NCBI GenBank assembly: GCA_964473365.1
Contig: CAYYOV010000002.1
Span: 97,576-161,575, forward strand
DNA: 64,000 nucleotides
DNA from: an uncultured Ignavibacteriaceae bacterium
Lineage (GTDB): Bacteria; Bacteroidota; Ignavibacteria; UBA10030
Direction: 5' to 3'
In this document: in pieces, positions 1-64,000 of the stretch
Layout: every line of letters begins with the position of its first letter
Numbering within the stretch: position 1 is the first letter of the stretch
Notes under the pieces: model-generated
Told to the model about the DNA's origin: nothing
The model's input: the letters and a program-made list of their open reading frames with translations, nothing else
Databases searched by the model: none
Translations under genes and position numbers: made by a program

Positions 1-441
1 GCCCAGCCGGAGTTCTTCCCCGCACTTATCTTTGCGTCGATCTTTCGGTACCAGGATGGCGACCAGGCCCAGGCCGAGGCGTACCTGCGCCGTGCGGCCG
101 AGGTACAGGGCGCGAATCCACTCGTCACGACCATGCGACTTGTGCTGGATGAAGAGGCGCAGTGGACTCAGGCGAAGAATGCTGATCAGCGTGCCGACGT
201 TCGCAGGCGGCAGGCGCAAGCATTCATGATGGTCACGATGCGAGAGGACGCCGTCGACGCGTGGCTTGCCGTGCTCGAGCAGCGTCCGGAAGACCAAGGA
301 GCGCTCGCCAGTCTGTATCAACTCATGCTGGACAAGAGGCGGTTTGGTCCTGCCCGGGAGTATGCCCGAAGGTGGTTGGCAGCGTCTCCCGGAAATCTCC
401 AGGCCGCTGAAGCGTTGGCCGATCTGGAGCGACGCTGGTAG
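1..441 (+). CDS. TPR-like repeat protein, C-terminal fragment (5' end outside the window)
   Basis: Frame 1 is open from base 1 to the TAG at 439-441; track ORF 133..441 is its tail. Helical Ala/Leu/Glu/Arg-rich repeats (AWLAVLEQRPEDQGALASLYQLMLDK, ARRWLAASPGNLQAAEALADLE) look TPR-like. No catalytic motif seen. Confidence 0.4.
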   Translation, partial: AQPEFFPALIFASIFRYQDGDQAQAEAYLRRAAEVQGANPLVTTMRLVLDEEAQWTQAKNADQRADVRRRQAQAFMMVTMREDAVDAWLAVLEQRPEDQGALASLYQLMLDKRRFGPAREYARRWLAASPGNLQAAEALADLERRW

Positions 442-444
442 GCC

Positions 445-2619
445 TTACGGTTCTGCAGTCCCAACAGTAATGCTGAGTAGAACATTCCGAGGGAGACCCG
501 GTTCCCGGTAGGCCGGAAGGAGGGTGGGGTCGGCCGAACCCGAGCTGACCCGCGAGGTTGGATTGATGAATGCTCCTGCAGTGTATCTGGCGTTTAGAAG
601 GTTTCGGACCTCCACCCGCGCGCGAACGTCGAATCCGCCCGCCGTCACGCGGTATGCCGCTGCAGCATCGATCACCGTCGACGCGGGTATTCCGAGCGTG
701 TTCGCATCGTCAACCAACATGGCCCCCACCTGACGGCCGCTGATCTCCAAGGCCACTCCCTCTCCCCACGCAGAGACGACCTTCGCCGAGACGACGTACT
801 CTGGTATGCCCGGAATGGTCATTCCAGTGAACGACCCGGCCGTCGATGCGAACTCCTGATACCGTCCTCTCAAGAAAGTCGCTGATATGATGGCCTCTGC
901 CCCACGAGTCGTCTGGAGAGCGGCGGCAAGCTCAGCGCCGTTCCGTTCCGACCGTCCAGCGGAAAGGAACCAGGACCCGTCGTTGAAGGGGACGATCTCG
1001 TCCCGCACCTGGATGTGGAAGACCGCCGCTGACGCTGACAATCTCCAATCGTTGGACATCGATGTGCGGAAGCGGTGTCCAACCTCGAAGGTCGTAGAGA
1101 CCATTGGCTTTAGCAGCGGGTTCAGATCAGCCGCTCCGATACCGGGAGGCGGATCCACTTCATTGAAAGCGGGCACCTCGAGTCCGCCGCTCACCGATGC
1201 GAAGGTCGTATGCCGTTCACTGTGGCGCCATGAGGCGCCGAGGTGGGGCGTGAGATGTTCGAACGTCAGTTCTTCGAAGCGTGGGACCAGCGTGACACCG
1301 GCGGGGAAGACGGACGAGCGATACAGCTGTCGGTCGTATCGCAGTCCTGCCGAAATGGACCACTGATCGGTCAGATCCATCGCACCCTCCGCAAATGCTC
1401 CGAGGCTCATCGCCCGCTCGGACTTGTTCGTCCGAAGTGAGTCTCCTCGCTCTCCGCGGACGAGGGAATAGAACTGGCTGCCCCCGTCCTGCATGGAGGC
1501 ATCGACCCCGACAGTCAACGACGACGTTGGGTTCACGAACCATCGCCAGACGGCTCCGCCCCCGCCAACCCATCGTTGGAACTCCCGATACGTGTTCCGC
1601 TCGGATCGGATCAGAGACTTCGGCCCAAGATAGGCGGAAGCCGAGACGGAGTGGATGCCGTCGAAGGATCGGATAACCTGGATGGAAGAGAGGCCGACGA
1701 GGTTGTCGCGTCGCTCACGCCGGAGGAGATAGAGCGGGTCTGCCATGGATGGGTCAGCTTCGTCTTCGGTGTAGGTCAGCGCGCCCGGGACGCCAAAGCG
1801 ATGTCTCGTCAGTCCCATCGTGGCGCGGATCCGGAGATCCGCCGTCGGACGGATGACGGCCACGGCGTAGAGGCTTGCCGCATCGACGCTCGAATTCTGG
1901 CGCCATCCAGCGAACGTGAGTCGACCCCCTGAAAGGGTGAGACTGCCGCCAGCGAAGGGCATACCAAGCTGCCCAATGATCTTCCGCCCTCCGAAGGATC
2001 CCGCAGAGCCGGAGAGTGACCAGGCCGTTTCTTCGCCGGGTTCGGCGGACTCGATGTTGACAATGCCGCCCGACGCGTTGCCGAACAGGACGGAAGCGTT
2101 CGTGCGAACCACCTCCAACCGGCCGACTTGGAGAAAGGTCAACAGGTCGGGCGACGTGCGTCCGTCCGGCTCGGTCACAGGGATGCCGTCGAGGAGGACC
2201 TTGACGCCGCGGATCGTTCCGGAATTGGAACGGTCGCCATTTCCGCGCGCGCCGAATCCCCGGATTGTCAGTCGCAGGTCGGTACCGCCCGAACGGCTCG
2301 AGGTGAAGACCCCGGGGACGGATTCGAGCGCACTGGCGAGGGCATCGGTTCGGGCTGAAGGACCGGGACCGATGTTTAGGACCGTCGCCGAGTAGGGGAT
2401 CCGCGCGGGGTCCAAGCCGGCCCTGGTTTTGATGACCGTGACCTCGTCCGCTTGGTACGTTCGGGTCGTATCGACCCGGTCCTGAGATACGGCCGGGTTG
2501 GCAATCGCACACATGACAATCACGACCCAAACGCCTGGAAACGGATGGGAGTGTCGAACGATTGAGTGCCAGTCGAGATGAGCGGGCCCGACAGTGTCCG
2601 CCACAGGTTCTTGTTTCAT
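445..2619 (-). CDS. TonB-dependent outer-membrane receptor
   Basis: 724-aa ORF. Plug-domain motifs are present (DEVTVIKTRAG, GGTDLRLTIRGFG, VKVLLDGIPVTEPDGRT). A long Gly/Ser/Tyr/Arg-rich region of alternating amphipathic strands follows, typical of a 22-strand barrel. Substrate cannot be inferred. Confidence 0.85.
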   Translation of the reverse strand: MKQEPVADTVGPAHLDWHSIVRHSHPFPGVWVVIVMCAIANPAVSQDRVDTTRTYQADEVTVIKTRAGLDPARIPYSATVLNIGPGPSARTDALASALESVPGVFTSSRSGGTDLRLTIRGFGARGNGDRSNSGTIRGVKVLLDGIPVTEPDGRTSPDLLTFLQVGRLEVVRTNASVLFGNASGGIVNIESAEPGEETAWSLSGSAGSFGGRKIIGQLGMPFAGGSLTLSGGRLTFAGWRQNSSVDAASLYAVAVIRPTADLRIRATMGLTRHRFGVPGALTYTEDEADPSMADPLYLLRRERRDNLVGLSSIQVIRSFDGIHSVSASAYLGPKSLIRSERNTYREFQRWVGGGGAVWRWFVNPTSSLTVGVDASMQDGGSQFYSLVRGERGDSLRTNKSERAMSLGAFAEGAMDLTDQWSISAGLRYDRQLYRSSVFPAGVTLVPRFEELTFEHLTPHLGASWRHSERHTTFASVSGGLEVPAFNEVDPPPGIGAADLNPLLKPMVSTTFEVGHRFRTSMSNDWRLSASAAVFHIQVRDEIVPFNDGSWFLSAGRSERNGAELAAALQTTRGAEAIISATFLRGRYQEFASTAGSFTGMTIPGIPEYVVSAKVVSAWGEGVALEISGRQVGAMLVDDANTLGIPASTVIDAAAAYRVTAGGFDVRARVEVRNLLNARYTAGAFINPTSRVSSGSADPTLLPAYREPGLPRNVLLSITVGTAEP

Positions 2620-3158
2620 GCAGGTGTGTTCAGGGGCCGGAAACGATCACGATCGAGTGCGTTGCCGGTTCATCGAAGGGTTCGAGCGCAAGCATCAGCA
2701 GTGGTTCGGGATGTCAATGTACCATCATCTGACCACATCTGTTGCATCGAGGCGAGTAGCCATGATCGTTTTGATGGCCGATCTCGTCCTTCCTCCGGGC
2801 GAAGCAATCTGTCGGCATGACCGAGCGCTGAAGAAGTTGCTGCGCTGCGAAACGGCCGACGTTGCAACTGCCTCGTGAACACACGCCGGCGCCGTGTATC
2901 GCATTTCGCAGATCCGCCGCCGGGCCCCTTCCCCGATTCGGGAACCCGCAAATACCTATCAGTCTGGATTCGTCCGAACTTCGGTTTATGCCCGAACTTG
3001 ATCATGGTGCTCATATCTGATTCCACCCATTCTTTTCGCATTCATGAGAACAGTCCGCGCTTGAACATTCCGTCTCTACCGAAATTTCTCGAAAACGGCC
3101 AATGGACTGTTCAACGTTCTCGATCATGCGACTTGCCGTTCGCCATGCTGGGAAATTG

Positions 3159-3187
3159 TTGACTCTCGATGTCGCGGAGATGATATT
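3159..3187 (+). promoter_or_regulatory. Candidate sigma70-type promoter (TTGACT-N17-GATATT) upstream of the activase gene
   Basis: TTGACT at 3159..3164, a 17-nt spacer, then GATATT at 3182..3187. It lies in the AT-richer part of an ~810-nt intergenic region and implies a ~300-nt leader before ATG 3499. Confidence 0.35.
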
Positions 3188-3498
3188 TGCGCTGAGCGAG
3201 TTTGCAGCGGAAGATGGTGAAGTTTCGAACAATACGAATCCCACCTTTGCGACATGACGCGCTCGTCAATCATGAGTAAGCATCCCCCTTCCTAACCTCG
3301 ACGAAACCTTGCGTACGTCGCGAATCGCCAACCCCGAACGAATCGATCGGATGGAGTTCAACAAGATGACATCCGATTGACTCTGCCAAGTCCTTCGGTC
3401 CGGTTGCCCGGATCGACCTGAGCGTCAGTCCATTGCGCGATCGTTCCCCAGATGATCGCTTCCACGAGCGTTTGAGTCCCAGCACAGCGGGAGGTCCT

Positions 3499-6400
3499 AT
3501 GATAGGTGGTTCCCTCGGGATCTGCGTAGGAGCGTCAACGGTCTCATTTGTTCGGATGGCCGTCGACGGCTCGCTGGTCGAAGAGAAGTGCTGTTCAGTC
3601 GCGCACAACGCGGACCCGAAGGCCGTCATTCGCACCTACCTTGCGGAGCATCCTTCAGATGGTCTCTCGGTGGTCGTCACGGGACGGCGGCTTCGCCATT
3701 TGGTGGAGGCGCGGACCGTCTCCGAGCCAGAGGCTGTTGAGAAGGCGTTCCGTTCGCTCGGTCTTGCCGGCCAGTATCATGCACTGGCTAGTTTGGGGGG
3801 AGAGACGTTTCTCGTCTATTGCATGGATGACAACGGCAATATCGTCCAGGTGCTTTCGGGGAACAAGTGCGCATCTGGTACCGGTGAATTCTTCCTGCAG
3901 CAAATCAGGCGGATGAACCTCTCCGTCGAAGAGGCCGCCGCGATGGCAGAAGGGCAGACACCCTACGGCGTATCCGGGCGCTGCAGCGTCTTCTGCAAGA
4001 GCGATTGCACACATGCACTGAACAAAGGGGTCTCCAAGCCGACCGTCGTAGCGGGATTGTGTCGTATGATCGCGGCCAAGATCATCGAGCTCCTGGCCAA
4101 GCAACCGTCGACCCACGTTGCGGTCATTGGCGGCGTATCGATGAACGGCAGCGTATTGCGCTTCATCCGCGAACAGTATCCGGCCCTCACAGTGGTCCCT
4201 CATGCAACGTGCTTCGAGGCATATGGGGCAGCCCTCATTGGCCTTGAGCGGCATGCCGCCTTCGATGCGGAGCGGATGTTCAAGCACGGCGCCCACCGTT
4301 TTTCCTTCCATCCCCCGATCGAGTGCGGCAGGTCACGAGTGATCTTCAAGGAGATCGAGCGGGCTCAGCCCGAGCCGTTCGATGAGTGTCTTCTTGGACT
4401 TGATGTCGGATCGACGACGACAAAGGCCGTGCTCCTTCGCCGCCGGGACACCGCGCTCCTCGCTTCGGCATACCTCCGCACGAACGGAAGCCCGGTGCAA
4501 GCCTCCCTCGACTGCTATGCGGCGATCAGGTCACAGGTCACGACACCGATCCGCATCACAGGCCTTGGGACCACAGGTTCCGGACGTCATATCGCCGGGC
4601 TTCACGCGCTGACCAAAGGGGTGATCAACGAGATCATCGCCCACGCCGTCGCGGCAGCGTATTTCGACCCCGATGTAGACACGATCTTCGAGATCGGGGG
4701 ACAGGATGCGAAGTACACGTATCTGACGAACGGTGTGGCAAGCGACTATGCGATGAACGAAGCATGTTCGGCGGGAACGGGTTCGTTCCTGGAGGAGGCG
4801 GCGCGGGAATCCCTTTCGATCGATTATCGTGATATCGCCGAGATCGCGCTCCGTGCTGAGCGACCCCCGAATTTCAACGATCAGTGCGCTGCGTTCATCT
4901 CGAGTGATATCAAGACCGCTGCACAGGAAGGCATCTCGCAGGACGACGTGGTTGCCGGGTTGGTGTACTCCATCTGCCTCAACTATGTGAACAGGGTCAA
5001 GGGCAATCGTTCGGTAGGCGACCGGATCTTCATGCAAGGCGGCGTCTGCTACAACCGTGCGGTTCCGATGGCCATGGCGACCCTCATCAATAAAGAGATC
5101 GTCGTTCCGCCCGAGCCCGGATTGATGGGTGCCTTCGGCGTCGCGCTCGAGGTCCGCCGACGCCTCGACCTAGGTCTGATGGAGCCTCAGACGTTCGACT
5201 TGGAAGAACTGATGCAGAGGACCTTTTCCTACGGGAAATCCTTCGTCTGCGCCGGGGGCGAGGAGAAATGCGACCGGAAGTGCCCCATCAGCATCATCGA
5301 GGTAGAGGAAAAGAAGTATCCGTTCGGAGGAGCCTGCAACCGATTCTATGACCAACGGCTCAAGGAGAAGAAGCGCTCTTCGGGCAAAGACTACGTGCAC
5401 CTTCGGGAGGAGATGGTCTTCCGAACCTTTGCCGACGGTACGCCCGAACGACCCAACGGAAAGACGGTCGGAATTCTCAAGTCCTTCTCGACGAACGTCC
5501 TCTATCCGCTGTTTCACGGGTTCTTCACCCGCCTTGGGTTCCGCGTCGTCCTCGCAAACCAGGTCGACCCGCGTGGGTTGGAGAAGATGAACTCCTCATT
5601 CTGTTTTCCAGTTGAGCTTTCGCACGGAATGTTCGAAAACCTGCTCCGTCAGAATGTCGACCTGATCTTCCTCCCCCATATACAGGAGATGGAGGCAGCG
5701 GCTGACCAGTCGTACCACCGGCTGTGTGTGTTCGCTCAGGCTGAACCGTACTACTTGCAGAACGCGTTTCGCGACAAGGCCCTGCCTCCCGTCTTGTCCC
5801 CCGTTATCAACTTTGCCCGCGGCATCGATGAAGTGGAAAAGACATTCACCTCCATGGCGAAGGAATTGGGCGTCTCAGCGGGAGATGCGCGGGAGGCTTT
5901 TCGACGTGGATACGCACGCTACGCGGAGATGCGGGCTGCATTCAAGGAACTCGGCCGCGAGGCCCTTGAGGAGGTCGCGAGCGACCGGCACCGGTTCGGC
6001 ATCATCCTCTTCGGACGTCCGTATAATACGTTCGCGAGCGAAGCGAACCTTGGTATCCCGCACAAGATCGCAACGAAGGACCTTGTCGTCATTCCGCACG
6101 ATCTCCTTCCGTCCGACCATCTCCCCAGCTACGAGAACATGTACTGGGCCAATGGTCAGCAGATCATTCGAGGAACCAGGTTCGTCAAGCAGCACCCGAA
6201 GCTGTTCGGCGTCTTCGTAACCAACTTCTCCTGCGGGCCCGATTCCTTCATCGTCTCCTATTTCCGACGGCTCATGGGTTCGAAACCATCGCTGACGTTG
6301 GAGCTCGACAGCCACTCGGCTGACGTCGGGATCAATACGCGAATCGAGGCTGCTCTGGATATCATGTCCAACTACATGGAGCTTTCGAGGCGCGGAATGA

Positions 6401-7821
6401 TACGGGAGGCCAAGCCGGCCTCGCACGCACTCCAGGTCTTTGAAACTGCTGATGGTATCTCCGTACAAGGCCAGGACGGCCAGGTCTCAGATCTTCGGTC
6501 CGGTGACACTGAGGTCATCATGCCGTCCGTCGGGCATTTTGGTGCTTCTGCGCTGGCAGCGGGCCTGCGGTCCGCCGGCATCCCGACGATCGCGATGCCC
6601 ATACCGACGGCGACGACCCTGAAAGAAGGGAGAGGGCATTCGACGTGCAAGGAGTGCCTCCCATACATCCTCACGACGGGCCAGATGGTCGAACATCTGG
6701 CGAAGAAACAAGCGAACGGTGACAACCGTAGGTCGCTGTTCTTCATGCCGGGAGGATGCGGCCCCTGTCGGCAGGGACAGTACAACGTGAAAATGAAGGA
6801 TGTGATCGATGAGAAGGGATACCGGAATGCCGGAGTTCTGGCACTCCGGGAAGAATCGTCGTACGGAGGTTTGGGTGGGGACTTCTTCCGAAAGTCATGG
6901 GTGGGACTCCTTGCATCGGACTTTGTGGCCGACATTGAAAACGCGTTGAAGGTGCTGGCTGACCGGCCCGCGGAGGCGTTGGAGGTTGTGAACGCCGCCT
7001 GGAAGACGGTGGAGTGCCAGATCGAAAAGGGAACGATCGATTCGATCTACGAAGCCCTTGAGCAAATGACGGAGGAGGTGCTGAAGATTCCGCTGCGCAC
7101 ACGGCCTGAAGATGCAAAGACTGTGTCGCTCATCGGAGAGATCTACGTCCGGCGAGAAGAGTTTTCCGCGCACGAATTGATGGAGATGCTCATCTCCAAC
7201 GGATTCGTCGTCCGCACGACACCAGTTGCGGAGTTCGTCTACTACACGAACTACCTGGGCGCCATCAACGGTGCCCATCGGAACACCTGGAAAGAGCGCC
7301 TCGGTCTTCGGCTCAAGAATGCCTATCAGTGGCGCACAGAACGAAGGATGCGCAAGATCCTCTCCAGGACCGGCATGGTGGGGGAGGAGATGCTGGACAT
7401 TCGAAAGACCATTCGCCATGCCACCCACCTCCTCTCCGATGATCTGATCGGTGAAGCCGTGCTCACCGTTGGCACGGCCATGCGAGAGATCCTCGAATCG
7501 GCCTCGGGAATTGTCTCCATCGGTCCGTTTGCTTGCATGCCGGGACGGCTTGCGGAGGCAATCCTGGTCAAAGAGATGACCATCGAAGGCAAGCGCCGCA
7601 GCAACGGGTCACGCGCTCATACCTATCCACACGGTGTGACAACGTTGCCGTACTTGCACGTCGAAACGGATGGGAACACCTTCCCGCAAATCACCCGGTC
7701 GAAGATCGAGATCTTCATGCTGCAGGCTGATAAACTGCACCGTCAAATGATGGAGCATCGGCGTCGAACGAATGGCCGCGCGCATGTCGAGGCCCGTGCC
7801 ATTGCTGCCCTTGCACCATAG
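3499..7821 (+). CDS. Double BcrAD/BadFG-type ATPase fused to a DUF2229/2-hydroxyacyl-CoA-dehydratase-like region ('CoA-substrate-specific enzyme activase' family)
   Basis: Two acetate/sugar-kinase-fold activase modules: GICVGASTVSF...SGNKCASGTGEFF...GRCSVFCKSDC and GLDVGSTTTKAVLL...MNEACSAGTGSFLEEAA...NDQCAAFISSDI. About 800 further residues resemble the C-terminal part of ~1400-aa activase fusion proteins. Preferred start is ATG 3499 (GGGAGG 4 nt upstream); the track ORF starts at 3433. Confidence 0.8.
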   Translation: MIGGSLGICVGASTVSFVRMAVDGSLVEEKCCSVAHNADPKAVIRTYLAEHPSDGLSVVVTGRRLRHLVEARTVSEPEAVEKAFRSLGLAGQYHALASLGGETFLVYCMDDNGNIVQVLSGNKCASGTGEFFLQQIRRMNLSVEEAAAMAEGQTPYGVSGRCSVFCKSDCTHALNKGVSKPTVVAGLCRMIAAKIIELLAKQPSTHVAVIGGVSMNGSVLRFIREQYPALTVVPHATCFEAYGAALIGLERHAAFDAERMFKHGAHRFSFHPPIECGRSRVIFKEIERAQPEPFDECLLGLDVGSTTTKAVLLRRRDTALLASAYLRTNGSPVQASLDCYAAIRSQVTTPIRITGLGTTGSGRHIAGLHALTKGVINEIIAHAVAAAYFDPDVDTIFEIGGQDAKYTYLTNGVASDYAMNEACSAGTGSFLEEAARESLSIDYRDIAEIALRAERPPNFNDQCAAFISSDIKTAAQEGISQDDVVAGLVYSICLNYVNRVKGNRSVGDRIFMQGGVCYNRAVPMAMATLINKEIVVPPEPGLMGAFGVALEVRRRLDLGLMEPQTFDLEELMQRTFSYGKSFVCAGGEEKCDRKCPISIIEVEEKKYPFGGACNRFYDQRLKEKKRSSGKDYVHLREEMVFRTFADGTPERPNGKTVGILKSFSTNVLYPLFHGFFTRLGFRVVLANQVDPRGLEKMNSSFCFPVELSHGMFENLLRQNVDLIFLPHIQEMEAAADQSYHRLCVFAQAEPYYLQNAFRDKALPPVLSPVINFARGIDEVEKTFTSMAKELGVSAGDAREAFRRGYARYAEMRAAFKELGREALEEVASDRHRFGIILFGRPYNTFASEANLGIPHKIATKDLVVIPHDLLPSDHLPSYENMYWANGQQIIRGTRFVKQHPKLFGVFVTNFSCGPDSFIVSYFRRLMGSKPSLTLELDSHSADVGINTRIEAALDIMSNYMELSRRGMIREAKPASHALQVFETADGISVQGQDGQVSDLRSGDTEVIMPSVGHFGASALAAGLRSAGIPTIAMPIPTATTLKEGRGHSTCKECLPYILTTGQMVEHLAKKQANGDNRRSLFFMPGGCGPCRQGQYNVKMKDVIDEKGYRNAGVLALREESSYGGLGGDFFRKSWVGLLASDFVADIENALKVLADRPAEALEVVNAAWKTVECQIEKGTIDSIYEALEQMTEEVLKIPLRTRPEDAKTVSLIGEIYVRREEFSAHELMEMLISNGFVVRTTPVAEFVYYTNYLGAINGAHRNTWKERLGLRLKNAYQWRTERRMRKILSRTGMVGEEMLDIRKTIRHATHLLSDDLIGEAVLTVGTAMREILESASGIVSIGPFACMPGRLAEAILVKEMTIEGKRRSNGSRAHTYPHGVTTLPYLHVETDGNTFPQITRSKIEIFMLQADKLHRQMMEHRRRTNGRAHVEARAIAALAP

Positions 7822-7985
7822 GGCAGGACCCTTCATCTCCGTGGAGGATGTCAACCCCACGCGTTTCCCCGCAGCGACCTTTGGAGGTTCGAATCCCTTC
7901 GGTCACGCGTGCTGTGGATGGGCGATGTGACCCGGTTACCTTTCCGACCAATCCGATTGACCGGCCAATAGTGTCCGACGCGATC

Positions 7986-8555
7986 ATGCCGATCAGGTCC
8001 ATCGTCCCTTCACGGCCTGCAAAGAACCTCGGAATTGCCCTTGTGTGTGTCCTGGTCCACCTGATGCCGCTTCGACCACAGGAGGCAGCCGAGCAGGTTC
8101 GACCCATCTTCTGGTTTCAGGTCGGAGGCGATCCCGGGATCTCGATGCCTGCCTTCAGCGGGGAAGCGGGTGCATACGTCTGCCCGGTCAGTGCATGTGT
8201 GGTCGGAATTCGTATCACCGGGACGGCGCATCCGGGGGATGACCTGCCCAAGGATCTGTCGACCAAAGATCTCATGGTCGGGTATCAGGCCCAAACGGGC
8301 ATGGGCGCGCTCACGGTGTCTGCTGGCGTCAGTGCCATTGCGTCCACAAGGTGGGAGGTCACGGGTGTCTTCCTGTCCCCAGGCTATACGGCGACGAAGG
8401 TTGAAGAAACAGGCGTCGGCGTGCCGCTGGAGCTTGCTCTTTCGCTCCGTCCATTTCGGTTCCTCGGCATCGGGATCAGGGCCTTCAAGGTGTTCAACCG
8501 CTTCCAGACCTATGAGGGCGTTCACGGTGTGGTGCAATTCGGCATCGTCCGCTGA
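7986..8555 (+). CDS. Hypothetical protein, possibly a small outer-membrane beta-barrel
   Basis: Track ORF is 7848..8555. Internal Met at 7986 gives a signal-peptide-like N-terminus (MPIRSIVPSRPAKNLGIALVCVLVHL). The C-terminal half has alternating hydrophobic strands (GVPLELALSLRPFRFLGIGIRAFKVF...GVVQFGIVR). No family recognised. The antisense ORF 8010..8537 looks like noise. Confidence 0.3.
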   Translation: MPIRSIVPSRPAKNLGIALVCVLVHLMPLRPQEAAEQVRPIFWFQVGGDPGISMPAFSGEAGAYVCPVSACVVGIRITGTAHPGDDLPKDLSTKDLMVGYQAQTGMGALTVSAGVSAIASTRWEVTGVFLSPGYTATKVEETGVGVPLELALSLRPFRFLGIGIRAFKVFNRFQTYEGVHGVVQFGIVR

Positions 8556-8711
8556 TTGCCACCGATCATCCGGGCACGGCGTGAACAGAGGTCAGGTCCA
8601 CCTTTGGGGGCGTCATTCCCATCAAAACCGGGTTAGGCGCACCATGTATGCTGAACTTCAGTGAGCATGGATCCCGGTCTTACATCCATGGTTCCTCCGT
8701 CCTGGCCTCAG

Positions 8712-8740
8712 TTGAAGCCCTCCCCATTATTCGCTAGATT
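8712..8740 (+). promoter_or_regulatory. Candidate sigma70-type promoter (TTGAAG-N17-TAGATT) for the tRNA
   Basis: TTGAAG at 8712..8717, a 17-nt spacer, then TAGATT at 8735..8740. It lies ~43 nt upstream of the mature tRNA 5' end. The same TCGCTAGATT string recurs upstream of the cyclase gene at 53485..53494. Confidence 0.45.
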
Positions 8741-8782
8741 TGCACGCTCGCTCCTCTAGTGCTTTACGTTCTTCCATTTTCC

Positions 8783-8856
8783 GGGCCCTTAGCTCAGCTG
8801 GTTAGAGCGGCGGACTCATAATCCGTTGGTCGCAGGTTCAAGTCCTGCAGGGCCCA
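8783..8856 (+). tRNA. tRNA with CAT anticodon; strongly resembles the lysidine-dependent tRNA-Ile2 (E. coli ileX type), could alternatively be elongator tRNA-Met
   Basis: Cloverleaf read by hand. The 7-bp acceptor stem is GGGCCCT/AGGGCCC. The D arm is AGCTCAGCTGGTTAGAGC. The anticodon stem is GCGGA/TCCGT with loop CTCATAA (anticodon CAT). The T arm is GGTTCAAGTCC, and the discriminator is A at 8856. 3' CCA is not encoded (next bases are CTCC). The sequence is near-identical in the D arm, anticodon loop and T arm to my recollection of E. coli ileX. Confidence 0.9.
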
Positions 8857-9027
8857 CTCCGCAGGCGCGAGAGAGATGGGATTGCAATGCGGTACAGTAG
8901 GTGGTCAGAAGTCAACGGTGGGAGGGGAGTGGAGGGCAGTCTGCCTCAGGACCCGCTTGCGTGGGCCAAGGGGAGAACTACAGGCTCGGTTGATCACCGA
9001 AATCCCGCCTGCTGGGAGGATGGTGAG

Positions 9028-9056
9028 TTGACAGAATAGCCGAAAAGAAGTAAACT
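9028..9056 (+). promoter_or_regulatory. Candidate sigma70-type promoter (TTGACA-N17-TAAACT) for pilC-pilB
   Basis: Consensus -35 TTGACA at 9028..9033, a 17-nt spacer, then TAAACT at 9051..9056. It lies ~50 nt upstream of ATG 9110. Confidence 0.5.
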
Positions 9057-9109
9057 CTGTTACTCTGACATGTCTTGAGCAATCCTGCTCAAGTATTTGG
9101 TGAGGTTGT

Positions 9110-10480
9110 ATGCCCGAATTTCGTGTGGAAGGTCTGACTCCTTCCGGCAAGGCCATTTCCGGCGTGATCAACGCTGATAATAAGAAACTGGCCAAGAAAC
9201 GCGCCGAAGAGATGGCCAGGGAAAAGAAGTTCAAGATTACGGCCGTCCACGAGCGTGTGTCATTCCTCTATCGTGTCCAGAAGGGGAAGGACAAACCGAT
9301 CGATGGTGAGCAAAAGGCCTTTACGCCCGACGAGGTGCGCATTGCCCTCGAGAAAATGGGCTACAAGGTCCAGTATGTTCGCAAAAAGCTCTTCGGCAAC
9401 AAGCTCAAACCGGCCCCCCCTGTCGAAGTGATCTCCTTCGTCCGAATCAGCACCGACCTGATGCGACAGAAGCTGCCATTCAACGAGGTCATGCAGCTTC
9501 TGATCAACGACATCCCAAATCCGATCCTGCGCGATTGTCTCAAGGAAATTAATCTCGAACTGAAGCAGGGAAAGGACTCAGAAAAGGTCTTCCTCAAGCA
9601 CTCAGTCGTCCTCGGTAAGTTTACTGCGAACATGCTCGGCCTCGCCTCGAAGAGCGGCAACATGGTGGAGATCTATGAGAGCACGGCCAAGTTTCTCGAG
9701 CGCAACGCTCAGTTCAAGAAGTCCGTGCGACAAGCCCTGATCATGCCGTTGGTCACCTTGTTCGTTCTGTTCCTTGCGGTCATGTTCTATGTTGCCTATA
9801 TCTTCCCCGCAACGGCGGAGATGTTCGTGAAGTTCAAGATCGAGCTGCCGCCGATGACGAAGGCGACGCTTCAGTTCAGCAACTGGCTCATGGACAACGC
9901 CCTTGTCGTGAGCCTCGCGTTCATCATCCCCATGGTTGCCGCGGCCCGCTTCTTTGCGACGGAGAAGGGCCAGTTCATGCTCGACCAATATATGCTCAAG
10001 GTGCCGGTCGTCGGGGCGTTGTTCCACAAGACCGCGATCGAGATCTTTTGCCGCGTCTTCTATGCGCTGTACAGCGGTTCGGGCGAGAATATCGAGGTCA
10101 TCCGGATGGCGTCCGAAGCATGCGGCAATAAATACATGGACCAACGGATCAGAACGATCGCGATCCCGCTCATGCTGGAGAAAGGGAAGAGTCTCACCGA
10201 GGCATTCCAGGCCAGCGGTGTTTTCACGGAGACGGCCATCTCCCGTTTGAGTTCCGGCGCCGAGACCGGAACGGTCAAGAATACTGCGATCCAGCTGGCC
10301 GAATACTATGAGAAGGAAACCACGTATCGCCTGGCGAACGTGGTACAGCTGATCGAGTTGTCCGTGCAGATGGTCATCATGATCGTCCTGACGGCCCTGA
10401 CGCTCGTCTCGTCGGAGACGGCGACGGTAAAGCCGAAGGCGCCCGGCGGGTTCCTGTCATTGTTCGCCGGATGGTTCTGA
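9110..10480 (+). CDS. pilC: Type IV pilus / T2SS platform protein (GspF/PilC family)
   Basis: 456 aa with two T2SS-F-type repeats and three hydrophobic segments (LIMPLVTLFVLFLAVMFYVAYIF, ALVVSLAFIIPMVAAARFF, VQMVIMIVLTALTLV). Typical GspF strings are present (LGLASKSGNMVEIYESTAKFLE; LSSGAETGTVKNTAIQLAEYYE). Confidence 0.85.
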   Translation: MPEFRVEGLTPSGKAISGVINADNKKLAKKRAEEMAREKKFKITAVHERVSFLYRVQKGKDKPIDGEQKAFTPDEVRIALEKMGYKVQYVRKKLFGNKLKPAPPVEVISFVRISTDLMRQKLPFNEVMQLLINDIPNPILRDCLKEINLELKQGKDSEKVFLKHSVVLGKFTANMLGLASKSGNMVEIYESTAKFLERNAQFKKSVRQALIMPLVTLFVLFLAVMFYVAYIFPATAEMFVKFKIELPPMTKATLQFSNWLMDNALVVSLAFIIPMVAAARFFATEKGQFMLDQYMLKVPVVGALFHKTAIEIFCRVFYALYSGSGENIEVIRMASEACGNKYMDQRIRTIAIPLMLEKGKSLTEAFQASGVFTETAISRLSSGAETGTVKNTAIQLAEYYEKETTYRLANVVQLIELSVQMVIMIVLTALTLVSSETATVKPKAPGGFLSLFAGWF

Positions 10481-10512
10481 CAGCGCCCCCGCGGGCGCAC
10501 GGAGGATGAGGC

Positions 10513-12306
10513 ATGCCAGAGATCGACATTACTGATAAGATCGGCTATACACTCCTGAAGAAGGGCATCATCGATTTCGAGACCCTCGAGAAATCGTTGA
10601 AGCTGAAGGACTCCGAGGAGAACAAGAAGAACCGGAAGAACCTCGGCCAGATCCTCGTCTCGGAGTTCGGCGCCGACCACGACGCCGTGTTCCGCGAAGT
10701 GGCGAATCTCTACGCCTTCCGCGAGATCTTCCTGAACGACGAAAAGATCGACGAGGCACGTATCGCCTTCGTCAAGAAGTTCGTCGACGCCCTGTCCGAT
10801 CAGCAGCGCGAGATGATGACGGCCGCGAAGATGCTGCCGTTCAAGTGGGACGAGCGACAAACGGACAAGCTGATCATCGTTGCCGCAGACCCGACCGACC
10901 GGAACCTGCCGGTGGTCGCCCGATCGTTCAACGTCAAGAAATACGAGATCTGCTACGTCCGTCTGAAGGACCTGCAGAACCTTCTCGAGAAGGTCGCCCC
11001 GAAGCAGAACGAGTTCCTGAAGATGCTCGATTCGAGCGAGACGATCGAAGAAGGCTCGATGAGCAAGGACGACGTCGAGGTCGACGAAGACGCGCTCGAA
11101 GCCGAGATCAACAAGAGCGCCCTCGTCAACCTCTTCGAAGGTTGCATCGTGGAGGCGGTCCGTCGGGACGTGTCCGATATTCACATCGTCGCGGCCGAAG
11201 GGAACAAGACCAACTTCATGTTCCGCGTCGACGGCAACCTGCAGGTCTGGCATTGCCAGGAGAATACGCTCCCCGAGGCCGTCATGGCGGTCATTAAGGA
11301 CCGCACGAAGAACGTGGACCGGTTCGAGCGTGAGATGTCGCAGGACGGATTCATCCAACGCGTCATCGACGGCCACCAGCTCCGGTTCCGCGTGTCGATC
11401 ATGCCGATCGTCACGACGGAATTCAAGCACAAATTCGAGAGCGTCGTCATCCGCGTTCTGGACGACCGGAAGGTCATCACGGACCTGAACAAGCTCGGGT
11501 TGCAGGGGCCCGCGAAGAACTTCTTCTACAAGGCCATTGGCAAGCCGCAAGGGATCGTCATCCTGACGGGCCCGACAGGGTCCGGCAAGTCGACCACGCT
11601 GATCGCCGCACTCTACCAGGTGATCGACCCGACCGTCAACGTTCTGACGATCGAAGAGCCCGTCGAGTACATCATCAAGGGCGCGCGACAGCTCAAGATC
11701 GGCCCGAAGATGGGGTTCGAACAGGCCATCCGCGGTATTCTGCGTCACGACCCCGACATCGTGCTCGTCGGTGAAATGCGCGATAAGGTCACGGCTGAGA
11801 CGGCCATCAAACTGGCCAACACAGGTCACTTGGTCTTCTCCACCCTGCACACGAACGATGCTCCCAGCGCGGTGGCACGTCTGTACAAGATGGGCATCGA
11901 GCCGTTCCTGATCGCATACGCCATCAACATCATCGTCGCCCAGCGGCTCATCCGTACGCTCTGCAAGGTCTGTAAGTCTCCCATCGATGAGGATGAGAAG
12001 GGAGACCTGCTGAAGTTCGGTTTCACGGAAGAGGACCTGGCCCAGCACACCTTCTACAAACCGGTCGGTTGCGACAAGTGTAACGGCGGATGGAAGGGGC
12101 GCGCGGCCATCCACGAGGCGCTCTTCTTCAGCAAGGCAATCAAGGACATCGTCCTGAATGCCGGCGACAAGGTCGATGAGAATGCCATCCGCGATCAAGC
12201 GTCGAAGGACGGCATGTGGACGCTCCGACGTTCTGGTATGGAGCGGATGAAGGAGGGGATGACAGCCCTTGAAGAGGTCATCGCGTCGACGGTCGAGGAC
12301 GAGTGA
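10513..12306 (+). CDS. pilB: Type IV pilus assembly ATPase (GspE/PilB family)
   Basis: 597 aa. N-terminal GSPII_E_N-like region (LGQILVSEFGADHDAVFREVANLYAF). Walker A GPTGSGKSTT, Asp box LTIEEPVEY, Walker B DPDIVLVGEMRD, His box GHLVFSTLHTNDA. Tetracysteine motif CKVCKSP...CDKCNGGWKGR. Confidence 0.92.
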   Translation: MPEIDITDKIGYTLLKKGIIDFETLEKSLKLKDSEENKKNRKNLGQILVSEFGADHDAVFREVANLYAFREIFLNDEKIDEARIAFVKKFVDALSDQQREMMTAAKMLPFKWDERQTDKLIIVAADPTDRNLPVVARSFNVKKYEICYVRLKDLQNLLEKVAPKQNEFLKMLDSSETIEEGSMSKDDVEVDEDALEAEINKSALVNLFEGCIVEAVRRDVSDIHIVAAEGNKTNFMFRVDGNLQVWHCQENTLPEAVMAVIKDRTKNVDRFEREMSQDGFIQRVIDGHQLRFRVSIMPIVTTEFKHKFESVVIRVLDDRKVITDLNKLGLQGPAKNFFYKAIGKPQGIVILTGPTGSGKSTTLIAALYQVIDPTVNVLTIEEPVEYIIKGARQLKIGPKMGFEQAIRGILRHDPDIVLVGEMRDKVTAETAIKLANTGHLVFSTLHTNDAPSAVARLYKMGIEPFLIAYAINIIVAQRLIRTLCKVCKSPIDEDEKGDLLKFGFTEEDLAQHTFYKPVGCDKCNGGWKGRAAIHEALFFSKAIKDIVLNAGDKVDENAIRDQASKDGMWTLRRSGMERMKEGMTALEEVIASTVEDE

Positions 12307-12335
12307 CCGTATCACAGCAGGGCAGCACGTACAAC

Positions 12336-12365
12336 GCAACGGGCGCTTCTTGGAGCGCCCGTTGC
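12336..12365. terminator. Bidirectional stem-loop between convergent pilB and the pilin-like operon
   Basis: Perfect 12-bp stem GCAACGGGCGCT (12336..12347) / AGCGCCCGTTGC (12354..12365) with a 6-nt loop. The flanking T/A tracts are weak. Confidence 0.55.
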
Positions 12366-12402
12366 TGTTCACTGACCTTCGTGCCCCAGTTACGCCGGGG
12401 CG

Positions 12403-13428
12403 CTATTCATACCATTCCACCACGCTGTAATACAACAACCTTCCGATCCGCTTTGCCTGGTCGAGAGCCTCGCTGCTATATTTCACCTTTCCTCCCGAAC
12501 CAGTACCCTTCAAGGTTAGGTGGACTTCCTCGCCCGCGACCATCACGCCGCCGACGATTTGTGGGTTTCCGAGAGCTTCGAAACTAATCACATTCTCCTC
12601 CCCGTACGCCATCACAAGGCCATACCATGTGAAGGAACCCGAGAACTTCACGTTCCCGTTGATGGCCAGGATCCCCCAGCCAACGACGCTGCCGGTGAAC
12701 CGGATTGAAAAGTTTGTGTCGGCCGTGCCGACGTTGCATACCACGATCACGGGGTTTGCGGCGCTTCCAAAGACCCAATCGCCCGCCACGTTGCCCGGTG
12801 TGTTGAATGTGTAGTGAGCACTCTGTTCATACTCCGGGATGAATGATGCGGGGCTGAGGGCGGTGGGGTCGGTCCCTACTTTGATCGAACCGGTGAGGTA
12901 CGGGGCCACTGAGGCATCGTTGATGATCTCGGCTGAATCTGATGGATTGCTTACTGTGATGGCCGGAAGATCCCCGCTGCCAGTCAATGCCGACCCGTCC
13001 GCGGTCCAGTTGCGGCCGTCCACGGAAGCCTTTCCGCTGATGTCCATTTCGGCGTCGTTGCTGATCATGCCGATGGCCGACTTCGACGTCGGGAACGGTT
13101 TCGGCGTAAAGAGCAGCTTGACACGCATGACGTAGGTCGATTCTGCGTAGACACCGCGTGAGACGATCCGGAGTGTATCCCCGACGGACGTTGCGGTGAC
13201 GGCGTAGGAGCCGCCTTGAAAGCTTGCGGTCGTCGGGGGCGTGATACCCCGGTCAATATACCTGAGGTGTCGGTTGACGGCGAGTCGGGCCATGTTCCGC
13301 GCAAACGAGTACTTGTAGTAGCCGACCTGGGCGCCGGTGAGCGTTTCGGCCGACTCTCGAAGGCTGCCGCCGATGAACCCGAAGGCGACCGCCATCCCCA
13401 TCACCAGAAACATCGCAGCTCGTCCCAT
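12403..13428 (-). CDS. PilX-N-like pilus-associated protein (putative minor pilin / tip protein)
   Basis: 341 aa. The N-terminus MGRAAMFLVMGMAVAFGFIGGSL resembles the PilX_N hydrophobic helix. The C-terminal part has a Gly-rich beta pattern (GWGILAINGNVKFSGSFTWYGLVMAYGEENV...IVGGVMVAG) seen in PilX-like proteins. No Gly-1/Glu+5 prepilin motif. Confidence 0.45.
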   Translation of the reverse strand: MGRAAMFLVMGMAVAFGFIGGSLRESAETLTGAQVGYYKYSFARNMARLAVNRHLRYIDRGITPPTTASFQGGSYAVTATSVGDTLRIVSRGVYAESTYVMRVKLLFTPKPFPTSKSAIGMISNDAEMDISGKASVDGRNWTADGSALTGSGDLPAITVSNPSDSAEIINDASVAPYLTGSIKVGTDPTALSPASFIPEYEQSAHYTFNTPGNVAGDWVFGSAANPVIVVCNVGTADTNFSIRFTGSVVGWGILAINGNVKFSGSFTWYGLVMAYGEENVISFEALGNPQIVGGVMVAGEEVHLTLKGTGSGGKVKYSSEALDQAKRIGRLLYYSVVEWYE

Positions 13429-13437
13429 GATTGGCCT

Positions 13438-14040
13438 CTACTTGGACAGATTGAGTTGATTGAGATTACGCGGGAAGATCAGCTTCTGCCATGTCACAAG
13501 CGAATACGTCGTATCACCCTGGGGCGTGAGGACCGGCTCAGGACTTGCTACCATGAAATAGACATTGATCCCGCGGATCTTAGCAAGTGTATCGACCTGG
13601 TTCGTCGGAACACCGATCCGAACGTTGTTTGAATCGAAGTACGAGATCCGAAAGTCGATCAAGCCGAAATTCTGTCGCAGGGCTGTTCCCGCCTGTATAC
13701 GGAACAGCGGAAAGTCGGTCGGGTTTGGCGTGTTCGCGGATTGGGCGATGGTGCCTGTCTGATACCGGTAGAGTGCCGTGTCCATATTGTTCGACACATC
13801 CGCCCGATAGTCGATGCGGCGCTCCGCTGCGTAAAAGATCCGCTGACCGCGTACGTGGTGGCCGATCTTCAGAAAATCGAATTCCACCTGGCGCGCGAGT
13901 TCAACGGCATTCCCCTGGGTGATGACCGTGAACGTGTTTTGATAGAGAGTGGCGTTGATGTTCGTCTGTACCCGGGCGACTGCCAGGACGAGGACACCAA
14001 AGATGATCGCGGAGGCGATATAATCCAGCATTGCCGACAT
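13438..14040 (-). CDS. Pilin-like protein with N-terminal hydrophobic helix (no prepilin leader)
   Basis: 200 aa. The N-terminus is MSAMLDYIASAIIFGVLVLAVARV. An in-frame TAG five codons upstream of the ATG excludes a longer leader. It is 9 nt from the next gene in the operon. No family recognised. Confidence 0.4.
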   Translation of the reverse strand: MSAMLDYIASAIIFGVLVLAVARVQTNINATLYQNTFTVITQGNAVELARQVEFDFLKIGHHVRGQRIFYAAERRIDYRADVSNNMDTALYRYQTGTIAQSANTPNPTDFPLFRIQAGTALRQNFGLIDFRISYFDSNNVRIGVPTNQVDTLAKIRGINVYFMVASPEPVLTPQGDTTYSLVTWQKLIFPRNLNQLNLSK

Positions 14041-14112
14041 GAAGAACCTCGCCTAGGGCCGTTCAGGATGGTCGATCGTGATCACGTAATCCGGGACTTT
14101 GCCAGACAGACA

Positions 14113-14664
14113 CTAATAGTACTTTCGGTAGACGGCGATATCATGCATCCGGTAGGGAATGACGTTCCCCGCGTCGTCCTTGATCATCGAAAAGTTCTGC
14201 ACGTTGACCATGATCCGCTTGTGCCACGTCTGGCTGGTTTGCACGGTCAAGTTGTCCTCGTGGACATACTCGATCGAATCCCGGACGATGAACCATCCGA
14301 GCCGTGGATTCCACACCCAACGGACGTATCCGTGATAGTCGTCGACGTCGTCAAATCGCCATTGGGAACGGAAGACTCCTGTTCGGGATGAATCGGGTGG
14401 AGTGATCGTCTCGCCACCGTCTGGCCCGAACGAGCCGCGGGATGTCATCCCAGCATTCGTGAATACGCGTCGATTGTTTGTCGTGTTTTCGTCGAAGCTC
14501 TTCGTGAGCACTTCGTCGAGCATTGACTGAGCGTACGACAAGGCGTTCAGGTTCGCCTCCATTTCAAGGCCCATGTTCGAGGTCTGAATGATCGTGGCGT
14601 TGACCGCTAGCGTCAGTGTCGAGAGGAGCGTGAACGCGCCGATCGTGAGCATCGCTTGTCCCAT
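14113..14664 (-). CDS. Pilin-like protein with N-terminal hydrophobic helix (no prepilin leader)
   Basis: 183 aa. The N-terminus is MGQAMLTIGAFTLLSTLTLAV, and GGAG lies ~12 nt upstream of the ATG. It is the first gene of the three-gene minus-strand operon. No family recognised. Confidence 0.4.
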   Translation of the reverse strand: MGQAMLTIGAFTLLSTLTLAVNATIIQTSNMGLEMEANLNALSYAQSMLDEVLTKSFDENTTNNRRVFTNAGMTSRGSFGPDGGETITPPDSSRTGVFRSQWRFDDVDDYHGYVRWVWNPRLGWFIVRDSIEYVHEDNLTVQTSQTWHKRIMVNVQNFSMIKDDAGNVIPYRMHDIAVYRKYY

Positions 14665-14970
14665 GGTGAACGTACTCCTGCTGGAATACCCATTCGTTGA
14701 ATGACGGGGTTGCTACCTCCGACCCAGAACACGTTAGCGGTTCCGGGTCCCCGGCCCTATGTGCCATATCACAGTTTCGTACGCGGCTATGACCGATCTT
14801 CGCAAGCCGTGAGACGACCCACCGGGCCACAACGGGTGGCGTGAGGCACAACTCTTTGTTGACTCCGGCCGGAGCGAAGGAGGTTTTCGACCTTGGCCTG
14901 AAATCCCGTTGACCGGTTATCTATTGATGCAACAATCCGTCCACAAACGCAAAAGGCAAATCAGCCGAAT

Positions 14971-14984
14971 TTCGAAGCTTCGAA
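14971..14984. promoter_or_regulatory. Perfect 14-bp palindrome TTCGAAGCTTCGAA in the divergent pil control region (candidate operator)
   Basis: The sequence equals its own reverse complement. It sits in the 584-bp non-coding gap between the minus-strand pilin-like operon and pilT, ~175 nt upstream of the pilT candidate promoter. Confidence 0.35.
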
Positions 14985-15158
14985 TGGTGAAGCCTGTATC
15001 GATTTGGTCCTGGGTGCTCAATTATGGGTAATAATGACACACCAGACCAAACGCCCCCACTGGCTGGCGCCAAGAATGTACGAAAACCTGCGGCCGAAAC
15101 ACAATATGATGTTGTAGCAGAAGATGGTGGAAAGAGCGCAACAAAGACTTTAAGCAAG

Positions 15159-15187
15159 TTGCAATTTACTGTGGCCTTCCGTATACT
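15159..15187 (+). promoter_or_regulatory. Candidate sigma70-type promoter (TTGCAA-N17-TATACT) for pilT and downstream genes
   Basis: TTGCAA at 15159..15164, a 17-nt spacer, then TATACT at 15182..15187. It lies ~60 nt upstream of ATG 15249. Confidence 0.5.
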
Positions 15188-15248
15188 CTACCGACTTAGT
15201 GGAGAAGAGACGGCTCGTACGAACAATACCTAAGACTCCAGAGTCCGC

Positions 15249-16556
15249 ATGCCCCCAACTTCGCCACCGCCAGCGCCAATGTCCAGACCGGGCAATGCTG
15301 CTGCTGCCGAGTTGTCTCCCGTTATTCTTGAAGGCCACAAGGTCCTGAAGGAAGTGGCGGCCACGTTGCCGCAGACCGTCACTGGCCTTGAGCGTCAGAT
15401 GATGATTGGCGATACCTTGTCGCGCGTCGATGAGACGTCGAAGATGAAGCTTCTGACGCTGATGAACCATCTTCTGTCAAAGATGTTCACGATCAATGCG
15501 TCAGACATCGACATGGGAGGCTATGGGTCCCAAGGATTTATTTGGTACCGGATCTATGGGTCAAAGAAGCCTGATCCGACGCTCGGGAAATACAGTCCCG
15601 ACGAGATGAATGTTCTCGTCCAGAGCGTTATTGGAGACCGTCAGCGCACGTTCCTCTACGAGAATCGGAACCTCGACTTCTCTCATATGCTGTACCTCGA
15701 GGGGGGTGAGTTCCGACGGTTCCGAGCCGACGCCTACTTCGACCTGGATCAGCTTGCGCTGAACATGAGGGCCATCAACAATACTGTCCGGCCCTACAAA
15801 TTGCTCGAGCTCCATCCGAGCGTGACGAAGATGGTCAGTCTGGCGCAGACGAAGGAAGGGCTCTGTCTTGTCACGGGCATCACAGGCTCCGGCAAGAGCT
15901 CGACGCTGGACGCCATCATCGATGCGAACAACCATTCCGTCGACGGCCACATCGTCATCATTGCGTCGCCGATCGAGTACGTGCACCGCTCCGATCGATG
16001 CATCATTCGTCACCGGGAGGTCGGGCGAGACGTCTTGTCGTTCAAGGAAGGGGCCATTCAGGCCCTGCGGCAGGATCCTGACATCATCATGCTCGGCGAA
16101 TTGCGCGATCCTGAGACAATCATGACGGCGCTCGAGATCACGGACTCGGGCCATAAGGTCTTCTCGACGCTTCACACCGCCTCGGCCGTGGAAAGTATCG
16201 ACCGGATCATCGGTGAAATTCCCCCCATCGAGCAGGAGCGCGTCCGGAATCGCCTGGGCGAAACGTTGCGGGCCGTGATCTCCCAAAAGCTCGTTCCCAG
16301 CCTCGACGGCAAGCGCGTCCTGGCGAAGGAGATCATGATCGCCACGCCGTCGGTCAGGGCCGCGATCAAGAACAACAACACGACCGAGATCTATCAGATG
16401 ATCTCTGAAGGTCTCGAGCAGGGGATGAATACGATGGAGCAGGATCTGAAACGCCTCTATCTGGCGAAGAAGATCTCGCTCGAGAACGCGATCAACTACG
16501 CCAACAACAAGCGTCGTCTACAGCAGTTGCTGCAGATCACTCCGTCGGACAACTAG
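15249..16556 (+). CDS. pilT: Twitching-motility (retraction) ATPase, PilT/PilU family, with N-terminal extension
   Basis: 435 aa. Walker A GITGSGKSST, Asp box IIASPIEYVH, Walker B DPDIIMLGELRD, His box GHKVFSTLHTASA, and a degenerate AIRNLIRE-type helix (SVRAAIKNNNTTEIYQMI). About 70-80 extra N-terminal residues begin with a Pro/Ala-rich stretch (MPPTSPPPAPMSRPGNAAAAE). Confidence 0.85.
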   Translation: MPPTSPPPAPMSRPGNAAAAELSPVILEGHKVLKEVAATLPQTVTGLERQMMIGDTLSRVDETSKMKLLTLMNHLLSKMFTINASDIDMGGYGSQGFIWYRIYGSKKPDPTLGKYSPDEMNVLVQSVIGDRQRTFLYENRNLDFSHMLYLEGGEFRRFRADAYFDLDQLALNMRAINNTVRPYKLLELHPSVTKMVSLAQTKEGLCLVTGITGSGKSSTLDAIIDANNHSVDGHIVIIASPIEYVHRSDRCIIRHREVGRDVLSFKEGAIQALRQDPDIIMLGELRDPETIMTALEITDSGHKVFSTLHTASAVESIDRIIGEIPPIEQERVRNRLGETLRAVISQKLVPSLDGKRVLAKEIMIATPSVRAAIKNNNTTEIYQMISEGLEQGMNTMEQDLKRLYLAKKISLENAINYANNKRRLQQLLQITPSDN

Positions 16557-16598
16557 CTCCGCGGACGAACCACCCGGCCGCAGTCAGACGGTGGCCGG

Positions 16599-18290
16599 AT
16601 GCCGCACATCGTTACCCCGCCGCTGACAGGCAGGCGGGTTGCTCCAGCGATCCACCACGTCGGAGACACCGGACCCCGTATGACTATCCAAAAAGGTGAT
16701 GGAAAGACCGCCGTCTCGCTGTTCGTCGACGGTCTGTCGCTGAAGTTCATTCAGCTCTCCTTGAAGGGTGGGAAGGTCGTTCTGCGCGATTTCAAGACCG
16801 TCGCGCTCGTGAAGAAGTTCGAGGAGAAGGAGCTCGCCGCCGAGAACGAGGAGTCGGGGGGGTTCGGCGAGACTCCCGCGCCTGGCGACGCCTTTGGAGG
16901 CGGCGCGGCAACACTCGATGGGGGACAAGAAGAGGAGGCGAACTCCAATTCTACTGTCCTCTTGGGTCTGCTATCCGATCTTGGGGCGAGATTTTCGCTC
17001 AACTATGCGCTCTCCGAGCCTGCAGTCACCTACCAGGAATTCGAATCGGACTTTGGCCTGAAGGGGACGGCGCTCCGCAAGCGGATCATCGAAGAACTGG
17101 CAACGTCTCGTGCCACACCGCCGGTGATGGACTCATTCGCGGTGATCCCACACGCCAACGGCGGGATCCTGACGGTGATCCGCGAGGACGGGCTGAACCT
17201 GTACGACCTGCTGACCGAGATCAAGAGTTTCCTCGGCAACCGGGCACCGAACCTGGAGTACATCGACAGCGCTGACGTGGCCCTCATTGAGATGATCCGG
17301 ACGGGCTACGAGGTCCAGGACGAAGAGGTGACGGTCGTTGTGTACGTCGGCCACGATTTCAGCCGCATCATCTTCATGCAGGGCAAGGAATATCTCCACT
17401 TCGCCCCGATCATCAGCGAAGGGCACGAATCGCCGAATCTGGAGAACACGCTCTACTCGCGCATCCTGCTCGAACAGGACAATATCGCCCTCGCCCGGAT
17501 GGACCGCATTATCCTGGCGGGTGAGGCGCACAAGGTGAACCTGCTCGAATCTTTGGCTCCGCAATTCTCCTCCGCACAGGTCGAGTACGCGCATATCCCC
17601 GACGTCGACCTGACACCGTTCGACGGATCGGTGGGCGAGGCGCTGTCGGAATATGCCATTCCGATCATGAATGCCTGGAAGGCGCTGGAGCCCAAGCGGA
17701 AGACCTTCTATTCTACGAACCTGATCCCGGGCGCGATCATCGAGGCCCAGAAGGTCTTCAAGCTGGCCTGGCACGGCTGGGTTACGGCGCTGGGCATCAT
17801 CGCGGCGATCGTTTTCTTTTACAATGCGATCCTCGAGCAGAGCGTCGATATTCGCCGGGCGAAAGAAGAACTCGCGCAGAAGCAGCTTCGCCTGGCCGAC
17901 CTCGACCTGTTCAGGTCCCGAAAGGACGTGCTCCAAGGCGATATCAACCGGTACATCAACGCGACGACGACGTACGACTCGATCGCGCCAGGCGGTGACC
18001 GCTGGAGCCGGATCCTCCACTATGTCGCAACGAGCGTCGAGGATCTGAACTCCATGTGGATCTACAATATGCGGCCCGATCCACAGAACAAATCGATCAT
18101 CATCCTCTCCGGTCGCTCGATCTACCGAACGCGGATTCCGCGCATCGCCAGCATCTTCGAGAAGGCCACACTGCGCGAGGTGCGGACGACAACGGTCCGG
18201 AACAAGATCGTGTATGAATTCGACATCGTCATCGAGCGGGTCGACAAACATGATATTCCCGAGCGGCCGTACGACGCCGCCCGGCGATAA
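16599..18290 (+). CDS. Apparent PilM-PilN fusion (actin-like cytoplasmic domain + TM helix + periplasmic coiled-coil domain)
   Basis: 563 aa. PilM-like strings: VSLFVDGLSLKFIQL, VVVYVGHDFSRIIFMQG, RIILAGEAHKVNLLESL. A single TM helix follows (WVTALGIIAAIVFFYNAIL, ~17769..17835), then a coiled-coil/PilN-like tail. An alternative start at ATG 16680 would give a more typical PilM N-terminus. Confidence 0.6.
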   Translation: MPHIVTPPLTGRRVAPAIHHVGDTGPRMTIQKGDGKTAVSLFVDGLSLKFIQLSLKGGKVVLRDFKTVALVKKFEEKELAAENEESGGFGETPAPGDAFGGGAATLDGGQEEEANSNSTVLLGLLSDLGARFSLNYALSEPAVTYQEFESDFGLKGTALRKRIIEELATSRATPPVMDSFAVIPHANGGILTVIREDGLNLYDLLTEIKSFLGNRAPNLEYIDSADVALIEMIRTGYEVQDEEVTVVVYVGHDFSRIIFMQGKEYLHFAPIISEGHESPNLENTLYSRILLEQDNIALARMDRIILAGEAHKVNLLESLAPQFSSAQVEYAHIPDVDLTPFDGSVGEALSEYAIPIMNAWKALEPKRKTFYSTNLIPGAIIEAQKVFKLAWHGWVTALGIIAAIVFFYNAILEQSVDIRRAKEELAQKQLRLADLDLFRSRKDVLQGDINRYINATTTYDSIAPGGDRWSRILHYVATSVEDLNSMWIYNMRPDPQNKSIIILSGRSIYRTRIPRIASIFEKATLREVRTTTVRNKIVYEFDIVIERVDKHDIPERPYDAARR

Positions 18291-18307
18291 CCAACTGCGG
18301 AGGCCTC

Positions 18308-19204
18308 GTGACCTATAAGATCCGCAATACGATCGCACTTGCCGTGGTCCTGCTGCTCTTCAGCGGTGGCGGTGCTTTCTGGTACTACTACTGGCAGCCG
18401 CGCGAGCTGAAAGCGCTCGTCAAGCAGATCCAGGCGATCGACAAGGAGCTCGACAATCTTCCGATCCTGACGGAAGAGGTCCAGCGGCTGACGGTACAAT
18501 TCCAGGACGTGAAGCGCCGGTACGATTCCCGGAGCAAAGAGATCCCCGAGTTCGACGTCTCCTCACAAACTTACGGCTATATGAGCCGGGGCATCGACGT
18601 TGCCGGGTTCCTGAAGTTTGATATGAAGTTTCTCGGAACGCAGGAAAGCCCCGGTTACGGATTCAACGCCTACAGGCTCGAGCAAGGGGAGGCCCAGTTC
18701 GACAACCTGTACCGCTTCGTCTACTTCCTGGAGAACGGCCGGCGGCTCTACAAGATCTCGACGCTCGCGCTTGAGTACAAGGATGCGGTCGATTCTGAGA
18801 CGAAGGAAACGAAGAAATGGATCGCATTCGACATGGAGCTCCATGCGTACTACGTGCGGGGCATTCCGGAGCTCGGTTCGTCGCTTGCGGCCCGCAGTTT
18901 GACCGTGGTACCGGCGCCATTTGACCCGTTCGATCCGCTCATCGTGCCGACGATCGCGGCGGAGGCGCCAATGGGCGAACTGAACCCGCGCAACGTCGAG
19001 ATCAAGGCGGTCCTGCCGGGCAAAGCATTTGTGTTGTATGAGAACGAGCTTATCGTCCTGCAGCTCGGCGATCGCGTATGGCGCGGCGCCGTCAGCGCGA
19101 TCGACCCGCGGACCAGCTCGGTGGAATTCACGCTCAACGAAGGTGGCGTGATCACGAAGGTGTCCAAGCAGATCCAATTTGACCGTCGAAGGAGGCTCCG
19201 GTGA
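18308..19204 (+). CDS. Apparent PilO-PilP fusion
   Basis: 298 aa. An N-terminal TM helix (IALAVVLLLFSGGGAFWYYYW), a coiled coil and an alpha/beta region are PilO-like. The C-terminus has a PFDPFDP motif and a beta-domain string (VEIKAVLPGKAFVLYENELIVLQLGDRVWRGAVSAIDP) that is PilP-like. Its stop overlaps the secretin GTG start (GTGA). Confidence 0.5.
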   Translation: MTYKIRNTIALAVVLLLFSGGGAFWYYYWQPRELKALVKQIQAIDKELDNLPILTEEVQRLTVQFQDVKRRYDSRSKEIPEFDVSSQTYGYMSRGIDVAGFLKFDMKFLGTQESPGYGFNAYRLEQGEAQFDNLYRFVYFLENGRRLYKISTLALEYKDAVDSETKETKKWIAFDMELHAYYVRGIPELGSSLAARSLTVVPAPFDPFDPLIVPTIAAEAPMGELNPRNVEIKAVLPGKAFVLYENELIVLQLGDRVWRGAVSAIDPRTSSVEFTLNEGGVITKVSKQIQFDRRRRLR

Positions 19205-20514
19205 ACCTCAAACGTGGAATGACCCTGTTGCTCATCGCCGTGCTGATGTCGGTGTCGGCGTTGGCCCAAACCGAGTCCCAGCTGCGACGCGCAGCCCAAG
19301 GGAAATCGGGAGCGGCTCCCGACGAGATCGTCTCGTTCCGTGCGGATGTACCGTATTCGCAGGCGATCAAATCGCTCGGAGATCTCTGGAAGACAAAGGG
19401 CGGGAAGATCGTCATCGACCGGTCGGGCACCAAAGAAGGGGACAAATCGATCGGCGTGAATATCGAGGCGATGTACTGGAAGGACGCCTTCGAGCTCATC
19501 CTGCGCTCGAACAAGCTCTGGTACAACCAGTATGAAGAGCACGTCGAAGTGGTTCCGATGGAGGAGGCCGGCAGGTCGGCCCAGGTTGACACGAAGACAG
19601 TCGAGCAGGCCAAGACGGGAGGCGCTCCTGTGACGACCCCCACAGCGAGCCAGATGCCGATGAACGAACTTCCGATGAAGGTCGACTCGGCCGAGTACTA
19701 CTTCAAGGATCGAGAGATCACGATCTCCAGCGTGTTCTTCGAGGTAGACCGGACAAAGCTGGCTCAGACCGGCATCGGCTTTTCCATCTTCCGGGGCAAA
19801 GGTCTCAACCTCGGCGTCGAGTTCAGCGGAGCGGACCGGATCACGACACCGATCCTCAATGCGACGGTCAGTCCGCGCGACAAGCGGCTGGCGGTGGACG
19901 TCGATGCGGCCCTACGCGTCTTCGAAAGCGAGCAGCTCGGCGAAGTGATCGCTCGTCCCCAGATCACGGTACGGAACGGCACATCGTCGAAGCTTCAGAG
20001 TGGCCAGAATTTTTCGGTGCAGTTGCGCGATTTTTCGGGCAACGTCGTCAACCAGTTCTACGAGACGGGCACGATCCTGACGGTCACGCCCAAGGTCTGG
20101 AAATTCCAAGAGAAGGAATTCATCAGCCTTAACTACAAGATCGAACGCAGCACGCTCCTCCCGTCAGCGACCACCATCCTGATCAACAAGACGGAGGCGA
20201 GCGGGACTCTCATGCTGCTGGACGGGGAAGAGGCGTACGTCGGTGGCCTGTACTCGACCGACGAATCGGTTACGCGCGAAGGTGTGCCGGTGCTCAAGGA
20301 CCTGCCGTGGTGGGTGCTCGGTCTGCGTTACTTGTTCGGCTTCGATGCAACCAGCTACAAGAAGAAGGAGCTCGTCGTCCTCATGCGCGCGCAGATGGTG
20401 CCGCTGCTCGAGGACCGGCTCAAGGCGGCCCCGGTGCAGCAGGGGTTGGACAACGTCCTGAAGGACATGAACCAGGACCTCCAGAAGCGGACGACACAAA
20501 AGAAGGTCCAGTAG
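19201..20514 (+). CDS. pilQ: Secretin (PilQ/GspD family), short form
   Basis: 437 aa. Signal peptide MNLKRGMTLLLIAVLMSVSALAQ. Secretin core strings ARPQITVRNGTSSKLQSGQNF, GTILTVTPKV and VPVLKDLPWWVLGLRYLFG. Only short N-terminal domains precede the secretin core. Confidence 0.8.
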   Translation: MNLKRGMTLLLIAVLMSVSALAQTESQLRRAAQGKSGAAPDEIVSFRADVPYSQAIKSLGDLWKTKGGKIVIDRSGTKEGDKSIGVNIEAMYWKDAFELILRSNKLWYNQYEEHVEVVPMEEAGRSAQVDTKTVEQAKTGGAPVTTPTASQMPMNELPMKVDSAEYYFKDREITISSVFFEVDRTKLAQTGIGFSIFRGKGLNLGVEFSGADRITTPILNATVSPRDKRLAVDVDAALRVFESEQLGEVIARPQITVRNGTSSKLQSGQNFSVQLRDFSGNVVNQFYETGTILTVTPKVWKFQEKEFISLNYKIERSTLLPSATTILINKTEASGTLMLLDGEEAYVGGLYSTDESVTREGVPVLKDLPWWVLGLRYLFGFDATSYKKKELVVLMRAQMVPLLEDRLKAAPVQQGLDNVLKDMNQDLQKRTTQKKVQ

Positions 20515-20689
20515 CCCCCGAAAGGGTTCGCGATACATCCACGAAGGTCACGAGGCACACGAGGTCGGTTCGGTCTTCAGACGAGGACACAGGTCGCATT
20601 CGTGTCGCTTCGTGCGCTTTGTGGATTTTGTTTCTTGTTCTGAGCCAGTTCGAGCTGGCATTCAATGAGATCGGTCACGGGAGGATGGT

Positions 20690-23600
20690 ATGACGTACGG
20701 TCAAGCGATTACGCGCCTGCTTACGGCTTCGCTGTTGTTGGTGATGGCGTGCCAGAACCCGGAGGAAGAAGGCCCGGGCGGAGGGACCACGGTCTCGACG
20801 ATCCTCAGCGGAAGGGTCCTCAGAAGCGACAACGGCACGGCCGTCCCAGGGGCCTACGTGCGGGACATCTCGAATGCGAGCAAGGTCGACACGACCGACG
20901 CGAACGGGACGTTTGCGCTGAGCTACGACCTGGCCGCGGGCCAGTCGTACGCGACCACCATCTATGCCACACGCACGCCCGGTTTTGGCAACGATTCGGC
21001 GTCGGTGACGTTGCAGTCAGGGACCAATCAGTCCGTCGACCTCATCCTCGTGGCCGACAGCACGAGCCCTCCGACCAATCCCGGGCAAACGTCCGGCCAG
21101 CCGGCCAGCGTCGTGCTCGTGGGGACAGAGGCAACGACCATTTCTATCCGCGGGACCGGATATAACGAATCATCCCTCCTCACGTTCGAAGTACGCGACT
21201 CGCTCGGGAATGCGATCCTCGGCGCGAATGGACCAAACGTGAAATTCGCGATCGTGGGTGGGCCGAATGGAGGCGAATATGTCTATCCGACGGTGGCACA
21301 GGTGGTCGCGGGGACAGGTCGGATCTCCACGCGGCTGAATGCGGGCACCAAGCCCGGTGTCATCCAGATCCAGGCGAGCACGCGGAACGATTCCGTCCTC
21401 TCTGCCCCTGCGCGTGTGACGATCGCGAGTGGTCTCCCGTATGGACCCAATGCTTCTATCGGACGCAGCAAGGCAAACGTAGCAGGTGGGTTGTTCGACA
21501 ACGAACGCGTTCGTATCACGGTCTTCCTGGGTGACCGATACCAGAACCCGGTCCCGCCAGGTACAGCCGTTTACTTCACGACCACGGGCGGCATCATTCA
21601 GCCGACTGCGTTCACGGACCAAGATGGCCAGGCGAGCGTCGATCTGATCACGGCCAATCCACGGCCGGCAGGGGGCGTCGCCATCATCACGGCCCGAACC
21701 ATTGGTGATACGGCTGCCCGTAAAGCAGATAGCCTCATCCAATTGCAGACGCAGGTAGTGTTCTCGGGCGCGACTATCATCACGGCTCCGACGGCAGCGT
21801 TCGGCGTTCCTGACAGCGGTTCGTACAGCTTCGCGTATTCCGTGCTCGACGCCAACGGCAACCCGTTGGTCGCCGGGACGACCATCCTCGTCACGCTCGA
21901 CGGCCCGGGGGCCGCAGACCTGGAGGCGCAGGGCGATGTTGATGTGACGATGAAGGATTCTCCGAATCCGGCAGACGGGAACTTCAACGTGAAGATCGTC
22001 GACAAGACCCGAGGTGGGACCGGAGGGTTCTTCGCGGTCAATATTAAGGTCAAGGGTCAGAATGGCGAGGCCTTCCACACCTTCAATGGATTGGCCCTGA
22101 CGACCGGTGGCGGTGGTGGATCCGTTTCTTCAACGAGCACCCCTCGTAGCATCGCACTGAGCTCGATCAGTTCTCGTACGTTGTCGGTCAAAGGGACCGG
22201 TGCGGGTGAAACAGCGCGCCTGACGTTCATCGTTCGGGATTCGCTCGGCAATCCGGTCGGCAACCCGTTGGATCCCTCCGTGAAGTCGTTCGTAACTTTC
22301 TCGATCAATCCATCGAGCGGTCTGGGCGGAGCGTTCGTGTACCCGTCGGGCGATTCGACGGACGTCAATGGACAAGTTGGAGTGAACTTCAATTCAGGTA
22401 CGCAGGCCGGTGTCGTGCAGGTCGTGGCAAGCACCGTGACCGCCGCTGGAACGATTACGGCTTCACCGGTGCAAATCACGATCCAGGGTGGTCTGCCTGA
22501 TTCGAACAGGTTCGTCGTAACGCTGGACCAGACGAACATGCCGGGCCTCGTCAAGACGGGTACGCTGGGCCAGGTGGCCGTCCAAGCGGCCGACGAATTC
22601 GGCAATGCCGTGCAACCCGGTACGGCGATCTACTTCACGACCAACATCGGCCTCATCAAGGCGTCCTCGGTTACGAATGAATCGGGCGTCGCGACCGCCC
22701 CGCTGAGCGGAGGCGTCGTTGGTGCTTCGACCGGACAGGGGACGGTTACTGTTCAGACGCTTGGTAAGAGTGGAGAAACTGTCCAGAAACAGCTGCCGTT
22801 CTTGTTCACGGGCGCTCCGGTCATTTCAAATGTCCCTGCGAGCGGCTTCAGCATTCCGGACAGCGGATTCTACAGCTTCTCGTTCACCGTGGCCGATGCG
22901 AACGGCAATCCGCTTTCAAAGGGTGCGACGATCACCGTCACAAAGGACGGAGCCGGATCGTCCGACCTGTCGCTCACGGGCGACGTCAATCGTACGATGA
23001 TCGATACGCGCTCGGTCGCTGCGACGACGTTCAACGTGACGGCGACGGACAAGTCGAATGGCGGGCCATCGGGTCCGGTCACCTTCACGATCAGCGTCTC
23101 CGGCCCCAATGGTGAAGCTACCGCAAGCTTCACGGGCTCGCAGCTTGTCACCGGACAACCCGGTACGGGTGGCTCAGGTTCTGGATTCGCTTCGAGCATC
23201 GAATTCCTCGGTTCACAAGGCAATGTGCGCACGCTGTCTGTGCGAGGCACGGGAGCGAATGAGGCGGTCATCGTCCGCTTTGTAGTCAAGGATTCGCTCG
23301 GGAGCCCTGTCGACCTGAACCATCGTGCGACAGTAACGCTGAGCATCCAGGGAGGTCCGGGAGGAGGGGAGTTCCTCTCGCCGACGCCGACGTCACTCTT
23401 AACGGACGCCAGCGGTCAGGTCTATGCGACATTGAATTCTGGGACGAAAGCCGGCGTGTTGCAGTTGCTGGCAACAGCGATCGTGAACGGCCGGACCATC
23501 ACGTCGGCTCCGATCGCCTTCACGATCTACGGTGGTCTGCCCTATGCGGGCGGTATGACCGTCTGGACGGACGTTTCGAATGTCCCGGGTCTGGTCGTGA

Positions 23601-25306
23601 GTGGCACACCGTTAGCCACAGTCAACGTTCAGTTGGCCGATGCCTACGGAAACCCGGTCCAACCAGGTACATCAATCTACTTCAGCACAACAGGCGGTTT
23701 GATTACGCCCTCGGCCGTGACCGATGCGACGGGTAAAGCGAACGCGACGCTCTTCGGCGGCCTCCCGTACCCTGTGAGTGGGATCGATACCGTCACTGTT
23801 ACGACCGTCGGAGCGAACAACGCGACTGTATCGAAGCAGATTGCGCTGACGTTCTCGGGTGCGCCCGTGTTGACAGTCCTGAATGTGCCGACGGATACGC
23901 TGACGATTCTGGACGGCGGATACTTCGACCTCGATTTCCGCTTGGCCGACGCTGCCGGGAATCCATTGGCGCAGGGCAATTCGGCCTCGGTGACCATCTC
24001 ATCGCTCGGGAACGCTGCAACAAGCGTGACCTTGGCCGGAGATATCACGACGACTACGATCGATACGCGTCTCGCAAGTACAACGTCGCGACGCGTCCGG
24101 TTGACGGATGCGGTAGCCAACGGCGGGAACTATGGTCCGTTCACGATCAGGATACGATCAACCGGACCCAATGGAACGGCAGAGAAGGTGCTGGGTGGCA
24201 TTCTGGGAGCGCCGTCGTCCATCACGCCTCCTTCGGCGACGGTCAAGAACCCGGCGCAGATCGCATTCATCGGTGTCTCCGCTTCGGACGTCTATGTGTC
24301 TGGTGTTGGAGCCCTCGAGAATTCTGTTATCACGTATGAGGTACGCGATTCGCTGGGCAACGCTATCGAAGCCAACCCGCGCGCGTATGTGAATTTCTCC
24401 ATCACCTTCTTCCCGAATACATTTGTACCGGGTGGCACGAGCCCGGTCCTCATTCCAGGTTCTGACAGTACGGATAATGCCGGGCGAGCCCGCGTCTCGA
24501 TGTCGTCAGGGACTCGTGCTGGTGTTGTGCAGATCGTCGCCAGCACGGTCGTGGGCATCAAGACCATCACGTCGCTTCCGGTGAAGATCACGATCCATGC
24601 CGGTTTCCCCGATCAACGGCACTTCACCATGGCACCCGACCGGTACAACTTCCCGGGTCTTGATAAGGCCTTCGTGACACAAAAGGTGACGGTCCAAGTG
24701 GCCGACAAGTATAGCAATCCTGTCCAGGCCGGGACGGCCGTCTATTTCTACAGCACGCATGGTACGATGCAGACCGGCGGAGGATCGCCTGGCCTCACAG
24801 ACCTGAACGGATTCGTCTCGCAGACGCTGTATTCCGCGAATCCGTATCCGGAGGGCGTTGATTCGCTCGCGATCGGCAAAGGGTTCACCTACATCTATTC
24901 ACAGACCCTCGGTGAGTCCGGCGCGCAGGTGATCGATTCGCTCGAGATACTTTGGACCGGTCAGCCTATCATTACCCGGACCTCCGGACCGAGCAGCTTC
25001 ACGATAATCAATGGCGGGAGTGGAGGCCCGTGGACCTTCTCTGTTGTCGATCGGTTCGGTCATCCGATGTCGGGCGGTACATCCATTAGTGTCTCCGCCG
25101 GCGACGGAACCGTGAACGGCGATGCTGATGCCACCATCACTGACACCAAGGTCGGCGGTGCGGGCGTCACAGACTTCACGATTACCGTGGATGATTCGGA
25201 TCCGGCAGATACTGATCCTCCGGCGAATGTGTTGCTGACAGTCGTCGTGACTCATCCGGTCTACGGTACCTACAAGAAAATCATCGCGACGGGTACCATC
25301 GACTAG
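20690..25306 (+). CDS. Giant surface lipoprotein built from bacterial Ig-like (Big_1/invasin-type) domains
   Basis: 1538 aa. Lipoprotein signal MTYGQAITRLLTASLLLVMAC (Cys21 codon 20750..20752). A CarboxypepD_reg-like segment follows (LSGRVLRSDNGTAVPGAYV...TDANGTFAL). Repeated Big_1-type strings are present (e.g. VFLGDRYQNPVPPGTAVYFTTTGG...TDQDGQASV). No T9SS-type C-terminal sorting domain is recognisable. Confidence 0.75.
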   Translation: MTYGQAITRLLTASLLLVMACQNPEEEGPGGGTTVSTILSGRVLRSDNGTAVPGAYVRDISNASKVDTTDANGTFALSYDLAAGQSYATTIYATRTPGFGNDSASVTLQSGTNQSVDLILVADSTSPPTNPGQTSGQPASVVLVGTEATTISIRGTGYNESSLLTFEVRDSLGNAILGANGPNVKFAIVGGPNGGEYVYPTVAQVVAGTGRISTRLNAGTKPGVIQIQASTRNDSVLSAPARVTIASGLPYGPNASIGRSKANVAGGLFDNERVRITVFLGDRYQNPVPPGTAVYFTTTGGIIQPTAFTDQDGQASVDLITANPRPAGGVAIITARTIGDTAARKADSLIQLQTQVVFSGATIITAPTAAFGVPDSGSYSFAYSVLDANGNPLVAGTTILVTLDGPGAADLEAQGDVDVTMKDSPNPADGNFNVKIVDKTRGGTGGFFAVNIKVKGQNGEAFHTFNGLALTTGGGGGSVSSTSTPRSIALSSISSRTLSVKGTGAGETARLTFIVRDSLGNPVGNPLDPSVKSFVTFSINPSSGLGGAFVYPSGDSTDVNGQVGVNFNSGTQAGVVQVVASTVTAAGTITASPVQITIQGGLPDSNRFVVTLDQTNMPGLVKTGTLGQVAVQAADEFGNAVQPGTAIYFTTNIGLIKASSVTNESGVATAPLSGGVVGASTGQGTVTVQTLGKSGETVQKQLPFLFTGAPVISNVPASGFSIPDSGFYSFSFTVADANGNPLSKGATITVTKDGAGSSDLSLTGDVNRTMIDTRSVAATTFNVTATDKSNGGPSGPVTFTISVSGPNGEATASFTGSQLVTGQPGTGGSGSGFASSIEFLGSQGNVRTLSVRGTGANEAVIVRFVVKDSLGSPVDLNHRATVTLSIQGGPGGGEFLSPTPTSLLTDASGQVYATLNSGTKAGVLQLLATAIVNGRTITSAPIAFTIYGGLPYAGGMTVWTDVSNVPGLVVSGTPLATVNVQLADAYGNPVQPGTSIYFSTTGGLITPSAVTDATGKANATLFGGLPYPVSGIDTVTVTTVGANNATVSKQIALTFSGAPVLTVLNVPTDTLTILDGGYFDLDFRLADAAGNPLAQGNSASVTISSLGNAATSVTLAGDITTTTIDTRLASTTSRRVRLTDAVANGGNYGPFTIRIRSTGPNGTAEKVLGGILGAPSSITPPSATVKNPAQIAFIGVSASDVYVSGVGALENSVITYEVRDSLGNAIEANPRAYVNFSITFFPNTFVPGGTSPVLIPGSDSTDNAGRARVSMSSGTRAGVVQIVASTVVGIKTITSLPVKITIHAGFPDQRHFTMAPDRYNFPGLDKAFVTQKVTVQVADKYSNPVQAGTAVYFYSTHGTMQTGGGSPGLTDLNGFVSQTLYSANPYPEGVDSLAIGKGFTYIYSQTLGESGAQVIDSLEILWTGQPIITRTSGPSSFTIINGGSGGPWTFSVVDRFGHPMSGGTSISVSAGDGTVNGDADATITDTKVGGAGVTDFTITVDDSDPADTDPPANVLLTVVVTHPVYGTYKKIIATGTID
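21101..25303 (+). repeat. Four tandem, diverged ~1.05-kb (~350-aa) super-repeats inside the giant lipoprotein gene
   Basis: The anchor motif (F/V/I)(E/I/V)V(R/K)DSLG(N/S) occurs at ~21184, ~22225, ~23276 and ~24335, giving periods of ~1041, ~1051 and ~1059 nt. Each unit repeats the same order of three to four Ig-like domains: ...RGTG..E...TF.VRDSLGN; ...NSGT.AGVVQ.VAS; ...D.YGNPVQPGTA.YF.TT.G; ...FSGAP....P...F.I.D.G...F...V.DANGNPL. Confidence 0.7.
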
Positions 25307-25332
25307 ACCTCGCACGCTCTTGCGTTGATCCA

Positions 25333-25368
25333 GACCCCGTTCTCGAGAAGAGGACGGGGTTTGGTGTT
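25333..25368 (+). terminator. Intrinsic terminator after the giant lipoprotein gene
   Basis: 7-bp stem ACCCCGT (25334..25340) / ACGGGGT (25354..25360) with a 13-nt loop, followed by TTGGTGTTT. Confidence 0.55.
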
Positions 25369-25371
25369 TCT

Positions 25372-25425
25372 AGAAGAGAACTCAGAGAGGAGAAAGAAGA
25401 AGAGAGAGGCCAGAAGTCAGGAGCA
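25372..25425 (+). repeat. Polypurine (AG) tract
   Basis: There is an uninterrupted 26-nt purine run at 25384..25409 (AGAGAGGAGAAAGAAGAAGAGAGAGG). It sits inside a ~55-nt purine-rich stretch in the convergent intergenic gap. Track ORF 25325..25567 is just its Lys/Arg/Glu-rich translation. Confidence 0.6.
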
Positions 25426-25586
25426 AGCCCCGAGCGAAGCCGCGCGCGAGCTTCGAGTCGAGGGGTCGGAGCTCAGATGGCAGAAGCCACGGGGCAAAGG
25501 TCGACTGCGTCGTGCTTTGGGACGTGAGGGGTGCCGCTATTCGCTACGGGGGCCACTGAAGCGATGAGGGAATATCTGCGGCAATG

Positions 25587-26567
25587 CTACAAAAGCCCTT
25601 CGCTCCTGAACCACGCGACTGTCTCGCGCACCGTTTGCCTCAGAAATCGTGGCTCATAGCCGAGTTCGCAGACGGCTTTCTCGGAGGAGTACCTCCGATC
25701 CCGGCCGATCCCAGAAGTCAATTCTCGCGTCACCCACGGCTTGACTCGTAGAATAGCCGCGCAGACCTCGACGGTGGCTGCGATGCCGCGTACCAGCAGA
25801 GTTGGTACGACGAATCGTGGCGCCATGCCGCCCGTTTCCTCTGCCACAATCTGGAAGATCTCTCGGAACGTTCGGTTCTCGCCCGCAAGAATGTACCGCT
25901 CACCTATGCGGCCACGCTCCGCGGCTGCAATATGGCCTGCGACAACATCGTCCACCGATACGATATTGGTTCCCCCTTCGGTTGCGTAGAAGATGCGCCG
26001 ACGTGCGACATCCCGGACAATACGCCCGCCGTGTACACGATGGTCGCGAGGTCCCAGGATGACGGCCGGATTGACCACAACGGCGGGTAGTCCAAGCCGA
26101 ACGGCCCGGAGGACGATACGCTCCGACTCCCACTTGCTCATCCGATATCCGACTGGCCGCGGGCCTGGAACAAATGGCGTCGATTCGGTCATGATACCAT
26201 CGTCCGGGTCGGGCCCGATGGTGGCGATCGAACTGGTGTGGATGAACCGCTTCACTCCTGTGCGGATCGCGGCGTCGACGACAGTTTGGGTTCCTGCGAC
26301 GTTGACGGCATACATTCGGTCTCGGTCACGGGACCAATGGGAGATGATGGCGGCCGTGTGGAAGACGGTGTCGCAACCGTTCATCGCCCGACGGACTGCG
26401 TCAGGGTCGCGTACGTCACCACGGATGATCTCGGCCGTGGCGTCAGAAAGGCCCCGCTCGTTCGTCCCCCGCGCGAGGACACGAACCTGCACACCTCGCT
26501 GAACGAGCGAGTGGACAAGATTCGCGCCGACGAGGCCGCTACCACCCGTGACGAGAGCGGTCCTCAT
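25587..26567 (-). CDS. NAD(P)-dependent epimerase/dehydratase family (SDR) protein
   Basis: 326 aa. N-terminal Rossmann motif ALVTGGSGLVGANLVHSL. It shows overall similarity to dihydroflavonol-reductase/HpnA-like sugar epimerases. Substrate unknown. Confidence 0.8.
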   Translation of the reverse strand: MRTALVTGGSGLVGANLVHSLVQRGVQVRVLARGTNERGLSDATAEIIRGDVRDPDAVRRAMNGCDTVFHTAAIISHWSRDRDRMYAVNVAGTQTVVDAAIRTGVKRFIHTSSIATIGPDPDDGIMTESTPFVPGPRPVGYRMSKWESERIVLRAVRLGLPAVVVNPAVILGPRDHRVHGGRIVRDVARRRIFYATEGGTNIVSVDDVVAGHIAAAERGRIGERYILAGENRTFREIFQIVAEETGGMAPRFVVPTLLVRGIAATVEVCAAILRVKPWVTRELTSGIGRDRRYSSEKAVCELGYEPRFLRQTVRETVAWFRSEGLL

Positions 26568-26644
26568 GAGGAAGCAGGGAGCAACGCGACATGCGACAAT
26601 CTAACCCAAAGCATGAGAGAACGGAGACTGGAAAGGGCGGACAT

Positions 26645-29017
26645 TCATGGAAGATTTCGGTAGCGGTCTGCGCCGGCGGTTCGGCCGGTATTCGTCAGGA
26701 TTTCAACTGTTCGCGTGCGAGCGTCCTGTGGCAAGGCCATCCACGCACGGTCAGCCATGTCGAGAGCCTCTTCGGGAAGGCCGATGCGCTCATAGACGCG
26801 CGAGATATCCAGCAGTCGTATAGCCCGAGCCTCAGGGGCCGATGTTTTGGGAAGAAGCCCGGAAAGCGAATCGATCGCCACGAATCCACGGACAACGGGA
26901 TTCTCCGGGTCGATAGCTCTGAGGGTGGCCAAACAACTTCGGGCGGCGACGCTGTCTCCTGCTTGATATCGATAATGCATGTTCCAGAGCAACGACTCAA
27001 AATGCCGGGGATCGGCCTCCAGGGCGGAGTCGCTGAATGCGATCGCCTGTTCGCCATATCCAAGGTCCCAGGCCATGCGACTCGCCTGGAAGAACCAGTG
27101 TGCCCGGTCAGCACCGACGCCGCCACCGGCGGCGGCGTTCAGGGCCTGAGCAAGCGACAGCAGTACGCGGCCGGGCGGGGTGTACGAAGTGGACCGCGGA
27201 GTCGAGAACAACCGTTGCTGCGCGGCGACAGCCTCTTCGAGCGAACCTCCGAGGGCCGCTGCAACGACACGTTGATAGGCGACCTCCACATTGACGGGAT
27301 CGATGCCGTTGGCCATCGCCAGAAGGGAATCCGCAACATGGAACCGGCCGCGGTGGATCGCCGTTCGGGCGTCATGAACGAGGCTGAGGACTCCCTCCAG
27401 CGGATCGGGCGCCGTGTGTCGCTCCGATAATCCCTCTCGAGCACGATTTCGAACGCGATAGGCTGTGAGCCATCCGGCCGCAGCGATCGTGTCGAACCTG
27501 AATCGATGCGATTCAGCAAGTTGGATCTCGTGCGACCGTATACCCGACCGAACTTGCTGGACCAATAGTACGTGTACGTCGAACTCACGAAGCATCGACT
27601 CGAACATCGGCAGCGGCACGGCCCGGTTGACTTCGAGTACGCTCCGGCCCCGGACGAACGGAACGATCTCCTTCGACGCACTGGCGATCACAATGCCGGG
27701 TTCGGTGACTGACATGAGCGCATCGCCCGCCAACTGCCACGGAGTGGCGTAATAGCCTGTCGCATGGAATGGTGCGCCTCCCTCTCGATGCGCTTCGACG
27801 GCGTTTCGGTACTGGACGTTCGACCCGAGAAGCTCGGCCACGGCAGACGCATTGAGGATCACGAGTAGAGATGTGGCAACCGCGGCGAACGCCGCTCCTC
27901 CCTTCGGAAGGGCCGCCACAAGTCGCGAAACGCCCATTGCCACCCAGATCAGGAGGAACGGGATGGCGGGGAGGAAGAAGCGAATATCCTGCAACGGATA
28001 CAGGAGGATGATCCCTGCATAGAAGCAGAAAAACAAGATGCGGATTAGCGCCGTTTGGGATGTGCGAATGTCGCTCCAGATACCTGCGGCAACGAGCGGA
28101 AGGAAGATCAGGGCCGTCCAACCTTTCACGAGATTCAGGAGGGACACCATACCGACGAAGATATCGGTCGGATTGCGGATCAAGTTGAGGGGAAAGGGCA
28201 CCAGAGCCATGCCGCTCAGCTCGAACTGGTACGACCGAATGTTGATGACAAAGCGCTGCAACCATTCCTGCCAGATCGGTGCGGATGACGGCGTGACGAA
28301 ATGTTCGAAGATGAACTGAATGTTCGTGGATTGAGATGATTCTGGGACGCCGACGATCACCATGTTCCGGAGTGTCCACAGTCCGACTGCAGCGATCATC
28401 GCTACGGCAAGCGTTACGGCGAAACGATAGTGACGTCGGACAACAGCATCGATCACGAATGCAGCGACGACGGCCACACTGATCTCCCGGAGGAGCGGCA
28501 TGAGGGCCAGCGCTGCGACGACCAGGACGGTCTCAGCGACGGTCCACAGACGCTGGGTCGCCCGTTCACGCATCCATAATGCGAAGAATACGAGCATGAA
28601 GAAGGGGGCTTCGGACAGCGCCTCTGTGAAGATCACGAGGGTGAGCGGCGTAATGGCGAAGAGCCACACAACGATGTGTGCTGTTCGGACCGGAAGCCAG
28701 GTGCGGAGCCAGAGCAGGAAAAGCGCGAGTGCGGTCAGCCCGTAGAGGAGGGTCATCGTCTTTGCAGCCAGAAGTGAACCACCTGCGATCCACTGTGTTG
28801 GGATGATCCAGACCGGATACAACGGCGCGTTGACGACGTAGGCCTCAGGGACCGGTTGTGTTGCATCGACCCACCCAAGCCCACGACTGAGGCTCTCGGC
28901 CCAGATAAGATAGCGCGTGGAATCCGTGTAGAGCGAAAGGTCGTTCATCCGCGTCCAGCCGGCCAGCGCGAACAGCGACAGAACGAGGATGAGTGAAAGG
29001 CGTTCGCTTCGGGTCAT
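26645..29017 (-). CDS. Polytopic ArnT/PMT-like (GT39/GT83-type) glycosyltransferase fused to C-terminal TPR-like repeats
   Basis: 790 aa. The N-terminal ~400 aa have 10 or more hydrophobic segments in the pattern of dolichyl/undecaprenyl-phosphate-sugar transferases. The C-terminal ~300 aa are helical repeats ([43 protein letters not shown]). Its ATG overlaps the stop of the upstream UDG gene (ATGA). Confidence 0.6.
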
Positions 29018-29721
29018 GGTCGGTCCAAAAGGGTCCTGATCCGGCGGAAGATCGCGTGGAACATCGGTCGCGTCAATCGTCCGGTGAAGGTGTTCTGCTG
29101 ACTTGGATGGTATGAGCCCAGGATCGTAAGACCGCTGGCCAGTCGCGCTTCGACTCCGTGCCCAAACGGTGGGACATGCAGCGGGGCATTCGTAGAATGC
29201 TTCCCCGAACCCACGGAAGCTGCAACGTTGCCCGCGTCATACCCGATCTTGCCCAGCCCCAAGATCACACGGACCCTTCGCAAATGCTCCATCTCCCATT
29301 CGAGGAAGGGGCGGCATGCGGCCAGTTCGTCAGGTGTTGGCTTGTTATCAGGAGGGGCGCAACGACAGGTGGCAGTGATGAAACAATCGGTGAGCGTGAG
29401 CCCGTCCGCACGATCGGTCGACGTTGGCTGACTTGCGAACCCGAACCGATGGAGTGCCTCCGTCAGCCAGTCCCCGCTCCGGTCGCCGGTGAACATGCGG
29501 CCAGTACGGTTGGCGCCGTGTGCCGCGGGCGCCAGGCCGATGATCAACAATCGGGCTTTCGTATCTCCGAATCCGGGGACCGGTCGGCCCCAGTATGCGT
29601 CTGAGCTGAACCTGCGGACCTTCACGGCTGCGACGTGCTCGCGCCACGAGACCAATCGTACGCACCGACGGCAGGATGTGATGGCGGCGTTGTGTCGCCG
29701 CCAGGAAGGGGAAGAGGTCAC
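29014..29721 (-). CDS. Uracil-DNA glycosylase superfamily protein, family 4/5 type (GLAPA motif suggests family 5, UdgB-like)
   Basis: 235 aa. Motif A is [23 protein letters not shown] and motif B is [10 protein letters not shown]. Cys residues (CRRC..., CFITATCRC) are consistent with the Fe-S cluster of family 4/5 UDGs. Its GTG start overlaps the stop of the hydrolase gene (GTGA). Confidence 0.7.
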
Positions 29722-30539
29722 ACCTGTTTCAAGAAGCCAACGATGGCCTGGTTGAACTCAGACTCGTTCTCGATGTTCGAGAGATGGCCCGCCCCGGCAA
29801 TGACTGTCAGGTGCGAACCCGGGATCGCCTTATGCATCGCTTCAGAAGCGGCCGGCGGAGTCAGCGTGTCATGCTCTCCGACAAGGATGAGGGTGGGCAC
29901 CGAGATCTTGCTGAGCGATGCCGTGGTGTCGGTGCGGGCTGCAAGGGCCACCAGGGTTCCGGCGATTCCCAGTTGCGTATTCCCCCGGATGAGCGACTTG
30001 ACAAACTCCACGGCTTGCGGTTGGCCGGCAAGGTTCTGCGGCGCGAAGACGGCCTTCACGAAGCTCTCTGCGAATGCGGGAACGCCCTCGCGCTTCACCG
30101 CCATGATCGATGCCGATCGCTTGATCTTTGCCTCGTTCGGGTCGGCTTCACTGCGCGTATCAGCGAGGATGAGGGCACGCACCCGTTCGGGAAATCGTTC
30201 GATGGCCCGCAGGGCCACATACCCTCCCATCGACAGTCCGCACAGTACGGCCTTGTCGATCACCAGATGGTCGAGCAACGCCATAAGGTCGTCGACGAGG
30301 AACTCGATCGTGTACTGGCCGTCGGCCACCTGGCTTTCGCCATGTCCGCGCAGGTCGTAGCTGATCGCGCGGATGCCGTGGGGGAGGGCCCGCATCTGGG
30401 CATCCCACATGCGGTGGCTGAATGGGAAGCCGTGAATGAACACCACGGGGAGCCCGGCAGGGGTGCCGCGCTCCACATAATTGATCGTGACACCACTCGG
30501 CAAGTAGACCTTCATCGTGACCTCCGATCCAATGACCAT
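29718..30539 (-). CDS. Alpha/beta-fold hydrolase
   Basis: 273 aa. Motifs: [14 protein letters not shown], the nucleophile elbow GLSMGG, and a C-terminal GAGHLSNIE (His). Confidence 0.8.
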
Positions 30540-30631
30540 TGGTGCTGATGATCAGCCATCGCAACGATCGGCCGTGGCCAGCTTCGGCGAACTGGTCCCG
30601 GGCGAGTATTGAACGGAGACCGTAGGGTCGC

Positions 30632-31924
30632 CTAGGCCTTCCGCTGTTCGATGTCCACCCACGAGCGCAAGACGTGGCCAGTGTAGATCTGGCGGGGTCG
30701 GGCGATCTTCTGCTCGGCATCCTGCACATGCTCGTTCCATTGAGCCAACCATCCGGCCGTTCTCGGAATGGCGAACAGCACCGGGAAGAAATCTGTCGGG
30801 AAGCCCATTGCCTGGTAGATCAAGCCCGAGTAGAAGTCCACGTTCGGATAGAGCTTCCGTTTCACAAAGTAGTCGTCCTGCAGTGCGATCCGCTCAAGCT
30901 CGAGCGCAATATCCAGCTTCGGATTCCTGCCCGTGACGGCGAAGACCTCGTCGGCCAGCCGCTTGATGACGCGCGCCCGCGGATCGTAGTTCTTGTAGAT
31001 GCGATGGCCAAAGCCCATGAGCCGGCCTTTTCCGTCCTTGACGGACTTGATGAACGCAGGGATCTTGTCGACCGATCCGATCTCATCGAGCATGCGCAAT
31101 ACCGCCTCATTCGCACCGCCATGGAGCGGACCCCATAACGCCGCTGCAGCAGCGGCGGTCGCCGAATACGGATCGACGTGCGACGAACCTACACCCCGCA
31201 TGGCGTTGGCGCTGCAATTCTGCTCATGATCGACGTGTAGAATAAAGAGGACGGTGAGGGCCCGCTCGAGGGCGGGATGGATCTGATACGGAGCATCACC
31301 GACCTTGAACATCATATGCAGAAAATTGCCCGCATAGGTAAATTCGTTCGAAGGATAGATGTACGGCATTCCCTTCGAATGGCGGTACGCAAACGCGGCG
31401 ATCGTGGGGACCTTGGCGATGAGGCGATAGATCTGCTTCATCCGGTTTTCGGGGTCGGAGATCTGGCCAGCTTCCGGGTAGAACGTCGAAAGAGCCGCGA
31501 TCGTGCTGATGAACATCCCCATCGGATGCGCGTCATATCGGAATCCGCGCATAAGGTGTTTGATGTTCTCGTGCACAAAGGTGTGGTGGCGAATGTTGCT
31601 CCGCCACTGGGCCCGCTGGGGCTCCGTCGGAAGGTCGCCACGGATGAGGAGGTAGGCCACTTCCAGGAACGATGTTGAATGTTCGGCCAGCTCTTCGATC
31701 GGATAGCCGCGATGGCGCAGGATGCCCTTGTCGCCGTCGATGAATGTGATGGCGCTCTTGACGGAGGCCGTGTTCATGTACGCGGGGTCGTACGACATCA
31801 ACCCGAAATCTTCTTCACTCGCCTTGATCTGTCGGAGGTCGGTCGCTCGGATCGTCCCGTTCTCGATCGGGATCTCGTAAGACTTGCCGGTTCGATTATC
31901 GGTCAGCGTCAACGTTTGAGGCAT
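30632..31924 (-). CDS. gltA: Citrate synthase (type II)
   Basis: Hallmark strings are present: GYPIEELAE, GPLHGGANE, GFGHRIYKNYDPRA and NVDFYSGLIY. Preferred start is ATG 31924 (GGAG 7 nt upstream); the track ORF extends to 31951. Confidence 0.92.
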   Translation of the reverse strand: MPQTLTLTDNRTGKSYEIPIENGTIRATDLRQIKASEEDFGLMSYDPAYMNTASVKSAITFIDGDKGILRHRGYPIEELAEHSTSFLEVAYLLIRGDLPTEPQRAQWRSNIRHHTFVHENIKHLMRGFRYDAHPMGMFISTIAALSTFYPEAGQISDPENRMKQIYRLIAKVPTIAAFAYRHSKGMPYIYPSNEFTYAGNFLHMMFKVGDAPYQIHPALERALTVLFILHVDHEQNCSANAMRGVGSSHVDPYSATAAAAAALWGPLHGGANEAVLRMLDEIGSVDKIPAFIKSVKDGKGRLMGFGHRIYKNYDPRARVIKRLADEVFAVTGRNPKLDIALELERIALQDDYFVKRKLYPNVDFYSGLIYQAMGFPTDFFPVLFAIPRTAGWLAQWNEHVQDAEQKIARPRQIYTGHVLRSWVDIEQRKA

Positions 31925-32118
31925 CACACATCTCCAGGTGGTGTCGTGCAAGCGCGGGAAAACGGTTCACCACAATGTAGGTGAAATTTTCCCTGAACCG
32001 CCACGGATTCCGGCAGCGGAAGGCGTGGTCTCCGGCCGTCGGTAATCCGCATCGTGCTTGATGGACAGGGGCTTTTTGCGCATATTCAATGGTCAACTGA
32101 ACATTTCACGGAACCCAA

Positions 32119-32583
32119 ATGTCCATTCTCACGATCCTGTTGGCCGGTCTGCTGACCCTTCCATCAGCCGGCACGCTCACGAAAGAAAAGAAATACGGCA
32201 AAGCCGTCACGGTCAAGGAGGTCACCCCGATCTCTGCGATCCAGGCCGATCCGGCCGCATATCATGGAAAGACGGTCCGCGTCGAAGGAGTCGTCGTAGA
32301 GGTCTGCGCGAAGAGGGGTTGCTGGATCAAGGTCGGTGGTACCCAGGATGGCGAAAGCATCACCTTCAAGGTTGAAGACGGCGTCATCGTCTTCCCGATG
32401 GAGGCCAAAGGCCAGAAGGCGATCGTTCAAGGTGTGGTGAACGCTACTGTCACCTCGGTCGAGGATCAGATCAAGCAGGGAGAGCACCAAGCTCAGGAAC
32501 AAGGGACGCCCTTCGACCCAGCGAGTGTCAAAGGTCCAAAGACGGTCATCCGGATCGACGGCGAAGGGGCTGTGATCCGATAA
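32119..32583 (+). CDS. DUF4920-family periplasmic protein
   Basis: 154 aa with a signal peptide. Characteristic strings: GKTVRVEGVVVEVCAKRGCWIKV ... ITFKVEDGVIVFPMEAKGQKAIVQGVV. Confidence 0.65.
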   Translation: MSILTILLAGLLTLPSAGTLTKEKKYGKAVTVKEVTPISAIQADPAAYHGKTVRVEGVVVEVCAKRGCWIKVGGTQDGESITFKVEDGVIVFPMEAKGQKAIVQGVVNATVTSVEDQIKQGEHQAQEQGTPFDPASVKGPKTVIRIDGEGAVIR

Positions 32584-33143
32584 TGCGGTGGTCTTGGCGG
32601 CGCCTGACGATCGCGACGCATCGTGACCTTGGGTACGCCCTGGTCGCGTTGGTGATAGTGTACAGCGTATCCGGGATCGCTGTCAATCATATAGAGCACT
32701 GGAACCCGAACTATCGGCGTTCGACGGAACGCCGGATCATCGAGCCGCTCGCCGATCTGCCGCGTGAAGCACAGGTCGGGCGGGCGGCTGCATTATTGGG
32801 GATCGAACCGGCCGCTGTCAAGAATTCCTACCGGCCTGACCCCGAGACCCTTCAACTCTTCGTCGAGGCATCCACGTACTCCGTCGACCTGCCCACCGGC
32901 AAAGTGGTCGTCGACGCGACGCGACGTCGTCCCGTCCTCTTCGAGTTCAATCAGCTGCATCTGAATACGATCCGGGGCATCTGGACGTATGTTGCCGATG
33001 CGTTCGCCCTCGCCCTGATCGTCCTCGCCGTGACCGGTCTCTTTATCGTGAAGGGTGAGCGCGGACCCCTCCGCCGTGGCAAATGGTTCCTCATGGCGGG
33101 TCTCGCCATACCGGCTCTCTTTTGGGTCCTCACCTTGATGTGA
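32583..33143 (+). CDS. PepSY-associated TM helix-like membrane protein
   Basis: 186 aa. The N-terminus RRLTIATHRDLGYALVALVIVYSVSGIAVNH and a C-terminal TM pair are typical of the PepSY_TM family. The start is adjacent to the previous stop (TAATG). Confidence 0.5.
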   Translation: MRWSWRRLTIATHRDLGYALVALVIVYSVSGIAVNHIEHWNPNYRRSTERRIIEPLADLPREAQVGRAAALLGIEPAAVKNSYRPDPETLQLFVEASTYSVDLPTGKVVVDATRRRPVLFEFNQLHLNTIRGIWTYVADAFALALIVLAVTGLFIVKGERGPLRRGKWFLMAGLAIPALFWVLTLM

Positions 33144-33168
33144 TCGCTCTCGTCGTGGGACGTGGCGA

Positions 33169-33771
33169 TCAGCGTGACCTCCGGTCAGCACCGGGCCTTC
33201 CAACGACCGCTTCCAACTCTCGCCGCTCCTGCTGCGTGACCTCTCTCCATTCGCCCGGCTCCAGACCTTCAAGCGTCAGAAACAGGATCCCCACGCGAAC
33301 AAGGCGCAGGGTGGGATGACCGACTGCCGCTGTCATGCGTCGTACCTGCCGGTTCTTTCCTTCGGAAAGCACCAGCTCGATCCAGCTGGTCGGCACATTC
33401 TTGCGGAATCGGATCGGCACCGCGCGTTCGGGGAGAACGGGCGGAGGTTCCAACGCCCGGACCTTCGCCGGCTTCGTCCGTGTCCCGCCGATCGACACCC
33501 CGCTTGCGAGCTGTGCCAACGAGGCAGTCGACGGGATCCGTTCAACCTGGGCCCAGTACGTACGCTCATGTCCGAATTTCGGTTCGGTCAGCCGGTGCTG
33601 GAGGTTGGGGTCGTTCGTCAGGAGGAGAAGTCCTTCGCTGTCGGCATCGAGCCGACCGACGGGATAGACGTCATGTGGAAATGGCCCAAAGTCAGCGAGC
33701 GTCTGATGACTGCCTTCGCGGCTGAACTGAGAAAGCACGCCGTACGGTTTGTAGAAGAGAATGGAGGTCAT
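33169..33771 (-). CDS. rluE: 23S rRNA pseudouridine synthase, RluE-like (RsuA/RluE family)
   Basis: Collinear with my recollection of E. coli RluE: ILFYKPYGVLSQF, the catalytic motif VGRLDADSEGLLLLTND, TSWIELVLSEGKNRQVRRMTAAVGHPTLRLVR, and GEWRE. Preferred start is ATG 33771; the track ORF starts at 33801. Confidence 0.85.
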   Translation of the reverse strand: MTSILFYKPYGVLSQFSREGSHQTLADFGPFPHDVYPVGRLDADSEGLLLLTNDPNLQHRLTEPKFGHERTYWAQVERIPSTASLAQLASGVSIGGTRTKPAKVRALEPPPVLPERAVPIRFRKNVPTSWIELVLSEGKNRQVRRMTAAVGHPTLRLVRVGILFLTLEGLEPGEWREVTQQERRELEAVVGRPGADRRSR

Positions 33772-33901
33772 GGGTGGATCGTCACGCGTCCGGAGGCACA
33801 ATATAACGGTCGCATTGCGACAATCAACGTCCCCGTCCGACGGGATGTGATCATCTCGTCAACGAAGCGTCGCGGTGCGCCCTTCTGTGCATCATGCCAA
33901 C

Positions 33902-33926
33902 AAAAAACCCCCGGTCATCCCGGGGG
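33902..33926 (-). terminator. Intrinsic terminator of clpC
   Basis: On the minus strand: CCCCCGG-GATGA-CCGGGGG followed by TTTTTT. On the plus strand this is AAAAAA at 33902..33907 with stems at 33908..33914 and 33920..33926. It lies 24 nt past the clpC stop. Confidence 0.85.
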
Positions 33927-33949
33927 TTCGTTGCGAGTATCGATCAGAC

Positions 33950-36469
33950 TTAGTTACTGTCGGCGATCTGCTCGCCTTCTTCCTTCATCTCATCGCCCTT
34001 GTCTTTCGACGATTCGACGAAGTCGAGTCCGTCCTTCTTCCGGTTCAGCTTCACTTTCACTCTACTGCCGTTCTGGAAGACTCCTTTGAGGATGTCCTCA
34101 GCGATCGGATCCTCGACGTACTTCTGCACGGCTCGCCGCAGTGGCCGCGCGCCGAAGGCAGGGTCGAAGCCCTTGTCGGCCAGGAATTCCTTCGCCCCCT
34201 TGGTCATCTCGATCGTGATGCCCATCGAGGTCATACGGCCGAACAACTCGCGGGCGGCGATGTCGATGATCTGGTGGAGGTGCTGACGCTCGAGCGAATG
34301 GAAGACGATCGTGTCGTCGACGCGGTTCAGGAACTCAGGGTTGAAGACCCGCTTGAGCGCGTCTTCGATGCTTCCCTTCATCGCCGCATACTTGTCCTTC
34401 TCAGTCCCTTGTGAGAAACCGATTCCGCCTCCGACCTTGATGTCCCGTGACCCAATGTTCGAGGTCATGATCAGGATGGTGTTCTTGAAGTCGACGCGTC
34501 GACCGAGGCTGTCCGTCAGGATGCCATCGTCCAGCACCTGGAGGAGGATGTTGAAGACGTCCGGATGTGCCTTCTCGATCTCGTCGAGCAGGACCACAGA
34601 ATACGGTTTTCGGCGGACCTTCTCGGTCAACTGCCCGCCTTCCTCGTAGCCGACATAGCCCGGAGGAGCCCCCACGAGACGCGACACGGAGAACTTCTCC
34701 ATGTACTCGCTCATGTCGATCCGGATGAGAGCCTCTTCGGAGTCGAACAGGTAGCGGGCCAGGGCCTTCGCGAGTTCGGTCTTGCCGACCCCGGTGGGGC
34801 CGAGGAAAATGAATGATCCGATCGGACGCTTGGGATCCTTGAGGCCGGCCCGAGCACGGCGGATGGCCTTCGTCAGCTTCTGCAACGCTTCATCCTGGCC
34901 GACGACCTGGCCCTTGAGCGCCTCTTCCATTTGCAACAGCTTGTTCGACTCGCTCTGGGCGACCTTCTGGACCGGGATGCTGGTCATCATGGCCACGACG
35001 GCGGCGCAATCCTCGTCCGACACGTCGTACACCGTGTCCTGGGCCTTCAGCTCCCATTCCCGCTTGGCGATCTCAAGGTCGCTGAGCAACTTCTTCTCGA
35101 GGTCGCGCAATCGGGCGGCCTCTTCAAAATTCTGCGTCTTGACCACCTGGTTCTTGGATTGCCGGATCTTCTCGACCTCTTCTTCGAGTGACACGACCTC
35201 CTTAGGGACCTTGATGTTGGCCAGGTGAACGCGCGATCCCGCCTCGTCGAGTACATCGATGGCCTTGTCCGGCAAGTAGCGGTCGGTGATGTACCGGTCG
35301 CTCAGCCGGACTGCGGCTTCGAGAGCTTGTGGTGTATAGCGGACCCCGTGGTGCTCTTCGTATTTCGACTTGATGTTGATGAGGATCTGAATCGTCTCGT
35401 CAACAGTCGTCGGATCGACCATGATCTTCTGGAAACGCCGGTCGAGGGCGCCGTCCTTTTCGATGAACTGCCGGTATTCGTCGAGCGTCGTAGCGCCGAT
35501 GCACTGCAGGTCACCTCTGGCGAGGGCCGGCTTGAACATGTTCGAGGCGTCAAGGGAGCCGCTGGCGCCACCAGCACCGACGATCGTGTGGAGCTCGTCG
35601 ATGAATAGGATGACGTCCTTGGCCTTCTCGAGCTCGTTCATCACCGCCTTCATCCGTTCCTCAAACTGCCCACGGTACTTGGTTCCGGCGACGAGAGCAG
35701 CCAGGTCGAGCGTAACGACCCGCTTCTCATGCAGGACCCGTGAAACCTTCTTCTGGACGATACGAAGCGCAAGCCCTTCGGCGATCGCCGACTTGCCGAC
35801 CCCAGGTTCTCCGATGAGGACCGGATTGTTCTTCTTGCGACGAGCCAGTACCTGGGCGACCCGCTCGATCTCCTTTTCACGACCCACGATGGGGTCGAGC
35901 TTGTCCTCGAGCGCAAGTTTCGTCAGATCGCGCCCAAAATTGTCCAGAACGGGCGTTTTGGACCGCTCGGCCTTCGGTTTCTCCTGTCCTGCTGGGGCCT
36001 TTTCGCCCGGGGCGGGAGGGGGTGTGCTTGGCTTCCCGGAGATGATGTTGTCGAGCTCGTTCCGCACGACGTCGTAGTGGACGTTGAATTGGTGCAGGAT
36101 CTGAGCCGCGATATTGTCGTCGTCACGGAGCAATGAAAGGAGGAGGTGCTCCGTCCCGATCACGTCAGACTTGTAGAGCTTGGCCTCTAGATACGTGATC
36201 TTGAGGACCTTTTCGGCCTGCTTGGTGAGGGGGATATTGCCGATCGTCAGCGTGCCGCCCGAGGTCCGGACAGTGTCCTCGATCGCTTTCTTCAGCTTGT
36301 ACAGGTCGACGCCCAAGTTCCTAAGGATCTTGACGGCGATCCCTTCTCCCTCGCGGATGATGCCCAACAGCAGGTGCTCGGTTCCGATGTAGTCATGGCC
36401 CAGCCGGAGAGCTTCCTCACGGCTCAGCCTGATCACATCTTGTACTCGGTTCGAGAAATTGCCTTCCAT
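33950..36469 (-). CDS. clpC: ATP-dependent Clp protease ATP-binding subunit ClpC (class I AAA+ with Clp_N and UVR motif)
   Basis: Clp_N repeats ([26 protein letters not shown]; [23 protein letters not shown]). Two Walker A motifs ([10 protein letters not shown]; [14 protein letters not shown]). A UVR-like linker ([14 protein letters not shown]). Preferred start is ATG 36469 (AAGGA 6 nt upstream); the track start 36487 is a TTG. Confidence 0.92.
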
Positions 36470-36490
36470 GTCTATCCTTAAAGTCAAAAT

Positions 36491-36553
36491 GGAACCTTGT
36501 CGCTGTCAGACCCGTCTCTCCGGTATTCAACACCCGCCGCGACACAAGGTTCC
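36491..36553 (-). promoter_or_regulatory. 5'-terminal stem-loop of the predicted clpC transcript
   Basis: Perfect 10-bp inverted repeat GGAACCTTGT (36491..36500) / ACAAGGTTCC (36544..36553). It is extendable by CGC/GCG across a 2-nt bulge. The predicted TSS (7 nt past the -10) falls on the first G of the outer arm. Confidence 0.5.
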
Positions 36554-36558
36554 ACGTC

Positions 36559-36587
36559 AATATACCATGAATTGGAGGGGCTGTCAA
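36559..36587 (-). promoter_or_regulatory. Candidate sigma70-type promoter (TTGACA-N17-TATATT) for clpC
   Basis: On the minus strand: TTGACA (36587..36582), a 17-nt spacer, then TATATT (36564..36559). Confidence 0.55.
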
Positions 36588-36643
36588 CAAGACGCACGGA
36601 GCGGGATTTTATTGCGTCGGCGCTGCTAACTCGTTGTGATTCT

Positions 36644-36672
36644 TTGACTTTCGTTCCATTTTGCTCTACTTT
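36644..36672 (+). promoter_or_regulatory. Candidate sigma70-type promoter (TTGACT-N17-TACTTT) for uppS-bamA operon
   Basis: TTGACT at 36644..36649, a 17-nt spacer, then TACTTT at 36667..36672. It lies ~45 nt upstream of the GTG at 36718. Confidence 0.4.
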
Positions 36673-36717
36673 TAACTTCTCTGTCCCTCTTCCAACGAGT
36701 CGCAGGAGCTTCTTTTC

Positions 36718-37551
36718 GTGCCTTTACCGATCGCCACAGGCCAGGACCGCAAACGCCAGGAGCGCCTCAAAGAGGCCCCGGGCGGTGTGCCGTCTCACAT
36801 CGCCATCATCATGGATGGGAATGGTCGTTGGGCCAAGCGCCGGGGCCTTCCACGGATCGCCGGACACAACGAAGGCGTCAACTCCGTGCGCGACATTGTC
36901 GAGGCCTGTGGACAACTCGGCGTCCAATACCTGACGCTGTATGCGTTCTCAACGGAGAACTGGAAGCGTCCGCAGGATGAAGTGTCGCTCTTGATGCGCC
37001 TGCTTCTCCGTGCATTGCGGGACGAGCGGGATCGCCTGCACCAGAATGAAGTGCGGCTCCAGGCGATCGGTGACATTGGTGCGCTCCCGCAGGACGTCCG
37101 CGACGAACTCGCAGACGCCATCGAAATGATGAAACACAACACCGGCCTGACCCTCGTCCTGGCGCTCTCCTACAGCGGACGTTGGGACCTCGCCGGTGCC
37201 ATGCGGAGGATTGCTCAGGACGTCAAGGCGGGCGTCATAGCGCCGGAACGCGTCGACGAACAGCTCGTGGGTCAGTACCTCTCGACGCGCGATCTGCCGG
37301 ATCCTGACCTTCTTATCCGCACAAGCTCGGAACGCCGGATCAGCAACTTTCTGCTGTGGGAGCTCGCATACAGCGAAATGGTCTTTGCTGATGACTATTG
37401 GCCGGCATTCCGGCGCAAGAACCTCTACGATGCCATCGCCGACTACCAACATCGTGAACGGCGCTTCGGCATGGTCAGTGAACAAGTCCGAACGTCGGTT
37501 TCCCGTGTCCATCCCCTTCAACGTGTTCTCAACAGTGTCGCGAAGCTGTAA
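36718..37551 (+). CDS. uppS: Undecaprenyl-diphosphate synthase (isoprenyl transferase)
   Basis: Hallmark strings HIAIIMDGNGRWAKRRGLPRIAGH, LTLYAFSTENWKRP and RTSSERRISNFLLWELAYSE are present. GTG start. Confidence 0.92.
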   Translation: MPLPIATGQDRKRQERLKEAPGGVPSHIAIIMDGNGRWAKRRGLPRIAGHNEGVNSVRDIVEACGQLGVQYLTLYAFSTENWKRPQDEVSLLMRLLLRALRDERDRLHQNEVRLQAIGDIGALPQDVRDELADAIEMMKHNTGLTLVLALSYSGRWDLAGAMRRIAQDVKAGVIAPERVDEQLVGQYLSTRDLPDPDLLIRTSSERRISNFLLWELAYSEMVFADDYWPAFRRKNLYDAIADYQHRERRFGMVSEQVRTSVSRVHPLQRVLNSVAKL

Positions 37552-39886
37552 GCTCCTCATTGCCCTCGGGTTGCTGGCGGCCGCAATGGTCGCCCAGCCG
37601 CGTCCCCAGGTCTACCGCATCCTCGGCATCACCGTCGAAGGTGAGACCTCGGCCGACCCCGCCGCCATCATTGCGAACACGGGACTGAAGGAAGGCGATG
37701 AGATCACCATCCCTGGTGAACAGACGCGCACGGCCATCGAACGTCTCCATCGGCTCCGGCTGTTCGACGATATCCAGATCTTCATCGAGAACCGTGTCCA
37801 GGACGGGATCTATCTCCTCATCCGCGTGAAAGAGAACCCGCGCCTCGAGAAGCCCGTCGTGAAGGGGAACGACGAGCTGAGCGAGGAAGATATTCTCAAG
37901 AAGATCAGCCTGCTGAAAGGGCAGCTCATCACCGCTCAGGACCTCTCGGCCGTGGTCAGGACGCTTCGAGCGGAGTATGAGAAGGAAGGGTATCTGAACG
38001 CAGTCATTACGCCAACCCTTGAGCCAGCATCCGACACGGTCAAGAATCGGGTGAATCTCGTCCTGACGATCGAGGAAGGACAAGCGGTCAAGGTCGACAA
38101 TATCCGCTTTCATGGGAATCAGAAGTTCAGCGACGGCGACCTGCGTGGTGAGATGAAGGAAACGAGCGAGCGAAAATGGTGGGCGTTCTGGGCGTCGAAC
38201 AAGTTCGACAAGAAGAAGTACAAAGAAGACAAAGAACTGATCCTGAAATACTACCGTAAGAACGGCTTCCGTGATGCTGAGATCCTCGCCGATTCGATCT
38301 CGTACGACGCCGAAAAGCGGTACATGTCCATCGACCTCTACGTCTTCGAAGGACCGCAATACTACGTCAGGAACATCACCTGGGAAGGGAACACGGTCTA
38401 TCCGTCGGAATTGCTCTCGGAGCGTCTTGGCTTCCGGACGGGGGACGTCTTCGACCAGCAGCGATTTCAGGAGAACCTCTACCGGAACGAGGCCGAATCG
38501 GACGTGACGTCGCTATACTCCGACAACGGCTACCTCTGGTTCCAGGTGGAACCGCAAGAGACCGTGGTAGGCGCTGACAGCCTCGACATCAAGCTTCGGG
38601 TGCGGGAACGGAATCAGTTCCGGATCGGCCGCGTCCACATCTCCGGCAACACGAAGACCTATGAAAAGGTCATTCGGCGGGAATTGCTTACGAAGCCGGG
38701 TGACTACTTCAGCCGTCAGCTGATCATTCGCTCGGTTCGTCAGCTGTCACAGCTGAACTACTTCAACCCTGAGAAGATCAAGCCCGACGTCCGGCCCGTC
38801 GACGACAAGACGGTCGATCTTGAGTATGCGGTCGAGGAACGATCGAGCGATACGTTCAACATGTCGGTCGGCTATAGCGGCGCGTTCGGGTTCAATGGCG
38901 GTCTCGGACTCGCCTTCAACAACTTTTCCCTCAGCGAGCCGCTCAAAGGCGGCGGTGGCCAGGTGCTCACGTTCGACTGGCAGTTCGGTGTGAGTACGGT
39001 CTACCGGACATTCTCGATCGGGTTCCAGGAACCGTGGATGTTCGATACGCCAACGCTGTTCGGGTTCAACATCTTCGACACGCAGCAGAAGTACTACGCG
39101 GACGTGCGTTACACCGGCGTCTCGGTTCGTGTCGGCCGACGGTTCCGCTGGCCCGATTATCTGTTCCGCGGCGACTGGACGGTCCGGTATCAACGCAATT
39201 TCTATCAGCCGTTCGCGGGTGAGACCGACCAGTTGTTCCTGACGGGCACATCCACGCAGTTCGGCGTGGCGCAGGTCATCTCGCGCAACAGCACAAACAG
39301 CCCGATCTTTCCTTCGGAAGGTTCGTCCTTCTCGCTCTCGACCGAAGTGTCGGGCGGACCGATCTTCCCCGGAACGGCGCGATTTCACAAGCACGTCTTC
39401 AGCGCCGATTGGTATATCCCGCTGTTCGGTTCGTCGCGTGTGACGCTGATGAGCGCCAACACGATCGGCATGATCTTCGGGTTCGAAGAAAATTCGTACA
39501 TCCCGTTCCAGGACCGATTCTTCATGGGAGGGACGGGCCTGGGCCAATTCGCCGTCACGCCGCTTCGAGGCTACGCCGAACGTGGCGTCGGTCCACGCAA
39601 CGGGGGTACGGGGATGATCAAACACACCGTTGAGCTGCGTTTTGCGCTCGCGCTCAATCCGATCCCGATCTACACGCTCTTGTTTGCCGAGGCGGGGAAC
39701 ACCTGGATCGCTCCAAAGTATATGGACCCGAACGAGCTGCGCCGATCGGCCGGCTTTGGCGTTCGACTTCTCGTGAACCCGCTTGGACTCATTGGATTTG
39801 ATTACGGCTACGGCCTCGATGGATCGGTGCCGGGCCAAGGCCGCCCGGGCTGGCAGTTCCACTTCCAGTTCGGCCGCGCCTTCTGA
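37535..39886 (+). CDS. bamA: Outer-membrane protein assembly factor BamA
   Basis: Five POTRA-like repeats (e.g. ILGITVEGETSADPAAIIANTGLKEGDEI; VDNIRFHGNQKFSDGDLRGEM; IGRVHISGNTKTYEKVIRREL). A C-terminal Omp85 barrel ends GWQFHFQFGRAF. The track ORF (37385) overlaps uppS by 167 nt. I prefer GTG 37535, which gives the signal peptide MSRSCKLLIALGLLAAAMVAQ; the start is uncertain. Confidence 0.85.
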   Translation: MSRSCKLLIALGLLAAAMVAQPRPQVYRILGITVEGETSADPAAIIANTGLKEGDEITIPGEQTRTAIERLHRLRLFDDIQIFIENRVQDGIYLLIRVKENPRLEKPVVKGNDELSEEDILKKISLLKGQLITAQDLSAVVRTLRAEYEKEGYLNAVITPTLEPASDTVKNRVNLVLTIEEGQAVKVDNIRFHGNQKFSDGDLRGEMKETSERKWWAFWASNKFDKKKYKEDKELILKYYRKNGFRDAEILADSISYDAEKRYMSIDLYVFEGPQYYVRNITWEGNTVYPSELLSERLGFRTGDVFDQQRFQENLYRNEAESDVTSLYSDNGYLWFQVEPQETVVGADSLDIKLRVRERNQFRIGRVHISGNTKTYEKVIRRELLTKPGDYFSRQLIIRSVRQLSQLNYFNPEKIKPDVRPVDDKTVDLEYAVEERSSDTFNMSVGYSGAFGFNGGLGLAFNNFSLSEPLKGGGGQVLTFDWQFGVSTVYRTFSIGFQEPWMFDTPTLFGFNIFDTQQKYYADVRYTGVSVRVGRRFRWPDYLFRGDWTVRYQRNFYQPFAGETDQLFLTGTSTQFGVAQVISRNSTNSPIFPSEGSSFSLSTEVSGGPIFPGTARFHKHVFSADWYIPLFGSSRVTLMSANTIGMIFGFEENSYIPFQDRFFMGGTGLGQFAVTPLRGYAERGVGPRNGGTGMIKHTVELRFALALNPIPIYTLLFAEAGNTWIAPKYMDPNELRRSAGFGVRLLVNPLGLIGFDYGYGLDGSVPGQGRPGWQFHFQFGRAF

Positions 39887-39926
39887 CGACTCTCACTGTC
39901 ACTTTTCCCCTGGAAGGAACCACCTC

Positions 39927-40475
39927 ATGAAGCAGTTTGCGATCATCACGCTGGCGCTCGTGCTCGGTCTCGTCGGGACGGCTACGGCACAGACAAAAGT
40001 AGCCTACGTCAACTCGGCGACGATCCTCCGCGAGCTTCCCGAAGCCCAGCAGGCGCAGAAGGAACTCGAAGACCAGATGAAGATCTGGCAGGATGAATTG
40101 GAGAAGATGGGGAAGCAGCTCCAGGACGACCTCGAGGACTATCAGAAGAAGCAGGCATTGCTCGACCCCGCTACGAAGGCCGCGCGAGAGAAGGCGCTCC
40201 AGGATTTGCAGCAGCGGGCACGCGAGTACCAAGCCTCAAAGTTCGATTCGCGCGAAGGCGAGGCCGTCAAGCTGCGCGAGAAGAAGCTTCAGCCGATCCA
40301 GGAGAAGGTCCTGAAGGCGATCGAAGGCGTTGCCCGCGAAGAAGGGGCCGCGTTCGTGCTCGACAAGATCAGCGAGGCGACGATCGTGCTCTACGCTGAC
40401 GCGAAGTTCGACCTGACATACAAGGTCATCGACCGCTTGAAGCGTGGCGGCACGGCTCCGAAGGGGAAGAACTAA
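39927..40475 (+). CDS. skp: Periplasmic chaperone Skp/OmpH, copy 1
   Basis: 182 aa from ATG 39927 (GGAAGGA upstream). Signal peptide MKQFAIITLALVLGLVGTATAQ. OmpH pattern KVAYVNSATILRELPEAQQAQKELE with a long Gln/Lys/Glu-rich coiled coil. The track ORF start 39783 overlaps bamA. Confidence 0.8.
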   Translation: MKQFAIITLALVLGLVGTATAQTKVAYVNSATILRELPEAQQAQKELEDQMKIWQDELEKMGKQLQDDLEDYQKKQALLDPATKAAREKALQDLQQRAREYQASKFDSREGEAVKLREKKLQPIQEKVLKAIEGVAREEGAAFVLDKISEATIVLYADAKFDLTYKVIDRLKRGGTAPKGKN

Positions 40476-40532
40476 CGCATTCGTCGTGAACGGCCGGCCG
40501 CGCGCGGTCGGGTCGCCAGAAGGAGACGGATC

Positions 40533-41084
40533 ATGAGGTACCGATGGATGGTCATCGCGTTGCTGCTGGTCTCCGGCCTTGCCGTCGGCCAGCAGAAGAT
40601 CGGCCATTTCAACTCCAAGGCCGTGCTGAAAGACCTCCCCGAGGCCATCGACGCCCAGAAGGCGCTCGACCAGCTCGTGTCGGACTGGCAGCAACAGCTT
40701 GCTGCGATGCAGGAGGAGTGGAAACGAAAGTTCGAAGATTACGACCGCAAGAAACTGATCATGACCGATCAGCGACGGGCCGAGACGGAGAAAGAGCTCC
40801 GGGAACTCGATCAGAAGATCATGGGATTTCGGAATCTCAAGTTCGGACAGAACGGGGAGCTCTTCCAGAAACAGAATGACCTGATGAAGCCTGTTCAGGA
40901 CCGGATCTTCAAGGCCGTGCAGGAAGTGGCGCGCGAAGAAGGGCTGGACTATGTCTTCGACAAGAGCGGTGAGATCCTCCTGATGTACTCGAATGAGAAG
41001 TATGACGTCACGCAGAAAGTGCTCGACCGTCTGAAGGAAGGAACGACGGTCGATCCAAACGCAGCACCGGCCCGGAGGAATTGA
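40533..41084 (+). CDS. skp: Periplasmic chaperone Skp/OmpH, copy 2
   Basis: 183 aa. Signal peptide followed by KIGHFNSKAVLKDLPEAIDAQKALDQL and a coiled coil. It is a paralogue of the preceding gene. Confidence 0.8.
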   Translation: MRYRWMVIALLLVSGLAVGQQKIGHFNSKAVLKDLPEAIDAQKALDQLVSDWQQQLAAMQEEWKRKFEDYDRKKLIMTDQRRAETEKELRELDQKIMGFRNLKFGQNGELFQKQNDLMKPVQDRIFKAVQEVAREEGLDYVFDKSGEILLMYSNEKYDVTQKVLDRLKEGTTVDPNAAPARRN

Positions 41085-41088
41085 AGCC

Positions 41089-42138
41089 GTGACGGTGCGC
41101 GAGATCGCCGACTGGCTTGGTGGAACGGTCGTCGGACCAGATAACGTGGACATTCTGCGGCCGGCGAAGATCGAAGAGGCCGGCCCGGGATCGATCACAT
41201 TCCTTGCCAATCCACGCTACGCGCGGTTCCTCGCCAGCACGAACGCATCTGCCGTGCTCGTCGGCCCGGCCGTTGACGTGGCTGCCGCCGGCCGGCCTTC
41301 GGTCAGTTTCGTCGTTGTGGCTGACCCCTACGTCGCCTTTGTGCGGCTCCTCGAACGGCTTCTTCCGCCGGCCGATCCCTTCGTACGCGGCATTCATCCG
41401 ACGGCTGTCATCGCTCCCACTGCGGTCCTCGGCGGGGATGTCTCCGTTGGCCCGCTCTCGTCGGTGGCGGACGGGGTGACGATCGGTGACGGGACGGTCC
41501 TCGGGGCCGGTGTGACTGTGGGACGCGGCGCGACGCTGGGTTCGCGATGCACGATCTATGACCGAGTGGCGATCTATCATGGATGTCGCCTGGGAGACCG
41601 CGTGGTGGTGCACAGCGGAGCCGTGATCGGCAGCGACGGCTTTGGGTTCGCGCCACGCGCTGACGGATCCTACGACAAGATCCCCCAGCTGGGCATCGTC
41701 CGTATCGAGGATGACTGCGAGGTGGGCGCCAATTCGACCATCGACCGTGCGACGCTCGGCGAGACACTCATCCGCCGCGGCACGAAGCTCGACAATCTCG
41801 TACAAGTAGCGCACAACGTCGTCATCGGCGAACACACGGTGATCGCGTCGCAAACGGGCATCAGCGGCAGTTCGAAGATCGGTTCGTACTGCCGCATCGC
41901 CGGCCAGGTCGGGATCAGCGGACATGTGGAGATCGCCGACCGCACGACCCTCCTTGGCCAGACGGGCGTCAGCAAGTCCATTGTTGAACCGGGGAAGACC
42001 TGGTTCGGAACGCCGCAACGAGAGCATGTGCGCTCCGGGCGGATCGAGGCGGTGCTGCGGCATTTGCCCGAACTCCGCCTCGAGCTTGACGACGTGCGGA
42101 AGAAACTGGAAGAAGTCCTTCGTTCGATTCCGAAGTAA
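41089..42138 (+). CDS. lpxD: UDP-3-O-acylglucosamine N-acyltransferase
   Basis: 349 aa. The LpxD N-terminal domain (ITFLANPRYARFL) is followed by long hexapeptide (left-handed beta-helix) repeats. Position in the skp-lpxD-lpxC/fabZ-lpxA synteny supports the call. Confidence 0.9.
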   Translation: MTVREIADWLGGTVVGPDNVDILRPAKIEEAGPGSITFLANPRYARFLASTNASAVLVGPAVDVAAAGRPSVSFVVVADPYVAFVRLLERLLPPADPFVRGIHPTAVIAPTAVLGGDVSVGPLSSVADGVTIGDGTVLGAGVTVGRGATLGSRCTIYDRVAIYHGCRLGDRVVVHSGAVIGSDGFGFAPRADGSYDKIPQLGIVRIEDDCEVGANSTIDRATLGETLIRRGTKLDNLVQVAHNVVIGEHTVIASQTGISGSSKIGSYCRIAGQVGISGHVEIADRTTLLGQTGVSKSIVEPGKTWFGTPQREHVRSGRIEAVLRHLPELRLELDDVRKKLEEVLRSIPK

Positions 42139-42150
42139 GAGGCCCCCTCC

Positions 42151-43563
42151 ATGTTGGTTCAACAGGTCACAATCAAGAAGCCGGTCGCGATGGCCGGAGT
42201 CGGACTCCACACCGGGGTCCACACGCACATGACGTTCAAACCGGCACCGGCGAACTACGGTGTGCGGTTCAAACGCGTCGATCTCGATGGCGCACCGGAG
42301 ATCCCGGCTGACGTCGATCACGTTGTGGAAGTGGCCCGCGGGACCACGCTGGCAGTAGGCAACGCGCGCGTCCACACGACGGAACATGTTCTCGCGGCCA
42401 TCTCGGGTCTTCAGGTCGACAACATCGTCATCGAGCTCGACAACATCGAGCCGCCGATCGGCGATGGGAGCGCCAAGCCGTTCGTCGACATGCTTCTCGA
42501 AGCGGGACTGGAAGAGCAGGACGAACCCAAGGACTACCTGATCATCGATCAGGTCATCCACTATCAGGACAGCGAAAAGGGGGTGGACATCGTCGCCCTC
42601 CCGACCAACGACTTTCGCCTGTCGGTGATGGTGGACTACAACAATCCCGCCCTCGGCAGCCAGCACACCGGCCTGTTCGACCTCGAAAAAGAATTCATAC
42701 CCGAATACGCGTCCGCCAGGACCTTCTGCTTCCTGCACGAAGTAGAGGTGCTGCGCGACCACGGCCTGATCAAGGGCGGGAATCTCGATAACGCCATCGT
42801 CATCGTCGACCGCGACCTGTCGAACGACGAATTGAAACGGCTGACCACGAAACTCGGGATCAGCCAGTCGATCATCCTGGGCAGCACGGGTACGCTTAAC
42901 GATAAGCAGCTGCACTACAGGAACGAGCCCGCTCGGCACAAGCTCGTCGACCTCATCGGCGACCTGGCCCTGATCGGGGCCCCGCTGAAGGCACAGATCC
43001 TGGCCGCACGCCCGGGCCATGCGAGCAACGTCGAATTCGCGCGAAAGGTACGTAAGCTCTACCAGCAGAAGAAGCTCGTCAAGAAATACCAGCATGAGAA
43101 GAAGCAGGGCGTTGTGTTCGATATCAACGCCATCATGCGGATCCTGCCGCATCGGTATCCGTTCCTGCTCGTCGACAAGATCGTCGACTTTGAGATCGAC
43201 AAGCGCGTCGTCGGCGTCAAGAGCGTGACAATCAACGAGCTCTTCTTCCAGGGGCATTTCCCCGGCCAGCCTGTCATGCCGGGCGTCCTGATCGTAGAGG
43301 CGATGGCCCAGGCCGGCGGTATCTTGCTCCTGAACGGGATCGAGAATCCGGGCACGAAGCTCGTCTATTTCACCTCGATCAACAATGTGAAATTCCGAAA
43401 GCCGGTCGTCCCGGGCGACCAGCTGTTCCTTGACGTCGAAATGGTACAGCGCCGGTCCAAGATCATCCAGATCCGGGGGCGCGCGTTTGTCGACGGCGGC
43501 CTCGTGGCCGAGGGCGACTTCACGGCCGCCCTTGTTGACCGCCAGGATGTGCAAGGTTCGTGA
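42151..43563 (+). CDS. lpxC/fabZ: Bifunctional UDP-3-O-acyl-GlcNAc deacetylase / 3-hydroxyacyl-ACP dehydratase (LpxC-FabZ fusion)
   Basis: 470 aa. The N-terminal ~300 aa are LpxC (GVGLHTG, TTEHVLAAISGLQVDN, HKLVDLIGDLALIG, GHASNVEFA). The C-terminal ~150 aa are FabZ (ILPHRYPFLLVDKI, FFQGHFPGQPVMPGVLIVEAMAQ). Confidence 0.93.
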   Translation: MLVQQVTIKKPVAMAGVGLHTGVHTHMTFKPAPANYGVRFKRVDLDGAPEIPADVDHVVEVARGTTLAVGNARVHTTEHVLAAISGLQVDNIVIELDNIEPPIGDGSAKPFVDMLLEAGLEEQDEPKDYLIIDQVIHYQDSEKGVDIVALPTNDFRLSVMVDYNNPALGSQHTGLFDLEKEFIPEYASARTFCFLHEVEVLRDHGLIKGGNLDNAIVIVDRDLSNDELKRLTTKLGISQSIILGSTGTLNDKQLHYRNEPARHKLVDLIGDLALIGAPLKAQILAARPGHASNVEFARKVRKLYQQKKLVKKYQHEKKQGVVFDINAIMRILPHRYPFLLVDKIVDFEIDKRVVGVKSVTINELFFQGHFPGQPVMPGVLIVEAMAQAGGILLLNGIENPGTKLVYFTSINNVKFRKPVVPGDQLFLDVEMVQRRSKIIQIRGRAFVDGGLVAEGDFTAALVDRQDVQGS

Positions 43564-43736
43564 ACTCCACGGCCCGCTGATTCGAGTTCGATCCATAAAG
43601 AGCACTGAGAGCCGGTAGTCGACGTTCGATCCACCCCACCGGTCGGGACGTCAAGCGTCAATCCTTGGTCCATCGTTTCGCGATGCAGTTCAATCTGATC
43701 CCCTGAGCCCACCTTCTCTATCCGAGATCTCCAGTC

Positions 43737-44531
43737 ATGTCAACGCAGATCGATCCCCGCGCCTCCGTATCACCCAAAGCTCAGCTCGGCTCCAATGTCA
43801 CTGTCGGTCCATTCGCCGTCATCGAAGACGATGTCATCATCGGCGACGGCACATCGGTCGGTCCGTCGTCATATGTCGCCAACGGTGCCCGGATCGGCCG
43901 AGACTGTCGCATTCACCCGTTCGCGTCTGTGGGTGGACCACCACAGGACCTGAAGTACAAGGGGGAACCGACCTTGTTCGAAATGGGGGACCGGTGCACG
44001 GTGCGTGAATATGTGACCCTCAATCGGGGCACGACCGAGAGTGGCAAAACCACAGTCGGCAGCGACTGTCTCTTCATGGCGAATGCGCACGTCGGACACG
44101 ATTGTCGCGTCGGCAATCGGGTTATCATGGCGAACAGCGTCGCCCTGGGCGGCCATGTTCATCTGGGCGATTGGGTCATCATTGGTGGCGGCACGCCGGT
44201 CCACCAGTTCTGCAAGATCGGCGACCATGCGATGATCGGTGGCGGCTTCCGCGTGGTCAAGGACGTTCCGCCCTTCATTCTGGCCGGTCAAGAGCCTCTT
44301 GTCTTCGAGGGTCTGAACTCCGTCGGGCTGAAGCGGCGCGGCTTCCAGCCGGCCACACTCGAGGTGCTCGAGACTGTGTACACCATCCTGTATCGTTCGA
44401 ACCTGAACGTCTCCCAGGCGGTGGCGCAGATCAAGGGCTCGGTCGATCTGACGCCCGAGGTCCACACCGTCCTTTCGTTCATCGCTTCGAGCAAACGCGG
44501 CATCATCTCCGGCAGGTCGAAACGCGCATGA
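43737..44531 (+). CDS. lpxA: Acyl-ACP--UDP-GlcNAc O-acyltransferase
   Basis: 264 aa. Hexapeptide repeats from the N-terminus (IDPRASVSPKAQLGSNVTVGPFAVIEDDVIIGDGT), then an LpxA C-terminal helical domain (GLNSVGLKRRGF...). Confidence 0.9.
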   Translation: MSTQIDPRASVSPKAQLGSNVTVGPFAVIEDDVIIGDGTSVGPSSYVANGARIGRDCRIHPFASVGGPPQDLKYKGEPTLFEMGDRCTVREYVTLNRGTTESGKTTVGSDCLFMANAHVGHDCRVGNRVIMANSVALGGHVHLGDWVIIGGGTPVHQFCKIGDHAMIGGGFRVVKDVPPFILAGQEPLVFEGLNSVGLKRRGFQPATLEVLETVYTILYRSNLNVSQAVAQIKGSVDLTPEVHTVLSFIASSKRGIISGRSKRA

Positions 44532-45298
44532 CCTGGCGGCTCGAAGCAAGCGGTCCTCGTTCCGGCGCATGGAACATGCAGCGCGACGAGTGGCTGGCGA
44601 CGGAACTCGCCGCGGGGCGCGGCGGTCCGGTGCTTCGGCTTTACCAGTGGGTTCCGCAGGCCGTCTCCCTCGGCTGGCATCAGCCGCCGAAGGATGTCGA
44701 CGAACGTCGGGCTGCAGAGCGGGGCATCGACGTCGTCAGGCGGCCGACCGGCGGACGAGCGATCCTGCACGCCGACGAACTGACCTACTGTGTCGTTTGT
44801 CCGGCCGAAGGTCGTTCGCTCCCGGCGATGTATGGAGCGGTCAACGCGTCATTGCTGCGTGCGCTGTCGCACCTTGGGATCCGCGCATCGCTCGAGGATA
44901 GCATGCCGAACCTGCGAGAACATTACCGGACCGCGGGGTCGGCGGTCTGCTTCAGCAGCACTGCGCGGAATGAAGTGAAAGTGGGGGGACGAAAGCTCAT
45001 CGGAAGCGCCCAGCGACGGTACGCGGGGATCGCCGGCGATGACGTGGTGCTGCAGCACGGTTCGATCCTGCTGGGCCCGGGGCATGAAGCGATCGTGGAC
45101 CTTCTTGCCGGGCTGACGGACAACGAGCGACAGCAGATGCGAGAGCAATTGCTCGCTCAAACGACGACATTGGCAGAGGTTGTATCGGGACCCATCCCAT
45201 CCGCCGAAGTCGCGTCGGCGGTCCGACGCGGGTTCGAGGAGATGTGGAACATTTCGTTCCAGGTGGAAGCGACTGAGACGGCGGAGATGATCGCATGA
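44528..45298 (+). CDS. Lipoate-protein ligase / octanoyltransferase family protein (BPL_LplA_LipB domain, LipM/LplA-like)
   Basis: 256 aa from ATG 44528, which overlaps the lpxA stop (ATGA). Strings LRLYQWVPQAVSLGWHQ, VVRRPTGGRAILHADELTYCVV and KVGGRKLIGSAQRR are present. The 5' part of track ORF 44102..45298 lies inside lpxA and is rejected. Confidence 0.7.
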   Translation: MTWRLEASGPRSGAWNMQRDEWLATELAAGRGGPVLRLYQWVPQAVSLGWHQPPKDVDERRAAERGIDVVRRPTGGRAILHADELTYCVVCPAEGRSLPAMYGAVNASLLRALSHLGIRASLEDSMPNLREHYRTAGSAVCFSSTARNEVKVGGRKLIGSAQRRYAGIAGDDVVLQHGSILLGPGHEAIVDLLAGLTDNERQQMREQLLAQTTTLAEVVSGPIPSAEVASAVRRGFEEMWNISFQVEATETAEMIA

Positions 45299-46119
45299 AG
45301 ATCAAGACGACAACGAGCGGCCCCAAGCGCGTCACGACGCGCACGATCGCCGAGATGCGCGCGCGGCGTGAACCGATCGCCTGCTTGACGGCGTACGACT
45401 ATTTGACCGCCCGGTTGCTCGATCAGGCGGGCGTCGACCTGTTGTTGGTCGGTGATTCGCTCGGCATGGTCTTCCAGGGGCACGAGACCACGATCCCCGT
45501 GACGCTCGACCAAATGATCTATCATGCGACCACGGTCGTGCGTGGCGTGGACCGTGCCATGGTGATCGTCGACATGCCCTTCATGTCGTACCAGGCGAAC
45601 CTTGAAGAAGGTTTCCGGAACGCAGGCCGGGTGATGAAAGAGACGGGAGCGGGTGGCGTGAAGTTCGAAGGGGGAGATCGGACGGTGGAATTGATCCGCC
45701 GCACCGTTGAAGCAGGCATTCCGGTCATGGGCCATCTTGGCCTGACGCCCCAATCCATCCATCAGTTCGGCGGGTACCAGCCCCGCGGAGCGACGCCCGA
45801 GGAGGCGAAGCGATTGCTGGTCGATGCTCGCTCGATCGCCGACGCCGGGGCCTTCGCGCTCGTGCTGGAGAAGATCCCTGCGGCGCTGGCGAAGAAAGTG
45901 ACGGCGGCGATCGGGATCCCGACGATCGGGATCGGAGCCGGCATCCACTGCAGCGGACAGATCCTGGTCACGCCGGATGTGCTCGGGCTCTACGAAGACT
46001 TCCAACCGAGGTTTGTCCGGAAGTACGCAAAGCTGGCCGATGAGATCCGCTCGTCGGTCGGAACGTACGTCAAGGACGTCAAGCAGCAAGGCTTTCCGGG
46101 GACCGCGGAGAGCTATTGA
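45295..46119 (+). CDS. panB: 3-methyl-2-oxobutanoate hydroxymethyltransferase
   Basis: 274 aa. Strings ACLTAYDYLTARLLDQAGVDLLLVGDSLGMVFQGHETTIPVTLDQMIYH, VKFEGG and PVMGHLGLTPQS are present. The ATG overlaps the previous stop (ATGA). Confidence 0.92.
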   Translation: MKIKTTTSGPKRVTTRTIAEMRARREPIACLTAYDYLTARLLDQAGVDLLLVGDSLGMVFQGHETTIPVTLDQMIYHATTVVRGVDRAMVIVDMPFMSYQANLEEGFRNAGRVMKETGAGGVKFEGGDRTVELIRRTVEAGIPVMGHLGLTPQSIHQFGGYQPRGATPEEAKRLLVDARSIADAGAFALVLEKIPAALAKKVTAAIGIPTIGIGAGIHCSGQILVTPDVLGLYEDFQPRFVRKYAKLADEIRSSVGTYVKDVKQQGFPGTAESY

Positions 46120-46230
46120 GCGGGGAATGATCGCGGACGGTCTGCCGCGGTTGCCTCGCGATCCTTACCAGATCGTCTCACCCGACTCTTCCCTCATTAC
46201 GTGCGAACCAGTTCCACCCACCTGAACACG

Positions 46231-47067
46231 ATGTCCAAACGACTCCAGATCCTGGTCTGCAATGACGACGGCATCGACGCCCCCGGTATTGCGGCTCTTG
46301 TCAAGGAGATGAAACGCCTCGGAGAGGTGACCGTCGTCGCTCCGCATCAGCAGCAGAGCGCGGTCGGGCACGCCATCACCATGAACTCGCCGCTGCGCGT
46401 CCGCAAATTCTACAAGCATGGCCGGTTCTTCGGGTACGCCGTGGCCGGCACGCCGGCCGATTGCGTCAAACTGGCGGTGCGCGCCGTTCTCAAGCGTCGG
46501 CCGGACCTTGTCGTCTCCGGGGTCAATCACGGGTCGAATACCGCGATCAGCGTGATCTACTCAGGAACGGTCTCTGCGGCAACGGAGGGGACGATCCTGG
46601 GCATCCCGTCGATCGCCGTATCATTGACGACCTATGCGCCCGCAGACTTCACGGTTGCGGCCCAATTCGCCAGGCAGATGGCTGCGGTGGTGATGCGGCG
46701 GGGCCTGCCCGAAGGGACGCTCCTCAATATTAACGTGCCGCCGCTGGCTGCAGGACGGATCAAAGGGGCGCGGATCACGAGGCAGGGGAAAGCGATCTGG
46801 AACGACACCTTTGACGCGCGCCGCGACCCTGCGAACAAAGAATACTACTGGCTGACGGGCGGACTGCAGAACGTCGACCGGGACCTGATGTTCGATGAAG
46901 CAGCCGTTCGTGCCGGCTACATTTCAGTGACGCCGATCCAGTACGATCTCACCGACGACAACATGATCGAAGTGATGAAGCGCTGGCCGGGATTCGAGAA
47001 AGGTGTACGGTCACGTCGAAGAGCGGCTGCGCCATCGCGCCGGACGAAGAGATATCCGCGATCCTGA
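46231..47067 (+). CDS. surE: 5'/3'-nucleotidase SurE
   Basis: The N-terminus is MSKRLQILVCNDDGIDAPGIAALV, followed by GVNHGSNTAISVIYSGTVSAATEG. A short Arg-rich C-terminal tail is present. The track ORF starts at GTG 46201. Confidence 0.88.
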   Translation: MSKRLQILVCNDDGIDAPGIAALVKEMKRLGEVTVVAPHQQQSAVGHAITMNSPLRVRKFYKHGRFFGYAVAGTPADCVKLAVRAVLKRRPDLVVSGVNHGSNTAISVIYSGTVSAATEGTILGIPSIAVSLTTYAPADFTVAAQFARQMAAVVMRRGLPEGTLLNINVPPLAAGRIKGARITRQGKAIWNDTFDARRDPANKEYYWLTGGLQNVDRDLMFDEAAVRAGYISVTPIQYDLTDDNMIEVMKRWPGFEKGVRSRRRAAAPSRRTKRYPRS

Positions 47068-47094
47068 CGAAGAGAGCTGCAGACGAAACGAAGA

Positions 47095-47126
47095 GGGCAG
47101 ACCATCACTGGTCTGCCCTTTGTGTT
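47095..47126 (+). terminator. Intrinsic (potentially bidirectional) terminator between surE and the convergent C39-like gene
   Basis: Perfect 9-bp stem GGGCAGACC (47095..47103) / GGTCTGCCC (47110..47118) with a 6-nt loop, then TTTGTGTT. An A-rich tract lies upstream. Confidence 0.8.
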
Positions 47127-47141
47127 ATCGGAGGGGAGGAT

Positions 47142-48122
47142 CTACCGTGCCGGCGCGCCGTGAGCGGGGGAGACGCCGTATTCCGCTGCTGCCCAGAGCG
47201 TGAGGATCGCTGTGAGCCCTGCGATCGCCCGTTTCTCGTCCTCGAGGTGGATGACGAGACCGTACGTATCTGCGACGAAATGAATATAGCCCAGCACGCG
47301 GCGGGCTCGTGATTTGTTGACCCATCCATGCCACAGGCTGACCTGATCGACGATCATGGCTTCATGGCGACGGAGGAATTCGCCGAGCGAGATGACGCGA
47401 GAGCTCTGTGGTGTGCGAGGCTTGCAAAGATTCATCAGGTCGGTGACGTACTGCTCCATATGGCGCGCAAGGAACCGGTTGCTACGCCGGCGGAGATACA
47501 ACGTCCGAGCGATTGAGAACCGGGCCTTTGTGCGAACGCGGAATCTGGGGACCACCGGGTGAAAATCGTAGATCGTCTGGACCGCCTTTCGATCCACCTC
47601 ATCTTCCTCGTGGTACACCCAGGCCTTGCTGAGCTCACGCCACGATTGGATCGTCAGGACCTCCTTCATGCGGCTATCGAGAACAATGTATCGTCCGCGC
47701 TCGACTTTGACGACGGTCACCCAGTGCTGCCATTCCTGGACGCAGAGCAGGCACGGAATGCCGCGCTTGAGGAACCTGTGCAATTCCTTCCGGGCACTTC
47801 CGGCTTCGAAGCGTCGAACAACGTTCAGCGAGGCATTGAACTGTCGGGCGGCCCGGGCCAATTGGATCTCATCGGTACCGTACCACCAGTTCGTGCCGGC
47901 GGCCTTCGAGATCTGTTTCTCATTGGCAAAGATGCCGAGGGTCGCCAGCGCATGCTTCAGGGCGAAGGGTCCGCACTGCCAGAGATTGGGTTGTGGGTAG
48001 AAGCCCATGGGTCTTGATGACGGGATGATGAACCTAGACAAACTTTCGCCGAAGGTCAACGCATGAACTTGTCTCGGAGCGCAAAAAGACCGAAATTCAA
48101 GCGATGACGACATCGCAGACAA
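47142..48122 (-). CDS. Cytoplasmic C39-like (papain-fold) cysteine peptidase domain protein with uncharacterised C-terminal domain
   Basis: 326 aa with no signal peptide or TM segment. The N-terminal ~160 aa read YPQPNLWQCGPFALKHALATLG ... IPCLLCVQEWQHWVTVVKVERGRYIVLDSR. That gives Gln44, Cys50 (codon 47973..47975), His133 (47724..47726) and Asp149 in C39-like order and spacing. The C-terminal ~170 aa are not recognised. The start is uncertain (Met1, Met4 or Met39). Confidence 0.5.
   Translation of the reverse strand: MSAMSSSLEFRSFCAPRQVHALTFGESLSRFIIPSSRPMGFYPQPNLWQCGPFALKHALATLGIFANEKQISKAAGTNWWYGTDEIQLARAARQFNASLNVVRRFEAGSARKELHRFLKRGIPCLLCVQEWQHWVTVVKVERGRYIVLDSRMKEVLTIQSWRELSKAWVYHEEDEVDRKAVQTIYDFHPVVPRFRVRTKARFSIARTLYLRRRSNRFLARHMEQYVTDLMNLCKPRTPQSSRVISLGEFLRRHEAMIVDQVSLWHGWVNKSRARRVLGYIHFVADTYGLVIHLEDEKRAIAGLTAILTLWAAAEYGVSPAHGAPAR
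48069..48097 (+). promoter_or_regulatory. Candidate promoter (TTGTCT-N17-GAAATT) ending 6 nt before the ATP-grasp ATG
   Basis: TTGTCT at 48069..48074, a 17-nt spacer, GAAATT at 48092..48097, then CAAGCG and ATG 48104. If real, the mRNA would be leaderless. Confidence 0.3.
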
Positions 48123-49195
48123 CGGTCGGGATCCTCTTCAATCTCACCGGCGAGGACGAATACGAGCGTCTCCGTGGTTTTGACCCGAAGTCGCTCGGCT
48201 TCACGCCTGAGTATCGGATCGAGGTTGCCACGGCCATAGAAGAATACGAGGCCCTGGCAACGGCGCTCGAGCGGGAAGGCTTTCGGGTACGGCTGCTGAA
48301 CATCGAGGACAATCTTTCTCGGATGCAGGAACTCCTGCGGCGGAACAAGGTGGATGTTGTCTTCAACCTCGTGGAGCACTTTCGGGAGGAATCGGGCCTG
48401 GAGTCGGCCGTCGCCGGCGTGCTGGAATTGCTCAACATTCCCTACACCGGTGCCACCCCGTTCGCCCTGACACTCTGTCAGCGGAAAGGACTGACCAAGC
48501 AGGTCCTACTAGCCAACGGCGTTCCCACGCCTCACTACCGGCTCTTGTATGAGCATTCCTTGCCTCAGCGGCATGGTCTGCGATACCCGGTGATCGTCAA
48601 ACCCGCGCGTGAAGATGCGAGCGCCGGGATCCATCCGCACTCGGTGGCTCGAACTTGGAAAGCTCTTCGGGCTGCGTTGAAAGGAGCGTTCAAGGAATTC
48701 CGTCCCCCCATCCTCGTCGAAGAGTTCATTGACGGCCGTGAACTGCATGTGAGCATTCTGGGGAATGATCCGCCGAAGGCACTCCCGGTGCTCGAGTACG
48801 ATTTCAGGGATCTTCCCGCGCGTCATCCCCGGATCCTGTCCTACGCGACAAAATGGGACCCTCTGCAGGAGGCATATCACCGGATCCACGCCGTGTGCCC
48901 CGCGCCCTTGAGTCCCTCCATGACGAAAGCCGTACAACGGATGGCCGTGCGCGCGTTCGAGCTGACCGGGTCACGGGATTATGCGCGGGTCGATCTCCGT
49001 CTCTCGACGACGCGAGGGATCCACGTACTCGAAGTGAATCCCAACCCGGATCTGACGGAAGGGGTCTCGTTCATGGACTCTGCCGAAAAGGCCGGCCTGT
49101 CATTTTCTGGGACGTTACGGCAGATCATCGAAATGGCGTTGGCCCGGCGTCCGCAGGTAGCCGCATTCCCCCCGAATTCGTTGAAGCAGACCTAA
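48104..49195 (+). CDS. ATP-grasp enzyme of the D-alanine--D-alanine ligase family (paralogue type; substrate unknown)
   Basis: 363 aa. Strings YPVIVKPAREDASAGI, LVEEFIDGRELHVSILGN and YARVDLRLSTTRGIHVLEVNPNPDL are present. I do not see the typical Ddl NT.PGfT ending, so I do not call it ddl. Confidence 0.7.
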   Translation: MTTSQTTVGILFNLTGEDEYERLRGFDPKSLGFTPEYRIEVATAIEEYEALATALEREGFRVRLLNIEDNLSRMQELLRRNKVDVVFNLVEHFREESGLESAVAGVLELLNIPYTGATPFALTLCQRKGLTKQVLLANGVPTPHYRLLYEHSLPQRHGLRYPVIVKPAREDASAGIHPHSVARTWKALRAALKGAFKEFRPPILVEEFIDGRELHVSILGNDPPKALPVLEYDFRDLPARHPRILSYATKWDPLQEAYHRIHAVCPAPLSPSMTKAVQRMAVRAFELTGSRDYARVDLRLSTTRGIHVLEVNPNPDLTEGVSFMDSAEKAGLSFSGTLRQIIEMALARRPQVAAFPPNSLKQT

Positions 49196-49258
49196 CGACT
49201 CACTGTCGACCCGACCAGAAGGGCGACGGTGATGTGACGACCTACTGATCGCACGGTT

Positions 49259-49290
49259 CCCGGTCCAGAGCGACCGGGATCGCTGTTCTT
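49259..49290 (+). terminator. Stem-loop terminator after the ATP-grasp gene
   Basis: 7-bp stem CCCGGTC (49259..49265) / GACCGGG (49272..49278) with a 6-nt loop, followed by ATCGCTGTTCTT. Confidence 0.5.
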
Positions 49291-49395
49291 GGCGCTTCGC
49301 CGTCTGCTCGGGGAAGTGTCAGGAAGACGCGGCAGACGTGTGCGTCACGAACCTATCCCCTCAATTCTTTGCACTTCCTTTCGTATGTTGTCCCC

Positions 49396-51993
49396 ATGTC
49401 CACCCCCCTGATGCGCCAATACCAGCAGGTCAAGGCGAAGCATCCCGAGACCGTCCTGTTGTTCAGGATGGGGGACTTCTTCGAGACGTTCGAAGAAGAT
49501 GCCAAGATCACGTCGCGGGTCCTGGGCATCACCTTGACGAAGCGTGGGAACGGAGCGGCAGGCGAAGTGCCGCTGGCAGGATTCCCGCACCACGCTCTGG
49601 ATGCATACTTACCGAAGCTCGTCCGCGCGGGGTATCGCGTTGCCGTGTGTGAACAGCTCGAAGATCCGAAATTCGCGAAGGGGATCGTCAAGCGTGACGT
49701 GATCGAGGTTGTCACCCCGGGCGTGTCCTTCTCCGAAAAGGTCCTTGACCGTTCGCAGAACAACTTCCTCGCGGCGGTGGCACTTTCCTCGCCCCTTGCT
49801 CAAGGCACCGATCTGGCGGGCTGTGCATGGGTGGACATCTCGACCGGAGAATTCTACGCGACTGAAGTTCCACTGGCGCGCCTCCCGGAGCATCTGGCTG
49901 GGCTTGGCGTTGCTGAAGTGTTGGTTCAAAAGCGGGATGACCAGGCACTTGCAACACTGTTGACGCCAGTCAACGCTCTTCGGACCCGCATGGATGATTG
50001 GGTATTCCACCGGGACTACGGGTACGAAGCGCTCATCACCCATTTCAAGACTCAGAGCCTCAAAGGATTCGGCCTCGAGGAGCTTTCTGTCGGGGTGATC
50101 GCTTCTGGCGCCGTCCTTCACTACCTGCAAGAGACCCAGCGTTCGAACCTTCCGCATCTTCGACGGGTCGTCGCAGTCGATCTGGCCGAGACCATTGTCC
50201 TCGATCCATCAACGAAGCGAAACCTCGAGATCACAGCTGCGATGTCGGGGGGCACGGATGGTTCGCTCTTCTCGGTGCTCGACCACACCCACACGCCCAT
50301 GGGTGGCCGCATGCTCAAGCAATGGGTGCATCATCCGCTGAAGCGGCTGGAGCCGATCGAACGACGGCTTGAGGCAGTTGCGGACCTGGTCAGTGCGGAC
50401 CGATCTCGAGAGGCACTGCAGGGCCTCCTGGCGAAGGTCGGCGACCTGGAGCGTCTGCTCGCGCGAATTGCCACCGGCCGGTCCGGACCGCGTGATGTAG
50501 TGGCTCTACGCCAATCGCTCGAGCACATTCCGGCGATCGCGAAGGCTGGCACCGCCTTCCAGGCGCCGCTCCTTGTCGAACTGGCCGACGCTCTCGATCC
50601 CCTTGGAGAGGTCGTTACGCGGATCGCGAATTCCATCGTGGACGAACCTCCGGCCACGCTGGCCGATGGAGGTGTCATCCGACCTGGGTTCAATGCCGAC
50701 CTCGACGAGTTGCGTTCGGTCGCGTTCGGTGCCAAGGACTGGATCGCACGCCTCCAGCAAACGGAGCGTGAGCGGACAGGCATATCGTCCCTCAAGGTCG
50801 GATTCAACAACGTGTTCGGATACTACCTGGAGATCACGAACACGCACAAGGACAAAGTGCCGGCGGATTATCTGCGCAAGCAGACGTTGGCCAACGCGGA
50901 GCGCTACATCACGCCCGCCCTGAAAGAGTACGAAGACAAGGTCATGCACGCCGAGGAGCGGATCCTGCAACTGGAGACGGAGCTCTTCCAGGAGATCCGC
51001 GCGGCCGTCGCGCTGTCTGCGGCGGCCATCCAGGAGAACGCCAGGCGCTTGGCCCAGCTGGATTGCCTCGCGTCGCTTGCGCAAACGGCTGTAGAGCAAC
51101 GATACGTGCGTCCGACCGTCGATGCTTCAATGACGCTTGAGATCGTTGGCGGACGGCATCCGGTCATTGAGCGATTCCTGCCCCCGGGGGAGACATACCA
51201 GGAGAACGATTGTCACCTTGACCCGGACGACGCTCAGATCCTGATCATCACCGGCCCGAATATGAGCGGCAAGTCGAGCTATTTGCGGCAGGTGGGTCTG
51301 ATCGTCCTCCTTGCCCATATCGGTAGTTTCGTGCCGGCGGCATCGGCACACGTGGGCTTGGTCGACCGGATCTACACCCGGGTCGGTGCGAGCGACAACA
51401 TTGCTGCCGGGGAAAGCACCTTCCTCGTCGAAATGCACGAAGCGGCGCATATCGTCAATACCGCTACGAAGCGGAGTCTGATCCTTCTGGACGAAGTGGG
51501 CCGCGGAACGAGCACCTTCGACGGCATCAGCATTGCGTGGGCGCTCACGGAGTACTTGCATGAACGCATCGGCGCCAAGACCCTGTTCGCGACGCACTAT
51601 CACGAGTTGAACGAATTGTCGCAGCTCCTGGCCCGGGTTCGGAACGTCAAAGTGGACGTGCGTGAATACGGCGACAAGGTGGTCTTCCTGCATCGGGTGG
51701 TTCCAGGGTTTGCCGACCATTCGTATGGCATTCAGGTAGCGCAGATGGCTGGACTACCGGCTGAACTGACGGTACGGGCAACCGAGATCCTAAAGAACCT
51801 GGAATCATCCGAGCTCGTGACCCATCGGAGCGCCCGACGAACAGCCCCGGAGGCCGCCCCGCAAATCAGCCTGTTCGAGATGCGGGAGGATCGACTACGA
51901 GAAGCCCTTCGCGGAGTCGATCCAAACTCGATCACGCCTCTGGACGCCTTGCAGATCATCGCCAAGCTTAAGAAGGACTTCGATATCGATTAG
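49396..51993 (+). CDS. mutS: DNA mismatch repair protein MutS
   Basis: The N-terminus is MSTPLMRQYQQVKAKHPETVLLFRMGDFFETF. Walker A is ITGPNMSGKSSYLRQ, followed by STFLVEMHEAA and DEVGRGTSTFDG. Preferred start is ATG 49396; the track start 49369 is a TTG. Confidence 0.94.
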   Translation: MSTPLMRQYQQVKAKHPETVLLFRMGDFFETFEEDAKITSRVLGITLTKRGNGAAGEVPLAGFPHHALDAYLPKLVRAGYRVAVCEQLEDPKFAKGIVKRDVIEVVTPGVSFSEKVLDRSQNNFLAAVALSSPLAQGTDLAGCAWVDISTGEFYATEVPLARLPEHLAGLGVAEVLVQKRDDQALATLLTPVNALRTRMDDWVFHRDYGYEALITHFKTQSLKGFGLEELSVGVIASGAVLHYLQETQRSNLPHLRRVVAVDLAETIVLDPSTKRNLEITAAMSGGTDGSLFSVLDHTHTPMGGRMLKQWVHHPLKRLEPIERRLEAVADLVSADRSREALQGLLAKVGDLERLLARIATGRSGPRDVVALRQSLEHIPAIAKAGTAFQAPLLVELADALDPLGEVVTRIANSIVDEPPATLADGGVIRPGFNADLDELRSVAFGAKDWIARLQQTERERTGISSLKVGFNNVFGYYLEITNTHKDKVPADYLRKQTLANAERYITPALKEYEDKVMHAEERILQLETELFQEIRAAVALSAAAIQENARRLAQLDCLASLAQTAVEQRYVRPTVDASMTLEIVGGRHPVIERFLPPGETYQENDCHLDPDDAQILIITGPNMSGKSSYLRQVGLIVLLAHIGSFVPAASAHVGLVDRIYTRVGASDNIAAGESTFLVEMHEAAHIVNTATKRSLILLDEVGRGTSTFDGISIAWALTEYLHERIGAKTLFATHYHELNELSQLLARVRNVKVDVREYGDKVVFLHRVVPGFADHSYGIQVAQMAGLPAELTVRATEILKNLESSELVTHRSARRTAPEAAPQISLFEMREDRLREALRGVDPNSITPLDALQIIAKLKKDFDID

Positions 51994-52110
51994 CGGCGGG
52001 GGCCGGTGGTGCGACGAGCGCCGACTACCACCAGGACCGCTTTGCGCTCTGAGTTGCGTTTCATCCGCAGGGGTGTGAATTCGCCCTGATCTTCCATCAA
52101 TTGTATTCCC

Positions 52111-52710
52111 GTGCTCATGATTCTGCTTCGTACGCATCGACTTTCCCATCTTCCGGCCCTCGAAGTGGATCCGGTATTGTTTGAACCCCGATTCGCGAGC
52201 CATTGCTCGATGACGAATTGCAACGCGCATTGCTGCCGGGACGGAGTCTGGGCCGATCCTACGGAGAAGGCCCGGATCCTGGACCATGCCGAAATGATCA
52301 TCCGCCACATGGATCCGGATCAACCGAAGGACCCGGCTAGGTGGTTCAGCGGAGAGGTCGAGGAAGATGCGGACTACCCGTCGGGACATTGCGTCGGAAC
52401 GGCCACGGCGGACCGAGGATGCGTCTTTCTCGACGGTCGAGGATGGTGTGTGCTTCAGAAAGCTGCGGCGGCCGAGGGGATGAACAAATTTGCCCTCAAG
52501 CCGTATTACTGTGTGGCATTCCCCTTGACGGTGTCTGACGGCGTGCTGACAGTCGACGATCCAGACTTCACCAACAGGACGACCTGCTGCAGCGTCGTCG
52601 AGAACGGTCACCATGCGCCGGCGGATGTTTGTCGCGAGGAACTGGAGTTCATGCTTGGCCCCGAGGGGATGAGCGAGCTGGATGAACTCAGAAAAGACCG
52701 TCAACGTTGA
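52111..52710 (+). CDS. DUF3109-like Cys-rich (putative Fe/Zn-binding) protein
   Basis: 199 aa. Strings CSMTNCNAHCCRDGVW, RGCVFLDGRGWCVLQKAA and KPYYCVAFPL are present. The start could be GTG 52111 or ATG 52117. The antisense ORF 51895..52737 is rejected. Confidence 0.6.
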   Translation: MLMILLRTHRLSHLPALEVDPVLFEPRFASHCSMTNCNAHCCRDGVWADPTEKARILDHAEMIIRHMDPDQPKDPARWFSGEVEEDADYPSGHCVGTATADRGCVFLDGRGWCVLQKAAAAEGMNKFALKPYYCVAFPLTVSDGVLTVDDPDFTNRTTCCSVVENGHHAPADVCREELEFMLGPEGMSELDELRKDRQR

Positions 52711-52776
52711 AGATGGAATGTCGAGAGGTCTGACCACCGTTCTTTCTGATACCTAAGGTCGCACTCACATACACAC

Positions 52777-53292
52777 TTGCCGGGGTCTACGATGGAATCG
52801 ACACCAGTCATCACCGCTGCACCGACTCCTCTGGTCTATGCCGGGTTCTGGAAACGTTTTGCCGCGTACCTGATCGATTCGATCGTGATCGGTATCGTCG
52901 CCATGATCATCCTTCTTCCGTTCTTCATCATGATGGGCTTCGGAATCGTGATGTCGGCAACCTCCGATGATGCCGAGCAGGTGATCCCGGCGGTCATTGG
53001 CGCGATCGTCGGATACCTGATGCTGGGACTCCTGGCGGCTATCGGTCAATGGCTCTACTTCGCGCTGATGGAATCCTCGAAGCATCAGGGAACGCTCGGC
53101 AAGATGGCGCTGGGCATTCGAGTCACCGATCTGGCCGGAAACCGCATAACGTTTGGGCGGGCTACGGGACGCTATTTTGCGAAGATCATCTCCGGCTTGA
53201 CCATGGGCGTCGGCTATGTGCTTGCTGCGTTCACGGAAAAGAAGCAGGCGCTGCACGATATGATCGCAGGGTGTCTGGTCGTGGATCGCTGA
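52777..53292 (+). CDS. RDD-family membrane protein
   Basis: 171 aa. Strings YAGFWKRFAAYLIDSIVIGIV, GKMALGIRVTD and HDMIAGCLVV are present, with three TM segments. Confidence 0.7.
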   Translation: MPGSTMESTPVITAAPTPLVYAGFWKRFAAYLIDSIVIGIVAMIILLPFFIMMGFGIVMSATSDDAEQVIPAVIGAIVGYLMLGLLAAIGQWLYFALMESSKHQGTLGKMALGIRVTDLAGNRITFGRATGRYFAKIISGLTMGVGYVLAAFTEKKQALHDMIAGCLVVDR

Positions 53293-53465
53293 CGTTACCG
53301 CGGGGAGCGAACGATTGAGGTGGCTTCCTCGCAGACCAGCAGTGACGACGGTAAGATCTGTGAACGAGACCGCGCTTGAGCACCCTTGGGCGCAGACTTC
53401 CTCGTGCTTGTCCACCGTGATCGTCCACTCCACGCATCGATGTGTTCCTCCGCACGTTCCCGGCC

Positions 53466-53494
53466 TTGAGAACCGGCTGACTTCTCGCTAGATT
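53466..53494 (+). promoter_or_regulatory. Candidate sigma70-type promoter (TTGAGA-N17-TAGATT) ending 5 nt before the cyclase GTG
   Basis: TTGAGA at 53466..53471, a 17-nt spacer, then TAGATT at 53489..53494. It shares TCGCTAGATT with the tRNA promoter. Confidence 0.4.
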
Positions 53495-53499
53495 AGTGC

Positions 53500-55662
53500 G
53501 TGCTGTCTGCCATCCGATCCCGTCTTGAGATCAAGGTCCTGCTTCTGATCATCGTCGTGTTGGTGATCGGGTTCGGGACCTATGTCATTCTGTCGATCCA
53601 GCGGGAATCCAGTGCCCTCGTCTCGCAGCAACGCGACCAGCTTCGCATCGCGACGGAAGCCTTGACGGCCGGGATCCGCAATGTCATGCTGACCGGCAAG
53701 TCGCCCTTTGCTGTCGAGTTGGTCAACGATATTCGCAGCAATGTTCGGTTCGTGGATGTCACGATCTACGATCGGTTTGGCCGCGAAGTCTTCCTGCGTG
53801 AAGGGGAAGGGGTCAATCGGGATGTGAATGACCCGATCGTACCCGACGTCCTCCGTTCAGGTCTGCTCCGGACGGCGATGATGCCGACGGACAGCGGAGC
53901 GGTCGCCACATGGTACGCGCCACTGCCGAACCGGCCAGAATGTTGGCGCTGTCATGACACGAAAGACCCTCTGCGAGGGGTCCTTCAGGTTGCGCTTCGG
54001 CCGTCGGTCGCTCAATCGATGGGAGAACGCGCGTCCGTTCGCGATGTGGCTGGAACGCTGACGAACGCGATCGCCATCGCCTTTCGCACGATCATGCTCG
54101 GCGGCCACGGGGACCAGATGGACACGTTGATCGCGGCGGCGGGACAGATCCCCGGTGTCCGGCGGGTCCAGGTCTACGACCGGCTGGGCTCGCTCCACTT
54201 CGGTCCGGAGGCGGAGGAGATCCCGGACACGCAGATCGTGGACATCCTGAAGCCGTTGTCGGCCGCGCACGTTCTTGAGGAACGGTCAGGTCGGGTACGG
54301 GTCTTCGCGCCGTTGGTCAATGAGGATCGGTGCCAGGTCTGCCACGGTGGCAAGTTCCCCATGCGGGGCGTGCTCGTGGTCGACTTCGATCGTCCCGCCT
54401 TGACCCGATGTGCGCGTGATCCCGAAGGTGAATTCACGGCGGCGCTTCAGTCCTCCATCATCGAGGGCTTTCGGAGCATCATGCTGGTCGGCCGGGCGAC
54501 GTCGGCCCGATTCTTCATGGACGAGTTGCGCGACCAGCAGGTGTTGCAGACGCTCCGCGTTTTCGATCGTCACGGTTACGAGCGTTTTCTGAACCCTCCG
54601 CCACGCACGCGTTCGGTCCTCGCACGCGTCATCGAGCAGCGGGACACGCTCGAGTTTCAGGAAGGAACGGGAGCAGACGAGCGCCTCGTTCGCATCGTCC
54701 AGATCCCGAACGAGAATCGATGCTACCCATGCCACGGATCAGCGCACAAGGTCCGGGCGGCCGTCGAGGTCTCGACGTCGATGGCGGCCATCAACGAGCT
54801 CGTGCGGGAGAATCAGATCCGGTCGGCTCTTATTGGGGCTCTGACGATCGTGTTGGTTTGGGGTACGCTGCGCATTTTCATGCGGCGGGTGGTGCTCCGG
54901 CCCGTGCAGGACATCGAACGCGTCGCGTCGCGAGTAGGTGCCGGGGATCTGTCGGTCGAGGCGCACATTCATTCGCTCGACGAGATCGGCACCCTGGCCC
55001 GACGCATCAACGAGATGGTCCAGGGTCTTCGGGAGCGTTTCCACCTTGAGCGATTCGTCTCGCAAGGCACAGTGGATGCAGTCCGGCGCAGCGATCTCGA
55101 CGGCGTTTCGTTGGGGGGAGTGAGAAAGAAGGCGACGGTGTTCTTTTCGGACATCCGGGGTTTCACGGCCTACGCTGAGCGGGTGGAGCCGGAACGGGTC
55201 GTGAGCATGCTCAATGCCATCCTGTCGGCGCAGGCTTCGATCGTCCGGAAATTCGGCGGCGATATCGACAAGTACGTGGGCGACGAATTGGTGGCGGTCT
55301 TTGAGGGGGACGACATGGTTGCTCGAGCCGTCCGTGCCGCCGTCGAGATCCAGGCAAGTGCATCCGGGGCACTCGAGGACGCAGATCGAGAGATCGTTTC
55401 GATCGGGATCGGTGTTCATATGGGTGAACTGATCATGGGAGCGATGGGGAGTGCTGAACGGATGGATTTCACGGTGATCGGCGATACCGTGAATCTTGGT
55501 GCACGGCTCTGCAGCGCCGCAGCGCCGGGACAGACCCTTCTCTCCGACGCGGCCGTCCGTGAGTTGTCTGATCCAGATTGGTGCCGCCTGACGGCCCTCG
55601 AACCGATCATCGTGAAAGGCAAGCGTTCACCGGTCAAGGTGTGGATGGTTGAAGGAGTCTGA
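53500..55662 (+). CDS. Membrane-bound class III adenylate cyclase with a triple CxxCH extracytoplasmic sensor region and HAMP linker
   Basis: 720 aa. TM1 is IKVLLLIIVVLVIGFGTYVILSI. The ~400-aa outside region carries CWRCH (53941..53955), CQVCH (54331..54345) and CYPCH (54721..54735). TM2 is ALIGALTIVLVWGTLRIF, followed by a HAMP-like segment (PVQDIERVASRVGAGDLSVEA...LDEIGTLARRINEMV). The cyclase domain reads ATVFFSDIRGFTAYAE, KYVGDELVAVF, GIGVHMGELIMG and FTVIGDTVNLGARL. The Lys/Asp pair suggests ATP specificity (inference). Confidence 0.8.
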   Translation: MLSAIRSRLEIKVLLLIIVVLVIGFGTYVILSIQRESSALVSQQRDQLRIATEALTAGIRNVMLTGKSPFAVELVNDIRSNVRFVDVTIYDRFGREVFLREGEGVNRDVNDPIVPDVLRSGLLRTAMMPTDSGAVATWYAPLPNRPECWRCHDTKDPLRGVLQVALRPSVAQSMGERASVRDVAGTLTNAIAIAFRTIMLGGHGDQMDTLIAAAGQIPGVRRVQVYDRLGSLHFGPEAEEIPDTQIVDILKPLSAAHVLEERSGRVRVFAPLVNEDRCQVCHGGKFPMRGVLVVDFDRPALTRCARDPEGEFTAALQSSIIEGFRSIMLVGRATSARFFMDELRDQQVLQTLRVFDRHGYERFLNPPPRTRSVLARVIEQRDTLEFQEGTGADERLVRIVQIPNENRCYPCHGSAHKVRAAVEVSTSMAAINELVRENQIRSALIGALTIVLVWGTLRIFMRRVVLRPVQDIERVASRVGAGDLSVEAHIHSLDEIGTLARRINEMVQGLRERFHLERFVSQGTVDAVRRSDLDGVSLGGVRKKATVFFSDIRGFTAYAERVEPERVVSMLNAILSAQASIVRKFGGDIDKYVGDELVAVFEGDDMVARAVRAAVEIQASASGALEDADREIVSIGIGVHMGELIMGAMGSAERMDFTVIGDTVNLGARLCSAAAPGQTLLSDAAVRELSDPDWCRLTALEPIIVKGKRSPVKVWMVEGV

Positions 55663-55770
55663 TGCTCACGCGCCCGGCACTCCAAGCGGCCAACAGTCGG
55701 GAAAGCCGTCTCCGCATGCTCGTATCGTCCAATTCTGCTGCTCAACGTACCTAACGCATATAGTCCTCCA

Positions 55771-57009
55771 TTGAATCTCCGCCGTCTCTACCGAACCATT
55801 GAGTCGTTTGCATCGGACCGATTCCGGACCGATAAGGAACTCCTGAAGCACGTCCTGAACGAGATCGTCAAGAGCCCCGATATCAAGATCAAGGGCGGGC
55901 GTATATGGGAGTTCGATCCGAAACAAGGATCGTTCAGGCTTGTGCACCAGATCGGCCAGATCGAACGGATCGAGCCGAAGTATCGCATTCCCGTCGACTA
56001 TCCGGCCTTCCAATGGCTGGGCGACCAGCGTTCGATCATCGCGAACGAGACCGACCCGACGCTACGGAGGATCGGGATCGTCAAGTTTGCGGCGACCGGC
56101 GTTGGCGAACGCCTGCCGTCGAAGCACGGCGAGTTTCCGCAATACGTACTGGCATTCAATGCCGATGAGCTCGACCAAAGCCTCCTGGCCGACCTGAATA
56201 TCATCTCGGTCGCGGTCACTTCGTCGCTGCGCGGGCAGAAGATCGAGCAGAAGGCCAAGGCGATGGCGAAGGACATCGACAAGGCCCGCGAGATCCAGCT
56301 CAGCATTCTGCCAGACTCGGCGAAACGCTTCTACCACTACGATATCTACGGCGTGTCCGAGGCGGCGCAGATCGTCGGAGGCGATTTCTTCGACTACGTC
56401 ACGTCGGATGACGATCCGGACCGGCTGTCGATCGTTGTCGGCGATGCAGCGAGCAAGGGTTTCTCCGCAGCTGCACAAGCGCTCTACGTGGTCGGAGCGC
56501 TCCGCATGGGGACGTCGTACCACATGAAGATCAGCGCGGTCATGAGCGGCATCAACCGGTTGCTGAACCGTACGTTCGCCGAAGAGCAGTTTGTGACGAT
56601 GGTCTATGCCGAGCTCACGGACAACGCCAAGGGGCTTCTGCTCTACTCGAACGCCGGTCACAACAGTCCGCTCGTGTATCACGAGGCGGCGGGGACCGTC
56701 GAGGAGCTTGAGCCGACCGGCCAGATCCTCGGTCCGTTCCCCGAGGAGACCTTCCGCGTCGAGAACACTATGGTCGCCCCCGGTGACATGGTCGTGATCT
56801 TTACGGACGGGTTGTCAGAGGCCCGTGATGCCGAGGGGAATTTCTACACTGAGGCCCGGGTCCGCGAGTTTCTCCAAACGAACCATCACCTCACGGCGCG
56901 CGAATTCTGCGACGCGCTCATGCGCGACGTGACGGCATTTGAAGGCTCGGCAGGTAGCTACGACGACAAGACGTTGGTGGTGATCAAGAGGCTGCACGAC
57001 ACGGCATGA
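55771..57009 (+). CDS. GAF-like sensor domain fused to PP2C/SpoIIE-family serine phosphatase
   Basis: 412 aa. The N-terminal ~170 aa are GAF-like. The C-terminal part is SpoIIE/PP2C (AREIQLSILP, VGGDFFDY, VVGDAASKGFSAAA, YSNAGHNSPL, IFTDGLSEA, DDKTLVVIKR). TTG start. Confidence 0.8.
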   Translation: MNLRRLYRTIESFASDRFRTDKELLKHVLNEIVKSPDIKIKGGRIWEFDPKQGSFRLVHQIGQIERIEPKYRIPVDYPAFQWLGDQRSIIANETDPTLRRIGIVKFAATGVGERLPSKHGEFPQYVLAFNADELDQSLLADLNIISVAVTSSLRGQKIEQKAKAMAKDIDKAREIQLSILPDSAKRFYHYDIYGVSEAAQIVGGDFFDYVTSDDDPDRLSIVVGDAASKGFSAAAQALYVVGALRMGTSYHMKISAVMSGINRLLNRTFAEEQFVTMVYAELTDNAKGLLLYSNAGHNSPLVYHEAAGTVEELEPTGQILGPFPEETFRVENTMVAPGDMVVIFTDGLSEARDAEGNFYTEARVREFLQTNHHLTAREFCDALMRDVTAFEGSAGSYDDKTLVVIKRLHDTA

Positions 57010-57125
57010 CGGCGAAGGCCCGCCTGGCGGGCGGATGGCAATCACGCGGTTGTTGGAATTCTCGCTGAGGGCTTCTACCTTTCCAGTGTCACTCAGTTTC
57101 ACACGCTGCTCTTCCTGAGGCGCTT

Positions 57126-58730
57126 ATGCTCGAGCAAAAATTCATCGGTGTCGTCCAACACGTTTCCACGGGCAATGTCGAGATCCTGATTGACGCCAAC
57201 GTCAAGACGCTCAAGCGGGACCTGAACGGCAAGACATACTTCATCGGCCAGATCGGGATGTATGTCCTGATCCCCATGGGAAGCCTTGTCCTCATCGGCA
57301 TGGTCACCGACTTCCTCAAGGTCGATGTGGTCATCAACGGCCAGTCGCTGCAGCGATATCGCATGACGGCTTCGCTCGTCGGCACGGTGAAGGGTGGCCG
57401 GTACGAACGCGGCATATCAATCTTTCCGGTCGTCGACTCGCCTGTATACTTGGCGGAAGACTCGGACCTCACCGTGGCCTTTTCGGTCTATCAGCGATAT
57501 GGGTTCTCGGTCGGCCAGGTCTCACTGTTCGAGAATCAGCGCGCATACCTCGACGCAAACCGATTCTTCGGAAAGCACATCTCCGTCCTCGGCTCCTCAG
57601 GCTCGGGCAAATCGTGTACGGTGGCGTCGATCCTTCAAAAGGTCACGCAATATCCCGATACGAACATCATCATCCTCGACATCCATAACGAATACAAAAA
57701 GGCGTTCGAAGCGGACTGCAACCACCTGGACATCGCCGAATTCGAACTTCCGTTCTGGCTAATGAACTTCGACGAACTGCGCGAGATGTTCGTCGACGAA
57801 AAGGACGAGAACGCCTCGACGCAGATCACGGTGCTGAAGGACCTTGTCATCGCGTCGAAGAAGGGGAAGAACCCGGAGATGTCGTCACTCATTACGATCG
57901 ATACGCCGGTCTTTTTCGACCTTGCCGAGATCCGGGCAAAGGTCCAGTACATGGACACCGAGAAGATCTCGATCGGAAGCACCTCAAAAGAAGGACCGTT
58001 CTACGGAAAGTTCACGCGGTTCCTTGTGCGCCTCGACGGCAAGCTGAACGACCCGCGGTATGCGTTTATGTTCCGGCCCAAGAAGTATGTCCAGTCGCAA
58101 TCTCTGAACGATCTGTTGGCCGCAATCCTAGGCGCAGACGGGGCGGCCAAGGTGACGATCCTCGACCTGAGCGGAGTACCGTTCGACATCGTGAATACGA
58201 TCGTCTCCCTCCTCGCCAGGACAATCTTCGACTTCAATTTTTGGAATCCCAACCGACGGGAATTCCCGATCCTGCTCGTGTTCGAGGAGGCGCACAACTA
58301 CCTTCCGCAAACTGGGACGAACACCACAGCGGCACGGCGGACCGTCGAGCGCATCGCAAAGGAAGGTCGCAAATACGGCGTCAGTATCATGGTCGTCAGC
58401 CAGCGCCCGGTCGAAGTGTCGGAAACGATCCTCTCGCAGTGCAACAACTACGTCATCCTGCGGCTGACGAACCCGCTCGACCAGAACTATGTCCGTCGTC
58501 TCGTTCCGGACACCTTCGCGAACCTCACCGATGTCCTGCCCTCGCTACGACAGGGCGAGGCGCTCATTGTTGGAGAGGCCATCTCGATGCCGCTCCGTGT
58601 GCAGATCGATTTCCCGAACCCGGAACCCGACTCGGCCGACATCAGATTCTATGACAAGTGGAAACAAAGCGAGGCCAAGACGCGGATCGAGGACGTCGTA
58701 ACGAGGTGGTGGAAGCAGGACAAGGTGTAG
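57126..58730 (+). CDS. HerA-like (FtsK/HerA superfamily, DUF87) ATPase with N-terminal HAS-barrel
   Basis: 534 aa. The barrel reads [17 protein letters not shown]...[26 protein letters not shown]...[26 protein letters not shown]. Walker A is [14 protein letters not shown] and Walker B is [15 protein letters not shown]. Further strings: [16 protein letters not shown] and [14 protein letters not shown]. Confidence 0.8.
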
Positions 58731-58732
58731 GA

Positions 58733-59665
58733 ATGGCCATCCTGAAGTTACCGCCTATTCCTTCTTCAGAGCTCACGCCTGAACCGTTGTACTACTCCCG
58801 TCGGTCCTGGCTATCCATGGTCGGTCTTGGTGGGCTGACAGCTCTGTGGGTTCCTCCGGTGGCCGCACAGGACCGCTGGCCACAGGGGAAGGTCGGTCCG
58901 TTCGATACGGACGAAAAACCGAGCACGTTCCGGGAGATCACGACCTACAACAATTTCTACGAGTTCGGGACGGACAAATCAGACCCTGCCGGCTACTCCG
59001 CCGATTTCAAGCCGAAGCCGTGGACCGTACGCGTCGACGGTCACGTGAAGAAGCCGGCGGACATCAATCTCGAGGAACTGCTCAAGCCCTTTGCGACGGA
59101 GGACCGGATCTACCGAATGCGATGCGTCGAGGGATGGTCGATGGTGATCCCATGGCGCGGCATCCCGCTGGCGAGCATCCTGAAACGAATCGAGCCGACG
59201 TCGAAGGCGAAGTATGTCGCGTTCCAGACCGTGCTGCGTCCCGAAGAGATGCCCGGACAACGGCGCCGCGTCCTCGACTGGCCGTACGTTGAAGGGCTGC
59301 GGCTTGACGAGGCGCTCCACCCGTTGACGTTCATGGCGACCGGACTGTACGGCCGCGATCTGCCGAATCAGAATGGGGCCCCGTTCCGACTGGTGGTGCC
59401 GTGGAAGTATGGTTTCAAGTCGATCAAGTCGATTGTGCGCATCACGCTGACGGCCACCGAACCGCCCACGACCTGGAACCTCTCCGCCCCGAACGAGTAT
59501 GGCTTCTACAGCAACGTCAATCCCGACGTCGACCATCCGCGCTGGAGTCAGAAATCCGAGCGACGCATCGGAGAGTTCGGGAAGCGCAAGACGCTTCCGT
59601 TCAACGGCTACGGAGAGCTCGTGGCAGGATTGTACTCGGGGATGGACCTGAAGAAATTCTACTAA
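58733..59665 (+). CDS. msrP: Protein-methionine-sulfoxide reductase catalytic subunit MsrP (YedY, molybdopterin)
   Basis: Collinear with my recollection of E. coli MsrP: Tat motif [81 protein letters not shown] and [15 protein letters not shown] 58733 lies 2 nt after the herA-like stop. The track ORF starts at 58658. Confidence 0.9.
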
Positions 59666-59765
59666 CGGCACAGCCGGAGAGGGTCGGGGAGAGGAAGGTC
59701 CGCAGCGGCGCCCCACATCCGTCCCCACAGAACGACCTCCTCCTCTACCACTCCCACGTCGCTTC

Positions 59766-60374
59766 GTGAAGCACGTCACCAAAGCCTTTGCTTTTTGCGT
59801 CGGCCTTCTGCCGTTTGTGGTCCTCGTCTACCGTTTCGCAACGGACCAGCTCTCCGTCAATCCACTGGACGACCTGACCGATGAGACGGGAACATGGACG
59901 CTCCGGTTCGTTCTGATCACGCTCGCGATAACTCCTTTGCGCGATCTCACCGGTTGGAGCTCGGTCGCCCGCTTTCGTCGTATGGCGGGATTGTATGCAT
60001 TCTTCTACGGTTCGCTCCATTTCTTCACCTATCTATACTTTGACAAGTTCTTCGAGTGGGCGGAGATCGTTCCTGACCTCACGACCCGGAGATTTGTGGT
60101 CGCAGGGTTTTCCGCGTGGCTTCTCATGCTCCCGCTGGCGATCACATCGCCTACCTTCATGACCCGATGGATGGGGGGCAAGGCATGGAAGCGGCTCCAC
60201 CGGGCGGTGTACGTCGTCGGGATACTGGGTGTCGTACACTACTTGTGGTTGGTCAAGTTCGACATCCAGCGACCGGTCATCTACGGAGCCATCGTGTCCG
60301 TTCTGCTTGGATATCGACTTTGGGCCTTCTGGAGAAAGAAGCGTCGCCAGGAAGCGGCGGTGAGAAGTGTGTAG
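59766..60374 (+). CDS. msrQ: Protein-methionine-sulfoxide reductase haem-binding membrane subunit MsrQ (YedZ)
   Basis: 202 aa with ~6 TM segments. Conserved His-containing helices are present (LYAFFYGSLHFFTY; WKRLHRAVYVVGILGVVHYLW). GTG start. Confidence 0.85.
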   Translation: MKHVTKAFAFCVGLLPFVVLVYRFATDQLSVNPLDDLTDETGTWTLRFVLITLAITPLRDLTGWSSVARFRRMAGLYAFFYGSLHFFTYLYFDKFFEWAEIVPDLTTRRFVVAGFSAWLLMLPLAITSPTFMTRWMGGKAWKRLHRAVYVVGILGVVHYLWLVKFDIQRPVIYGAIVSVLLGYRLWAFWRKKRRQEAAVRSV

Positions 60375-60486
60375 TGTGTAGACGCTCTCCCATCCGGATG
60401 GCCTCTCTGTGCGGGTCTCGGATCGTTCGAGTGCACACGAGCCTTTGATGGTCCGTTGAGAGCCTGTGGCAGTTGTCCGCCGGCAC

Positions 60487-60514
60487 TTGTGTTTATCGGC
60501 AGAATCCTTAGATT
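60487..60514 (+). promoter_or_regulatory. Candidate sigma70-type promoter (TTGTGT-N16-TAGATT)
   Basis: TTGTGT at 60487..60492, a 16-nt spacer, then TAGATT at 60509..60514, ~27 nt upstream of ATG 60541. This is the third TAGATT -10 element in the window. Confidence 0.35.
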
Positions 60515-60540
60515 CACGTTCGCACCAACGAGGATAACCC

Positions 60541-61005
60541 ATGAGAACTCTTTTTGCCGTGGCAATACTGGCGCTCGCCGGCTGCTCCACGCTCACGCTC
60601 GCGCCATCCGATTTCGCTTGGCCGGTCATGTCGGAGCTAACTGCCGACAAGAGCGGCACTGTACAAGAGGAACGGTATCACCTGAGCTTCAACGTCAAAC
60701 CTCTCCTGTTCGAAGAGCTGAAGGACTCGATCAACGTCGCCGGAAAGACCTTGAGCATCATCCGGGATCGTCAAGGATTCTATTTTGTGACTGGCCCCAA
60801 GTTCAAGAACGTCTATGTGTTCCAACACACCTCTGAGGGCCTTGGACTGGCCTCCACCATCGCCGTCCATCCGTCCGGGCTCTCCGGTCCTGAATTCGAG
60901 CAACGGCCTCCGCATATCCGGCTTCGCAGCGGACGCGAATCTTGGTTGCTGACACGCACGGGCGTCTACACACCGCCGGCCGCCCCGCAAGGGGGTGCCA
61001 AATGA
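60541..61005 (+). CDS. Hypothetical lipoprotein
   Basis: 154 aa. Lipobox MRTLFAVAILALAGC. No family recognised. The stop overlaps the next ATG (ATGA at 61002..61005). Confidence 0.45.
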   Translation: MRTLFAVAILALAGCSTLTLAPSDFAWPVMSELTADKSGTVQEERYHLSFNVKPLLFEELKDSINVAGKTLSIIRDRQGFYFVTGPKFKNVYVFQHTSEGLGLASTIAVHPSGLSGPEFEQRPPHIRLRSGRESWLLTRTGVYTPPAAPQGGAK

Positions 61006-62264
61006 CGACCCGGATCGGTCTGTCACTCCTGACGACAGTGATGTTCTTGGCGTCCTTGGCGGTTCCCGCTCTCGGACAAGAACGTTCTGACTTCCAGACG
61101 GTCAAAGCCTTCGAGGCAGAGACCAAGGCTATCGCGAAATCGATCGACGAGGTGCAGACCGTGCAGGAATGCGCCGACGTTTCGCTTGCGATCGATCGCA
61201 TCGCAGAGGAGTTCGCCCCGAGCAAAGAACTGCTCGATAAGGCTTTGTATGGCGAGAAGTTTGACGAACGGCTTGCGCGGCTACGGGTACAGCTCAAGCT
61301 AGCGCAGGACAAGCTAGGGATCATCGAATCACAGGTGACCCGGATCGCCGAATTGGAGGAACAGGTCCGCGTTCTCTCCGGAGAAGTTGAGCGTCTCTCG
61401 GGTGAGAACACGAGGCTGATGGGTGACGTGGAGCGGTTGTCGGGCAACATCAAGTCGTTGGGCGAGTCGAATGCCTCCACGGGCGCGCTCGTGGACTCGC
61501 TTCGCAAGGTCATCGGACAATTGCAGAAGGGCATCAAGGAGCGCGACCAGATGATCTTTGCGCTCGTCGATTCTCTGTTCCAGCAGTACGTGAAGCCGGT
61601 CGATCAGCTCGCAGACACCGAGAAGCGCGGTCTAGCCCTTCGCATGGACCGGAACAACATCGTCACGGGCGTCAAATCTTCGATCGAGAACAATCTCCGG
61701 TTCCTCGAACGGGCAGAGTTGAAGGGGGGAGACCTGGCGGCGGTTCTCCAGGAGCATCAGCGGTTCTCGTCACAGTGGAAGGGACTCGGCCCGAAGCTCG
61801 CCTCGATCTACTTGAGCAACAAACAAAAGGCAAAAGAGCTGGCCGCCGTTGACACACTCCTGGCAGCGTGGTCCGCGAAGGCGAACGATGCGTACTGGCG
61901 GGGCGTGAACGCCGCGTTCTCGTCGAAGCAGATCCCCGTCAAGCCGATCGCGTCGGGCAACGATCTCGTATCGAACTTGGCGGCGTACGTCAACGAGCAC
62001 ATGGCCGCGGAGGGCGCGGCAGACGAGAAGGCAAAGGAGTTCCAGAAATTCGACGGCGTGTGGCAGTCGGAGATGGTCAACGGATGGCTGCCGTTGATGG
62101 AAAGCCGTGGTGACTTGTCGGCCGATCAGCGCAAGCTCGTTGAAGCGAAGGTACAGGAGTGGCGCGAATCGTTCGAGGGAACGTCGCCGTTTACGTATGC
62201 ACTGCTGTTCATCGTCATTGTGGCCATCCTGGCGGCACTGTATGTCAGGATGAAGAAGAAGTAG
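61002..62264 (+). CDS. Hypothetical exported coiled-coil protein with C-terminal membrane anchor
   Basis: 420 aa from ATG 61002. Signal peptide MTTRIGLSLLTTVMFLASLAVPALGQ. A long coiled coil includes five heptads xxRLSGE at 61365..61469. The C-terminal TM segment is FTYALLFIVIVAILAALYV followed by RMKKK. The track ORF starts at 60942, inside the previous gene. Confidence 0.5.
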   Translation: MTTRIGLSLLTTVMFLASLAVPALGQERSDFQTVKAFEAETKAIAKSIDEVQTVQECADVSLAIDRIAEEFAPSKELLDKALYGEKFDERLARLRVQLKLAQDKLGIIESQVTRIAELEEQVRVLSGEVERLSGENTRLMGDVERLSGNIKSLGESNASTGALVDSLRKVIGQLQKGIKERDQMIFALVDSLFQQYVKPVDQLADTEKRGLALRMDRNNIVTGVKSSIENNLRFLERAELKGGDLAAVLQEHQRFSSQWKGLGPKLASIYLSNKQKAKELAAVDTLLAAWSAKANDAYWRGVNAAFSSKQIPVKPIASGNDLVSNLAAYVNEHMAAEGAADEKAKEFQKFDGVWQSEMVNGWLPLMESRGDLSADQRKLVEAKVQEWRESFEGTSPFTYALLFIVIVAILAALYVRMKKK

Positions 62265-62326
62265 GGGGGTGGGAGGTAAGTAGGTAGTAGGAAGCAGGTA
62301 GTAGGTAGTAGGAAGTATGTAGTAGC
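62262..62326 (+). repeat. C-poor, TAG-dense G/A/T tract with direct repeat GGTAGTAGGAAG x2
   Basis: The 65-nt tract starts at the stop codon and contains only two C. There are ten TAG triplets (62262, 62281, 62285, 62288, 62299, 62302, 62306, 62309, 62320, 62323) covering all three frames. GGTAGTAGGAAG occurs at 62283..62294 and 62304..62315. The tract opens with GGGGGGGTGGGAGG. Confidence 0.7.
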
Positions 62327-62333
62327 ACTTGGA

Positions 62334-62360
62334 GCGGCCCGGGGTGGTGCCTCGGGCCGC
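62334..62360 (+). terminator. GC-rich stem-loop after the TAG-rich tract
   Basis: 8-bp stem GCGGCCCG (62334..62341) / CGGGCCGC (62353..62360) with an 11-nt loop. The downstream T tract is weak (TGGCGTTCTATCT). Confidence 0.45.
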
Positions 62361-62609
62361 TGGCGTTCTATCTGCTCGTCCCGATGTTGAGGCGCGTCAC
62401 AAAATGTGATGCATTGTATATGCGAACTGGAAGAACTTCTCCATATCTTGTAGAAAGTCGGGGGACGAACTGGAGGGACGCGAGTTCCCCGCGCCAGTCG
62501 AATTGCAGAATTCGACAATATGTCCGTAGGCATGCCGTGAATTCTCCGGCATCCTCTTTGGACACGCCGCCTGCCTCCCTGAGTTCGATCCTCCGTCCAA
62601 CGAACTCGT

Positions 62610-64000
62610 ATGCGATCCATCCTCCCCCTGAGGTCCGTTCAACGGGCCGTGTCCCTAATCGTGACGCTTCTCCTGGCGATCCAAGTCGCCTGGGCGCAGG
62701 TGAGCACGTACTATCAGGGCATTGACACGGCATCTGCCACATTCGTTTCGGATCTGCACAATCTTGTGTATCCGCACACGAAGCTTTCCTATTCCATCAC
62801 GAAGGTTGCGGACATCGCCGCGCGTGACACGACCGGCGGTCAGAAGTACGTCGACTGTGTATACAGCGGTCATCGCGAGGTCTACACGCCACCGTGGTCT
62901 TGGGGAACATTTAGCCGCGAGCACACGTGGTGCCATTCCTGGATGCCGACCTATTCGTCCACATCCGGCCCGGAGTACTCAGACCTGCATCATCTCTTCC
63001 CAACGCACCAGAACAACGCCAACGGCCGCCGGAGTAATCACCCGCTTGGCGTTGTGGTCAATGTGTCGTACCAGTACCTCGATGGAAAACTGGGGACGAA
63101 TGCGGGTGGCCAGGTGGTCTACGAGCCACGGGATCAACAGAAGGGTGACGCAGCCCGTGCCCTCTTCTATATGGCGACGGCGTACCATGGCGTGAACGGA
63201 AACGACTGGTCGTTTGGCCACCTGAACACGGTGACGCTTCCCGCTCTGAGCGAGGCGCCGCAAGATGTCGAGTTGCTCAAGCAGTGGCACGCTCAAGATC
63301 CTCCCGATCCGGCCGAGGTAGCGAGAAACGACTCTGTGCAGAAATACCAAGGGAATCGAAATCCATTCGTGGACCATCCTGAGTACGCAAAGGTTGTCGA
63401 TTTTGTGACTATGACGAAATGGTCCGGTGGTCAGATCGACACCAGCAACTCAGGTGGAGGAACAGGCGGAAGCGGGAGTGGGGGAGCCGTACCGGGATCT
63501 GCACCGCAGGGCATGGCCGTCGTGGTGAACGAGTACTACAACACGTCGACAGCCGGATCGGTGGATGAGTGGGTGGAGCTGGTCGTCCTTCAGGACAACG
63601 TGGACCTCCGTGGTGTCCGCATCCGAGACCATTCGAACAGCGGCGTTCCGCAAACGCCTTTCCAGTTCTCTTCGTCAACCCTCTGGTCGTCCGTGGCGCA
63701 CGGGACCATCATCGTGCTTCTCCAGTCAGGCAGCGCGGTCCCCGAAGACACGGATCCGGCCGACAAGGTTCTGGTGGCCAAGACCAACAACAGCGCCCTC
63801 TTTGCCCCGACGGGTTCGTTCAGTATCGGTGCAACCTCGGACGCGATACAGATCCTCACTGCAGATAGTGTCCACATCCATGCGCTGGGCCATGGGACGG
63901 CTGTGGGCGCACTTCCGCTTCCGCGGGCGATCGCCTCTGGAACCCTGAGCGCTCCTGGGGTCGTCGCGTTCCTGGAGATATCTGACTCGGCTGATTTCAA
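62610..64000 (+). CDS. Secreted endonuclease I-family nuclease fused to a lamin-tail (LTD) domain; 3' end outside the window
   Basis: I translated this ORF by hand; it has no stop in the window and so is absent from the track. Signal peptide MRSILPLRSVQRAVSLIVTLLLAIQVAWAQ. Endonuclease_1 motifs: FSREHTWCHSW, DLHHLFPTHQNNANGRRSNHPLG, KGDAARALFYMATAY and GNRNPFVDH. A Gly/Ser linker is followed by LTD-like VVVNEYYNTSTAGSVDEWVELVVLQDNVDLRGVRIRD. Confidence 0.75.
   Translation, partial: MRSILPLRSVQRAVSLIVTLLLAIQVAWAQVSTYYQGIDTASATFVSDLHNLVYPHTKLSYSITKVADIAARDTTGGQKYVDCVYSGHREVYTPPWSWGTFSREHTWCHSWMPTYSSTSGPEYSDLHHLFPTHQNNANGRRSNHPLGVVVNVSYQYLDGKLGTNAGGQVVYEPRDQQKGDAARALFYMATAYHGVNGNDWSFGHLNTVTLPALSEAPQDVELLKQWHAQDPPDPAEVARNDSVQKYQGNRNPFVDHPEYAKVVDFVTMTKWSGGQIDTSNSGGGTGGSGSGGAVPGSAPQGMAVVVNEYYNTSTAGSVDEWVELVVLQDNVDLRGVRIRDHSNSGVPQTPFQFSSSTLWSSVAHGTIIVLLQSGSAVPEDTDPADKVLVAKTNNSALFAPTGSFSIGATSDAIQILTADSVHIHALGHGTAVGALPLPRAIASGTLSAPGVVAFLEISDSADF

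Follow-up and report, generated by a model that had tools for sequence, protein, structure and literature searches.

The stretch of DNA analysed here, referred to as the window, covers 64,000 nucleotides of a contig from an uncultured Ignavibacteriaceae bacterium and contains, at positions 53500..55662 of its forward (+) strand, on which all the features listed below with coordinates are located, a gene that starts with GTG and encodes a protein of 720 amino acids (aa). According to the list of open reading frames and to Pfam, a first transmembrane segment (TM1), three sCache_heme units, a second transmembrane segment (TM2), a HAMP domain and a class III adenylate cyclase domain follow one another in this protein. 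TM1, or signal anchor, spans aa 11-33 (53530..53598; Kyte-Doolittle maximum of 3.05) and is the most conserved region in the comparison with distant orthologues (79% identical), while hydropathy places TM2 at aa 442-462 (54823..54885), leaving a region of around 408 aa between the two segments. Three Lys or Arg residues precede TM1 and five are found within 19 residues just after TM2, a charge distribution in support of an N-in topology, in which aa 34-441 would lie on the outer side of the membrane. The HAMP domain (aa 460-512, 54877..55035; PF00672, E 2.2e-13, 50.7 bits) is immediately C-terminal to TM2, as in HAMP-linked two-TM receptors. It is followed by a linker defined by its conservation (aa 516-543, 55045..55128) and by the class III cyclase catalytic domain (aa 544-717, 55129..55650; PF00211, E 2.7e-21, 76.4 bits). 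The TM segments, the positive-inside bias and the position of HAMP support an extracytoplasmic location of aa 34-441. Hydropathy, charge and Pfam therefore confirm the layout proposed in the original prediction, i.e. TM1, an outside region, TM2, a HAMP-like element and a class III cyclase. The alternative of a cytoplasmic sensor region was checked as well: the prediction puts it outside, and the presence of BamA, Skp and LpxC/D genes in the window indicates a diderm host, which possesses a periplasm.

Each of the three units in the outside region matches PF21563 and contains one CxxCH motif. Unit 1 (aa 34-176, 53599..54027), which also matches 3B47/GSU0582, carries Met63 (nt 53686-53688) and C148-W-R-C-H152 (nt 53941-53955); unit 2 (aa 177-307, 54028..54420) carries Met199 (nt 54094-54096) and C278-Q-V-C-H282 (nt 54331-54345); and unit 3 (aa 308-441, 54421..54822), which runs straight into TM2, carries Met328 (nt 54481-54483) and C408-Y-P-C-H412 (nt 54721-54735). 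CWRCH, CQVCH and CYPCH thus begin at aa 148, 278 and 408, with a spacing of exactly 130 codons (390 nt), and the positions that had been reported for them are correct to the base. These are the only CxxCH motifs in the six frames of the 64-kb window, which excludes a chance origin.

Self-alignment of the three units gave pairwise local scores of 81-112, compared with shuffle means of ~27 (z = 11-19), and 16 columns are identical across all of them, so that the triplicated unit that had been proposed consists of true internal repeats. Each of them makes up an entire sCache-type repeat, including two N-terminal helices, and the invariant Met described below sits in the first of these helices, according to the secondary structure of the AF2 model. 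Two details of the original prediction did not hold. The 'VTIYDRFGREVF'-type motif, which had been considered the start of each unit, is actually a beta-strand located ~27 residues after the invariant Met, and the 390-nt spacing is not a constant of the family: the distance is 128-137 residues among orthologues and 105-146 in distant relatives, and the exact value of 130 is therefore lineage-specific. A DNA-level search revealed no 390-nt periodic repeat, which implies that the triplication is ancient. When compared with distant three-unit proteins, unit 1 matched the first unit of the other protein in 14 out of 20 cases and units 2 and 3 gave mixed results; a single ancient triplication behind all these proteins is plausible. 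Conservation is about equal in units 1, 2 and 3 (0.61, 0.56 and 0.61, respectively), indicating that none of them is degenerate.

The unit had not been recognised as a member of any named family, and in fact it corresponds to PF21563 (Mcp40H-20_sensor), that is, to sCache_heme, with solved structures (3B42/3B47). The PF21563 profile matched the whole protein with 88.6 bits in three stretches, and units 1, 2 and 3 alone with 32.0, 30.3 and 38.9 bits, the gathering cutoff being 27 bits. The earlier guess of a Tll0287/DUF3365-like fold proved right, since PF21563 belongs to the same clan as the Tll0287-like family PF11845, whose own match is sub-threshold (21.3 bits versus a cutoff of 24.1). The name sCache_heme has recently been given to this haem-c family (DUF3365/Tll0287, PF11845), in which CxxCH is 99% conserved and the presence of haem c has been demonstrated experimentally in some members (Deshpande et al., February 2026 preprint; PMC12889525). 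By sequence, the units match the haem-c sensor domains of the Geobacter sulfurreducens MCPs GSU0935 (3B42) and GSU0582 (3B47). The alignment of unit 3 with GSU0935 (E 4.5e-8) places Met328 on Met60 and His412 on His144, and the Met-to-His distance is 89, 83 and 84 residues in units 1, 2 and 3, compared with 84 in GSU0935, where the haem has His144/Met60 ligation with redox-linked release of the Met (PMC8396549). In the AF2 model (pLDDT 81) the motifs form short helices (146-150, 276-282 and 406-412), each between strands. The top 50 matches of the full-length model in a Foldseek search against the PDB involved the cyclase domain only. Two other assignments were considered and rejected: membership in dCache, because no dCache model matched even at E <= 1 and each unit is a complete sCache-type domain, and a multihaem cytochrome c (c3/c7), because the motifs are 130 residues apart and not tens. 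Cytochrome_C7 and Cytochrom_c3_2 appeared with E 0.015-0.04, under their cutoffs and covering just the CxxCH.

Conservation was analyzed in a set of 96 full-length orthologues from Ignavibacteria/Bacteroidota, with 44-77% identity and the same architecture, and residue invariance was scored in 69 orthologues. Exactly three CxxCH motifs are present in all 96, and Met63, Met199, Met328 and the nine Cys/Cys/His positions are invariant in the 69. The same holds for these Met and Cys/Cys/His positions in 11 three-unit modules that are 23-51% identical, two of them with a PP2C output, so that the conservation check on the motifs gave a positive result both in the orthologues and in distant three-unit relatives. 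Two relatives (P0141 and P0144) have a unit 1 without the Cys and His residues that retains the fold signature, and three haems are thus not strictly needed in all lineages.

The three-unit module was found in ~42 clusters at 50% identity and in at least three phyla (Bacteroidota/Ignavibacteria, Myxococcota and Latescibacterota). Among the 29 full-length three-unit clusters there are 26 cyclases, two PP2C phosphatases and one Ser/Thr kinase, and no histidine kinase or chemoreceptor. The scan for related loci was seeded on cyclase motifs, and three-unit proteins with other outputs are therefore under-sampled in it. In P0125 and P0145 the module is fused directly to HAMP-PP2C, and in others (e.g. 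P0146, P0162 and P0170) it has a membrane anchor alone, without an output domain. Cyclases of the same family with one and two units account for eight and seven, respectively, of the top 150 representatives.

In the catalytic domain, D551 and D595 (metals), K591 and T658 (adenine specificity) and N665 and R669 (transition state) are invariant in the 69 orthologues. All six residues align with those of CyaB (3R5G), the best PDB match of the domain (E 1.4e-26), and target TM-scores of 0.8-0.94 to CyaB, CyaC, Rv1900c and Ma1120 were obtained with Foldseek. CyaB shares the Lys/Thr pair (K591/T658), while in the guanylyl cyclase Cya2 (2W01) a Glu takes the place of Lys591; the enzyme is thus predicted to be IIIb-like, of the ATP type (Lys/Thr, not Glu plus Cys/Ser), and to make cAMP. 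The class IIIb membrane cyclases CyaB of P. aeruginosa and CyaC of Spirulina (1WC0), which share the Lys/Thr, the two Asp and the Asn/Arg residues, are the best catalytic matches, but their sensor modules are unrelated to that of the window protein, the sensor part of CyaB being a membrane MASE2 module and not a periplasmic haem array. The linker that precedes the catalytic domain shows a mean majority frequency of 0.78 with seven invariant positions, including L516, F519, V520 and S521, and low AF2 confidence; presumably it is a cyclase transducer element.

Downstream of the cyclase gene there is a SpoIIE/PP2C phosphatase gene (55771..57009, + strand; PF07228, E 1.2e-43), whose product is a candidate pathway partner. 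No terminator-like site was found in the 109-nt gap between both genes. The order cyclase, SpoIIE and DUF87 is kept in loci L003, L004, L008, L009, L010, L017 and L019, and a PP2C gene follows the cyclase in eight loci, window included. The N-terminal alpha/beta domain of this neighbour had no Pfam match at E <= 10, nor did a 12-sequence profile of it match the PDB at E <= 10, and in a fold search of the protein the PP2C half dominated the matches; an identity of the domain as a cAMP-binding GAF domain is therefore not claimed. The PP2C domains fused to three-unit modules belong to the same family as this phosphatase, but with only ~30% identity, which does not amount to evidence of orthology. 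A MsrPQ-like oxidative-damage repair pair is encoded near the gene in the window. Among the window ORFs scanned there were no cytochrome-c maturation genes, nor genes for cAMP receptors or cNMP-binding proteins. At the locus of one orthologue, a Cytochrome_P460 gene is found five genes downstream, and the presumed competence of the host for haem-c attachment is based on its taxonomy and on this gene.

Comparison with known systems helps to define what is particular to this protein. GSU0935 and GSU0582 belong to the same domain family, by profile (PF21563) and by sequence, and share with it a periplasmic sensor located between two TM helices and followed by HAMP, with one CxxCH per domain; in GSU0935, the equivalence extends to the distal ligand Met60 and to a similar Met-His distance. 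However, in the Geobacter proteins a single domain per chain is connected to a chemoreceptor output, whereas the window protein combines three tandem domains with a class III adenylate cyclase. Signalling by the Geobacter domains takes place in the form of helix-swapped dimers. The sCache_heme family, which includes a Cache_heme-HAMP receptor of P. azotoformans, resembles the window units in its extracytoplasmic location and in its Cache-type fold, where the CxxCH forms a short helix between beta-strands, and also in its fusions to HAMP and signalling outputs, with Guanylate_cyc among its output partners (PMC12889525). The link described between sCache_heme and PP2C or Ser/Thr-kinase signalling has a parallel in the SpoIIE neighbour and in the PP2C- and kinase-fused relatives. 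The preprint deals with single (s) Cache modules, and the words "tandem" and "copies" are absent from its text (PMC12889525). Stand-alone members of the Tll0287 type differ in having Cys/His ligation (PMC12889525; bioRxiv 10.64898/2026.05.25.727664), while the window units keep the Met. Spirochaetota, Leptospira, SAR324 and Desulfobacteraceae (e.g. L026, L029, L030, L032 and L042) have single-unit sCache_heme-HAMP-cyclases with the same sensor family and output, which show 33-45% identity with the window protein over the segment that matches best and have one haem unit in ~480-500 aa, compared with three units in 720 aa.

These data support the original prediction of a sensor module with covalent haem, present in triplicate and linked to the synthesis of cAMP, and the most likely role of the protein would be to convert the redox or nitric-oxide (NO) state of the periplasm into cAMP. 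The explanation that we consider best, and in which we have reasonably good confidence as a whole, is that of a homodimeric inner-membrane receptor adenylate cyclase with three tandem sCache_heme (haem-c, PAS/Cache-like) modules per chain facing the periplasm, each most likely with one covalent haem. The ligands would be the His of the CxxCH and, in the reduced state, also the conserved Met of the first N-terminal helix, as in GSU0935. Oxidation, or the displacement of this Met by NO or CO, would change the coordination of the haem and cause movement of the N-terminal helices, and the signal would then proceed from unit 3 through TM2 and HAMP, reach the dimer of class III catalytic domains by way of the conserved linker and alter cAMP synthesis. 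Such a mechanism is in line with what has been found in signalling-type sCache_heme proteins, which carry haem c according to experiments and respond to NO and to redox state (PMC12889525; bioRxiv 10.64898/2026.05.25.727664). The AF2 model shows a single unbroken helix (429-480) from unit 3 through TM2 to HAMP; given this continuity between unit 3 and TM2, a coordination change would be expected to pass via TM2 and HAMP.

Less probable, though with a real chance of being correct, is that the protein works as a selective sensor of NO (or another diatomic gas) and not of redox potential, with NO displacing the Met or His at one or more haems and controlling cAMP, which would make it a periplasmic haem-c analogue of the NO-regulated soluble guanylate cyclase. 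A signalling-type sCache_heme receptor shows tight binding of NO and no stable oxy-complex and, in the NO-bound state, alters the phosphorylation of its partner kinase (PMC12889525; bioRxiv 10.64898/2026.05.25.727664); NO and CO are also ligands of GSU0582 and GSU0935 (PMC8396549). The Cytochrome_P460 gene at the orthologue locus and the MsrPQ-like pair in the window could be consistent with such a role. However, the invariant Met in every unit favours a His/Met redox switch of the Geobacter type, the sequence offers nothing specific to NO selectivity, and gas detection does not need three sites. This alternative overlaps in any case with the redox receptor described above, since both work via haem coordination. 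The resemblance to soluble guanylate cyclase and H-NOX or to haem-b PAS sensors is one of functional analogy only, in that haem coordination controls a class III cyclase: chains of the soluble enzyme appear among the Foldseek matches via the catalytic domain, but there the haem b is cytoplasmic and bound non-covalently by an H-NOX fold, and the product is cGMP, while the window protein has a periplasmic Cache/PAS-like fold, three predicted covalent haems c per chain and predicted cAMP synthesis.

We regard as unlikely that only one unit is the real sensor and that the others are spacers or dimerisation modules, with haems that serve for folding. The loss of Cys and His in unit 1 of P0141 and P0144 with retention of the fold signature, the existence of one-unit and two-unit cyclases among the top representatives and in the Spirochaetota and Leptospira loci, and the direct coupling of unit 3 alone to TM2 are in agreement with this idea, but in the orthologue group the three units keep the Met and the CxxCH without exception and are conserved to nearly the same extent, which points to each of the three haem sites being under selection. 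Still less probable is an electron-transfer chain, in which a membrane-anchored tri-haem cytochrome would serve mainly to pass on or hold electrons, with the cyclase simply reporting electron flux. Redox or electron-transfer roles have been proposed for stand-alone sCache_heme proteins (PMC12889525; bioRxiv 10.64898/2026.05.25.727664), and the anchor-only three-unit modules would fit such a function; yet with one haem per ~130-residue domain the inter-haem distance is probably too long for transfer to be efficient, the Pfam multihaem models (c7, c3) stay far under threshold, all 29 full-length three-unit representatives have a signalling output, and the HAMP and cyclase residues are intact. 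Finally, that the CxxCH motifs carry no haem and are metal or disulfide sites, or the result of chance, in an ordinary ligand-binding Cache array would agree with the lack of maturation genes among the window ORFs scanned, but it is highly improbable given that these are the only such motifs in six frames, the conservation of CxxCH and experimental presence of haem c in the family (PMC12889525), and the complete conservation of CxxCH and distal Met in the orthologues.

Returning to the redox receptor cyclase, a broader and speculative extension, which taken as a whole we put forward very tentatively, is that the three-unit module constitutes a distinct mobile "triple Cache" cassette with six haems per dimer, whose graded midpoint potentials or cooperative ligand switching would give a multi-level readout of periplasmic redox or NO state and not an on/off response. 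The output would be delivered via cAMP or, in sister proteins, straight from the PP2C or Ser/Thr kinase domains, and would feed a partner-switching or phospho-signalling network, apparently never through histidine kinases or chemoreceptors; the PP2C of the window, presumably co-transcribed with the cyclase, might be the next, cAMP-responsive step.

The sensor domain and its link to cyclases were already known, and the three-copy tandem represents a new architecture of a known sensor; no description of this conserved arrangement was found in the literature searched. The sCache_heme-type family was described in 2006-2008 and renamed in 2026, and the present finding extends it without overturning current understanding. 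The protein is also a candidate for use in synthetic biology, as a cAMP switch under redox control. The extracytoplasmic haem-c sensors were found only very recently to form a large family, and those characterised so far connect one haem domain to chemotaxis, or correspond to a HAMP-only receptor and a kinase. If the proposed explanation is true, the protein would be an adenylate cyclase regulated by haem through a sensor that faces outwards, and could by analogy be considered a bacterial counterpart of the NO-regulated guanylate cyclase. The conserved three-haem version, almost exclusively linked to cAMP, offers a system for studying how periplasmic redox or NO state is measured, and leads to a second question, i.e. 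why a sensor should have several haems, be it for range extension, cooperativity or integration.

The gene under study (nt 53500..55662 of the forward strand, GTG start, 720 aa in the ORF list) encodes CWRCH in unit 1 (aa 148, nt 53941-53955), CQVCH in unit 2 (aa 278, nt 54331-54345) and CYPCH in unit 3 (aa 408, nt 54721-54735), and a six-frame translation of the whole 64-kb window contains no other CxxCH motif. As in the original prediction, they lie exactly 130 codons apart in tandem modules of ~130 aa, and the units are significant internal repeats by local alignment (scores of 81-112 versus shuffle means of ~27, z = 11-19). A DNA repeat search detected no 390-nt repeat at the nucleotide level, indicating that the duplication is old. 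The proposed layout of a membrane helix, an outside region, a second helix, a HAMP linker and a cyclase domain was likewise recovered: hydropathy gave TM1 (~aa 11-33, nt 53530-53598) and TM2 (~aa 442-462), three K/R residues precede TM1 and five lie within 19 residues C-terminal to TM2, and Pfam located HAMP at aa 460-512 and Guanylate_cyc at aa 544-717, all on the same strand.

The haem unit, which had been thought not to correspond to a named family, does belong to one. Three stretches of the protein match PF21563 (Mcp40H-20_sensor) in Pfam, and each unit scanned singly exceeded the curated cutoff of 27 bits (32.0, 30.3 and 38.9 bits for units 1 to 3). Sequence comparison of the periplasmic region with the PDB matched two entries only, 3B42 and 3B47, which are haem-c PAS-like sensor domains from the chemoreceptors GSU0935 and GSU0582 of Geobacter sulfurreducens. 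A preprint of February 2026 has reclassified the PF21563-type family and DUF3365/Tll0287 together as 'sCache_heme', with ~20,000 sequences, CXXCH conserved in 99% and 99.4% of two datasets, and HAMP, MCP, histidine-kinase, GGDEF/EAL and Guanylate_cyc as partners (PMC12889525); the earlier guess of a Tll0287/DUF3365-like fold was therefore right, and PF11845 (Tll0287-like) gave a sub-threshold match. As in sCache_heme, every CxxCH in the AF2 model of the protein (pLDDT 81.4) forms a short helix flanked by strands.

The low-spin haem of GSU0935 has His144 and Met60 as axial ligands, the Met being bound when reduced and released upon oxidation (PMC8396549). In the alignment with 3B42 these residues correspond to His412 and Met328 of unit 3, and units 1 and 2 carry the equivalent Met within an R-x-x-M-L-x-G motif, the Met-to-His spacing being 89, 83 and 84 residues in units 1-3 versus 84 in GSU0935. 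Met63, Met199, Met328 and all nine Cys/Cys/His positions were invariant in 69 full-length orthologues, and among 11 three-unit modules with 23-51% identity the invariant columns were essentially the Met and CxxCH residues plus the Arg or Gly following each motif.

A search of a 5.8-billion-protein collection returned ~100 orthologues (44-77% identity), all from Ignavibacteria or Bacteroidota MAGs and with identical Pfam composition. The haem motifs are kept, with exactly three CxxCH in 96/96 full-length orthologues, while their spacing ranges from 128 to 137 residues, so that the exact 130/130 spacing holds for the window protein as a feature of its lineage and is not a rule. Against distant orthologues (~45% identity), TM1 was 79% identical, compared with 60% for the cyclase domain and 33-40% for the haem units; the fact that TM1 conservation exceeds that of the cyclase domain hints that the membrane helices may take part in signaling. 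The 28-residue linker between HAMP and cyclase is also among the most conserved segments.

The best match of the catalytic domain was Pseudomonas aeruginosa CyaB (3R5G, E 1.4e-26), and structural superposition on CyaB, CyaC, Rv1900c and Ma1120 gave target TM-scores in the range 0.8-0.94. The residues for metals (D551, D595), adenine (K591, T658) and the transition state (N665, R669) are invariant in the orthologue alignment, and the guanylyl cyclase Cya2 has Glu where the window protein carries Lys (K591), for which reasons the domain is predicted to be an active, homodimeric adenylate cyclase.

The spread of the module was explored by an exhaustive HMM search with a single-unit profile against 1.84 billion representatives, which yielded 1,376 matches at E <= 1e-3. 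By our own domain count, three units occur in 42 of the best 150 of these, two units in 15 and a single unit in 93. A class III cyclase is present in 26 of the 29 full-length three-unit proteins among these best 150 and a HAMP-SpoIIE/PP2C output in two (P0125, 763 aa, locus L087 3361-5652; P0145, 828 aa), while one (P0130, 859 aa) has an N-terminal Ser/Thr kinase and the three units C-terminal, and none has a histidine kinase or chemoreceptor (MCP) output, a distribution that may depend on the profile, which was built from cyclase-linked units. Some shorter three-unit proteins (e.g. P0146, P0162, P0170) lack an output domain and terminate in a membrane anchor. Unit 1 of two matched proteins (P0141, P0144) lacks both Cys and the His and retains the Met-helix signature, and that of another (P0160) has CAAAGCH, a CX4CH variant, at the motif site. 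A scan of species genomes located three-unit cyclases in Ignavibacteria/Bacteroidota and in Myxococcota (loci L020, L022 and L023, 36-37% identity), and one-unit versions in Spirochaetota, Leptospira, SAR324 and Desulfobacteraceae; a further three-unit cyclase (P0137) belongs to Latescibacterota.

The window is an ordinary stretch of diderm chromosome, with genes for a TonB-dependent receptor, a T2SS/T4P-like cluster, ClpB, UppS, BamA, two Skp proteins, LpxD, LpxC-FabZ, SurE, Ddl and MutS. Several long ORFs without Pfam match (e.g. 16599-18287 and 18308-19201) lie scattered through the secretion/pilus-like cluster (9110-20511, +; T2SSF, T2SSE ATPase, secretin), and a 1538-aa protein matching Pfam Invasin_D3 (20690-25303) follows the cluster. 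Elsewhere there are a 1462-aa BcrAD_BadFG ATPase plus DUF2229 protein, a CoA-enzyme activase-type fusion (3433-7818, +), and long ORFs without significant family match at 10309-12372 (-), 12406-13428 (-) and 60942-62264 (+), the last with a sub-threshold NRBF2 coiled-coil hit only.

On the forward strand 3' of the cyclase lie a SpoIIE/PP2C phosphatase (55771-57009), with no terminator-like site seen in between, a DUF87/HerA-like ATPase (57126-58730), an MsrP-like molybdopterin oxidoreductase (58658-59665) and an MsrQ-like ferric-reductase-type membrane protein (59766-60374). As listed, the MsrP-like ORF shares 73 nt with the final part of the DUF87 ORF, so translation of the MsrP-like protein probably begins at a more 3' codon. 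Seven related loci with 55-77% identity keep the cyclase-SpoIIE-DUF87 order. In the 44-48% identity subgroup DUF87 is directly upstream of the cyclase and the flanks carry no SpoIIE gene; neither was found at the Myxococcota loci. The ATPase thus adjoins the cyclase on opposite sides in the two orthologue subgroups (L001 6248-7843; L012-L016, L033), which could reflect functional linkage or just retained synteny. The SpoIIE/PP2C neighbor is ~60% identical across Ignavibacteria, and its ~135-aa N-terminal alpha/beta domain and long helix (aa 138-179) matched no Pfam model and no PDB entry, including by sequence profile. A functional link of the three-haem sensor to PP2C signaling is plausible in view of the PP2C fusions and of a recent report in which single Cache_heme-HAMP receptors cluster with genes for a Ser/Thr kinase and a PP2C phosphatase, but it is no more than plausible, since the fused PP2C domains are only ~30% identical to the window neighbor. 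An orthologous neighborhood (L003) adds a Cytochrome_P460 gene (15320-15829), and with the MsrP-like and MsrQ-like pair we read this as a neighborhood of periplasmic oxidative and nitrosative chemistry.

On the mechanism we infer that the protein would be a receptor dimer, each chain of which carries three His/Met c-haems on the periplasmic side; oxidation, or displacement of the Met by a ligand, would shift the N-terminal helices of the units. Since a single helix (429-480) runs from unit 3 through TM2 into HAMP in the AF2 model, the shift could reach the cyclase dimer via TM2 and HAMP and alter cAMP synthesis. The signal may be redox potential, as favored by the Geobacter-type Met, or NO, as favored by 2026 biochemistry on a signaling-type sCache_heme member.

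Both the domain family and its haem chemistry are already known, as is the combination with cyclases, and public databases label proteins of this type as cyclases carrying PF21563. Sensors with one additional haem motif have been described (Gsu0591, Gsu0599, Adeh_2011, Adeh_3383), and no description of a three-module tandem was found in the searchable literature. We therefore regard the three-haem tandem as a new architecture of a known sensor type, and the about equal conservation of haem units 1, 2 and 3 argues for the importance of each one in this lineage.
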